NCBI GenBank assembly: GCA_951406725.2
Contig: OX597842.1
Location: 8,556,001 to 8,620,000 of the forward strand
Reading direction: 5' to 3'
Source: Octopus vulgaris
Lineage: Eukaryota
Length of the DNA: 64,000 nucleotides
Below are positions 1 to 64,000 of the stretch, in pieces; positions within the stretch are counted from its first letter, which is position 1, and the number at the start of each line of letters is the position of its first letter. The notes beneath the pieces were generated by a model that searched no databases, was not told the origin of the DNA, and was given only the letters and a program-made list of their open reading frames with translations. Both the position numbers and the translations under genes were made by a program.

Positions 1-179
1 GATAATAATAGTTTCAAAATTTTTGTACGAGGCCAGCAACTTTTTTTCGGGGGGGGGGGGGCAGGGTTTTAAGTTGTTTACATCAACCCCAGTGTTCAAA
101 TCGTACTTATTTTATCAAACCCCGAAAGGATAAAAGACAAAATCAACCCTGCTGGGATTTGAACTCAGAACATAAAGAC

Positions 180-218
<39 letters not shown>

Positions 219-769
219 GTAGTAGTAGTAATAGTAGTAGTAGTAGTAATTATAATAATGATGGTTTCAAATTTTGGCACAAGGCCAGCAATTTCTGGGT
301 AAGGGGCTGATCAATTACATCGACCCCCAATGTTCAATTGGTACTTATTTTATCGACCCTGAAAGGAAGAAAGGTAAAGTTGACCTCGGTGGAATTTGAA
401 CTCAGAACATAAGGATAGACAGAATGCCAAGCTCACCAACTTTTTAACAATGATGATAATAATAATAATAATAATAAATAATAATCCTTTCTGCTATAGG
501 CAAAAGGCCTGAAATTTGTGGGGCGGGGGATAGGTGATCACATCAACCCCAGTACTTGACTGGTACTTAATTTATCGACCCCGTTAAGACGTAAAGCAAA
601 GTCAACCTCAGTGGATATTGAACTCAGAACATAGTGACGGGCGAAATGCTGCTAAACATTTCGTCCAGTATGCTAATGATTCTGCTAACTCACTGCCTTC
701 AGTGAGTTATACATATGTGTGTGTATATATATATATATACATTTTGGTACTCCTTTCTACTACATTCAA

Positions 770-963
770 AATGTGACCTTGTGTGTACCGTTGGCAATTT
801 TTTTTCCTCTGTCTTCCCTTCTTTGGATCTTTCCTATGTTTCCGACGAAGAGCTCTGCTCGAAACGTTAAACCCTCCTTCTTTCCTGAGCGTCCAATAAC
901 ACTATACTTGTTCCACATCCTTGCATTGTTGTGTTTTTTTGTGCTTTCATGTTTGGATTAACT
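770..963 (+). mobile_element. Penelope-like terminal (pLTR) fragment with a degenerate hammerhead at 838-872
   Basis: Reverse-complement homolog of 14703-14908; the core reads CCGACGA...GAAACGTT; flanked by TA-rich repeats. Confidence 0.55.
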
Positions 964-1177
964 ATATATACATACATACATACTAGCATACTACTTCTAG
1001 CATAAGGGTTGTCCACATAGTGGTCATCCCTCTCATATGTATGTAATACAATTTACTGAACCTTCAGATTTTAATATGCTAGACCACAGGTGTTAAATTG
1101 ATGTCAATTAAATTAATATCCAATTTCTCACCCTCATTTTAAATTTATATATATGTATATATATATACACACGTGTC

Positions 1178-1478
1178 GAGGCGCAATGGCTCAGTGGTTA
1201 GGGCAGCGGACTCGCGGTCGTAGGATCGCGGTTTCGATTCCCTGACCAAGCATTGTGAGTGTTTATTGAGTGAAAGCACCTAAAGCTCCATGAGGCTCCG
1301 GTAGGGGGTGGTGGCGATCCCTGCTGTACTCTTTCGCCACAACTTTCTCTCACTCTTTTTTCTGTTGGCCTGCTCGATTAGCCAGCGGGGTGGCGTCATT
1401 AAAAGGCTAAGACAATGCGAAGCGCATTGTGACCAGTGATGTGTAGCAACATCTGATAGCCTGGTCGGTCACAGTGAT
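1178..1478 (+). mobile_element. tRNA(Arg)-like SINE family C (possibly octopus OR-type)
   Basis: A box tggctcagtgg, B box ggtttcgattcc, then a non-tRNA body; relatives at 10350-10650(-), 12.8k, 58.5k, 59.0k and 59.3k. Confidence 0.7.
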
Positions 1479-1856
1479 ATATACACACACATATTTAGAA
1501 GTGTGTCTTTGTAGGCAGCTCTAGTAAACGGAAACTGAAAGAAGCCTGCTGTGTGTGTGCATATATATATATAGTACAAAGTATATATATAGACAAAGTT
1601 TTGTCAGTGAACAGGTTGCGGTCTCAAAGCGCCGAAAATATTTTGACAAATTAAATTTAAATGTTGAAGTGAATCTAACGGTTTTTGTGTGTTTCTTAAA
1701 TGGTTTATAAACACCTTCCATGCTGCAATTGTTTTCGTTCCAGCACATGATCTCAGATCAGGTCACTTGCTATGCAAGTACATCTCCGTAATATATATAT
1801 ATAGCGTGTAAAAATTACCTATTAAAGGTAGTTTTCTCTTGTGTTTAAATGTACAC

Positions 1857-1888
<32 letters not shown>

Positions 1889-1914
1889 TATATATATATA
1901 TACACACATATATA

Positions 1915-2327
1915 TATATATAATATAAATCGGACATGGGTGATCGTTGCATTCTCTCTTGTCTTGAGGTTCACAGCCAAACGCCTGGGTGGATTCACAT
2001 GAAAAATGGCACACATGTGGAGACGGGTGCATAGATTGGAATGCAGTTTGTATTTTTTTCCTAACCCCCATATTTACCGAGAAAATCGATTAAAACCTTT
2101 TCTAATGGAATTCCCCTCTTTCTTCCACCATTAAAACAACCAGTTGCTTAGAAGCTGTTTTCTGACGGGTTTGGGGTCAGGAAATTTTCATACAGCTGGA
2201 GGCTCCAATCGAAACAGGGGACCCAAAATGATAAGCTTGAGAAATGCTGTCATAGATTATGCCTAACTGAAAACGATCACAGCCACATCATCCAAACAAA
2301 CCGGGTGAAACCGGGCTTAGCTGCTAG
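1915..2327 (+). mobile_element. Probable non-autonomous Helitron of a second family
   Basis: 3' end ccgggtgaaaccggg-cttagctg-CTAG|T; the 5' end is hidden in (TA)n. Confidence 0.55.
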
Positions 2328-2378
<51 letters not shown>

Positions 2379-2534
2379 TCTCTTTTTCTCTCTTTTACTT
2401 GTTTCAGTCATTTTGACTGCGGTCATGCTGGAGCACCACCTTTATATATATATATATAAACTAAATTAGAGATAAAACCACTATTAGGCAAATCAAATTT
2501 TCCCTGTAAGCTTGGATTTACTCCCTAATATTAT

Positions 2535-2568
<34 letters not shown>

Positions 2569-3310
2569 ATATATACATGGATACAAGAGATAAGTTAAGG
2601 TTGTGCTGATGATAGCTAATGAGGCAGAAACGTATGCACAACTGTCCTCTTATCTCCAGACAATAAGCCAGTGCTTTTCCTTAATAGCATGTCAGTTTTG
2701 GAGAATGTCTTGAGATTATCTCCCCTTATATAGTCTCAATTGCCGCTTGGTGACCATGAAACATGCTTCAGAGGTGGAGATGATTTTTTAATCAAGAATT
2801 GACATTTAAATGGATTTGGTTTTTCTGAGGATTATTATTATTATTATTATTACCATCATCATCATCATCATCATCATAAGGTGGTAAGCTGGAAAAAAAT
2901 CGTTAGCACACAGGGCAAAATACTTAGCAGTGTTTAGTCCAGCTTTTTACATTCCGTGTTCAAATTCCACTGGGGTCACCTTTATTTTTTATCCTTTTGA
3001 GGTTGATCAAATAAGTACCAGTTGTGTACTGGGGCCGTGCCAAAATTTGAAACTATTTTTATTATTTTCATTTTTATCATCATCATCATTGTCATCATCA
3101 TCATCATCATCATCATTATTATTATTATTGTTAAAGCATCAAAGAAAAATGCTGTGCCATTTTTAGTCACAGCTCTTACTGTTCTGGGTTCAAACCCTGT
3201 TGGGGTCATTTTGTCTTTCGCTGTTCTCAGGTCAATACAACTACGCATCAGTCAATATAATCAACTGCCCCCTCTCCTACCAAAAATTTGTCATGTCTGT
3301 GTTAGAAATG

Positions 3311-3364
<54 letters not shown>

Positions 3365-3838
3365 CTTAGCGGCATTGCATCTGTCTATATGTTTTGAGTT
3401 CAAATTTCATCAAGGTCGACTTTGCTGTTCATCCTTTCGGGGTTGATAAAATAAGTACCAGCTGAGTACTGGAGGGGTGGGCATGGGATGGATGCAATCG
3501 ACTTAACCCCCTTCCTTGAAATTCCGGCCCTTGTGCCAAAATCTGAAACCATTTTACTATTATTATTATTATTATTATTATGTTACGTTCTGAGTTCAAA
3601 TTCTGCCGGGGTCGACTGTGCCTTTCATCCTTTCAGGGTCGATAAAACAAGTACCAGATGAGTACTGGGGGTCGATGTAACCGACTTGACCCCTCCCTTG
3701 GAATTACTGGCTTTGTACCAAAATTTGAAACCATTATTATTTTCATCATCATCATCATCATCATAATTATTATTATTATTATCATTATTATTATTATTAT
3801 TATTATTGTAGTAGTTGTTATTTTCCGTTCACACAAAC

Positions 3839-3947
3839 CTGCGTTGTTTTCCGCATGGGCGAGTTTTCTCTGTTGGCGTTGTTTGCGGTGACGGCGGTGT
3901 TGGAGGAAGGAGAGGAAGAAGATGAGGACAAAGAAGAAGGAGTAGAA

Positions 3948-3978
<31 letters not shown>

Positions 3979-5608
3979 TCCGATTCGAGGCGATGTGCGA
4001 CTGGTTCGTCACAACGCTGACGGGAATTTGCAATGGCTTGTTGGCCGGAGTTCTGCTCGACGATAACAATGACGACGACGGCGACAACGACGATGATGAA
4101 GAAGACGAAGAAGACGAGGACAGCACAACGGTATTATCACTTTCTGAGCTCGAGAGGAAAAGTCTGTCTTTGGAAACGGTGATCCCTACTTTCGGGGGCA
4201 CAGCTGGCTTCACTCCGACGACGACGCTCGTTCCGCCAGTGCCTCCGCCCCCGCTTCCCCCACTGCCTCCCCCGCCCCCACTACAGGCGATAAGGACTGG
4301 TTTGTTGGGCGGCACGGGAGGCGGGGTCCCGCGGCCGATTGTCACCGCCTTTCGGGCGTGGCCAGCTCCTGCACCGGCCGAGGAAGAGGGGGGAGACGGG
4401 TGACCTGAGGTGGGTTGGCCAAACTGAAACGAGATCCTGCCGCCCCCGCTCGTACTCAGAACAGTGGCGCCGCCAGCCGCGCTGACGCTTATCCGGCTTC
4501 CACCGGATCCATCTGCACCCACCCCCGAAACAATGCGTATGTCCGAAGCCGGGCTGAAAATCTCCCCGGGTGACATGGGCCTCGATTCCATATGGAGGGG
4601 ATGGGCATGGCTACTACTGCTGTTGCTGTTCAGCTGGACAACGGGCTTCCGGCCCTCAGCCACAGCGGAGGCGGTGTAAAACTGTGGGGGTGGGGGCGGC
4701 GACGAGGAGGGAGGGGGAGGTGGCCGCGTCGGTGGGGAGGAAGAGTAGCAGGAGGATGTGTACAAAGCGGTGGAGGGCGAGGCAGAGGACGAGGACGACG
4801 ACGTGGAAGCAGAAGAGGAAATCTGCAGAGTCGCAGTGGAGTCGATTGTCACTGGGTTCGTGGAGTGGTGTGGCGCGACCTTTGCGGACGGCGAGCCGGA
4901 CGACAGCGACGACAGAGGGATTGTGCACTCAACGTTCTGTTCGTGGGTGGCGTCGATGGCAGCGACCGGAGCGAGGCACACCTCAGCTTCGCAACCGCCC
5001 ACCGCCAAATTTATTGTCTCGCTGTGTTGCACGTTTCCATCGCCGGCGCTGCTGACGCTTTGGCTGCTCTCACCCAAGAAGCTGCCGTCATCGTCGCCGC
5101 CAACCGTCGTGGGGTCCGTGACACCGTCATCCCCGGCGCTGATAAAACTAAGTTGACTGCTGCTGTTGCTGCTGCCGCTACTAAGGGCCCCACCGACACC
5201 ACTCCTGGCCTGCTGTAGCTCCCGATGTAACTGTTCCACCTGCTCTCTCAGCTCCTTGTTCTTGCTCTCCTCGCGTGACACGCGGCCCCTAAGCTGCTCC
5301 CGTTCTGTGTCAAAGTCGCTTAGCTGCTTCTCCATGGCGGCCTCGATCTTCAGCGACTTCTTGCTCTCCTGAACGAGACCCTCCGCCATGCTCATCATCT
5401 TGTCCTTTTCATCATTCATGATGTGCTCCATCTCGTTGCACTTTCGCTTCTCCTGCAGGATCCGCTCGACCAGCTTGCGCCGCTCTCGGATCAGCATTAG
5501 CGCCACCTGCTTGTGTTTCGCCGAGTTTTCCCGCTCTTCTTCCAAGTTAGCCAGAGTCTTTTTTAGGTCTTTCTCCATTCGGCGGCTTTGGTTTTTTTCA
5601 AACTCAAC
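3839..5608 (-). CDS. CTTNBP2: CTTNBP2-like large exon: end of coiled coil followed by a Ser/Gly/Pro-rich region
   Basis: Acceptor ttctctttccag|GTT, in frame with the 586-aa ORF; GC-rich and codon-like. Contains RGTPPPVPPNKP (compare vertebrate RGNPPPIPPKKP) and KPAVPPK SH3-ligand motifs. Probable donor CAG|gtttgt at 3839/3838; without splicing it stops at 3818. Confidence 0.9.
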
Positions 5609-5684
5609 CTGGAAAGAGAAGAGAGAGAGAGAAAGGGAGAGAAAGAGATGGCGTGAGTGATTGAGAGAGACTGGCAGATGGAGA

Positions 5685-6372
5685 GATGATTAAGATAGAC
5701 TGATTAAGAGAGACTGATTAAGATAGACTTGACAGATGGAAAGATGATTAAGAGAGACTGATTAAGAGAGTCTTGACAGATGGAAAGATGATTAAGAGAG
5801 ACTGATTAAGAGAGACTGATTAAGAGAGACTGATTAAGATAGACTTGACAGATGGAAAGATGATTAAGAGAGACTGATTAAGAGAGTCTTGACAGATGGA
5901 GAGATGATTAAGATAGACTGATTAAGAGAGACTGATTAAGATAGACTTGACAGATGGAAAGATGATTAAGAGAGACTGATTAAGAGAGTCTTGACAGATG
6001 GAAAGATGATTAAGAGAGACTGATTAAGATAGATTGATTAAGATAGACTTGACAGATGGAAAGATGATTAAGAGAGACTGATTAAGAGAGACTGATTAAG
6101 AGAGACTTGACAGATGGAAAGATGATTAAGAGAGACTGATTAAGAGAGACTGATTAAGATAGATTGATTAAGAGAGACTTGACAGATGGAAAGATGATTA
6201 AGAGAGACTGATTAAGAGAGACTGATTAAGATAGATTGATTAAGATAGACTTGACAGATGTAAAGATGATTAAAATAGACTGATTAAGAGAGACTTGACA
6301 GATGGAGAGATGATTAAGATAGACTTGACAGATGGAAAGATGATTAAGAGAGACTGATTAAGATAGACTGAC
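5685..6372. repeat. Two-monomer minisatellite (gattaagagagact / tgacagatggaaagat)
   Basis: Irregular alternation of 14-bp and 16-bp units. Confidence 0.9.
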
Positions 6373-6612
6373 AGATAAAGCTAGAGAAAGAGAGAGAGAC
6401 AAACTGACTGGTAGACAGACAGACAGATAGAATGCGAGAGAAAGAGGGGTAAACTTATAAATATATAAATAGATAGATATTCTTAAAATAATAAAGGGTA
6501 ACAAAATTTTAGAAATTTTTCTACTAGTGGCCTAGCATGTATAAAAAGTCAATAGATGACATATTTTCCATATAAAATTAGTGTACATTTAAAAACACAA
6601 AAAGAGGTGACC

Positions 6613-6673
6613 CTGATGAGAATTTTGCCTAGCAAATTATTTTATTTGCTAATTAAAGTTCGAAACCTAAGTC
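6613..6673 (+). ncRNA. Hammerhead ribozyme core with long stem II; stem I disrupted
   Basis: CUGAUGA-gaauuuu...uagcaaau/auuugcua...aaaguuc-GAAAC(cuaa)GUC. No good stem I partner lies immediately upstream. Confidence 0.5.
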
Positions 6674-6868
6674 TGGCAGTAAAATACACGGTAAAAGTTT
6701 TTATTTTTCATTTCCTTTGAAATTGATCTCTTAAATCTGGTTTTGGATGCTTTGACTGGCTCCTTCTAGCATGTAAGGTGGCCTGTTAAGGGTCACCTCT
6801 TTTTGTGTTTAAATGTACACTGATTTTATATGATAGATAGATAGACAGAGAGAGAGAGAGAGAGAGAA

Positions 6869-6947
<79 letters not shown>

Positions 6948-6958
6948 TAGATAGCGAG

Positions 6959-6993
<35 letters not shown>

Positions 6994-7878
6994 TATATAG
7001 ATAGATAGATAGACAGACAGACAGGGAGGCAGGGAGGCAGAGAGAGGAGTAAACAAGAGAGAGGAGTAAACTGCCAGACAGACAGACAAACAGACAGACA
7101 GACGAACAGACAGACAGACAGATAGAAGGATCAGTAGGCAAATGGACAGAGAGATAGAAAGATGGCTAGAGAGACAGACTGATAGACAAACAGATAGACT
7201 GACAGAGAGGCAGAGAAAGGTAGATAGATACATGGATAAAGGAAGAAAAAAGAGAGAGAGACAGAAATAGGTAGAAAGACAGAGAGAGAAAGACATGGCT
7301 GAACGGACAAACAGACAGACATATACATAGGAGATAGGGAGATAAATAAGAAAAGAAAACGAGATAAATAAATGGGTGTGTGTGTGTGAGAGAGAGTGTA
7401 TGTGTGTGTATGTGCGAGTATGTGTATGTATGTGTGTGTATATGTGTGAGTGTGTATGTGTGTATGTGTGAGTGTGTATGTGCAAGTATGTGTGTGTATG
7501 TGTGTGTGTATGTGTGAGTGTGTATGTGTAGTGTGTATGTGTATATGTGCGAGTATGTGTGTGTATATGTGTGAGTGCATATGTGTGTATATGTGTATGT
7601 GTGTATGTGCGAGTATGTGTGTGTATGTGTGTGTGTATGTGTGTGTGTATGTGTGTGTGTATATGTGAGTGTGTCTGTGTGTGTGTGTTGTGTGTGTGTG
7701 AGTGTGTATGTGTATGTATGTATGTGTGTGTGTGTGTGTGTGTCCGTGTGTCCATGCATACAAAACAAATTCAGAAGCATGCCTCAGTTAGAATTAGGCA
7801 GACATGTTGAAAATTAACAACTGAAAGAATAACCCTAATTAATAATGTTAATTAACTCTTTCAATTATACATTTACAT

Positions 7879-8275
7879 AGGCATAAAAGTGGCTGTGTGG
7901 TAGGTAGCTTGTTTACGAACCACATGGTTCCAGGTTCAGTCCCACTGCATGGCACCTTGGGCAAGTGTCTTCTACTATAGCCTTGGGCCAACCAAAGCCT
8001 TGTGAGTGGATTTGGTAGACGGAAACTGAAAGAAGCCCGTCGTATATATGTATATATATGCATGTGTGTGTGTATGTTTGTGTGTCTGTGTTTGTCCACC
8101 CAACATCGCTTGACAACCGATGCTGGTGTGTTAACGCCACCGTAACTTAGCGGTTCGGCAAAAGAGACCGATAGAATAAGTACTAGGCTTACAAAGTCCT
8201 GGGGTCGATTTGCTCGACTAAAGGTGGTGTTCCAGCGTGGCCACAGTCAAATGACTGAAACAAGTAAAAAAAAGA
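7879..8275 (+). mobile_element. tRNA-derived SINE family A (representative copy)
   Basis: Head ggcgcaggagtggctgtgtggtaag...ggttcagtccc, central (TA/TG)n, tail gactgaaacaagtaaaag. Other copies near 8.3k, 11.9k, 12.0k, 14.5k, 16.7k, 17.3k(-), 21.7k(-), 23.7k(-), 27.3k, 28.1k, 31.0k(-), 44.6k(-), 53.0k(-), 55.6k, 60.4k and 62.9k(-). Confidence 0.8.
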
Positions 8276-8862
8276 GATTAATTTAGCTGTGTGGACAAGA
8301 AGCCTGCTTTGAAACTACAAGCCTGAAGGGTTCAATCTCACTGCCCAGTACCTTGGACAAGGGTCTTCTACTATAACCCTCAGACCGTCCAATGTCTTGT
8401 GAGTGAATTTAGTAGATGGAAACTGGTGTTTGAATATGTTTATGTATATGTCTTTGTGTCTGTGTTTGTTCTTCCCACAGCGCTTAACAACTGCTGTCGG
8501 TTTGTTTACATCCCGTAACTTTGCAGTTCAGCTAAAGAGACTGATAAATAAGTACTGGGGATGGTTCGTTTGACTAAACCCTTCAAGACAGCACCCCAGC
8601 ATGGCCACAGTCCACTGACTAAATAAAACAAGTAACTGATAAAAGGACAGATAGTCCATCATCGGCTGCTCAATTGGAAATCATTGCAGTTTCGACACCT
8701 ACACATACATACATTCATACATATTCATTTGATTCACTGTCAAAAGAGACCATGTATGTATGCATGAGTATGTGTGTATGCATGTGCATGAATGAGTGTA
8801 TATATATGTGTATATATCTACTTGTATATCCACACATGAAACTCAACCCAGCATTTCCTTAC

Positions 8863-8970
8863 CTCCTGCTTCAATCTTTCCCGCTCCTTCTCCAACATAT
8901 ATGTGACATCATCACCCTGAGCCGTGTCTTGCGCATGTTTCTGCTTCTCCTCCTCCAGTTCACTGAGCAC
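8863..8970 (-). CDS. CTTNBP2: CTTNBP2-like exon (VLSELEEEKQKHAQDTAQGDDVTYMLEKERERLKQE)
   Basis: Acceptor tgttttacag|GTG and donor GAG|gtaagg; 108 nt, phase 0/0. HAQDTAxGDDVTYMLEKERERL closely matches vertebrate CTTNBP2. Absent from the ORF track. Confidence 0.95.
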
Positions 8971-9273
8971 CTGTAAAACATAAAAACGGCATATATACTT
9001 TATTAAACATCAGCTGGCCTCTTCTTAATAGTTGTTTCGCCAACTGAAAGTCTGACGTCAATGGAAGAATGGTGACGTGTGCAGACGTAACCAGCTGCAA
9101 GTGTGCAGTAAGTTAGTCACTTATGCTTCAAATGATGCAAATGTGCAATGGGACTGAATAATCATTTGTGAGGTCATGGATGGAAAGTCAGAGTGCCACT
9201 GACAGCAAGGAAGCACAAGGAGGCAGCAATCACCATATATGTGTAGGTATGGGTATGATTGTGTATGTGTGTA

Positions 9274-9307
<34 letters not shown>

Positions 9308-9310
<3 letters not shown>

Positions 9311-9550
9311 GTTGTATGCAAGAGAAGAGACTGCGCTGGTTTGGTCCTTCGATGCGTATAAATGAGGACAGCTGCGTAAAGAAGGGCCAAGCTCTAACTG
9401 CGGAGGGTACCTGTGAAAGAGGTAGACCCAAGAAGACATGGGACGAAGTGGTGAGAAAGGATCTTCGGATACTGGGCCTCACTGAGGAAATGACAACGGA
9501 TTGGGAGATGTGGTGATTTTCTGTGCTTGATAAAACACGTCAAGCTAAAA
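9308..9550 (+). mobile_element. RTE-like LINE 3' fragment
   Basis: EKRLRWFG..MR...RGRPKKTWDEVVRKDL. Confidence 0.7.
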
Positions 9551-9669
9551 CCATTGACCTCCATACATACAGGTTTGTCCTTTCAGATGCCGGTGCCACT
9601 TAAAAAGCACTTGTGTCAATGAACGTTAAATACACCTATTTAATATGCAATAGGTGTATTTATCACACA

Positions 9670-10181
9670 CCGTAAATCCTTGAGTATAATCCACATTTTC
9701 CCTCCAAAATTTAAAGGTCAAAATCTCTAGTGCATACTATACACGAGGTTAAAAATGAAAAATATTTTCTAAGCAATGTCCGAGTCCCTATTTGTTGTCC
9801 GGCAATGTTTATTCAGACGCATTTTGTGATCTCAGGAGCGAAAATCCCTTAAGCTAAGCCTGAAAGCAATGAAGTCATAAAAGAATCATCCATAACTTGC
9901 AGTAAGCAACATTTATTAAACGTTATTACTGATATTTCTTTATTTTCTGCAAACAAAATGCACAAAAAAGCTACACGTTTGCATTATGTTATATATACAA
10001 TAATAATAAAGGACGTTACCATATACATTTTTACAAACCAAGGACGTTATATAGACCTCCTTGACTCAAGTTAGAGAAGGGGTGCGTATTATACACAAGG
10101 TTTAGGCTTTTCAGAGGTAAAGCCCCCTAAAACTCCCCTACGTATTATACTCAAGAGCGGACTATACTCGAGGATTTACGG
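9670..10181. mobile_element. MITE, Tc1/mariner-pogo superfamily (CCGTA termini)
   Basis: TIRs ccgtaaatccttgagtataatcc / ggactatactcgaggatttacgg, with TA on the right flank; non-coding interior. Confidence 0.75.
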
Positions 10182-11480
10182 TATTTATAGACAGGGAAAC
10201 ATACGTGTACATCTGTCAAAACACGTAGATCCACATATGCAAGGACACCCATTCTTGCACTCAGGTATACCTTGTACACATATATATGTATATGCTAGCA
10301 TGGAAAGTGGACGCTAAACGATGATGATGACGATGATGATGGTGATTGTTTGTTCCTTCCTTCTTGAACCATACCTGGCTCATAAGGGCTGACTTCCCTG
10401 TTTCTTGGTGTATAGGTTCCCCACCTGGACGGGACGCCGGTCCGTCGCAGGTGAGCTGCAAGATGCAGGAGGAATGAGTGAGAGAAAGTTGTGGTGAAAG
10501 AGTCAGCAGAAGTTCACCATTACCTTCTGCCGGAGGCACGTGGAGCTTAGATGTTTTACTCATAAACACACACATCGCCCGGTCTGAGATTCGAACCCGC
10601 GATCCCTTGACCGCGAGTCCGCTGCTCTAACCACTAGGCCATGTGCCTCCACATATATATGTATATGCAGGCTTACATGCATAAAAACACCCAGTGGCAC
10701 ATAAAAATCATCCTGCACACTCTGTTACGTGGTTGGCATCTGGAAGGGCATCCAGTCATAGAAACCACACCACAAGAGAATACTGGAGTCTGGACAGCTC
10801 CCTGGGTGGCCAGCTCTATGTCAAACCATCCAACCCATGCCAGCATAGAAAATGGACGTTAAACGATGATGATGATGATGAAGGTGATGATATACACACC
10901 CATATATATGGATTAAGGTAAGGAACCAATCCTATGACTGGCACCTGGCAGCTGCCAGGGCCGCTGGACTGACACCTCTGCAGGTGGCAAGTGAAGAAAC
11001 ATCATTTCGATCCTGTGCTTGAGATCCATTGAGTCAAGTACACCAACATCAAAATCAATGGAAACTGCAGTTGTGATTCCTGTGCCGGTGGCACGTAAAA
11101 TGCACCAATCCGATCGTGGCCGTTGCCAGCATCGTCTTGACTGGCTTCTGTGCCGGTGGCACATAAAAAGCTCCAACCAATCGTGGCCGTTGCCAGCATC
11201 GCCTTGACTGGCTTCTGTGCCGGTGGCACATAAAAAGCTCCAACCAATCGTGGCCGTTGCCAGCCTCGCCTGGCACCTGTACCGGTGGCACGTAAAAAGC
11301 ACCCACTACACTCACTACAGGGCATCCAGCTGTAGAAACACTGCCAGATCAGACTGGAGCCTGGTGCAGCCTCCTGGCTTCCCAGACCCCAGTCAAATCA
11401 TCCAACCCATGCTAGCACGGAAAACGGACGCTAAATGATGATGATAATGATGATGATGATGATTCAACAACAAAACTCAC

Positions 11481-11720
11481 CTTATGATACCGCTTTTCTA
11501 CCTGAGCCAGTTGTTCTCTCATCTTTAACTGTGCCCTCCTCTGTGTGGCAATCAGATTCTCCAACTGAGCTAGTTGGTTGTCGTACATGCATTTGATGGC
11601 TGCCTCGTCAAAGCTATGGTCCTTCATGTTATCCGAGTCGCGTTGCAGGGCTACAAATGGGTCGCCCAGTCCGAACCGGCCGTACTTTGCCTGGTACAGC
11701 AGCTGTTTGGCTTTCTCTGC
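11481..11720 (-). CDS. CTTNBP2: CTTNBP2-like exon (AEKAKQLLYQAKYGRFGLGDPFVALQRD...QLAQVEKRYHK)
   Basis: Acceptor ttcttgattccag|GCA and donor AAG|gtgagt; 240 nt, phase 0/0, no stops. YG...DPFxALQRD is a family motif. Confidence 0.93.
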
Positions 11721-12431
11721 CTGGAATCAAGAAGAATAAAATCAATCAATCAATCAATCTCTACCATTCGTCTATCTATGTATCTGTCTATCTATATGTT
11801 CGACTACATATATCAAACCATCTGTCTACCTGTCTTGTTTATCTGTATATCTATATATCTATATGTGCAGGAGCCGCTGTGTGGTAAGTAGCTTGCTTAC
11901 CAACGACATGGTTCTGGGTTCAGTCCTACTATATGGCACCTTGGGCAAGTGTCTTCTACTATAGCCTCGGGCCGACCGAAGCCCTGTGAGTGGATTTGGT
12001 AGACAGAAACTGAAAGAAGCCCATCATATATAGGCACAGGAGTGGCTGTGTGGTAAGTAGCTTGTCTACCAACCACATGGTTCCGGGTCCAGTCCTACTA
12101 TATGGCACCTTGGGCAAGTGTCTTCTACTATAGCCTCGGGCCGACCAAAGCCCTGTGAGTGGATTTGGTAGACAGAAACTGAAAGAAGCCTGTCGTATAC
12201 ATATATTAACCCACAAGAGACAAGAGAGACAGAGACAGGCAGAAACAAGGAAAATGCTACTTGTATTTGAACACTATACAAATATTCTTTAAAAAAAACT
12301 TTTCTTTTAATTTTTCTAAATTTAATTATTTAATCGTTACAGTTGAAAAGGTCTCAATGACTGAAACCGGTACTGAAATGTTTTTTATAAAATTATTTTA
12401 GCATTTTCTATCTTGACTTTTTTTTTCCATA

Positions 12432-12463
<32 letters not shown>

Positions 12464-13418
12464 GGAGTGGCTGCACCTAATTTATTGACCTTGAAAGGAT
12501 GAAAGGCAAAGTCAACCTTGGCAGAATTTGAACTCGGAACGCTGTGACAGGTGAAATATCGCCAAGCATTTCGTCCAGCATGCTAACGATTTTGCCAGCT
12601 TGCCCCCTTCAAATACCAGTTTAATAATTTATTTCTTTATTGCCCACAAGGGGCTAAACATAGAGGAGACAAACAAGGACATACAAAGGGATTAAGTTGA
12701 TTACATTGATTCCAGTGCATGACTGGTACTTATTTAATCAAAGGCAAAGTCAACCTCGGCGGAATTTGAATACTAATGATTCTGCCACTCATTATTCTGC
12801 TAATGATTCTGCCAGCTCAGAGGCACTGTGAGTGTTTATTGAGCAAAAACACCTAAAGCTCCACGAGGCTCCGGCAAGGGGTGGTGGTGAACCCTGCTGT
12901 TCTCTTTCGCCACAGCTTTCTCTCACTTTTTCTTCCTGTTTCTGTTGTACCTGTATTTCAAAGGGCCATCCTTGTCACACTCTGTGTCACGCTGAATCTC
13001 CCCGAGAACTACATTAAGGGTACACGTGTCTGTGGAGCATTCAGCCACTTGCACGTTAATAAATGGGCTGCAACGTCAATGGTGCCAAGCTGTATCGGCC
13101 CTTGCTTTTCCCTTGGATAACATCGGTGGCATGGAGCGGGGAGGCTGGTATGCATGGGTGACTGCTGGTCTTCCATAAACAACCTTGCCCAGACTTGTGC
13201 CTCGGAGGGTAACTTTCTAGGTGCAATCCCATGGTCAGTGTTGTGACCAAAGGGGGTCACAACAACAACAAATCTGCCAGCTTACCGCCCTTACCAAGTT
13301 AATAATGACAAAGATATTTAATTAAATTCTTCATTATTTGCAAAATTAATTGAATCAAAGGCGTCATATTTCAACAGAATTATGGTAACAGAAGGGTTAA
13401 ATCTACTTATGAAAGAAA

Positions 13419-13697
13419 TCTTTATATATAAAACTAAAGTTGTGTGTGTGAGACTCTGTCTCCTCCGATTTAGATTCCTAACTACTCCCACATTTTGCGG
13501 TGCAGTTTAACCAAAAGCGGGTATCTTATAGTCGTCATTCATATCGAGCCCTTCTGGGTATTAGTGCGCATCTATGATGAGTCTACGATTTTAAAAAAAA
13601 TTTACCATCATTTTTCCGCATTTTTAATGATTTTTGCTCGGGTTATATAAGGGAAATTTCCCTTACAAACCCGAGCAACACCGGGCGATACTACTAG
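13419..13697 (+). mobile_element. Non-autonomous Helitron
   Basis: A|TC 5' end, subterminal hairpin cccgagcaacaccggg, CTAG|T 3' end, no TSD. Confidence 0.75.
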
Positions 13698-13819
13698 TCA
13701 AGAATAAAGGAAACGTGTTGGAGTTTGTATGGATGGAAGAGGAAGAAGAAGAAGACCAGAAGAAATAACAACAAGATGAAAGCAAATGCAAAAAGAGAGG
13801 CACAGTGTGCCATACCAAC

Positions 13820-13921
13820 CTTCAGTGTTGCTATGACAACGTCACGGGCTTGCAACTCTCCTTCTAAGTAGCTCAACAGTCTCAGCAGATCAGTTTTGTT
13901 CAAATCCATCTTTGGATGACG
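13820..13921 (-). CDS. CTTNBP2: CTTNBP2/CTTNBP2NL-like exon, start of N-terminal CortBP2 domain (RHPKMDLNKTDLLRLLSYLEGELQARDVVIATLK)
   Basis: Acceptor tttctcttcgacag|CGT and donor AAG|gttggt; 102 nt, phase 0/0. The LLSxLEGELQARDxVI motif is characteristic of the CTTNBP2/CTTNBP2NL/FILIP1 N-terminus. Confidence 0.92.
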
Positions 13922-14702
13922 CTGTCGAAGAGAAACAGAGTAAAGGCATGAGTATGAGTGGCATCTTGAGTGTAACTGTGAGTGACAATGAAACGTTGGT
14001 TGAGCGTGAGTATTTGTATATGAGTGAGACCTTGTGCTTGTATCTGTGTATGAGTGTTGTTTGAGAGATAATTAGTATACATGAGACCTTGAGTGTGAGT
14101 GAGACATTGAGTGTGAGTAGAAACATGAACATATGCACCTATATACACACTCACATACATTTTTCATTATTTCAAATGTCTGATTTTCTATACTTGTAAA
14201 GACTAGTCCCACTTAGTCCAGAATATTAGATTCGAGGCTTGAAATTTTGGGGGAGGGGACTAGTCAATTAGATCGCCCCCAGTGTTTCACTGGTACTTAA
14301 TTTATCGACCCTGAAAAAAGGCAAAGTCGACCTCAGCGGGATTTGAACTCAGAGCATTAAGACAGACAAATTGCTGCTAAACGTTTGTCCGGTGTGCTAA
14401 CAACTCTGCCAGCTTGCTCCTGTAATAACAATAAGCGTTCTACTTAAGGTACAAGACTTGAAATTGGAGCGGGGGGAGGGGTTATTCAGTTACATCGACC
14501 CTAGAATTTGGCTGGTACACAGGAGTGGCTGTGTGGTAAGTTGCTTGCTTACCAACCACATGGTTCCAGGTTCAGTCCCACTGCGTGGCACCTTGGGCAA
14601 GTGTCTTCTACTATAGCCTCGGGCCGACCAAAGCCTTGTGAGTGGATTTGGTAGACGGAAACTGAAAGAAGCCCGTCGTATATATGTATGTATATATATA
14701 TA

Positions 14703-14908
14703 TAGTTAATCCAAACATGAAAACACAAAGAGAAAACACAACGCGAGGACGTGGAGCAAATATAGTATTATTGGACGCTCAGGAAGGAAGGGAAGAAGGA
14801 GGGTTTTACGTTTCGAGCGGAGCTCTCATCAGAAACATAGGAAAAGGAAAGATCCAAAGAAGGGAAGACGGAGGAAAAAAATCGCCAACGGTACACACGC
14901 GGTCACAT
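14703..14908 (-). mobile_element. Penelope-like terminal fragment inserted in the (TA)n centre of a SINE
   Basis: Splits the SINE at 14519-15140; carries the intact hammerhead motif; homologous to 770-963. Confidence 0.6.
14803..14836 (-). ncRNA. Minimal type I hammerhead ribozyme motif (Penelope-type)
   Basis: GUUU-CUGAUGA-GAGC(UCC)GCUC-GAAA-CG-UA-AAAC: all core nucleotides, stems I and II, and a palindromic ACGU stem III. Confidence 0.7.
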
Positions 14909-15230
14909 GTGTGTGTATATGTTTGTTTGTGTGTGTGTGTTTGTCCCCCCTAACATCGCTTGACAACCGATGCTGGTGTGTTTACGTCCCCGTAACTTAG
15001 CAGTTCGGCAAAAGAGACCAATAGAATAAGTACTAGGCTTCCAAAGAATACGTCCTGAGGTTTATTTGCTCAACTAAAGGTGGTGCTCCAGCATGGCCAC
15101 AGTCAAATGACTGAAACAAGTAAAAGAGTAAAAAGAATGACCACTGAAAGGCTGCAAGGCTCAGTCAAATTTCAACTCAAAACAGGAAATTGAACAAAAT
15201 GCTGCAAAGAATTTTGCCCGGCATGTTTAA

Positions 15231-15450
15231 CCCTTTTTTTACCAACCCGGCTGAAACCGGTTCTGGCTCTGAGTAAAAATGTCCTGTTTTCAAAAGTTTT
15301 GAATTAAAATCTTCCACCAAACCTTAGTCACAATTTATGTTCCTAACACTAGCTGAATGATAACTAAGTTATTTCACTAAATTCTTTCTTATATTTAAAG
15401 TAATTGAAAGAAACACATAGCATCTCAACAGAAATACAGTAATGAAAGGG
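15231..15450. mobile_element. piggyBac-type MITE (220 bp)
   Basis: TTAA|CCCTTT...AAAGGG|TTAA termini. Confidence 0.8.
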
Positions 15451-15504
15451 TTAATGATTCAGCCATTTTGTCACCTCATGAGTTTTAATAAAAATGATTT
15501 CACA

Positions 15505-16620
15505 TTTAATCTTTGAGCATTCAGGTCACTCTATCAAATGTAAGGCTTATTTATCCACATTGTTCTGAATTAATCAAGCATTATCTTGTAGCTTGGAGGT
15601 TTCAGTGATGTGATTGTATATTTTAAGAATGGCATTTTAGGATAGATGTGTGAGAGACCAGATTTGGCTAGTTTGAACATAAAACAGACAGAATATATTT
15701 GAGTGGGATATAACCATTTTAACCCTCAAGCATTCAGATTACTCTGTGAAATGTAAGGCTTATTTATTTGTATTGTTTTGAATTGATCATGCATTATCTC
15801 ATAGCTTTGAGATTTCAATGATGTGATCATATTAGTTTAGAATGACATTGTAGGGTAGGTTTAAGAGGTTGGAGAACTAGAGTATTTGGGCTGGATATGG
15901 CCAGTTTAACTCTTCAGCACTCAGATTAATCCACCAAATGTAACGCTTTATCATGCATTATCTCATAGCTTTAAGATTTCAATGATGTGATCATATTAGT
16001 TTAGAATGACATTGTAGAAGAGGTGTGAGAGGTTGGATCTGGTCAGTTTAACCTTCCAGCATTCTCATTACTTGTTCAGGTGTAAATCTTATTTATTCAT
16101 ATTGCTTGGAGTTAATCCTGCATTATCTCGTAGCTCTGAGATTGCAATGATGCGACTGTTTATATTTAGAATGACATTAAAGGTCAGGTATGAGAGGCGG
16201 GATCTGGCCTTCAAAACAGGTTGAGTATAGCTGGTTTAACTGTCTAGTATTCAGGTCACTCTATCAAATGTAATGCTTATTTATCCACATTGTTCTGAAT
16301 TAATCAAGCATTATCTCGTAGCTTGGAGGTTTCAATGATGTGACTGGTTATTTTAAGAATGGCATTTTAGGATAGATAAGAGAGATACCAGATTTGGCTA
16401 GTTTGAACTTAAAACAGACAGAATATATTTGAGTGGGATATAACCAGTTTAACCCTCAAGCATTCAGATTTCTCTGTGAAATGTAATTCTTATTTATTCG
16501 CATTGTTTTGAATTGATCCTGAATTATTTCTTAGCTTAAGATTTCAATGATGTGATTGCAAGTTTTTAGAAATGATATTGCAGAGTTGGATCTGACCAGT
16601 TTAACCTTTTAGCATTCAGG
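15505..16620. repeat. Diverged tandem array of ~140-215 bp units starting tttaaccct..agcattcag
   Basis: Unit starts near 15507, 15718, 15905, 16047, 16235, 16448 and 16600. Confidence 0.8.
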
Positions 16621-16815
16621 TTCTTCGGTCAAACATAACACTCTTTGCTCTCTTTTACTCTTTTGACTTGTTTCAGTCATTTGACTGCGGCCATGCTGGA
16701 GCGATGGTGCTGGGGACAAACACAGACAAACACAGACACACACACATAAACCAAAGCCTTGTGAGTGGATTTGGTAGACGGAAACTGAAAGAAGCCCATC
16801 ATATATATATATATC

Positions 16816-16849
<34 letters not shown>

Positions 16850-16997
16850 GTTTGTGTGTGTGTTTGTCCCCACATCTCTTGACAACTGATGCTTGACAAC
16901 CAATGTTGGTGTGTTTACATCCCCAAAACTTAGCAGTTCAGTAAAAGACACCAATAGAATAAGTTCTAGGCTAACAGAGAGTAAGTCCTGGGGTCGA

Positions 16998-17047
<50 letters not shown>

Positions 17048-17589
17048 CAATTAGAAAATAGAGGGGATCAATAGGTGGTTCATCAATTTTTAGACATTAT
17101 ATTATGTTAACTTATTTATTTACTAAAATGACAATTACAAGAATATACATACATGTATAACATATTAACCTCTAACTTTCTTGGAATTAATATATGTGTG
17201 TGTGTGTGTGTGTGTGTATGTGTGTGTGTGTTTGACAGTCTTCATTCAGTTTCCGTCTCCCAAATCCACTCACAAGGCTTTAGTCAGTCTGAGGTTATAG
17301 TAGAAGACACTTGCTCAAGGTGCCACACTATGGGACTGAACTTGGAACTATGTGGTTGGGAAGCGTAACTTCTTACCACACAGCCATGCCTGCGCCTACG
17401 TATACATATACACACATATGCACACACACAGACACACACACAGGCACACACACATGGGTTCACAAATAGTTCACAGGCACAGCAATAAGGATATGGATTT
17501 TAGTTTGTTATGGTGGGGTCACAGTTTCAATCTCACCATACAGATCCTTGGGCTACTAATCAACTGACCAACAGATAAAGTGACCGATT

Positions 17590-17852
17590 AACCGACCGAC
17601 CGACCAACCGACAAACTGTTCGACCAACCGACCGACCAACCGTCCGACCGACCGTCCGACCGACCGACCAACCGACCGACCAAACGTCTGACCAAACGAC
17701 CGACCGACTGACCGACCGACCGACCGACCAACCGTCCAACCGACCGTCCGACCGACCGACCAACCGATCGACCGACCGACTGACCGACCGTCCGACCAAC
17801 CGACCGACCGACCAACCGTCCGACCGACCAACCAACCAACCGACCGACCGAC
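17590..17852. repeat. CpG-rich (CCGA)n-type tetranucleotide microsatellite
   Basis: Imperfect accg/acca/gtcc repeats. Confidence 0.9.
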
Positions 17853-17946
17853 TGGCAAACTGTCCCACCAACCAAACAGCCAGCCAGCCAGCTACCGAAA
17901 CGCAACACTAGTAAACTAAGAGGTTGCTTAATGTGTTCAGGATGTA

Positions 17947-17960
17947 ATTACCATGGTAAC
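17947..17960. promoter_or_regulatory. X-box (RFX)-like palindrome ATTACCATGGTAAC
   Basis: 13/14 match to GTTACCATGGTAAC, in a short non-repetitive island. Confidence 0.3.
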
Positions 17961-17995
17961 AGGAAGGCCAGAAGTGGGTGACAATTAATTCCACT

Positions 17996-18460
17996 TGATG
18001 GAATGGGCTAATCCAGGAAGATCAGAGGAGTGGGGGGGAGATAGAAGGGGGAAGAGTGTATATACCTGTATATGTGTGTGCGTGTCTGTACATACAAAAA
18101 TATATATGTATGCCTTACACACATATGTATATATATATATATATATATTTACACATGCACATACACAAATATATATATATTCACACACATACATATATTT
18201 ATATAGAATATTTACATACACATACATGTGTATGTATATATATATATATATAAACATATACACAGACATATATGCACATACATTATTATTATGTGTATAT
18301 ACATATATAAATATATATATATATATATAAATATATATATATAAATATATATATATAAAAAAACATATATATGTATATATATATATATATATATACATAT
18401 GTATTATGCATGTGTATATATATATATATACATATATATGTATGTATGTATGTATATGTG

Positions 18461-18501
<41 letters not shown>

Positions 18502-20390
18502 GAATGTATGTGTGTGTGTATATATATATATATGTATGCATGTATGTATGTATGTATATGTGTGTGTATATATATATATATGTATGCATGTATGTATGTA
18601 TATATAGATATAGATATAGATATTGATATAAAGCACTTATTAACCCAAAGAAGCACTCATTAGCCTGTACATATTTGCATATTCCTCTACAGTCAAAAAG
18701 ACCCATTAAAGACAACCAAAGGTATAAATGCTTTGAATGAGGGCAGAGAAAGACAGCAGCAGCAGCAGCAGTGGGGGGTGGGGTATGAGGGGTAGTTCCT
18801 GAGATGCCATGTAAAAAAAAAAAAATGGGATAAAAAAAAAAGGAAAACAAAAAAAGAGAGCAATATCTTGTGAATTGGGCCAGATGCTAGTCAGTTGCAT
18901 ATTCAATCAGATGGCACAGGAATGGTGTTATACCTAATGACTGGCATAGCAGCATATCACCCTCACCCTCACCCTCAGCACCACCAGCAGTAATAGAAGT
19001 GGCAGCAGTAGCAACTGCTTCAAAGGGCAAAAGGAGACACTCCAGAAAGAAGCAGCAAGAGAGATGCATCAAGTTGTCATTGGCTGTGTGGTAAGATGCT
19101 TGTTTCGTCAGCCACTACGTTCTGGGTTCAAATTCCGCCAAGGTCGACTTTGTCTTTCAGCCTTTCGGGGTCGTTAAATTAAGTACCAGTTACACACTGG
19201 GGTGATGGAATGGGCTAATCCAGGAAGATCAGAGGAGTGGGGGGGAGATAGAAGGGGGAAGAGTGTATATACCTGTATATGTGTGTGCGTGTCTGTACAT
19301 ACAAAAATATATATGTATGCCTTACACACATATGTATATATATATATATATATATATATTTACACATGCACATACACAAATATATATATATTCACACACA
19401 TACATATATTTATATAGAATATTTACATACACATACATGTGTATGTATATATATATATATATAAACATATACACAGACATATATGCACATACATTATTAT
19501 TATGTGTATATACATATATATAATATATATATATATATATAAATATATATATATAAAAAAACATATATATGTTATATATATATATATATATATATACATA
19601 TGTATTATGCATGTGTATATATATATATATACATATATATGTATGTATGTATGTATGTATATGTGCGTGTGTGTATATATATATATATATATACATATGT
19701 ATGTGTGTGTGTATATATATATATATGTATGCATGTATGTATGTATGTATATGTGTGTGTATATATATATATGTATGCATGTATGTATGTATATATAGAT
19801 ATAGATATAGATATTGATATAAAGCACTTATTAACCCAAAGAAGCACTCATTAGCCTGTACATATTTGCATATTCCTCTACAGTCAAAAAGGCCCATTAA
19901 AGACAACCAAAGGTATAAATGCTTTGAATGAGGGCAGAGAAAGACAGCAGCAGCAGCAGTGGGGGGTGGAGTATGGGGGGTAGTTCCTGAGATGCCATGT
20001 AAAAAAAAAATGGGATAAAAAAAAAAGGAAAACAAAAAAAAAGAGAGCAATATCTTGTGAATTGGGCCAGATGCTAGTCAGTTGCATATTCAATCAGATG
20101 GCACAGGAATGGTGTTATACCTAATGACTGGCATAGCAGCATATCACCCTCACCCTCACCATCATCACCAGCAGCAGTAATAGAAGTGGCAGCAGTAGCA
20201 ACTGCTTCAAAGGGCAAAAGGAGACACTCCAGAAAGAAGCAGCGAGAGAGATGCATCAAGTTGTCATTGGCTGCGTGGTAAGATGCTTGTTTCGTCAGCC
20301 ACTACGTTCTGGGTTCAAATTCCGCCAAGGTCGACTTTGTCTTTCAGCCTTTCGGGGTCGTTAAATTAACTACCAGTTACACACTGGGGT
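17996..20390. repeat. Tandem duplication of ~1.2 kb (17996-19202 / 19203-20390)
   Basis: Near-identical unique and microsatellite sequence in both copies. Confidence 0.9.
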
Positions 20391-21214
20391 CGATGTAATC
20401 TATGTTTAGCCCCTTATGGGCCATAAAGAAGTAAGAAGCTTGTTTCTTGACCACATGGTTCTGGGTTTTATTTTGTTATGGTGGGGTCTCAGTTTCAATC
20501 TCACCATACAGATCCTTGGGCTAGCAATCAACTGACCAACAGACAAAGTGACCAACCAACCCTCTGACCGACCGTCCGACCGACTGACCAACCGTCCAAC
20601 TGGCAAACTGTGTTATACCTAATGACTGGCATAGCAGCATATCACCCTCACCCTCACCATCATCACCAGCACTAACAGCAACAGCAATTGCTTCAAAGGG
20701 CAAAAAGAGATGCTCCAAAAAGAAGCAGCAAGAGAGATGCATCAAGTAGTCAGATGAAGTCATCAAAGTGTCATTGGCTGTGTGGTAAGAAGCTTGTGTC
20801 GTCTGCCACTACGTTCTGAGTTCAAATTCCGCCAAGGTCGACTTTGCCTTTCATCCTTTCAGGGTCGATAAATTAAGTACCAGTTACACACTGGGGTCGA
20901 TGTAATCTATGTTTAACCCCTTGTGGGCCATAAAGAAATAAGAAGCAGATCCATGTGCCTTCATGATATATATATATATGGAGATGTACTTGCATAGCAA
21001 GCGACCTGATCTGAGATCGTGTGCTGAAGCAAAAACAATTACAGCGTGTAATTTTGTCAGTGAATAAGTCGTGGTCTCAAAGTGACGAAAATATTTTGGC
21101 AAATTAAATTTAAATGTTGAAGTGAATCTAACGGTTTTTGTGAGTTTTTAAATGGCTTACAAACACCTTCCATGCTGCAATTGTTTATATATATATATAT
21201 GTAGTTGTGGTGAT

Positions 21215-21597
21215 ACCTGTGCCGGTGGCACATAAAAAGCACCATCCGAACTTGGCTGATGCCAGTGCCGCCTTGACTGGCTTCTGTGCCAGTGGCACGT
21301 AAAAAGCACCATCTGAGCGTGACCGATGACAGCGCCGCCTTGACTGGCTTCCGTGCCGGTGGCACATTAAAAGCACCAACCGATTGTGGCCGCTGCCAGA
21401 CGCCCCTGGCACCTGTGCCGGTGGCACGTAAAAAGCACCCACTACACTCGCGGAGTGGTTGGCGTTAGGAAGGGCATCCAGCTGTAGAAACACTGCCAGA
21501 TCAGACTGGAGCCTGGTGCAGCCTCCTGGCTTCCCAAACCCCGGTCAAACCGTCCAACCCGTGCTAGCACGGAAAACGGACATTAAACGATGATGAT
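21215..21597 (+). mobile_element. Interspersed element family E with an internal ~60-67 bp tandem unit and a (TGA)n tail
   Basis: Four copies of ctgtgccggtggcacgtaaaaagcacc, then ggaagggcatccagctgtagaaac...aaacgatgatgat. Relatives at 10.7k, 10.9-11.46k, 43.65-44.0k, 60.1k(-) and 63.2k(-). Confidence 0.7.
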
Positions 21598-22741
21598 ATA
21601 TATATATATATATTCTTTTGTTCTTTTATTTGTTTCAGTCATTTGACTGTGGCAATGCTGGAGCACTGCCTTTAGTCAAGCAAATCGACCCCAGGACTTA
21701 TTCTTTGTAAGCCTAATACTTATTCTATCGGTCTCTCTTGCTGAACCGCTAAGTGACGGGAACATAAACACACCAGTATCAGTTGTCAAGCACTGTTGGG
21801 AGGACAAACACAGACACACAAAAATACACATATATATATATGACAGGCTTCTTTCAGTTTCCGTCTACCAAATCCACTCACAAGGCTTTGTTCAACATCC
21901 TTAAACAATCCTTATTCAGAGACCTTTTGAGCGGGATGGGCTACTCGACCTGAAGAAAATTCTAACTGGGCCCCACCTGCAAGGTCATGCGCTGTTTATC
22001 TTGATATGCGATCACCATCTCACGCACATATGGTTGTGATGCATGTGCCTAGTGTACCCTTATCAGACAGGTAGTCATGATGGGTATAATGGGCTTCATA
22101 TATTTTACCCCAGTGTCACTTTGATGACATGCACTGCTATCTCACTCAATAATAATAATAATAATAATAATAACAATAATAATAATAATAATAACAACAA
22201 TAATGTTAATAATATAACAACAGGAAATAGAGAAATGATCTGAAAATAGAGACAACCAAATGTGGAGAGAGAAAATAGTAACAATCCCTTTGAATAAGAA
22301 GTGCATTTTTAATTTTTTGTAGCCAATGAATGTATAAAAAAGCTGTTGGTTGTATGAAAAGACATATATGTCACCAGTGTATATAAAAAAATAAGTGTGC
22401 ACAGCATACACTTAAAAAGAATTGTATTTTTTCTCGTAACAAAAATACGTATAAACAAGATGTGTGTTGAGTATAATTATTAATTATTATGTTACTTTTA
22501 AGCAATTAACCTTTCTGAGTACACTTTAGTTTATTATGTATACATCGGTTTCTTTTATGTGCACTGGTTGCAAAATGTATGCATGTGAAGTCATGCACAG
22601 TTTAGAGATAACAGTGGGCACCTTGAGTTCAAAAAAAGAAGATGCAATGAAATTAACAAAACCAAAAACTGAGAACTCATGAAGATGCACTACACATGGA
22701 AAATATTGACATGAAGCACAGCAACACATTGCATAGTGTAC

Positions 22742-22750
22742 CTCAGAATT
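22742..22750 (-). CDS. Weak candidate 9-nt microexon (AAT TCT GAG = NSE)
   Basis: Minus strand gtgctcaatttgtcttcatag|AATTCTGAG|gtacac, inside a repeat-poor island; the donor is suboptimal. Confidence 0.25.
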
Positions 22751-22845
22751 CTATGAAGACAAATTGAGCACTTACTAGGCATAGCACATATTGCAGAGAA
22801 TATTCTTAGGTTTACACATAACAAAATAGCACTATGAGGTACAGT

Positions 22846-22890
<45 letters not shown>

Positions 22891-23023
22891 CATATATATT
22901 GCGTAGAGTACAACCAACATAATAAAAAATATGAAACCAAACCAAAAATAATATTGTAAGTACAGAAGGCACACAGAGCTGTGCTCATGGTACAGCAGTG
23001 AAAGCACGCAAGACTACTTGACG

Positions 23024-23082
<59 letters not shown>

Positions 23083-25295
23083 GATGGTGTAATGGAACAG
23101 AACCAAAACGGAACTAAGGTTGTTGTTCTCAAGGCCAATGCACATATGCATATAGTAATAATGATGATGATGATGATTTCTTTTATATTGTTGTATCACG
23201 GGTGAAAGATGATGATGACGGTGATGACAATGATGTTGACGATGACAATGATGTTGATGATGACGATGATGGTGATGATGAAATAATGATGATGATGAAA
23301 TAATGATGATGATGATGGTGGTGGTGGTGGTGGTGGTGGTGGTGTTGACGATGACGATGACGATGTTAGTACTGATGGTGGCAATGATGATGATAATGAT
23401 GATGGTGGTGGTACTGGTGGTGATGACAATGATGATGACGATGATGGGTAACAGAAGGGCAGGAGCATACCACGGAAGGGGGTGGGCATTACATTAGAAT
23501 CAAATAAGGAAGGAATAAAGAATGCTGCAGACACACACATTTCACAAAGGAAATATTCGTTGGATTCTGGAGAGAAGGGTCACCCTCCAGGGTTATAAAG
23601 TCCTTGTTTTATTTACTTATTTAACCCTTCAGTATTCAGTATTCAGATTATTTTGCCAAATTTAATGCTTATTTACTCTCCATTTTACTCTGTTACTTGT
23701 TTCAGTCATTTAACTGTGGCCATGCTGGAGCACCGCCTTTAGTCGAGCAAATCGACCCCAGGACTTATTCTTTGTAAGCCTAGTAATTATTCTATCAGTC
23801 TCTTTTGCCGAACCGCTAAGTGACGGGGACGTAAACATACCAGAATCAGTTGTCAAGCAATGCTAGGGGGACAAACACAGACACACAAACATACACAGAC
23901 CCACACACACACACACACGCATGCGCACACACACATACATACATATATACATACATATGACAGGCTTCTTTCAGTTTCCGTCTACCAAATCCACTCACAA
24001 GCCTTTGGTCAGCCCGAGGCTACAGAGTAGAAGAAACTTGACCAAGGTGCCACGCAGTGGGACTGAACCCGGAACCATGTGTTTCGTAAGCAAGCTACTT
24101 ACCACACAGCCACTCCTACACCTAATTCATTGTCATGAATTAACCATGCCTTATCATTGCAGCTTCAAGATTTTGATGATGTAATTGTTCATTTTCAGAA
24201 AGACATTGCCAGGAAGGTGTGAGAGACTGGATCTGGTTGGTTTAAACATTGAATAGGTAGAAAATTTGAGCCGGTTATGGCTGGTTTAAATCCCAAAGGC
24301 ATTTAAACAGGCCACATTCAGCCGAAATATTTCACCTGCTAATTTCAACATAAAGCAGGCATTTCATCTGGTGTGCTAACAATTCTGCCAGCTCGCTGCC
24401 TTGATAACATTAGTAATAATAATAATCCTTTCTACTATAGGCACATGGCCTAAAATTTGAGGGGAGGGGGCTAGATGATTAAATCGACCTCAATGTTTCA
24501 TTGGTAGTTAATTTATTGACCCCAAAAGGATGGAAGCAAAGTTGACCCCGGTGGAATTTGAACTCAAAACGTAAAGACAGACGAAATACCGCTAAGCATT
24601 TCGCTTGACATGCTAACAATTCTGCCAACTCATGGCCTTAAATAGAAATAATAATAATAATAATAATAATCCTTTCTACTATAGGCGCAAGGCCTGAAAT
24701 TTGAGGTGAGAGGGCCGGTTGATTAGATCGACCCCCAGTACACAACTGGTACTTAATTTCTTAACCCCGAAAAGATGAAAGGCAAAGTTGACCTCGGTGG
24801 AATTTGAACTCAGAATGAAGTGACAGACAAAATACTGCTAAGCATTTCGCCCGACGTGCTAACGATTCTGCCAGCTCGTCACCTTTAATAATAATAATAA
24901 TTAATTCTTTTATTGGCCACAAGAGCTGACAAAAATTAATTATAACATAAAGGGACAAAACAGGATGAAAGGTTACAAAGGGTTTTGTCCGTTTGTGAAA
25001 AAATCCGAGTAAAAAAGCAGTTTAACAACACCCAACAGCGTTGTAGGGCGCTGGACAGACGGACCCGTTAAACTGCTTGGGGTCTGGTTTGGTCCAGACC
25101 TCCATGTGGATTAATAATAATAATAATAATAATAATAATTCTTGCTGCAATAGGTATTAGGCCTGAAATCTGGGTGCTTGCCAGGGACTTATTTCACTGA
25201 CCCCAAAAAAGAGAAAATAAAAAAGGAAAAAAAAAGATGAAACGCAAATTCGATCCTTAGCAGGATTTGAACTCAGAACATAAAGAAATATAACA

Positions 25296-25340
<45 letters not shown>

Positions 25341-25341
25341 T

Positions 25342-25383
<42 letters not shown>

Positions 25384-25433
25384 CGACGACAATGGCAATG
25401 ATGATGATGATGATGATGACGACGACAATGGCA

Positions 25434-25476
<43 letters not shown>

Positions 25477-25543
25477 CTTCATTTGCCATCAGGGTGTCAT
25501 GGATAAGGGGGGAATAACACAGACAGGCATAAACAACAACATC

Positions 25544-25591
<48 letters not shown>

Positions 25592-25757
25592 CACGAAATC
25601 ACGGTAGTGAGTGGGAGGGGGGAAAGATTGTGTAAGGAGAGGGTGGAGTGAGGTGTGAGGTTGGATGGCTTAATTAATTGGCAAGGAGGACAGAACAGAA
25701 CGGACAGACAGACTGACAGACAGACAGAAAGTCTTGGAGAATTAGAAGTTCACTTAC

Positions 25758-25769
25758 CTTGAGACAGTT
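25758..25769 (-). CDS. Candidate 12-nt microexon (AAC TGT CTC AAG = NCLK) of the CTTNBP2-like gene
   Basis: Minus strand reads long polypyrimidine tract-ttcttgctaaccattcctatag|AACTGTCTCAAG|gtaagtg: branch point-like ctaac, AG, and a consensus donor. Frame-compatible with the phase-0 exon at 13921. Confidence 0.6.
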
Positions 25770-26041
25770 CTATAGGAATGGTTAGCAAGAAAAAAGGGAA
25801 AGAGAAGAGAGAATGGAATTGTGAGACAGAGAGAGAGAGAGAAATAGGGAGGAGGGAGAGAGAGAGGGGGAGAGATAGAGAGAGGGTAGAAAGATATGGG
25901 GTATATCACTAACGCATACACACACACACACATGCATCTTTGTCATCACCAACAGGACTGTCATCGTCAGCATCAGTTTTGTTGTTGTTGTTGCTAACAA
26001 CTGCCATTGCTCCGACCACCTTCGCTGCCACGATCAATGTC

Positions 26042-26075
<34 letters not shown>

Positions 26076-26384
26076 TCATCACCATCACTGGCAACCACCA
26101 CAACCACCATCAGCACCATCATTATCATTATCGCCATCACCATCATCCTTATCACCATTGCCACCATCAGCACTATCATCATCATAATCACTGGCAACCA
26201 CCACCACCACCACCATCATTATCATCATCATCATCATCATCACCATCACCATCACCACCATCATCTAGTCATCACCTTCATCATAATCATCATCATCATC
26301 ATTGCTGTAATCATCACCATCACCACCACAAGTATGATCATCAGCAGCAGCACAACCAACACCACCATGATAATTGTCATCATC

Positions 26385-26620
26385 ATCACCATCATCATTG
26401 TTGACAACACCACCACTACCATCATCATTGTTGACAACACCACCACTACCATCATCATCATCATCATCACCATCATCATTGTTGACAACACCACCACTAC
26501 CATCATCATTGTTGACAACACCACCACTACCATCATCATTGTTGACAACACCACCACTACCATCATCATCATCATCATCACCATCATCATTGTTGACAAC
26601 ACCACCACTACCATCATCAT
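26385..26620. repeat. 30-bp minisatellite (accatcatcattgttgacaacaccaccact) within a CAT/CAC tract
   Basis: Six copies of the gttgacaac core. Confidence 0.85.
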
Positions 26621-26859
26621 CACCGCTATCGTCCACACCATCCACCACCACCCACTTACATCAACATCAACATTAACAGGAGTAATTAAAGAATGAGAAA
26701 CAAGCTTTCAGTGGCCCCTTGACCTATTAAAAATAGCAGCCAAGTTCCTCCACAGAAAAACACAAAGGAAGGACACACTAGAAAATTTATTTTTAGATAT
26801 GCAAAAAAAAAAAAATAGAAACAAGCAAAAAAAACAGGATGGAAGTGGAGAGTGTCATG

Positions 26860-27280
26860 GATGGAATGTCTTCAATCAATTTTGTTGAGTCAGGACTGAC
26901 CTGGGGCCAACCAACAATAACAGAGACTAATATTCATACTATACATTAGGTAATGTAGTCCTAGATACACTATGTCTGAATATGAGACGGGATGGTCACA
27001 GCTGGAACATCTTTGATCATAGGTCTACTGCATCAAGACTGACCTGGGGCTAAACAACAACTATATCCATTAATACGGCTATATTGTACATTAGATAATG
27101 TAGTCTTAGATACACTATGTCTGAATAAAAGATGGGGTGGTCACAGCTGGAGCATCTCTGATTGTAGGTCTGGTGGATCAGGACTGACTTGGGGCTAAAA
27201 AACAACAGCATTTATAGCTGTTATTACTAACTGCTATACTGTACATTAGGTAATGCACTCCTAGATACACTACGCCAGAA
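26860..27280. repeat. ~130-150 bp satellite, three to four units; reverse complement of the 49.5-50.45k array
   Basis: Repeats of taatgtagtcctagatacactatg...ggtcacagctggaac...gacctggggctaaac. Confidence 0.8.
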
Positions 27281-27501
27281 TGAAATAAAGCATTTTATGC
27301 AGTATCTAGGTGAGACCTGAGGTTTTTATAGGCGCAGGAGTGGCTGTGTGGTAAGTAGCTTGCTTACCAGCCACATGGTTCCGGGTTCAGTCCCACTGCG
27401 TGGCACCTTGGGCAAGTGTTTTCTACTATAGCCTTGGGCCAACCGAAGCCTTGTGAGTGGATTTGGTAGACGGAAACTGAAAGAAGCCTGTCGTATATAT
27501 G

Positions 27502-27530
<29 letters not shown>

Positions 27531-27532
<2 letters not shown>

Positions 27533-27917
27533 TGGGATACTTGGAACAAAACCTATATAAAAAAATTGAAGAGAACTATGGCATGACCTTTAAAAGATAT
27601 ATAGAGGACACATGGAGAAGATACCTCGATGGTTGTTTCCTAATTTGGACCAAATTCCTAGAAAATCTGGAAGAATTCAGCACCCTCCTCAACAATCTAC
27701 ATCCTAGTCACAAATTCACAAGAGAAATGAGCAGCACACAATTACCATTTCTTGACATAATGGTAATTATTTTTAATTACCAAAATCACAACTGATATTT
27801 ATTACAAAAGCACAGATATATACCAGTACCTAAATTTCAAATCATGCCACCCAACACATACAAAACACAACATCCTGTACTGTTTAGCCAGGAAAATTTG
27901 TACCATAGTCGATGATC

Positions 27918-27920
<3 letters not shown>
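27531..27920 (+). mobile_element. Penelope-like element reverse transcriptase fragment (degenerate)
   Basis: WRRYLDGCFLIW (YxDD box degenerate), NNLHPSHKFTRE, LPFLDIMV, YLNFKSCHP; inserted in the (TA)n of a SINE. Confidence 0.8.
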
Positions 27921-27965
<45 letters not shown>

Positions 27966-27968
27966 CAC

Positions 27969-28000
<32 letters not shown>

Positions 28001-28929
28001 ATATGTTTGTGTGTCTGTATTTGTCCCCCTAGCATTGCTTGACAACCGATGCTGGTGTGTTTACGTCCCCATAACTTAGCAGTTCGGCAAAGAGACCGAT
28101 AGAATAAGTACTAGGCTACAAAGAATAAGTCCTGGGGTCGAATTAGGTGTAGGAGTGGCTGTGTGGAGTAGCTTGCTTACGAAACACATGGTTCCGGGTT
28201 CAGTCCCACTGCGTGGCACCTTGGTCAAGACTCTTAGCCTCGGGCTGACCAAAGGCTTGTGAGTGGATTTGGTAGACGGAAACTGAAAGAAGCCTGTCAT
28301 ATGTATGTACATCCTTGTTGTATGTGTGTGTGTGTGTGTGTGTTTGTATGTGTTTGTGTATGTTTGAGTGTGTGTGTGTGTGTGTGTCACATTTGCCCAA
28401 AACAACAGAATCCCATTCACTGGTATGTTTACGTCCCCGTCACTTAGCGGTTCGGCAAAAGAGACTGATAGAATAATTACTAGGCTTACAAAGAATAAGT
28501 CCTGGGGTCGATTTGCTCGAATAAAGGCTGTGCTCCAGCATGGCCACAGTCACATGACTGAAACAAGTAAGAGAGTATCCACATTACTGCAAATAAGTTA
28601 ACACAGTAGGCTCTACATGATATCTCACTTTGCTGAAAACAGCAGCTAAATAACTTCACAAGCACACATAAACATATTCATACAGACAAATGACTCAGAG
28701 GGGGGAAGGTCAGAGGTCAAGTGTATCAAAAGTGATTGTTGTTGTTGCTGTTGATTTTAAGTGGTTGAAGGAGATGAGTAAGGAGTCATTGCCAAGATTA
28801 CATCCTTGTTGTACGTGTGTGTGTGTGTGTGTTTGTATGTGAGTATGTGTGTTTGTGTGGTGTGTATGTGTTTGTATGTGTGTGTGTGTTTGTATGTGTT
28901 TGTATATGTTTGAGTGTGTGTGTGTGTCA

Positions 28930-30135
28930 CATCTGCCCCAAACAACAGAATCCGATTCACTGTTAGTTTTGATGCAACATATTTATATACTAACATTCCA
29001 CATGATTTGGGACTGACTGCCATAAAATATCGGAGTCAAGAGACATTAGAGAAGCAATCCTCAATAGATTTACTGTAACCGTCATACTAGACACAGTCAG
29101 CCTCATCAATGAAAATAATACATTCTTTTCCAATGGAAAAACTACCTCCAAATTTAAGGCACAGCAATGGGGACGCAATTTGCTCCAGTTTTCGCAAACT
29201 CAGTATTGGGATACTTGGAACAAAACCTATATTAAAAAATTGAAGAGAACTACAGCATGACCTTTAAAAGATATATAGAGGACACATGGAGAAGATACCT
29301 CGATGGTTGTTTTCTAATTTGGACCGAATCCCTAGAAAATCTGGAAGAATTCAGCACCCTTCTTAACAATTTACATCCTAGTCACAAATTCACAAGAGAA
29401 ATGAGCACCACACAATTACCATTTCTTGACATAATGGTAATTAAAAACAACACAAGGCACAGCAATGGGGACGCAATTTGCTCCAGTTTTCGCAAACTCA
29501 GTATTGGGATACTTGGAACAAAACCTATATAAAAAAAAAAATTAAGAGAACTATGGCATGACCTTTAAAAGATATATAAAGGACACATGGGGAAGATACC
29601 TCAATGGTTGTTTCCTAATTTGGACCAAATTCCTAGAAAATCTGGAAGAATTCAGCACCCTCCTCAACAATCTACATCCTAGTCACAAATTCACAAGAGA
29701 AATGAGCAGCACACAATTACCATTTCTTGACATAATGGTAATTATTTTTAATTACCAAAATCACAACTGATATTTATTACAAAAGCACAGATATATACCA
29801 GTACCTAAATTTCAAATCATGTTACCCAACAAATACAAAACACAACAGTACAGGTACTGTTTAGCCAGAAAAATTTGTCGATGATCCAAATACCAGGAAC
29901 ATATGACTTATAGAACTCAAAGGATTTCTGCTCAAGCAAAACTACCTACTCCTACTTATAGAAAATAGCATACAATGAGCAAAGGAGATACCTACAGAAC
30001 AACTTAGGGCAACACAAAAAAGATGACCCCATCAAAGGATCACAATACCATTTCTAGTAACACACAATCTGCATCAACAAAACATTTTTAACATCATCAT
30101 CAAAATAAATTTGCCAATCGTAAAACAAAGTGAAA
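28930..30135 (+). mobile_element. Penelope-like RT pseudogene with an internal tandem duplication
   Basis: LVSFDATYLYTNIPH, a GTAMG-like motif and two copies of the WRRYLD/N...LPFLDIMV segment, with frameshifts and stops. Confidence 0.8.
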
Positions 30136-30142
30136 AATTAAA

Positions 30143-30863
30143 CCCTTTTGTTACCAACCCAGCTGAAACTGGCCCTGGCTCTATAGTACAAATGCCTTGT
30201 TTTCATAAGTTTTGAGTTAAAATCTTCCACCAAACCTTAGTCACAGTTTATGTTCCTAACATTAGCTGAATGATAACTAAGTTATTTTATTAAATTCTTT
30301 GTTATATTTAAAATTAATTGAAAGAAACACAGAACATCTCAACAGAAATACAGTAATGAAAGGGTTAAAGTCACCGTGATATTTTTAACCCTTTTGATAT
30401 AAATCTGGCTGAAACCGGCTCTGGCTTTGTAGTACAAATGTTTTGTTTTCAGAAGTTTTGAATTAAAAATCTTCCACCAAACCTTAATCACAACCTATGT
30501 TCCTAACACTGGCTTAATGATAATGAAGTTATTTTACTAAATTCTTTGTTATATTTAAAATTGATTGAAAGAAACACAGAGCACCTCAACAGAAGTATGG
30601 TAACAAAAGGCTTAAAATATACAATAGAGAAACAATTCTTAATCCTTTTGATATCAACCCGGCTGAAACCACCTCTGGCTCTGTAGTACAAATGTCTTGT
30701 TTTTATAAGTTTTGAGTTAAAATCTTCCACCAAACCTTAGTCAAAATTCATGTTCCTAACATTAGCTGAATGATAACTAAGTTATTTTACTAAATTCTTT
30801 GTTATATTTAAAGTAATTGAAAGAAACACAGAGCATCTCAAAATAAATACAGTAATGAAAGGG
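30143..30863. mobile_element. Three adjacent copies of the same 220-bp piggyBac-type MITE
   Basis: Copies at about 30143-30364, 30389-30611 and 30643-30863, each bounded by TTAA-like sites and homologous to 15231-15450. Confidence 0.8.
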
Positions 30864-31734
30864 TTAAGGGTACACTTGTCTGTGGAGTGCTCAGTCACTA
30901 GGACATAAAGAATATATATACATGCATATCTTTTACTTTTTACTCATTTCTGTCATCAGACTGTGGCCATGCTGGAGCACCGCCAACGAAATATTCCCCA
31001 GAATTTATTTTCTTTTTAAGCCTGTTACTTATTCTATCGGTCTCTTTTGCTGAAACCCTAAGTCATAGGACCATAAACAAACCAACACTGGTTCATAGGG
31101 GACAGACACAAACACAATAACAAACACACACACACATATATGCAACTAGCTTCTTTCAGTTTCTGTCTACCAAATTCGCTCACATGTCCTTGGTTGGCCC
31201 AAGGCTATAGTAGAAGTCGCATGCCCAAGGTGCCACGCAGTGGGACTGAAACCAGAACCATGTGGTTGGGAATTAATCTCAGTCATGCCTGCAGCTTATA
31301 TAACTATCAATTTCAAATGTTAGCACAAAGCCAGCAATTTCAGGTGTGCAGGTAAGTCGATAACATCAACCCCAATACACAACTGGTACTTAATTTATCA
31401 ACCCTGAAAGGATGAAAGGCAAAGCCGACCTCGGTGGAATTTGAACTTAGATTGTAGAGATGGGTGAAATGCCACATTCTGCAGTTCACTACTTTAAAAA
31501 TATACTATAATACTCTTGTGTTTTTCTCTGTCACAACATATGAGAAAGGAAGGGGTGATGGTAAGATGGTAGTGGAAGCATATATACCAAATCCACTCAC
31601 AAGGCTTTGGTCAGCCCGAGGCCATATTAGAAGACACTTGTCCAAGGTGTCACGCAGTGGAACTGAATCTGAAACCATGTGGTTGGTAAGCAAGCTACTT
31701 ACCACACAGCCACTCCTATGTCTATGATGTATAC

Positions 31735-33095
31735 TAATGAGGAAGACCTCTACATGGTAACCAGATATGTTAGAAATACCTGCCAAATCTCCCTCAAATT
31801 GCCCCTTTCTGTTTTATGTCTGTATATATGAACCAATGAAGGAAATCTCTACATCACAACTAGACCTGCTAGAAACAACAGCCAAATTCCTCTCAAATCA
31901 CATTCTGCTGTCTTTATGTCTGTATATACCTATGCATGAGCTAACAAGGGAAACCTCTATATGGTAACTGGACTTCTTAGAAATAGCAGCCAAATCTCTC
32001 TCAGACCACATGCTTGTGTCTTAAAATACATTAAACAATCTAGACCTGTTAGAAATAGCAGCCAAATCTCCCTCAAATCACATCCTACTGACCCCATCTG
32101 TATATATGTATGAGCTAACAAGGGAAACCTCTATAGGTAACTGGACTTCTTAGAAATAGCAGCCAAATCTTTCTCAGACCATATGTTTGTGTCTTAAAAT
32201 ACATTAAACAATCTAGACCTGTTAGAAATAGCAGCCAAATCTTCCCCAAATCATATCCTAATGCCTATGTGTGCATGACATTGAAGGCAACCTCTTCATG
32301 GTAACTTGATATACTACAAATAGCAGGCAAATCTCCCCAAGACACACCCAACAGGTTTATATATGTATATATGCTAATGAAGGAGACCTCTACATGGTAA
32401 TTAGATATGTTAGAAACAGCAGTGAAATCTCTCTCAAACCACATACTTGTATCTTAAAATGCATTAAACAATATAGACCTGTTAGAAATAGCAGCCAAAT
32501 CTCCCTCAAATCACACCCTACTGTCTTACATCTGTATATAATGTATAAGCCAACAAGGGAAGTCTCTTTATGGTAACTCGAATTGTTAGAAACAGCAGCC
32601 AAATCTACCTCAAAATGACATCCTACTATCTCATGTATACATATATGTATATGACATTGTTGGCAACCTCTACATGGTAACTAGATATGTTGGAAATAGC
32701 AGTCAAATCATTCTCAAATCACCTTGTTGTGTCTTAGAATATATTAAGCAATGCAGACCTGCTAGAAATAGCTGTCAAATCTGCCTCAAACCACACCTTA
32801 CTACCTTACTTTTGTATATATGAGCCAATGAGGGAAACCTCTACATGGGAGCTAGACACGCTAGAAATAGCAGTCAAATCTCCTTCAAATCACATCCCAC
32901 TGTCTTATGTATGTATGAGCCAATGATGGAAACTTCTACATGGTCACTAAATATGCTAGAAATAGCAGCCAAATCTCCTTCAAATCACAGCCTACTGTCT
33001 TCTGTATGAGCCAATGATGGAAACTTCAACATGGTCACTAGATATGCTAGAAATAGCAGTCAAATCTCCTTCAAATCACATCCTAATGTAATAGA
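31735..33095. repeat. Diverged satellite with core tagaaatagcagccaaatctccctcaaatcaca
   Basis: The core recurs every ~75-110 bp over 1.35 kb. Confidence 0.85.
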
Positions 33096-33284
33096 ATACA
33101 TTAAATGTAGTGTTTGATATAGCTCTAAAATTAATTAAAAAAATTTAATTAACTCGACTTCAGGCTGAACAACAACAATGACTACAACAGCAAAAACATT
33201 GCCAGTAACAGACATTACAACCACGACCACCACCATATGCACGTCCCAACCACTTGTACTGTTTGCTATACTGATACACGCATA

Positions 33285-33432
33285 CCACCGTCATCGCTGC
33301 CACCATCACCACATACCACCACCACCACCACCACCAACACTACCACCACCACACAGGCAAACATGGCATTATCACCATCACCATCACCACCACTGTCATT
33401 CTGGTATACCTAGCATCACCATCAACTTCATC

Positions 33433-33477
<45 letters not shown>

Positions 33478-34357
33478 TTCATCTTCATCATCATCATCAT
33501 CTTCATCAATATCATCACTGCCATTATCATCATCATCATCATCATTCTCTACCATTATCATCATCATCATCATCATCATCTTCATCAACATCATCACTGC
33601 CATTATCATCATCATCATCATCAACATCATCACTGCCATTATCATCATCAGCATCATTGTCTACCATCATCATCATCATCATCATCATCACTGCCATTAT
33701 CATCATCATCATCACTGCCATTATCATCATCATCATCATTGCCATCGTCATAATCATCATCATCATCATCATCATTATATACAGCAGCCAGCTGTTATCA
33801 CCATTTCATACCAGTGGCTCTCCATTGCCACCACCACCACCACAGACTGGTAGCATCATCATCACCATCATCATGTACAGCACTAACAATACCACAACCA
33901 CCACCATCGCTGCAACTCCCCCTCCCCACTGCCACTGCAACAATCACCACAATCATCGCCCCCACCCCGTCCCATCATTATCATCATCATCATCATCATC
34001 ATCATCACAACTGGTAACATCTTCACCACAACCACCACCACCACCACCACCACCATTAACATCATCATCAGCAGCAGCATAATCACCACCTCCATATTCA
34101 CCAAATCCACCACCACCACAACCATCATCATAAGCAGCAGCAGCAGTAGCGTAATCATCAACTCCACCTAACCACCACCACTACCACCACCACAACCATC
34201 ATCATAAGCAGCAGCAGCAGTAGCATAATCATCAACTCCACCTTACCACCACCACTACCACCACCACAACCACCATCACCACCACCACCACCACAACCAC
34301 CATCGTCATCATCATCATCATCATCATCATCATCGCCACCACCACAACAGCCACCAC

Positions 34358-34394
<37 letters not shown>

Positions 34395-36770
34395 GCCACC
34401 ACAACCATCACCTCCACCATCACTACTACCAGCATCAGCAGTATCATGCCACCACCACCACCACCACCACCACCACCACAACCACCACCACTGCCATCAT
34501 CATCATCGTCATCATCATCATCATCATCATCATCACCCCATCCCCACCCCGCCAAAACAGTCACTGGCCGCAGTAGTAAACAGAGAACAGCACATCTGAT
34601 TGCCATCATTATTGCTGCTGCCAGGAAGAGTAGAAGCACAGCAAGCAGAGGCTGAAGAGGAAGAGAGAACCATCAACAAACAGCACCACCTGTGTCAGCT
34701 GTTGTGGAGATGAGGATGGGGGGGGGAAGCGAGAAGAGGAGGGGGGGGAGGAGAAAGAAGGAGGGAATAGAGGGGAGGGGAAGGGGAGGTGGTGGAGGAG
34801 AGGGAGGAGGAGGAGAATTGGAAGAAGGGAAAGAAGGTAGGAAGGAAGGAAGGAAGGAAGGAAGGAAGGAAGGAAGGAAGGAAGGAAGGAAGGAAGGAAG
34901 GAAGGAAGGAAAGAGGTGTAGAGAGAGAGAGAGAAAGAGGAAGAAGGAGAAGAAGAAGAATTGGAAGAAGAAAAAGAAGAAGAAGAATCGGAAGAAGGAA
35001 AAGAAGAAGAAGAAGAAGAAGAAGAAGAAGAAGAAGAAGAAGAAGAAGAAGAAGAAGAAGAAGAAGAAGAAGAAAAGGAAGGAATGAAAGGAGGAAGGGA
35101 GAAAGGAGAGAAGGAAAAAGAAGTGCAGAGGGAGAGAGAAAGAAAAGAAAGGAAGGAAGAAATGGAGAGAGAGAGAAAGAAGAAAAGGAAAGAAGGAAGA
35201 AAACAAACGGGGAAAGAAAGGAAGGAACGAAGGCAAGCAGGAAAGAAGGAATAAATAAAGAAAGAAAGAAAGAAAGAAAGAAAGAATGAAAGAGTGAAAG
35301 AGATGCACAACAAAGATGAAGGAAAGAAAAAAACAGGGAATGAAAGAAAGCGAAGGAGAAATAGGAAAAGAAAGGCTGAGAGAAGAAAAAAAGCCAAGAA
35401 AGAAGGGAAAGAAAAGGATTTTTAAAAATGCCAAAAAAAAGTATATATATATGAAGAGAGCAAGTAATCTCCTCCCCTGCACCCCACCCCACCCCCAGTG
35501 TCTTGGATTGCCACCACCACCACCATTACCACCATTGCAACCAGTAGCATCATCATCATCAGCACCACTGCAGCTGCCACAGGCATCACCATCGCCACTG
35601 CCATCGCCGCTGCTGTTTATCGCCATGACAACAGGTGGCTGGCAGCCTTATCATCACCATCCGCGTCATTATCACCATCACCACCAGCACCACCACCACC
35701 ACCACGATCAGCGCATCATCATCATCATCATCATCAGTATCATTAGCATCATCACCACCATGCCACCACCATCACCATCACCAACATTATCATCATCGTC
35801 GTCATCATTATCATCATCACCACCACCATCATCATCATTGCATCACCATCGTCAGAATCATCATCACCACCACCAACACCATCAGTATCATCATCATCAT
35901 TATTACCATCATCACCACCACCATCACCAACAGTATCATCATCATCGCCATCATTATCATCACCGCTACAACCACCACCACCACCACCATCATCATTGCA
36001 TCACCACCACCATCATCAACAATATCATCATCATCACCCCCACAACCACCAACACCAACACCATCGTCATCATTGCATCACCATCGTCAGTATCATCACC
36101 ACCACCACCACCACCACCGCCATCATCATTACCCTCATCACCACCACCATCACCATCGCAACCACCACCTCCATCATCATCATCACCACCACCACCGCCA
36201 CCATCATTGCCCTCATCACCACCACCATCACCATCGTTATCATCATCACCATCACAACCACCACCTACATCATTATCATCATCATCATCACCACCATCAT
36301 TGCCCTCATCACCATCATCATCACCATCACAACCTCCATCATCATCATCATCATCTTGTTTCCTACTTTCATCCCGACCGACCGCAGCCTCCATCCATGC
36401 TCTTCCTTGTAACAAGCCAACACAGAAGCACTCTGCCATTTATCCTACACTCCTGCCACCTCCACCACCACCACCACCAACAACACCACCACCGCCACCA
36501 TCCCCAATCATCCCATCTGCCAACTTCCCCACCACCCCCACCACCGCCACAAAATTCCATAGCCACTACAGCTACTAATACTACCATTTACCAACACCAC
36601 CACTGTTACTACTAATGCTACCTCTACCACTTGCTCTAGTAATAGAGTTGTTACTACTGCCAACACCACCACCACCACGACTATAAAGACCATAAATTAG
36701 TACTACTACTACTACTACTACTAACCATGACTATTACTACTACTACTACTACCACTGCTGTTGCTACTAT
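33285..36770. repeat. Low-complexity block: (CAT/CAC)n - purine tract - (CAT/CAC)n
   Basis: Trinucleotide mosaics flank a purine-rich tract at ~34710-35420 containing (GGAA)n and (GAA)n. Confidence 0.9.
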
Positions 36771-37023
36771 TGGCACTTTGCCAATGCTGTCATGACTTGT
36801 TATTGTAGTTAACAGGCAGTGTATGTCTGACATACATACGTGTGCGTGTGTCTGTGTGTGTGTGTGTGTGTGTATACACTTGTGGGGGGTGTGTTGGTAT
36901 GTCTGTGAGAGTTTGTGAGTATGCACATACACAGTGGAAACTGCTTATTGTAATCATAGGTTATGCAATCAACCAATTATTGTTATCAAATTATATATAT
37001 ATATATATATGCATATATGTATG

Positions 37024-37049
<26 letters not shown>

Positions 37050-37079
<30 letters not shown>

Positions 37080-37589
37080 TAGATGGATAGATAGATAGGT
37101 GATAGATAGATAGATAGATAGATAGATATATATATATACACACACGTGCACACATATATATACAAACACATTTATGTACATACATTACTATGCATAGTTA
37201 TTTAAAGAACTACGTATCTATCTATATATATATATAATACACACATGCATATGTATACATACATACATACATATATATATATACATTCATATATATGTAT
37301 ACACACACACTTATGAACATATACACACAGAAATATATCTATATACATACACATTGATATATATATACACACACATACACACATATGCATGCACACAGTT
37401 CAACATACGCACATATATTTATATTTATATACATACATAGAGTTCAACACACACAGACCCATATATATATATATACATACATGCATACACACATACTCTG
37501 ACACAAAAATATATATTCAAAGTGGTGGCCCAGCATGGCTGCAGTTAAATGACTGAAACAAGTACAAGATAAAAGATATATATGTATGC

Positions 37590-37668
<79 letters not shown>

Positions 37669-37786
37669 TAGATAGATACACATACACACACACAGATATA
37701 TATATACACAGACTTCAACACACACGAACATATATATATATATATATATACATATATACATACATAGTTATTTATAAAAATAGATT

Positions 37787-37830
<44 letters not shown>

Positions 37831-37966
37831 AACACATATATATATACTTCAACATACACACACAGAAACACACATATATATTTCAACACACACATACACA
37901 CATACACAGATATATATACACAGACTTCAACACAGACACAAAAATAGTTATTTATAAAAATACATT

Positions 37967-38039
<73 letters not shown>

Positions 38040-38040
38040 T

Positions 38041-38113
<73 letters not shown>

Positions 38114-38849
38114 ATATATACTTCAACACACACATACACACACTCATACACACAAAAGCACCCGCTTATTACAATCACAGCTTATATAACCAACTGCTTT
38201 TATTGTTACAAAAATTAGCAGAGCCCAAACTCTTTACAAGTTGAACGTTTATCAGCCGGTCTGTGTACATATGCACATGAGTGTGTGTGTGTGTGTGTGT
38301 GTGAGCGCATGTGTGTTGTTTATGACGTCAGAAGCATTGAACATGAGATGAACGTCAACAAATGAACGTTTCTTTTTCCTTTTTTCGTACCATTTCTTCA
38401 GAGCAGGTATCACTGCAATATGAGGCCTACCATTAACCATTTAACCATTTAAGAATATTGTATCACGTTAAAAAAATCTCTGCTCAAGATAGAAGCAGAA
38501 TACAAACCAAAAATGTATCGCTTGTGAGCTACTTTAATGTGGCAGTCCTCTTAAGAGGTGACGATACTGCAGTTAAACCCCAGGAAGACATTTCCTTGGT
38601 GGTGGGCACTTGTTGCCAGGCACGGCTGCAGTTTACCTTGCTTGTAATATATAGAAGTAGTAAAGATTGTTTGCCAACATAATATGGCTGTCCTGGTTTA
38701 GGACTAATGTTGCTGTAATTTAGCCCCAGGAGATATCATCTCCAACTGGCTATACAACACAGTGTGTGTGTGTGTATGATATATGTATGCATGTATATCT
38801 TTATATATATGTATATATGTGTGTGTGTGTGTGTGTGTGCGCACGTCTC

Positions 38850-38888
<39 letters not shown>

Positions 38889-39163
38889 GTTTTAAACATG
38901 ATAAACGTATTATAGGCACCTGGTCCTACTGTTTAAGTTTCACATTTAGTTCATGTAGTTTCTTCAATAAGAACAATCATGATTTTATTTCTGTAAGAAA
39001 TATTGTTTAATTCTATTTGATTATCTATTTAACTATTATTGTTATTATTGTTGACCTGAGGAGTGACTATACTTTTAAATTGAATTGTTTTTCGATTAAA
39101 TTTAAATACAATGTTGCTATACAACACAATGTGTGTGCATGTGTGTATGTGTGTATGTGTGTG

Positions 39164-39219
<56 letters not shown>

Positions 39220-40009
39220 GAGAATTCACAAAAATGAAAGAAAAAGACAGGTGGTGTAGAAAATAAACATATGTATTAGTATAACGCTCGGGAATTGAAA
39301 AAGTCTTTAACATATATTAACACAGAAAGAAACAAGGAGAGAAAAAATGTGTAGTGGCTAGCGATCTATCATGGCGATATATATATATATATAATTATAT
39401 ATAAAAAAACGTTTTGCAAAAGTTTTTACCGATAATGGCTTTTTCAATACCGAAACTACTTGGTAAAATTTATTAATTATTAAATTAATAATTATTTACC
39501 CTATATCTGTAATAATATACATATAATGTATGTGTACCTACAGTATTTTATATACACACACACTCACACAAACATATCTCTCTATATATAAACGGCAGTT
39601 TGTCTGTGCGTTTTCTGTGTGTCTGTTTTCTCGTACCCTCACTCTGACCACGGCTTTCAACCGATTCTGATGAAACTTGACACACACATAGCCCAATGTC
39701 ATAATTCAAAACTAACGCAGCGAAAATTTTGAAAAGTTCCCCCAGTTCTGAAAAAAATCGATAAATTCGACATGGGGTCGAGAATTAGAAACCAAAACCA
39801 CAGACTGTCTAGGGGACGCAACTCTACCTTTTTTAACTCTCAAAAAAAATTTACCAGCATTTTTTTTCCATTCTTTTTCTATTTTTTGGCTATAACTCTC
39901 TAAAAATGCTTTAAATAACTATGCATAGTAATGTATGTACATAAATGTGTTTGTATATATATGTGTGCACGTGTGTGTATATATATATATATGTGTATGT
40001 ATATCTATA

Positions 40010-40041
<32 letters not shown>

Positions 40042-40053
40042 CATCTATCTATA

Positions 40054-40107
<54 letters not shown>

Positions 40108-40631
40108 TAGATGGATAGATAGATAGGTGATAGATAGATAGATAGATATATAGATATACATACACATATATATATATATATACACACACGTGCACACATA
40201 TATATACAAACACATTTATGTACATACATTACTATGCATAGTTATTTAAAGAACTACGTATCTATCTATATATATATACAATACACACATGCATATGTAT
40301 ACATACATACATACATATATATATACATTCATATATATGTATACACACACACTTATGAACATATACACACAGAAATATATCTATATACATACACATTGAT
40401 ATATATATACACACACATACACACATATGCATGCACACAGTTCAACATACGCACATATATTTATATTTATATACATACATAGAGTTCAACACACACAGAC
40501 CCATATATATATATATACATACATGCATACACACATACTCTGACACAAAAATATATATTCAAAGTTGTGGCCCAGCATGGCTGCAGTTAAATGACTGAAA
40601 CAAGTACAAGATAAAAGATATATATGTATGC

Positions 40632-40668
<37 letters not shown>

Positions 40669-40671
40669 TAC

Positions 40672-40702
<31 letters not shown>

Positions 40703-40820
40703 TAGATAGATACACATACACACACACAGATATATATATATACACAGACTTCAACACACACGAACATATATATATATATATATACATATATACATACATA
40801 GTTATTTATAAAAATAGATT

Positions 40821-40858
<38 letters not shown>

Positions 40859-40994
40859 AACACATATATATATACTTCAACATACACACACAGAAACACA
40901 CATATATATTTCAACACACACATACACACATACACAGATATATATACACAGACTTCAACACAGACACAAAAATAGTTATTTATAAAAATACATT

Positions 40995-41068
<74 letters not shown>

Positions 41069-41243
41069 CACACACACACATATATACTTCAACACACACA
41101 TACACACACTCATACACACAAAAGCACCCGCTTATTACAATCACAGCTTATATAACCAACTGCTTTTATTGTTACAAAAATTAGCAGAGCCCAAACTCTT
41201 TACAAGTTGAACGTTTATCAGCCGGTCTGTGTACATATGCACA

Positions 41244-41274
<31 letters not shown>

Positions 41275-41819
41275 GCGCATGTGTGTTGTTTATGACGTCA
41301 GAAGCATTGAACATGAGATGAACGTCAACAAATGAACGTTTCTTTTTCCTTTTTCGTACCATTTCTTCAGAGCAGGTATCACTGCAATATGAGGCCTACC
41401 ATTAACCATTTAACCATTTAAGAATATTGTATCACGTTAAAAAAATCTCTGCTCAAGATAGAAGCAGAATACAAACCAAAAATGTATCGCTTGTGAGCTA
41501 CTTTAATGTGGCAGTCCTCTTAAGAGGTGACGATACTGCAGTTAAACCCCAGGAAGACATTTCCTTGGTGGTGGGCACTTGTTGCCAGGCACGGCTGCAG
41601 TTTACCTTGCTTGTAATATATAGAAGTAGTAAAGATTGTTTGCCAACATAATATGGCTGTCCTGGTTTAGGACTAATGTTGCTGTAATTTAGCCCCAGGA
41701 GATATCTCCAACTGGCTATACAACACAGTGTGTGTGTGTGTATGATATATGTATGCATGTATATCTTTATATATATGTATATATGTGTGTGTGTGTGTGT
41801 GTGTGTGCGCACGTCTCTC

Positions 41820-41887
<68 letters not shown>

Positions 41888-42145
41888 TTTTAAACATGAT
41901 AAACGTATTATAGGCACCTGGTCCTACTGTTTAAGTTTCACATTTAGTTCATGTAGTTTCTTCAATAAGAACAATCATGATTTTATTTCTGTAAGAAATA
42001 TTGTTTAATTCTATTTGATTATCTATTTAACTATTATTGTTATTATTGTTGACCTGAGGAGTGACTATACTTTTAAATTGAATTGTTTTTCGATTAAATT
42101 TAAATACAATGTTGCTATACAACACAATGTGTGTGCGTGTGTGTA

Positions 42146-42198
<53 letters not shown>

Positions 42199-42893
42199 GA
42201 GAATTCACAAAAATGAAAGAAAAAGACAGGTGGTGTAGAAAATAAACATATGTATTAGTATAACGCTCGGGAATTGAAAAAGTCTTTAACATATATTAAC
42301 ACAGAAAGAAACAAGGAGAGAAAAAATGTGTAGTGGCTAGCGATCTATCATGGCGATATATATATATATATAATTATATATAAAAAAACGTTTTGCAAAA
42401 GTTTTTACCGATAATGGCTTTTTCAATACCGAAACTACTTGGTAAAATTTATTAATTATTAAATTAATAATTATTTACCCTATATCTGTAATAATATACA
42501 TATAATGTATGTGTACCTACAGTATTTTATATACACACACACTCACACAAACATATCTCTCTCTATATAAACGGCAGTTTGTCTGTGCGTTTTCTGTGTG
42601 TCTGTTTTCTCGTACCCTCACTCTGACCACGGCTTTCAACCGATTCTGATGAAACTTGACACACACATAGCCCAATGTCATAATTCAAAACTAACGCAGC
42701 GAAAATTTTGAAAAGTTCCCCCAGTTCTGAAAAAAAATCGATAAATTCGACATGGGGTCGAGAATTAGAAACCAAAACCACAGACCGTCTAGGGGACGCA
42801 ACTCTACCTTTTTTAACTCTCAAAAAAAATTTACCAGCATTTTTTTTCCATTGTTTTGCTATTTTTTGGCTATAACTCTCTAAAAATGCTTTA
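37050..42893. repeat. Tandem duplication of ~2.8 kb (about 37050-39913 / 40090-42893)
   Basis: Identical ORFs at 38458 and 41427, and the same Helitron and PLE-like fragments in both copies. Confidence 0.9.
39577..39913 (+). mobile_element. 3'-truncated duplicate of the 42556 Helitron
   Basis: Near-identical to 42556-42893, then switches abruptly to an inverted segment. Confidence 0.75.
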
Positions 42894-42940
42894 TAGTTAT
42901 TTCCCTTACAAACCTGAGCAACGCCGGGCGATACTGCTAG
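42556..42940 (+). mobile_element. Non-autonomous Helitron (complete)
   Basis: A|TC start and cctgagcaacgccggg...CTAG|T end; 3' end shared with the 13419-13697 element. Confidence 0.75.
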
Positions 42941-44329
42941 TAGTATATATATGTGTGTATATATTTAAATATATGTATATATGTATGTATACATATGGGC
43001 TACTTTAATGTGGCAGTCCTCTTAAGAGGTGACGATACTGCAGTTTAACCCCAGGAAGACATCTCCTCCAGCTGGTTTATTCAATGTGCTTCTCACACCT
43101 GGTATTTATTGCAAGTGAGAGATAACTTCTGCCACCCTAGCTTCAAGACCATGTGGTTTTGATCTGTATTGCATCTCCTCGGTGGTGGGCACTTGTTTGC
43201 CAACATAACATGGCAGTCCTGGTTTAGGACTAATGTTGCTGTAATTTAGCCCCAGGAAACATCGTCTCCAACTGGCTATACAACATGATCTGTGTCCTTA
43301 TATTTTCGAACAAGGGAATCTAGCACCCCAACTCAGCTCAAAACAATATCTGTGTATTGCGATTTCCAGATTATTTCCCTTCCTCAGCACAGAATAATTG
43401 CTAAGCTAGATGTGGCGCTGCCAAATTCCCATTCAAAATATATAATTTTTAAAGTGACAACTAGTCACTGATTTATAAATTGCCAAATTACAGCAACATT
43501 CGTCCTAAACCAGGACTGCCATGTTATGTTGGCAAACAATCTTTACTACAAAGTACTGTTGCTGAATATCTTACACTGTGAGATTTTAAAAATAGTAATT
43601 TTCTAATAGAAAACACAGGGTTATACAATCACTGATTTTGTAACTGCCACCTGACTGGCTCCCGTGCCGGTTGCACATAAAAAGCACTATGCCTGTGCCA
43701 CCAGAATGGCTTTCATGCCAGTTGCATGTAAAAAAACACCATTTGAGTGTGGTTGATACCTGTGCCACCTGAATGGCTCCCATGCCAGTTGCACATAAAA
43801 AGCACCATTCGAGCATGGTCGATGCTTGTGCCACCTGACGGGCTCCCATGCCAGTTGCATATAAAAGGCATGCACTACACTCTTGGAATGGTAGGCGCTA
43901 GGAAGAGCATCCAGCTGTAGAAACCTTGCCAAATCAGACTGGAGCTTGGCGCAGCCTCCCGGCTTACCAGCCCTCAATCAGAAACCCATGCCAGCATGGA
44001 AAGCAGACATAAGACAATGACGATGAAACTAGTCTGTTAGAAAATCTCTGTTCAAGACAGAAGCAGTATATGAACCAGAAAGTACTGCTTATGGCCACGA
44101 GTACTCACCACCAAGGAGATCCAATACAAATCAAACCATGTGGTTTGGTAGGCTTAAAGCCAACAGAAAGAGTTGTAAACAGCAATGTTACATCCAATTC
44201 TTCATCATCATCATTTTAACCCTTTAGTGGTCAGATTACACTAATCTCAAATGTAATGCTTATCCGTTCATGTTATTTTGGATTAGTCATGTGTTATCTC
44301 ATAGATTTGAGACTTCAGTAATGTTAACT

Positions 44330-44434
44330 GTTCACAACGTCTGATGTCTCTTATACCCAGTTTTCCCCTTAAATCACTTATACTCTGTTGTATGTGCACA
44401 CTGACATTACCCATCCAACAGACCAGGCTAGCTT

Positions 44435-44435
<1 letters not shown>
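44330..44435 (-). mobile_element. Short RTE-like LINE fragment
   Basis: LVCWMGNVSV..QQSISDLRGKLGIRDIRRC resembles the segment just upstream of the RLRWFG motif. Confidence 0.45.
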
Positions 44436-44483
<48 letters not shown>

Positions 44484-45062
44484 TGTGATCACCATGACCG
44501 ACCAGGCGATCAGATGGTCACAATGTGCTTCGCATTGTTTTAGCCTTCAAATGACGGCATGTGTGTATATATCTATGAATGCATGTACAATATATATACT
44601 CTTTTACATTTTTACTTGTTTCAGTCAAGCACATCGACTCCAGGACTTATTCTTTGTAAGCCTAGTACTTATTCTATCGGTCTCTTTTGCCAAACCGCCC
44701 ACTAAGTGACAGGGACGTAAACACACCAGCATAGGTTGTCAAGCGATGATGGGGGGACAAACACAGACACATAAACACACACATATATATATATATACAT
44801 ATATATGATGGGCTTCTTTCAGTTTCCGTCTACCAAATTCACTCACAAGGCTTTGGTCGGCCTGAGGCTATAGTAGAAGACACTTGCCCAAGGTGCCACG
44901 CAGTGGCACTAAACCCGAAACCATGTAGTTCGTAAGCAAGCTACTTACCACACAGCCACTCCTACGCCCATATGTATCTATATATGTATATATACATATC
45001 TGTATCTATATATACGTGTGTGTATGTATATATATGTATCTATATATATGTGTATGTATGTA

Positions 45063-45101
<39 letters not shown>

Positions 45102-45172
45102 GTATGTATCTATATATATGTGTATGTATGTGTATGTGTGTAATGGGTGTATATATATATATATATATATAA

Positions 45173-45227
<55 letters not shown>

Positions 45228-45662
45228 TACATATATATGTTAGTATCATCATCATCTCCTCACACATACAAGAGATATGCTTGATCATGTTGCTGGCAAC
45301 AAGAGATTCCATCTGTTATCATAAACTGAATACTGATAAAATGATACAAGATATACTTACATATATATACATATATGATATGTGTATGTGTGTGTATGTA
45401 TGATATATGTGTGTAGTTATATCTTTATACATATGTATATATATGTGTGTGTCTGCGTGTGTGTGTATATATATATGTATATATATATATAATGCATGTG
45501 TACCTACAATATATTGTATTCACACACATTTGCACACACACCCACACAAACATATAGTATATATATATGTGTGTGAGTGTATTTAAGTATATGTACATAT
45601 GTATGTATACATATATGCATATCTATAACATATGCATATATGCATACATGCTCATACACAAA

Positions 45663-45706
<44 letters not shown>

Positions 45707-45822
45707 CATACATACATACAGACAGATACAGATATTAATTCACACAGACTCGTATACACATACAGACACATATATGTGTATGTATGTTTATACCTACTTT
45801 ATGTACACTTATAGAGATACGC

Positions 45823-45873
<51 letters not shown>

Positions 45874-46212
45874 TACACAGTATCTAGGGTATACAGCTAG
45901 ACAGTATAACCCAAAGATGCACAACTCAAACAACTCAAAAAGTACATTGGTAAAGCAGCTACTTCTCTGTCGAGACGACCACCACCCAAGAGAAATAAAG
46001 AAATGAATAAAAGTATGGAAGTACAAACGGATCATAACATCTATCAAGGTCAGGGCATACAGGACTTGTGTTGGTTTGTTATCAACAGACCTTTGGAAGC
46101 AAGTGTGGTTTGGACAACATATTTCAGACAAGATTACAAACTGCGTGTGGTATGATCCATACATTTGCACATATCTGCATGTGTGTGTGTGTGTGTGTAC
46201 AAAGTGTCTATA

Positions 46213-46445
46213 AAGGCGGCGAGCTGGCAGAAACGTTAGCACGCCAGGCGAAATTCGTAGCTGTATTTCGTCTGTCGTTACGTTCCGAGTTCAAATTTAG
46301 CCGAGGTCGACTTTGCCTTTCATCCTTTTCGGGGTCGATTAAATAAGTACCAGTTACGTACTGGGATCGATGTAATCGACTTAATTTGTTTGTCTGTCCT
46401 TGTCTGTCCCCTCTGTGTTTAGCCCCTTGTGGGCAGTAAAAGAAA
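46213..46445 (+). mobile_element. tRNA-derived SINE family B with a Meta-like central domain (representative copy)
   Basis: ggcggcgagctggcagaa...gagttcaaat...gtcgactttgcctttcatcc...taagtaccag; resembles the MetaSINE domain (from memory). Many copies: 10-700(-), 2880-3730, 12.5k(-), 14.3k(-), 24.4-24.9k(-), 47.8k, 51.1k, 53.4-55.6k and 61.2k(-). Confidence 0.75.
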
Positions 46446-46789
46446 TATATAAAGTGTGTGTGCAATTCTAAATAATTGTATCTTTGTAACTGTACATGAT
46501 AGAACTAAATTGCACACACTTTATAGACACCCTGTGTGTGTGTATGTGTATAACATACAAGGCTTTGGTCAGCCCGAAGCTATAATGGAGGACACTTGCC
46601 CAAGGTGCCATGCAGTGGGACTGAACCCAGAACCACGTGGTTGGGAAGCAAGCTTCTTACCACACAAGTCGCAATTCACTCTGCCAGAAATTTGGAAATG
46701 ACATGCTACACTGCTTGGCATTTGTGCCGGAGGCTCTTCAGAGTGTTTGGATATCTACCTGAGGACAGAACACTCTGAGGACATGTAAT

Positions 46790-47290
46790 GAGAGTGATAA
46801 AAATCAAACATCATGGTGTTTGGAGTGATCACTAGTGATAGCAACGTTATGCCTCCATTCATATTCCCACATGGCCTCAGAGTCAACATGAAAGCCTACA
46901 GCAAGAGCCTGAAGGAGGTGGTGCTGCCCTGGGTCAAGAGGGTGGCTGCTAGAAGACCCTTTGTCTGGAAACAGGACTTTGCACCATGTCACACAAGTGG
47001 TAGAACCCAGTCATGGCTGTCAGTCAATTTCTGCGACCACATCACCCCTAACATCTGGCCACCTAGCTCCCCAAACTACAACCCCCTTAATTACTATGTG
47101 CAGGGTGCAGTTGTGAGAGAGACCGATAAAACTCCTTGTAACACCAAAGATGAACTGAAGCCAAGAATTATGGCAGCATTGGTCAACTTAACAAGGAGAC
47201 CGTGCAGTAGAATTTCAGGAGATTCCAAAGTCATCTGGGGGCTGTGGTTGAAACCAATGGCGATTTTATTGACCAAATTTACTCTTTAGT
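46790..47290 (+). mobile_element. Tc1/mariner DD37D (maT-type) transposase remnant
   Basis: MVFGVI..., WKQDFAPCH and WPPSSPNYNPLNY; 37 residues between the second Asp and the mutated third catalytic position. Confidence 0.8.
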
Positions 47291-47676
47291 ATTTCAAGAT
47301 ATTTTAATGTAATTTTGGTAAATATATCTATTAAAATGTGATGTTATTTATTTTATTCACTGCATCCTTCGGTCATGACACTGACCATGGGATTGCACCT
47401 AGAAAGTTACCCTCCGAGGCACAAGTCCAGGCAAGGTTGTTTATGGAAGACCAGCAGTCGCCCATGCAAACCAGCCTCCCCTCTCCACGACACCAGTGTT
47501 ATCCAAGGGAAAGGCAAAGGGGCCGATACAGCTTGGCACCTGTGACATCACAACTCATTTCTACAGCTGAGTGGACTGGAACAATGTGAAATAAAGTATC
47601 TTGCTCAAGAACACAACACGCAGCCTGGTCCGGGATTCGAGCTCACAACCTCACAATCGTAAGCTCAATGCTCTAA

Positions 47677-47747
<71 letters not shown>

Positions 47748-48029
47748 TATACACACACACACACACACACAAGCGCACACATGGTGAGTACCATGTTTTA
47801 TAAGGAGGTGAGCTGGCAGACATGTTAGCGCACCGGGTGAAATGCTTAGCCGTATTTCGTCTGTCGTTATGTTCTGAGTTCAAATTCCACCAAGGTCGAC
47901 TTTGCCTTTCATCCTTTCAGGGTCGATAAATTAAGTACCAGTTACACACTGGGGTCGATATAATCAACTTGATCCCTTTGTCTGTCCTTGTTTGTCCCCT
48001 CTATGTTTAGTCCACTGTAGGCAATAAAG

Positions 48030-48068
<39 letters not shown>

Positions 48069-48339
48069 CTGACACTAAAAGTGACCAAGTGTGTAGTGAG
48101 CAGCAGCATTGTTAGAAATAAGAGTCAAAGACTCCTTAGCCACAAGAAGTCACATGTTCTATTCGAACTGACAGGGAAGACAACACCTCCCCATCTTGAT
48201 TGAGCTGCATTAGATTAACCTTGCTAATTTCATATAAGAAATTAATACTCATCAGTAATGCTTACTGCATCACAGGTGGTGATGCTGAAATCACACCTGT
48301 TAGTATTATAGGAAATACCATTGAAATACCATAGAACCA

Positions 48340-48882
48340 ACACCAATGCTTTTAATGTAGTACCTGCACCAGTGCTATTAATGTGGTACCAGCATCAGTG
48401 CTTTTAATGTGGCACCAGCACCAGTGCTTTTAATGTGGTACCTGCACCAGTGCTATTAATGTGGTACCTGCACCAGTGCTATTAATGTGGTACCTGCACC
48501 AGTGCTATTAATGTGGTACCAGCATCAGTGCTTTTAATGTGGTACCAGCAACAGTGCTTTTAATGTGGCACCGGAACATGTGCTATTAATGTAGCACCAG
48601 CATCAGTGTTTTTAATGCGGCACCAGCATCAGTGCTTTTAATGTGGTACCTGCACCAGTGCTTTTAATGTGGCACCAGCACCAGTGCTTTTAATGTGGCA
48701 CCAGCACCAGTGCTTTTAATGTGGTACCTGCACCAGTGCTTTTAATGTGGTACCAGCACCAGTGCTTTTAATGTGGTACCAGCACCAGTGCTTTTAATGT
48801 GGCACCAACACCAGTGCTTTTAATGTGGCACCAACAGCAATGCTTTTAATGTGGCACCTGTGCTATTAACATAGCACCAGCA
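48340..48882. repeat. 26-bp minisatellite (gtggtaccagcaccagtgcttttaat)n, about 20 copies
   Basis: Direct reading of the periodicity. Confidence 0.92.
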
Positions 48883-49524
48883 TGTGTGTGTGTGTGTGTT
48901 TGTGTCTGTGTTTGTCCCCCACCACCATCACCACCTGACAACCAGCGTTGGTGTGTTTACATCCCCCTAATATAGCAGTCCAGTGAATGAGACCGATAGA
49001 ATAAGCAGCAGGTTTAAAGACAAATGAGTATTGGGGTCAGTTCATTCGACTCAGATTCCTTCAAGGCAATGCCCCAGCATGGCCACAGTCTAACGACAGA
49101 AACATGTAAAAGACAGAAGCTAAAGATAGAGCCTAAAACCACGGTGCCTGTAACCAAGTCATTCTCCATTACAAGCAACAACCATAGATTTAGTCAAGTC
49201 ATTTCGTTGTGTTGTACACGCATACCTTTAAAGCAACGTTATATAGGCTGTCACATACATTCCTCTTTTAATGTAATGCATCCACGTGATGTCAGTTAGT
49301 ACTCGTAGCAGCCTGGTAATAGTATATCCTGGTTGAACAAAAATACAGCCAAAAACAGAGCACGAACAAAAAATGAGAAAGATCAAATTGGAAAATAAAG
49401 AGTCTGCTTTGCTGTGCTGTAATACTATCGCAGGGTTAATTGTGAAAAATATGATATTGTAAGGCATGTTACATAGCTGTTGTGGCTTTATAGTACACTG
49501 CTTTGCTGTATGGTTACTATGGTT

Positions 49525-50455
49525 ACTTGTTTGTTTAACACTAGGTCAGTCCTGATCCAGTAGACCTATGATCAAAGACGTTCCAGCTGTGACCATCCCA
49601 CCTTTTATTCAGACATAGTGTATCTGGGACTACATTATCTAATGTATATTATAGATGTTAGTATTAGTGGCTATAGCTATTTAGCCCAAGGTCAATCTTG
49701 ATCCAACAAAACTTATGATCAAAGATGTTCCAGCTGTGACCATCCCATCTTTTATTCAGGCATAGTGTATCTAGGACTACATAATCTGGAGTGTATTTAA
49801 TCTTTTGAAGTTGTTGTTTAGCCTCAGGTCAATCCTCATCCAACAAAACTTATGATCAAAGACGTTCCAGCTGTGACCATCCCATCTTTTATTCAGACAT
49901 AGTGTACCTGGGACTACATTATCTGGAGTGTATTTAATCTTTTGAAGCTGTTGTTTAGCCCCAGGTCAATCCTCATCCAACAAAACTTACAATCAAAGAC
50001 GTTCCTGCTGTGACCATCCCATCTTTTATTCAAACATTGTGTTTCTGGGACTACATTATCAAATGTATATTATGAAGGTTATAGCTATATAGTGCTTGTT
50101 TAGCCCTGGGTCAGTTCTGATCCAGTAGACTTATGTTCAAAACTATTCCAGATGTTCCAGCTGTGACCATCCCATCTTTTATTCAGACATAGTGTATCTA
50201 GGACTACATTATCTAATGTACAGTTTAGTAGTTAGTATTAGTGGCTATAGTTGTTGTTGTTTAGCCCTGGGTCAGTCCTGTTCTAGGAGACAGACCTATG
50301 ATCAAATATGTTCCAGCTGTGACCATCCTGTCTTTTATTCTGGCATAGTGTATCTAGGACTACATTATCTAATGTACAGTATAGTAGTTTGTATTAGTGG
50401 CTACCATTGTGGCTGTAGCTGTTTAGCCCTAGGTCACTTCTGATCCAACAGACAC
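49525..50455. repeat. ~130-160 bp satellite, six to seven units
   Basis: Repeats of gttccagctgtgaccatcccatcttttattcagacatagtgtatct. Confidence 0.88.
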
Positions 50456-50928
50456 ATCATCTTACCACCCAGCTATGCTTGCACCTATATTTTTTGTTGG
50501 TTTTGTTAATTTTTTTATTATTTGTTTTTTGTTTGTTGGATTTAGTTCTTCTTTTCCTGCAGTTCCAGTTGACTGCATCTGCTGGCTTTGTAACAAGGGA
50601 AACCACTGAAGCAGAAACATGCGATGACATAACAGTTTCTGCCTCCACTGCCAGGCTAAATATAGAAATGGTGCGAGACACGGAAGATATAACACTCGGT
50701 TCCACATGACTGCACATCACGACCGCTGAATGCTGACCGATGGTGCAAAGTTGGCAGCTTCGAGTTGCGAGACCGGTGCTCCCTGCAGCAGGTCCTGCGG
50801 ATGGTCTGCGACAACTGATACCCGACCTGTTACCCCTCAACTTTTTTAAGTGGAAATTGAAATATTTATGGGGGGCCGATTGGTAGGGTCTGCAGAAGGT
50901 CAGAGATAATACCTTGTGGTTCTTTAAG

Positions 50929-50964
<36 letters not shown>

Positions 50965-51271
50965 GTCATCATCATCATCATCATCTTCATCGTCATCATC
51001 ATCATCACCATCATGAATAACAACAGCGACACCTATCATCATCGCCACTGCCATGATGTAACTAATGGTTACGTTCTGAGTTCAAATTCCGCCGAGGTCG
51101 ACTTTGCCTTTCATCCTTTCGGGGTTGATAAATAAAGTACCAGTTACGCACTGGGGTCGATGTAAACGACTTAATCCCTTTGTCTGTCCTTGTTTGTTCC
51201 CTCTATGTTTAGCCCCTTGTGGGTAGTAAAGAAATAGGTATATGGAGATTGGCCCCTATTTATATATATAA

Positions 51272-52715
51272 ACAGATATAACTAATGATGCGTGTGCACA
51301 TATACACACACACACAAACACTGTTTGAGCAGACATAACTAATGGCATACATAGATATAGCCCACATAGGCTGTTTGTGGTTAAACAGACATAACTAATG
51401 ATGTACAATCTCTGGTTAAACAGCAGACATAACTAATGACACACCTAAATGCAAAGGAATCTCAGGTTTAGCAGACATAACTAATTACACACACACACAC
51501 AGACATAACTAATCGCAAATGCACAAGGATGATCTCTGATTAACAGACATAACTAATGACACACACAAACAGAAAGAGAATTCTGGCTACACAGATATAA
51601 CTAATGATGCACAAAGACACAGACTATCTATACACAAGTTAAACAGATCCGGTCAGACATAACTAATGACACACACACAGACATAACTAATCGCATATAT
51701 GCTGAGACAATCTGGTTAAAAAGACATAACTAATGACACAACTAAATGCCAAAAAACAGCTCAGATTTAGCAGACATAACTAATGACACACACACAGACA
51801 TGACTAACCACATACATGCTGAGACAATCTGGTTAAAAAGACATAACTAATGACACACACACAGACATGACTAACCGCATACATGCTGAGACAATCTGGT
51901 TAAAAAGACATAACTAATGACACACACACAGACATAACTAACCGCATACATGCTGAGACAATCTGGTTAACAAGACATAACTAATGACACAACTAATTGC
52001 AAAAACAGCTCAGATTTAGCAGACATAACTAATGACACACACACAGACATAACTAACCGCATACATGGTGAGACAATCTGGTTAAAAAGACATAACTAAT
52101 GACACACACACAGACATAACTAACCGCATACATGCTGAGACAATCTGGTTAAAAAGACATAACTAATGACACAACTAAATGCAAAAACAGTTCAGATTTA
52201 GCAGACATAACTAATGACACAACTAAAGGCAAAAACAGCTCAGATTTAGCAGACATAACTAATGACACACACACAGACATAACTAACCGCATACATGCTG
52301 AGACAATCTGGTTAAAAAGACATAACTAATGACACAACTAAATGCAAAAACAGTTCAGATTTAGCAGACATAACTAATGACACAACTAAATGCAAAAACA
52401 GCTCAGATTTAGCAGACATAACTAATGACACACACATAGACATAACTAACCGCATACATACTGAGACAATCCGGTTAAAAAGACATAACTAATGACACAA
52501 CTAAATGCAAAAAACAGCTCAGATTTAGCAGACATAACTAACCGCATACATGCTGAGACAATCCGGTTAAAAAGACATAACTAATGACACAACTAAATGC
52601 AAAAACAGCTCAGATTTAACAGACATAACTAATGACATACACACACACACACACACAGACATAACTAATCGCAAATGCACAAGGAAGATCTCTGATCAAC
52701 AGACATAACTAACGA
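51272..52715. repeat. Repeat-spacer array with a conserved cagacataactaa core
   Basis: Roughly 40 cores; diverse spacers at the edges and three recurring spacer types in the middle. Confidence 0.9.
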
Positions 52716-54329
52716 CACGCCGGATAAACACTGACAATCTCGACTTAACACAGATGCACACATACACATAAACACACACATACACATGCACACACACATA
52801 CATATATACATACATACACATGCATGCACACACACACCCACACTGCCTGTTTTTATGCTTAAGCTAGTTCTCATGTACTCGCCTTCCGGAACTGTAAAAA
52901 GATATTCTCAAGATCTTTGAAGTGACATGATACGTCCCCTGCGTAAATTGGATTCATGGGTACCCAGGTGGAAAAAACACAGCATGGGTGGGTAGACAGA
53001 GGGCACACAGACAGACAGACAGATATTTACTATATATACTCTTTTACTTGTTTCAGTCATTTGACTGCGGCCATGCTGGAGCACAGCCTTTAGTCGAGCA
53101 AATCGACCCCGGGACTTGTTCTTTGTAAGCCTAATACTTATTCTATCGGTCTCTTTTGCCGAACCGCTAAGTTACTAGGACGTAAATACACCAGCATCGG
53201 CTGTCAAGCGACGTTGGGGGAACAAACACACACACACACATATGTATATACGACGGGCTTCTTTCAGTTTCCGTCTACCAAATCTACTCACAAGGCCTTG
53301 GGTCACTTGCCCAAGGTGCGACGCAGTGGGACTGAACCCAGAACTACTTACCACACAGCCACTCTTATGCCTACATATATATATATATATACACACACAC
53401 ACCAGAAGATAGACACAGTGTCTATATATTCTTTTCTACTCTAGGCACAAGGGGGAGGGGGACAGTCGATTAGATCGACCCCAGTATGTAACTGGTACTT
53501 AATTTATTGACCCTGAAAGGCTGAATGGCAAAGTCACCCTCGGCGGAATTTGAACTCAGATTGTAAAGACAGACGAAAAACCGCTAAGCATTTCGCCCGG
53601 CATGCTAACATTTCTGCCAGCTACCAACCTTATAGTGTGTATATATTGATTGGATAGCTATACACAGTATGTATATATTGACTGGATAGACACAGAGTGT
53701 AGAAGGCGGTGAGCTGGCAGAAATGTTAGCACACTGGGCAAAATGCTTAGCAGTATTTCATCTGCCGCTATGTTCTGAGTTCAAATTCCGCCGAGGTCGA
53801 CTTTGCCTTTTATTCCTTCCGGGGTTGATAAATTAAGTACCAGTTACACACTGGGGTCGATCTAATCGACTTAATCCATTTGTCTGTCCTTATTTGTCCC
53901 CCCTGTGTTTAGCCCCTTGTAGGTAGTAGAGAAATAGGTATTTCGTCTGCCGCTACGTTCTGAGTTCAAATTCCGCCGAGGTCGACTTCGCCTTTTATTC
54001 CTTCCGGGGTCGATAAATTAAGTACCAGTTACGCACTGGGGGCGATCTAATCGACTTAATCCGTTTGTCTGTCCTTGTTTGTCCCCTCTGTGTTTAGCCC
54101 CTTGTGGGCAATAAAGAAATAAAAAGAAATACGATACAGTGTGTAGATGTTCTTTAGATACTCAGACAGAATGTGTAGATTAGATAGATAGACACAGTGT
54201 ATAGATGTTGAGTGGATATATAGAAATGGTGTGTAGATGTTGAGTGGATACATAGAAATGGTGTGTAGATGCTGAGTGGATAGACAGAGGCATTTTAATA
54301 GAGTTTACATAGACTATAATAGATATTCT

Positions 54330-55612
54330 TTTCTACTCTAGGCACAAGGCCAGAAATTTTGGGGAAGGGGGCCAGACGATTAGCAACTGGTACTTAATTT
54401 ATCGACCCTGAAAGGATGAAAGGCAAAGTTGACCTCGGTGGAATTTGAAATCAGAACATAAAGACAGACGAAATACCTATTTCTTTACTACCCACAAGGG
54501 GCTAAACACAGAGGGGACAAGCAAGGACAGACAAACGGATTAAGTCGATTACATCGACCCCAGTGCGTAAGTGGTACTTAATTTATCGACCCCGAAAGGA
54601 TGAAAGGCAAAGTCGACCTCGGTGGAATTTGAACTCAGAACGTAACAGCAGCCGAAATACCTATTTCTTTACTACCCACAAGGGGCTAAACACAGAGGAG
54701 ACAAACAAGGACAGACAAACGGATTAAGTCGATTACATCGACCCCAGTGCGTAAGTGGTACTTAATTTATCGACCCCGAAAGGATGAAAGGCAAAGTCGA
54801 CCTCGGTGGAATTTGAACTCAGAACGTAACAGCAGCCGAAATACCTATTTCTTTACTACCCACAAGGGGCTAAACACAGAGGAGACAAACAAGGACAGAC
54901 AAACGGATTAAGTCGATTACATCGACCCCAGTGCGTAAGTGGTACTTAATTTATCGACCCCGAAAGGATGAAAGGCAAAGTCGACCTCGGTGGAATTTGA
55001 ACTCAGAACGTAACAGCAGCCGAAATACCTATTTCTTTACTACCCACAAGGGGCTAAACACAGAGGAGACAAACAAGGACAGACAAACGGATTAAGTCGA
55101 TTACATCGACCCCAGTGCGTAAGTGGTACTTAATTTATCGACCCCGAAAGGATGAAAGGCAAAGTCGACCTCGGTGGAATTTGAACTCAGAACATAACAG
55201 CAACCGAAATACCTATTTCTTTACTACCCACAAGGGGCTAAACACAGAGGGGACAAGCAAGGACAGACAAACGGATTAAGTCAATGGATTACATCAACCC
55301 CAGTGCGTAACTGGTACTTAATTTATCGACCCTGAAAGGATGAAAGGCAAAGTCGACCTCAGTGGAATTTGAACTCAGAACGTAACGGCAGCCGAAATAC
55401 CTATTTCTTTACTACCCACAAGGGGCTAAACACAGAGGGGACAAGCAAGGACAGACAAACAGATTAAGTCAACGGATTACATCGACCCCAGTGCGTAACT
55501 GGTACTTAATTTATCGACCCTGAAAGGATGAAAGGCAAAGTTGACCTCAGTGGAATTTGAACTCAGAACGTAAAGACAGACGAAATACCGCTAAGCATTT
55601 CGCCCAGCATGC
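54330..55612 (-). repeat. Tandem array of SINE-B bodies, 184-188 bp period
   Basis: The gaaatac anchor falls at 54470, 54654, 54838, 55022, 55206, 55394 and 55582. Confidence 0.9.
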
Positions 55613-55640
55613 TGAAGACAATAACAGATATTGATGTGAT

Positions 55641-56038
55641 AGGCGCAGGAGTGGCTGCGTGGTAAGTAGCTTGCTTACCAACCACATGGTTCTGGGTTCA
55701 GTCCCACTGTATGGCACCTTGGGCAAGTGTCTTCTACTATAGCCTCGGGTCGACCAAAGCCTTGTGAGTGGATTTGGTAGACGGAAACTGAAAGAAGCCC
55801 GTCGTATATATGTATATATATCTCTGTGTGTGTGTGTGTGTGTGTGTGTGTTTGTGTGTCTGTGTTTGTCTCCCCAACATCGCTTGACAACCGATGCTGG
55901 TGTGTTTACGTCCCCGTAACTTAGCAGTTCAGCAAAAGAGACTGATAGAATAAGTACAAGTCCTGGAGTCAATTTGCTCGACTAAAGGCGGTGCTCCAGC
56001 ATGGCTGCAGTCAAATGACTGAAACAAGTAAAAGAGTA
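55641..56038 (+). mobile_element. SINE family A, near full-length copy
   Basis: Complete head, central microsatellite and tail. Confidence 0.8.
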
Positions 56039-56944
56039 ATACATAGACACCTTGATTTCATGGTAACTTTTCCATGACCTAATGAGGGAGCCTGTACACC
56101 TTAACAAGAAATAGCAGCTAAATATCCTTCAGATTACACCCAATGTATGAAAAGAAGGCAATTATTACTCTCAAATGGGTATGCAAGTATCTTGAAAACA
56201 CCCGGCAGAGTGATGGTTGGGCCCTATATAGTTACAGGTTACCCTTTGGCAAGGCATAACGCCCATTTAGCCACCCTGCCAGGCATATGGTGAAGTCATG
56301 GGACTGAAGTATGGTGGACTGTGATGGGGTAGTGGAAGAGCTCAACTGATCCAGAAGGAATCCTAGAAGATTAATGGTCAGAATCTATAAGTTCTATCAA
56401 GAGGATCTCTGCAATGCATCCATAGGGATGCGTATCCATGGTGGTGTAATCAGCTAATGAAATATACATTACTTTATTTACATTATTTACATTTGATGGA
56501 TATTCGTCCTCATCTCTTTTGATGGAGTTTGAGGATGATGACTATTGATCTTCTAAGATTCCTCTGCTCAGCATATGGCGTAGTGGTTAAGAGTGCGGGC
56601 TACTAACCCCAAGATTCTGAGTTCGATTCTAGGCAGTGACCTGAATAATAACAATAATTATTATTTACAATTGACGGATATTTGTCCTCATCTTGTTTGT
56701 TGTTAACACAACATTTTGGTTGATATACCCTCCAGCCTTCATCAGGTGTCTTGGGGAAATTTCAAACCTGGGTTCTCATTCCTAAGGTATTTTTCAATGT
56801 TATTACTATTATTATTATTATTATTAAGTGAGAGAGTAGTGCATGCCATCAAAGTGAATTCCATCGACTAAAATCCTTCAAGGTGGTGCTCCAGCATGGC
56901 AGCAGTTCAATGACCGAAACAAGTGAAAAATAATATATCGCTAT

Positions 56945-57365
56945 TCCCACCACTACCACCACCACCACTACCACCATTACAACTACTACTAACACCACCA
57001 CCACCACTACCGCCATTGTCACCACTACCATAACAACCAGCACTACTACCACCACTACAACTACTACTACCACCACCACCATTACTACCACTGCCACCAC
57101 TACCACCACTACCACCACCACCACTACTACCACTGCCACCTCTACTACTACCCCTACAACTACCACCACCACCACTACTACCCCTACAACCACCACTACT
57201 ACCACCACCATTGCCACCACCACTACCACCACCACCACTACTACAACTACTCACAACTACTACCACTGCCACTACCATCACTACCGCCACTGCCACCACT
57301 ATTACCACCACCTTCAGCACCACCACCACCACCACCACCACCACTACCATTAGTACTACAACTAC
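56945..57365. repeat. (ACC/ACT)n trinucleotide mosaic
   Basis: Direct reading; explains the poly-Val and poly-Gly ORFs. Confidence 0.9.
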
Positions 57366-57833
57366 GTCTCCCAAGATTTCAAATATGCCAAGGTGTATAT
57401 CGCCTATTTTTGGTTTTATGACATTTAACCTCCACCACCACCCCTGACACCAAACACTCACCCACCACCCACATCCACCCCACCGACTTCAAATCCACAC
57501 CCTGTAACCTAAGAGGAAGGGTGGCGGCGGTGACAGTGCAAGGGGGCGAGGGAAGGGGCAGTGTGGTGTGCTGCGCAACCAACCCAACGACCAGCGACCA
57601 GGCCACAAGTAGTTATGGGTTGACAGAGAAGAAATAATAAACTAGGTCAGGTGATTGTGAAGGAATTTCGTCCTGTGTGTGTGTGTGTGTGTGTTGCCAG
57701 GTGTGGCTGAGCGGTTGAATGAATTTCCGGGTTCGGTCCTGCTGCTGGACATCTTGGAGTGATATCTTCTACTACTATGGGTCCCATGTCAAAATAATAT
57801 TTTGTCGGAGGAATTCGCTAGATGGGAACACTC

Positions 57834-57864
<31 letters not shown>

Positions 57865-60800
57865 TTGTATATGTGTCTATGTGTGTATGTGTTGTGTATG
57901 TATGTGTATGTATATGTGTGTATACACATGTGTGTATGTATGTGTTGTATGTGTTATGTATGTGTGTGTATGTATGTGTATGTATATGTGTATACACATG
58001 TGTGTATGTATGTGTGTGTATGTGTATGTATATGTGTATATACATGTGTGTATGTGTGTTGTGTATGTATGTGTGTGTGTGTATGTGTATGTATATGTGT
58101 ATACACGTGTGTATGTATGTGTTGTGTATGTATGTGTGTGTATATATGTGTATGTGTGTATGTATGTGTTGTGTGTATGTGTGTCCATGAGTGTATGTGT
58201 GTGTATATGTGTTGTGTGTGTATACGTGTGTGTATGTGTGTGTATAGGTGTTGCATGTATATGTGTTCTGCATGTGTGTGTGTATGTGTGTAGGTATATG
58301 TGAGTGTGTCTTTGTGTCTGTGTTAAACCCTAAGCACTGCTTGACAACCAGTGTTGGTGTGTTTATGTCCCCTACCCCCCTAACTCAGCAGTTCAGCAAA
58401 AGGAGACTGATAGACCAGGTACCAGGCTTAAAAATCAAAGACCAAACATAAATACAGCGGATTGATACATTCGCCTAAAATTTTAGTTGAATAAATTGAT
58501 CCAACAGTAGAGGCACATGGCCTAGTGGTTAGAGTAGCGGACTTGCAGTCATAAGAACGTGGTTTCAATACCTAGACCAGGCACTGTGAGTGTTTATTGA
58601 GCAAAAACACCTAAGCTCCACGAGGCTCCAGCAGGGGGTGAACCCCACTGTACTCTTTCACCACTACTTTCTCTCACTCTTTCTTCCTATTTCTGCCACA
58701 AAGCAGAGGAACCATGGTGTAACCCACTATGGTGTGGTAAACTGTCAGACCCTAGTCTAGATTGTGAATCCTCTGTACCCCAGGATGGTTCAGCTCTCCA
58801 CTCATTAAAAGCCACCGTTTACAGAATGAGGATAACAACGTAGCTTTCAAGCCCGTGCAGCTGCCAGTCTATCGCGTGTGGTGGGTGGATCTTCAAGTTG
58901 CCACACGCATTCTTAGTAGCTTAGAGTAGGCTCAAATTAGAGATTATTCTTTGTGGCTAATGACAGAGTCCTGATTGGAAGAAGAAGAAGACAGCAGCAA
59001 CAAATGGAGGCACAATGGCCCAGGGGTTAGGGCAGCTGACTCGCAGTCGTAAGAACACAGTTTCGATTCCAAGACCGGGCATTGTGAGTGTTTATTGAGC
59101 AAAAACACCTAAGCTCCACGAGGCTCTGGCAGGGAGAGGTGGTGAACCCCGCTGTACTCTTCCTCCACAATTTTCTCTCACTCTTCCTACTTCTGCCACA
59201 AAGCAGAGGAACCATGGTGTAACCCACTATAGTGCCACACGCACTCTTTGTAGTTTAGAGTAGGCTCGAATTAGAGATTATACTTTGTGGCTAATGGCAT
59301 GAGTCCTGATTGGAAGAAGAAGAAGAAGAGCAGCAGCGGACTCGCGGTCAAGGGATCATGGGTTCGAATCTCAGACCAGGTGATGTGTGTGTTTATGAGC
59401 GAAACACCTAAGCCCCACTCGGCTCCGGCAGAAGGTAATGGTGAACTTCTGCTGACTCTTTTGCCACAACTTTCTCTCACTCTTTCCTCCTGCATCTTGC
59501 AGCTCACCTGCGATGGACCGGTGTCCCGTCCAGGTGGGGAACCTATACGCCAAGAAACCGGGAAACCGGACCTATGAGGCAGGCGTGGCTCGAGAAGGAA
59601 CAAACAACAACAAAAACAAATTGACCCCACAACTCGTTTGTTTCGTTTGCACTTCCTTTTTGCAGCCTGGTATTTAGTGTGTCAGTCCCCTTTGCTGAAC
59701 CACTAAGTTATACAGCCATAAACACACCAATGACAGTTGTCATGTAGTGATGGGTATGTAACAAATACAGATAAACACACACACATACACAAACACGCAT
59801 GCCCATAAACACATACGCACACACATAAACGACGGGCTCCTTTCAATTTTTCTCTACCAAATTAACTTCCAAGGCTTTGTTCGTCCTGGGACTATAGTAA
59901 TGGGAAAGAAATCACCAGTTCAATTTCCACTCGTTTCTCTATTTATTTATTCCAGAAAGCATTTTCATCACTGGTCAAAAACATGGCAATGTATTATAAT
60001 AAGGCATTATGACTCTCTGCAGACACAACAAAATTTGTTCCAACTCACAAATCCACATAAGGAATCTCACAAACCAGATACAAAAACGAAGTGTATATAC
60101 ATATATATATTTCATCATCATCATCATTTAGTGTCCGTTTTCCATGCTAGCATGGGTTGGACGGTTCAACTGGGGTCTGTGAAGCCAGAAGGCTGCACCA
60201 GGCCCAGTCTGATCTGGCAATGTTTCTACGGCTGGATGCCCTTCCTAATGCCAACCACTCCAAGAGTGTAGTGGGTGCCTTTTACCACCGACACAGGTGC
60301 CAGACGGAGCTGGCAAACGGCCACGAACGGATGGTGCTTATATGTGCCACCGGCACGGGACTTACATGTGTGTGTGTGTGTGTGTGTATGTGTGTGTATG
60401 TTTGTGTGTCTGTGTTTGTCCCCCCACCATCGCTTGACAACCAATGTTGGTGTGTTATGTCGACATAACTTAGCAGTTCGGCATAAGAGACTGATAGAAT
60501 AAATACTAGGCATAGAAAGAATAAGTCCTGGGGTCGATTTTTTCGACTAAAGACAGTGTTCTAGCATGGCCGCAGTCAAATGAGTGAAATAAATAAAAGA
60601 ATAAATGAAAAAAATATATAGCAATACATAAAGATAAGATCCGAGAATCAAGGTGTAGGAAGTTAGTAAGCTTCAAGTAGTCTATAGAAAGTATAAAAAA
60701 CAACTTTCAGAAACAATAGCGGTTTACTGACGTAGAAGGTTGAAAATTTTTCCCATACTTGAGGTCCGATAAGCTGAAAAAAGTTATATTTTATAGTTAC

Positions 60801-60878
60801 TACTTTCATGGTTCTGCTAGCAATGAAAGAAATGTAACCTAGATTTTATCAACTCCATTACCTGAATTTGGATATATA

Positions 60879-60921
<43 letters not shown>

Positions 60922-60999
60922 ATAAATATTAGGGAATAAATCCAAATTTACAGGGAAAAATCAGATTTAGGATTGAATCCAATTTTATAGTAAAATATA

Positions 61000-61174
61000 A
61001 TATAATATTAATTAGAGACAAAACCACTATTATGCAAATCAAACAAAGAAAGACTTAATCCAATACATAAATTATTAATTATATTTAATTTATATAAAAT
61101 TTTTTATGTATTGGATTAAGTCTTTCTTTGTTTGATTTGCATAATAGTGGTTTTGTCTCAAATTAATATTATAT
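61000..61174. repeat. Near-perfect ~70-bp inverted repeat with a ~30-nt AT loop
   Basis: taatattaattagagacaaaaccac...caatacataaa / tttatgtattgg...gtctcaaattaatatta. Confidence 0.88.
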
Positions 61175-61381
61175 ATATATATATATATATAAACTTTTCT
61201 ACTTACTCAAGGTACAAGTCTCGAAATTTTGGGGGAGGTGGCTAGTCGATTAGATCAACCCCCCAGTGCGTAACTGGTACTTAATTTATCGACCCCGAAA
61301 GGATGAAAGGCAAAGTCAACCTCAGCAGAATTTGAACTTAGAACGTAAAGACAGACAAAATACCGCAAAGCATTTTTCTCA

Positions 61382-61417
<36 letters not shown>

Positions 61418-61418
<1 letters not shown>

Positions 61419-61745
61419 GGTGCATGGCTCAGAAGTTAGAGAGCCGGGCTCACAATCATGAGGTTGTGAGTTCGATTCCCGGACCGTCTGTGTGTTGTGT
61501 TCTTGAGCAAGACCCTTTATTTCACATTGCTCCAGTTCACTCAGCTGTAGAAATGAGTTGCAATGTCACAGGTGCCAAGCTGTATCGGGCCCTTTACCTT
61601 TCTCTTGGATAACATCAGTGGCGTGGAGAGGGGAGGCTGGGGTGCATGGATGACTGCTGGTCTTCCATAAACAACCTTGCCTGGACTTGTGCCTTGTAGG
61701 GGAACTTTCTAGGTGCAATCCTGTGGTCATTCTTGACCAAAGGGA
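61418..61745 (+). mobile_element. tRNA-derived SINE family D
   Basis: tRNA head gagttcgattccc followed by ttcttgagcaagac... body; copies at 47365-47680(-) and 13065-13260. Confidence 0.7.
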
Positions 61746-62024
61746 GTCTTTGTCTTTTACCTTTATGTGTGTGTGTGTGTGTGTGTGTCAGAGGGGGACA
61801 AAAAAGGAACATGGTAAAATAGAAAAAATGACACACAATAGACATGGAGACACCCAACCCTTCATTAGTTATCAACCAAAGGTCATCACCATTCCAACAC
61901 TATCCAGCAATATTGTTCAATTTGGCAGGGTCAGCAACAGAAGCCGTTGGGGTATAAAGAAAGGGACATGATAGATGAACACAAGCAGAGAAAAATAAGA
62001 CAAGTAAAATAGCTAGAAAAAACA

Positions 62025-62470
62025 ATGTTTCTGCCTGCAATGTTATATGGTAGTGAAACATGGGCTACCACAAAGAGAGAAGAGCAAAGACTGATAACGG
62101 CTCAAAGAGCCATGGAAAGGTCAATGCTTGGTATCTCGTTGAGAGAGCACATCAGTAGCAAGATCATCAGAAAGAAGTCCGGCGTGAGAGATGTCATCGC
62201 AGAGTATACTCGCAGCAAGTATAGATGGGCTGGACATGTCGCCCGGCTCACCGATAATCGGTGGACGCACGCAGTTGCCAAGTGGTACCTGCGTGAGCGG
62301 AAAAGACCACCCGGAACACCTCCACGACGGTGGAGTGACGATTTCAAGAGGACGATTGGGATCACGTGGATGAGAAAGGCGCGATCCAGAGAGGAGTGGA
62401 CAGCGTGCTGTGACCAGCGGTGTCAAATGGATGCCTGACGGACTGGTCGGTCAAAGTGGTCAAAGTGATA
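62025..62470 (+). mobile_element. 5'-truncated RTE-clade LINE (ORF2 C-terminus and tail)
   Basis: LPAMLYGSETW, QRAMERSMLG, RWAGHVAR, RPPGTPPRRWSDD; short caaagtg repeats at the tail. Confidence 0.85.
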
Positions 62471-62639
62471 AGCAACAGAAGTGACTGAGAACCTTATGCT
62501 CACACTTGGTATGCCTACACAACAGAGTTCCTAGTCAAATGTCCCAAGTGGTTTCACTCTGCATACTTTAGCTCCATTACTCAAGCAACGGTGTGTTGTA
62601 ATTTCGTTTTTATAGCATCGGTCCTGGTACTTTTTGGTC

Positions 62640-62851
62640 AATGAAATCCAAGAGAATGCGACAAGGTAGCTGCTCACTATCCCCTAAAAAGGATTTCCGG
62701 GAATGCTTCCATCAACGGAAACGACGCTGGATAAATAATTGTGTGGCTTCAAAAGGGGACAACTTTGAAGGAGATTAAATGATGAATTGATATGTGATGT
62801 AGTTTTCTTTTTATAGTACCAATCCAAACACTTTTTTGATCAGCCCTCGTA
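62640..62851 (+). mobile_element. mariner 3' end remnant
   Basis: ECFHQRKRRW..CVASKGDNFEGD* C-terminus followed by a TIR-like end ...cagccctcg|ta. Confidence 0.6.
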
Positions 62852-63469
62852 TACTGCATAGGTTACAAGTATTACAGCCTACCCTGAGATCGCTGTTGAG
62901 AGTTCCCTGATATCAAATAAGTACTTATTCTATTGGTCTCTTTTGCCGAACCGCTAAGTTTCAGGGATGGAAACACACCAACATCGGTTGTCAATTGATG
63001 GTGGGGGGACAAACACAGACACACAAACACATATATATGTACAACAAGCTTCTTTCGGTTTCCATCCACCAAATCCACTCACAGGGCTTTGGTCAGCCCA
63101 AGGCTATAGGAGAAGACACTTGCCCAAGGTGCCACACAATGGGACTGAACCTGGAACCATGTGGTTGGTAACCACTCCGAGAGTGTAGTGGGTGCTTTTT
63201 ACGTACCACTGGCACAGGGGCCAGTCAGGCACACCGGGCATCGATCATGTTCGGATAGTGCTTTTTACATACCACCGGCATGAGAACCTGTCAGGGGGTA
63301 CTGGTACTGGCCACATTCAGATGGTGCTTTTTACATGCCACCAGCATGGGGGCCAGTCAGGTAGATCTGGTATCGACCATGTTTGGATGGTGCTTCTTAC
63401 CTGCCACCAGCACAAGAGCCAGTCTGGGAGTACTGACATCGGCCACATTTGGTTGGTGCTTTTTATGAC

Positions 63470-64000
63470 AATTGCAGTAGAAGACCTTCAAAATTGGATG
63501 CAGATGTTTTGAAAGCTAAATCCAAAGAAAACTCAAATATCACAACTAGAGAACTTGTACAAGAGTTGGAAGTTTCTAAAAGTATGTCTCATAAACACCT
63601 AGTGAAGCTAGAATACATTTCTCACTATGATGTATGGGTCCTTCATAAATTCTTAGAAGAGAACTGCTTGGACCAATATTCCATTTGTGATATGCTTTTG
63701 AAATGGAATGAAAGCATGCCTATTTTTTAAATAACTTGTAACTGGAGATGGAAAACAGATTGTGTACAAAAACATGGTGTGACGAAGATCCTGGAGTTTG
63801 CGTAAGGATTCCTCAAAACAGCAACCAAAGACGAATACCCATGCCAAAAAAGCTTTATGTTTGGTGGAATCGTAAAGGCTTTATATATCATGAGCTTCTC
63901 ACACAAAACTAGACCATTAATTCTGATGCGTACTGTTGTCAGCTGGTTAATTTGAACCAAAAAATCAAAGAATTGAGGCTGGATATTGCCAACAGGAAAC
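63470..64000 (+). mobile_element. mariner transposase pseudogene running off the window
   Basis: HTH TTRELVQELEVSKS, WVLHKF (WVPHEL-like) and VTGDGK (TGDEKW-like), with frameshifts. Confidence 0.8.

What the first reader, a model, noticed from the sequence alone, without database searches (positions are those of the whole stretch)
25740..25900. Cryptic 12-nt in-frame microexon (NCLK) upstream of the CortBP2 domain
Seen: about 12 kb upstream of the first recognisable exon, the minus strand has a >100-nt CT-rich tract, then ttcttgctaaccattcctatag|AACTGTCTCAAG|gtaagt. It has a branch point-like ctaac, a UGC just upstream, a consensus donor and a length divisible by 3, and splicing gives ...NCLK-RHPKMDL. 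Known: bilaterian neural microexons controlled by Srrm3/4 (Srrm234 eMIC) typically have strong 5' sites, an extended AG-free pyrimidine zone and UGC motifs near the 3' site; CTTNBP2 is a neuronal cortactin/STRIPAK scaffold. Inference: an unannotated, possibly neuron-specific cephalopod microexon that gene predictors would miss.
Basis: partly seen in the sequence, partly recalled or inferred. Interest (0 to 1): 0.72.

Follow-up and report, generated by a model that had tools for sequence, protein, structure and literature searches.

The report
Candidate 12-base exon in octopus CTTNBP2
A 62-kb intron of the octopus gene for a cortactin-binding scaffold protein holds a 12-base stretch with the sequence signs of a neuron-specific mini-exon, which, if spliced in (not yet seen in RNA), would likely weaken a conserved predicted kinase site.

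Summary
The sequence is as described. A 12-nt in-frame unit lies at 25758-25769 (minus strand), with a 137-nt AG-free CU-rich zone, UGC, CUAAC and a consensus donor. It sits in the 62-kb first intron of the octopus CTTNBP2/Nausicaa orthologue; exon 1 lies outside the window and ends in phase 0. The layout is rare: 0 full matches in 1.54 million control strand-bases. A filter set on a presumed ancestral MADD microexon in this genome also picks it out, and the eMIC regulator exons are present. Inclusion is not shown: contigs from 4 of 4 runs skip it, no mollusc protein examined has it, and looser patterns occur genome-wide at chance level. The junction splits a conserved N-T-L-K-R motif matching the MST kinase consensus, and the four residues (NCLK) repeat it with Cys for Thr. 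Locusts also have a 15-residue cassette at the same junction. Verdict: probable neural microexon (about 0.55), new member of a known class, unproven. The scan noted microexons in other genes of this genome, not at this locus.

The parts
25772..25908 (-). AG-free, CU-rich upstream zone (137 nt, 86% pyrimidine; 27 UCUC/CUCU tetramers in the last 100 nt)
25781..25787 (-). Overlapping UGC (25787-25785) and CUAAC branch-point-like motif (25785-25781; predicted branch A at 25782, 13 nt before the exon)
   Evidence: in run X16 position 25783 differs, giving CUUAC
25770..25771 (-). Acceptor AG (in TAG) of the candidate microexon
   Evidence: no difference listed in run X16
25758..25769 (-). Candidate 12-nt microexon, phase 0/0, reads N-C-L-K
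   Evidence: inclusion not observed
25752..25757 (-). Consensus donor GTAAGT after exonic AAG
13922..64000 (-). Window part of intron 1 (61,922 nt in all); coding exon 1 lies 11.8 kb beyond the window end at G000:C29:8631844-8631936
13820..13921 (-). Exon 2, start of the CortBP2 domain; joined directly to exon 1 in all 4 contig sets laid
11481..11720 (-). Exon 3 (CortBP2 domain)
8863..8970 (-). Exon 4 (coiled coil)
3818..5608 (-). Exon 5 (coiled coil, Ser/Pro-rich tail with a PPPVP proline patch), to the in-frame stop

Best explanation
The 12-base unit is likely a normally skipped, neuron-enriched microexon of the octopus CTTNBP2/Nausicaa gene that would add four residues inside a conserved, predicted kinase site just ahead of the coiled-coil domain. 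Shown: the unit, its frame, its cis motifs, exon skipping as the assembled form, the eMIC-encoding exons elsewhere in the genome, and conservation of T29, K31, R32 and P34 across the K31|R32 junction. Inferred for splicing: by default exon 1 joins exon 2 across the 62-kb intron because 12 nt is too short for normal exon definition. Where Srrm234 carries its eMIC domain (neurons), the CU tract, UGC and a branch point 13 nt from the AG would let U2AF/SF1 assemble, and the strong donor would complete the exon. Inferred for the protein: the skip form has N-T-L-K-R in a predicted disordered tail, matching the MST/GCK-type STE20 consensus. Inclusion puts Asn at +3 instead of Arg and rebuilds N-x-L-K-R with Cys where Thr was, so it would lower phosphorylation of Thr29 and could retune the scaffold's behaviour in the striatin complex.
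For: (1) Rarity: 0 in 1.54 M control strand-bases; a tight pattern built on the candidate gave 3 matches genome-wide, this one included, against 0 control. (2) Positive control: the octopus MADD intron where I infer the ancestral 9-nt neural microexon lies holds one 9-nt unit with the same layout (G000:C3:94770770). A filter that admits it picked that unit alone from 250 kb of MADD sense strand and this candidate alone from intron 1. It gave 3 acceptors (4 units, none both G-ending and in frame) in 1.894 M control strand-bases. (3) The cis code matches PMC8797185 section 10. (4) SRRM_C match over the cut-off plus the second eMIC exon 24 kb downstream. That happened for 2 of 2113 background donors and 1 of 37 AAG-ending ones; 0.013 is expected given the Lys. 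(6) Of 56 aligned homologues, 52 have T29, 53 K31, 51 R32 and 51 P34, with 3 lacking the region. Residues 1-33 have pLDDT under 50. The MST consensus peptide contains N-T-L-R-R and is most sensitive at +1 and +3 (PMC6445471 passages); CTTNBP2's N-terminal region binds striatin, which binds MST kinases (PMC3496612 passages). (7) Schistocerca RefSeq isoforms exist with and without a 15-residue insert at the same junction. (8) Exon, AG and donor show no difference in another DNA-like run, X16.
Against: No RNA shows inclusion: 4 of 4 runs from 4 studies had one contig each joining exon 1 to exon 2 (tissues not given, and contigs drop minor forms). Among 507 proteins held, 196 read straight through the junction and 11 had an insert (8 Schistocerca, 1 Strigamia, 2 that look like intron read-through); none is a named mollusc record and none has NCLK; the other 300 could not be scored. 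One of the two listed substitutions in X16 hits the CUAAC, although the yUnAy form and UGC survive. The looser genome-wide pattern shows no excess over control once SINE copies are removed, about 48 against 48, so chance look-alikes exist in a 2.8-Gb, microsatellite-rich genome and the window was chosen from many. The MADD control is itself inferred, not shown spliced, and a second 9-nt unit with a weak donor lies in the preceding MADD intron. Phosphorylation of Thr29 is untested.
Confidence: 0.55

Rival explanations
1. It is a pseudo-exon: a CT microsatellite next to a chance branch-point word, AG and donor, never or only negligibly spliced.
For: Skipped in 4 of 4 contig sets; absent from all mollusc proteins seen; CUAAC differs in X16; loose pattern at control level genome-wide; about 76 plain YAG-short-GTRAG units are expected in any 62 kb.
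Against: The full layout is absent from 1.5-1.9 M control strand-bases. It is on the sense strand, in frame, with a consensus donor, and its peptide repeats the end of exon 1. It is not a remnant of the SINE family tested: none of 51 profile hits at E up to 100 overlaps 25600-25950.
Confidence: 0.27
2. It is a real cassette exon but included at a low level in many tissues, or in a non-neural tissue, without needing eMIC.
For: Its donor and pyrimidine tract are stronger than those of the MADD control and of typical fly eMIC exons. The fly gene works in non-neural cells, and the one fly exon listed for it is a 40-nt exon classed as ordinary alternative, not eMIC-dependent (PMC8797185 table S2).
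Against: PMC8797185 reports that the long AG-free zone with UCUC tract, UGC and CUAAY is largely specific to eMIC targets and not general to short exons.
Confidence: 0.12
3. The donor belongs to a non-coding alternative first exon from an internal promoter, or to a decayed duplicate of exon 1, giving a shorter protein that starts at the Met in exon 2.
For: Locust and termite records include isoforms starting at that Met, and cockroach and termite records have two different N-termini that both end in S-N-T-L-K. The intron flank after the donor is weakly similar to that after exon 1 (p about 0.01-0.11 by control).
Against: A stop codon lies in frame immediately before the unit. No similarity to exon 1 upstream of the 12 nt was seen. 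No other upstream partner of exon 2 appeared in 4 runs. A first exon would not need the acceptor-side motifs.
Confidence: 0.06

Closest known systems
eMIC (SRRM3/4, Srrm234)-dependent neural microexons of bilaterians (PMC8797185, section 10 and passages read)
   Same: Length under 28 nt, in frame, long AG exclusion zone, UCUC-rich tract, UGC near the 3' site, CUAAY branch point; regulator exons present in this genome.
   Different: Inclusion, neural bias and eMIC dependence are untested. Flanking introns are 50 kb and 12 kb (short in fly targets). The donor is strong, as in mammals, not weak as in fly.
Ancestral 9-nt MADD/Rab3-GEF neural microexon (bioRxiv 10.64898/2026.09.05.749416 passages; PMC8797185 table S2 rows)
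   Same: The presumed octopus copy has the same upstream layout (AG-free 92 nt, UCUC-rich, UGC).
   Different: MADD's exon is reported as conserved across bilaterians; this unit has no detected orthologue. The MADD unit has a weaker donor and no nearby CUAAC.
Schistocerca CTTNBP2NL-like 15-residue alternative segment (e.g. XP_046984282.1 with, XP_046984285.1 without)
   Same: Same gene family, same junction (K|R), in frame, begins with Asn and so also replaces the +3 Arg.
   Different: 15 residues rather than 4, no sequence likeness beyond the first residue, tissue pattern unknown; most likely independent ('type I convergence' in the preprint's terms).
CTTNBP2 / CTTNBP2NL / Drosophila Nausicaa (Pfam PF09727; PMC3496612 and PMC6602326 passages)
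   Same: Host gene: CortBP2 domain, coiled coil, proline patch.
   Different: No microexon at this junction was found in the passages or table rows seen. The N-T-L-K-R-x-P motif was scored only in the lophotrochozoan- and arthropod-type sequences I aligned.

Membership tests
eMIC-dependent neural microexon | Length 3-27 nt with canonical AG/GT, frame-preserving | tested here: met
   12 nt, phase 0/0, no stop
eMIC-dependent neural microexon | Long AG exclusion zone and UCUC-rich pyrimidine tract | tested here: met
   137 nt, 86% pyrimidine, 27 tetramers
eMIC-dependent neural microexon | UGC close to the 3' splice site and CUAAY branch point | tested here: met
   -18 and -16, overlapping; CUAAC reads CUUAC in run X16
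eMIC-dependent neural microexon | Srrm234 with eMIC-encoding exons in the genome | tested here: met
   PF15230 over cut-off at G000:C25:37317492 and second exon at 37341785; their neural expression not tested
eMIC-dependent neural microexon | Actually spliced into mRNA | tested here: inconclusive
   4 of 4 contig sets show the skip form only; contigs drop minor forms and tissues are not given
eMIC-dependent neural microexon | Higher inclusion in neural than non-neural tissue | not testable with these tools
   No raw reads or tissue labels were offered
eMIC-dependent neural microexon | Inclusion depends on the eMIC domain | not testable with these tools
   Needs a minigene or knock-down experiment
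eMIC-dependent neural microexon | Conservation in related species (common, not obligatory) | tested here: inconclusive
   Only X16 covered the place; X20, X15 and X19 laid nothing; no mollusc protein with the insert
CTTNBP2/CTTNBP2NL/Nausicaa family (host gene) | CortBP2 domain PF09727 followed by coiled coil and proline patch | tested here: met
MST/GCK-type STE20 substrate site | Thr with hydrophobic +1 and basic +2/+3 | tested here: met
   T29-L-K-R; a sequence match only
MST/GCK-type STE20 substrate site | Phosphorylated by such a kinase | not testable with these tools
   No phosphoproteomic or kinase data
Recursive splice (ratchet) site | Acceptor AG followed at once by a donor GT (definition recalled) | tested here: not met
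   AG is followed by 12 exonic bases
SINE-derived cryptic exon | Overlap with a SINE remnant | tested here: not met
   No hit of a 69-copy profile over 25600-25950; one SINE family tested

The most novel reading that the evidence does not exclude
A neural microexon that works as a splice-encoded phosphorylation switch: it cuts an ancestral MST-kinase site in a striatin-complex scaffold and rebuilds it as a Cys decoy, and insects reached the same junction independently with a different exon.
Probability: 0.12. Interest if true: 0.7.

Novelty: new member of a known kind. Interest (0 to 1): 0.38.

Why it matters
Neural microexons are a well-known class, and octopus is among the species already profiled, so one more would be a modest addition. 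This one is useful because it is cheap to test and makes a sharp prediction. It lands between the +2 and +3 residues of a motif kept from molluscs to insects that matches the consensus of kinases bound to the same complex, and locusts vary the same junction. If confirmed, it would tie neuron-specific splicing to kinase control of a cortactin/striatin scaffold and point to an unstudied regulatory site in the family.

Tried and rejected
No RNA holder was on record in the run search; all were guesses from contigs. Laying X20, X15 and X19 on 25595-25822 gave nothing, which is no evidence either way. No solved structure matched the N-terminal protein or the MADD exon, so the MADD exon position could not be confirmed that way. 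An origin by duplication of exon 1's end was tested; flank similarity was only borderline and a BLAST of the exon 1 region against the intron listed no hit at the unit among its first 30 rows. A SINE origin of the branch-point word was rejected for the family tested. A recursive splice site was rejected by sequence. A 9-nt exon to explain the 3-residue insert of O. sinensis isoform X1 was not found in intron 3. Paper searches for a prior report: microexon+octopus+eMIC 0 papers; microexon+CTTNBP2 2 papers, listing only; broader searches, listings only apart from the papers named. The 2019 paper that defined the eMIC domain is not held and is cited only through PMC8797185. Earlier scan notes: nothing near this place, by sequence or by words.

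Full report
1. The observation. The unit spans 25769-25758, after TAG and before GTAAGT. The AG-free zone is 137 nt and 86% pyrimidine; TGC starts at -18 and CTAAC at -16, so they overlap. It occurs once in the genome.

2. The host gene. Three minus-strand stretches hit Pfam CortBP2, two over the curated cut-off. The named O. vulgaris protein CAI9743349.1 (P0052) matches the window's long exon at 99.8% and has 31 further N-terminal residues with no match in the window. These map to G000:C29:8631844-8631936, 11.8 kb beyond the window. Exon 1 ends in phase 0, intron 1 is 61,922 nt, and the unit lies 50,074 nt in and 11,836 nt before exon 2. The NCLK frame is therefore right. The octopus models that reach this junction (P0052, P0053, P0056) go straight from exon 1 to exon 2.

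3. Is the layout more than chance? In 77 background loci (1,539,800 strand-bases) a plain YAG, 3-27 nt, GTRAG unit occurred 1900 times. Adding an AG-free zone of 40 or more and 70% pyrimidine left 27; adding UGC left 4; adding CUAAY as well left 0. Intron 1 had 1 such hit on the sense strand (the candidate) and 0 on the antisense strand. A tight genome-wide pattern built on the candidate gave 3 matches, this one included, against 0 for the reversed control. Both tests were tuned after seeing it. A looser pattern gave 81 against 48, and about 33 of the 81 are SINE copies by my count, leaving no excess. So loosely defined look-alikes are mostly chance, and the case rests on the stronger features.

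4. A positive control in this genome. The 2026 preprint names a 9-nt MADD exon as one of two ancestral neural microexons (passages), and the fly and mouse 9-nt exons are listed in PMC8797185 table S2. I found octopus MADD. In the 29.6-kb intron between two C-terminal exons, three units passed a loose filter and one was 9 nt long, with a 92-nt AG-free zone, a UCUC tract and UGC. That this is the orthologous intron is my inference from the mouse coordinates and from recall; another 9-nt unit with a weak donor lies one intron upstream. A filter loose enough to admit the MADD unit (AG-free 60 or more, 70% pyrimidine, 8 or more UCUC/CUCU, UGC) returned that unit alone in 250 kb of MADD sense strand and the candidate alone in intron 1. 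In 1.894 M control strand-bases it returned 4 units at 3 acceptors, none both G-ending and in frame. The features are those listed for eMIC targets in PMC8797185 section 10. Both eMIC-encoding exons of Srrm234 are present on C25 (the second exon was recognised by a recalled motif).

5. RNA evidence. No run was on record as RNA and only contigs were available. On exon 2, 4 of 4 runs from 4 studies gave one contig each whose loose end is the 3' end of exon 1, so the skip form is the assembled one. Tissues are unknown and contigs drop minor forms. This excludes constitutive inclusion but not neural or partial inclusion. On the unit itself only X16 gave cover, in one piece with 3 other letters and 16 gap positions in 228 nt. 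The exon, AG and donor show no listed change; one substitution turns CUAAC into CUUAC.

6. Relatives. Of 507 proteins held, 196 read directly across the junction and 11 carry an insert; 300 could not be scored. Eight inserts are Schistocerca isoforms with a 15-residue segment, alongside isoforms without it (15 of 49 cluster members were listed). One is a Strigamia model and two look like intron read-through. No named mollusc record has an insert. So this junction is alternatively spliced in at least one insect genus, with an unrelated sequence.

7. What inclusion would do. In an alignment of 56 homologues that I chose for moderate length and spread, T29 was in 52, L30 in 50, K31 in 53, R32 in 51 and P34 in 51; 3 lack the region. 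The junction falls between K31 and R32. The model puts residues 1-33 below pLDDT 50 and starts the first helix at 40, so this is a conserved linear motif in a probably disordered tail. PMC6445471 reports that non-PAK STE20 kinases prefer Thr, a hydrophobic +1 and basic +2/+3, uses a consensus peptide containing N-T-L-R-R, and finds the largest losses on changing +1 and +3; PKCs also favour a basic +2 (passages). PMC4407996 gives T-I/L/V-R for MST3 (passage). PMC3496612 shows that the N-terminal region of CTTNBP2 binds striatin and that striatins bind MST kinases (passages). Inclusion would replace the +3 Arg with Asn and place N-C-L-K before R32, a copy of the motif with Cys for Thr. A 3-of-4 match to the end of exon 1 arose in 2 of 2113 background donors, 1 of 125 AG-ending and 1 of 37 AAG-ending ones, with 0.013 expected given the Lys. 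The kinase link is inference from sequence only.

8. Rivals. A pseudo-exon (0.27) remains the main one, because nothing shows inclusion and the genome is large and rich in microsatellites. A non-neural or low-level cassette (0.12) fits the strong splice sites. An alternative first exon or decayed exon-1 duplicate (0.06) has precedent in insect records but little support here. Origin from the SINE family tested and a recursive site were rejected.

9. What is known. No paper in the searches made reports this exon. PMC8797185 table S2 lists only a 40-nt ordinary alternative exon for the fly gene, a 78-nt low-inclusion exon for mouse Cttnbp2, and nothing for Cttnbp2nl. The 2019 eMIC paper is not held, and the supplements of the 2026 preprint, which covers O. 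bimaculoides, could not be seen; the exon may be listed there. Earlier scan notes show microexons in other genes of this genome but nothing at this locus.

10. Verdict. It works like an eMIC-type neural microexon by every sequence feature tested, but membership is unproven because splicing and tissue pattern could not be tested. Probability about 0.55; novelty: new member of a known kind; interest 0.38.

Noticed in passing
G000:C3:94770762-94770770 (-), in L175: 9-nt in-frame unit (reads D-F-E) with a 92-nt AG-free UCUC-rich zone and UGC in a C-terminal MADD intron; likely the octopus copy of the ancestral neural MADD microexon.
   Followed up: partly
G000:C25:37317492-37317626 and 37341785 onward (+), L007 and L010: The two exons encoding the eMIC domain of Srrm234, about 24 kb apart.
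   Followed up: partly
proteins P0214, P0345-P0358 (Schistocerca): Alternative 15-residue segment at the same junction of the locust orthologue, present in several species.
   Followed up: partly
proteins P0459, P0364, P0482 against P0363, P0467, P0370: Cockroach and termite orthologues have two different N-termini that both end in the same conserved motif, suggesting duplicated alternative first exons.
   Followed up: no
window 8971-8979 (-): O. sinensis isoform X1 (P0054) has three extra residues matching the last 9 intron bases before exon 4, but here those bases are not preceded by AG; an allele difference or a model artefact.
   Followed up: partly
window 1-3800 and L005-L006: No ankyrin-repeat exons of the long CTTNBP2 form were found within about 24 kb downstream of exon 5, although bivalve, gastropod and chiton homologues have them; they may lie further on or be lost.
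   Followed up: no
window 54484-55401 (+): Five tandem 184-nt copies of the same SINE fragment.
   Followed up: no
protein P0142: In O. sinensis exon 1 is annotated as a separate short gene on another scaffold, which probably explains why its CTTNBP2NL models start at the Met in exon 2.
   Followed up: partly
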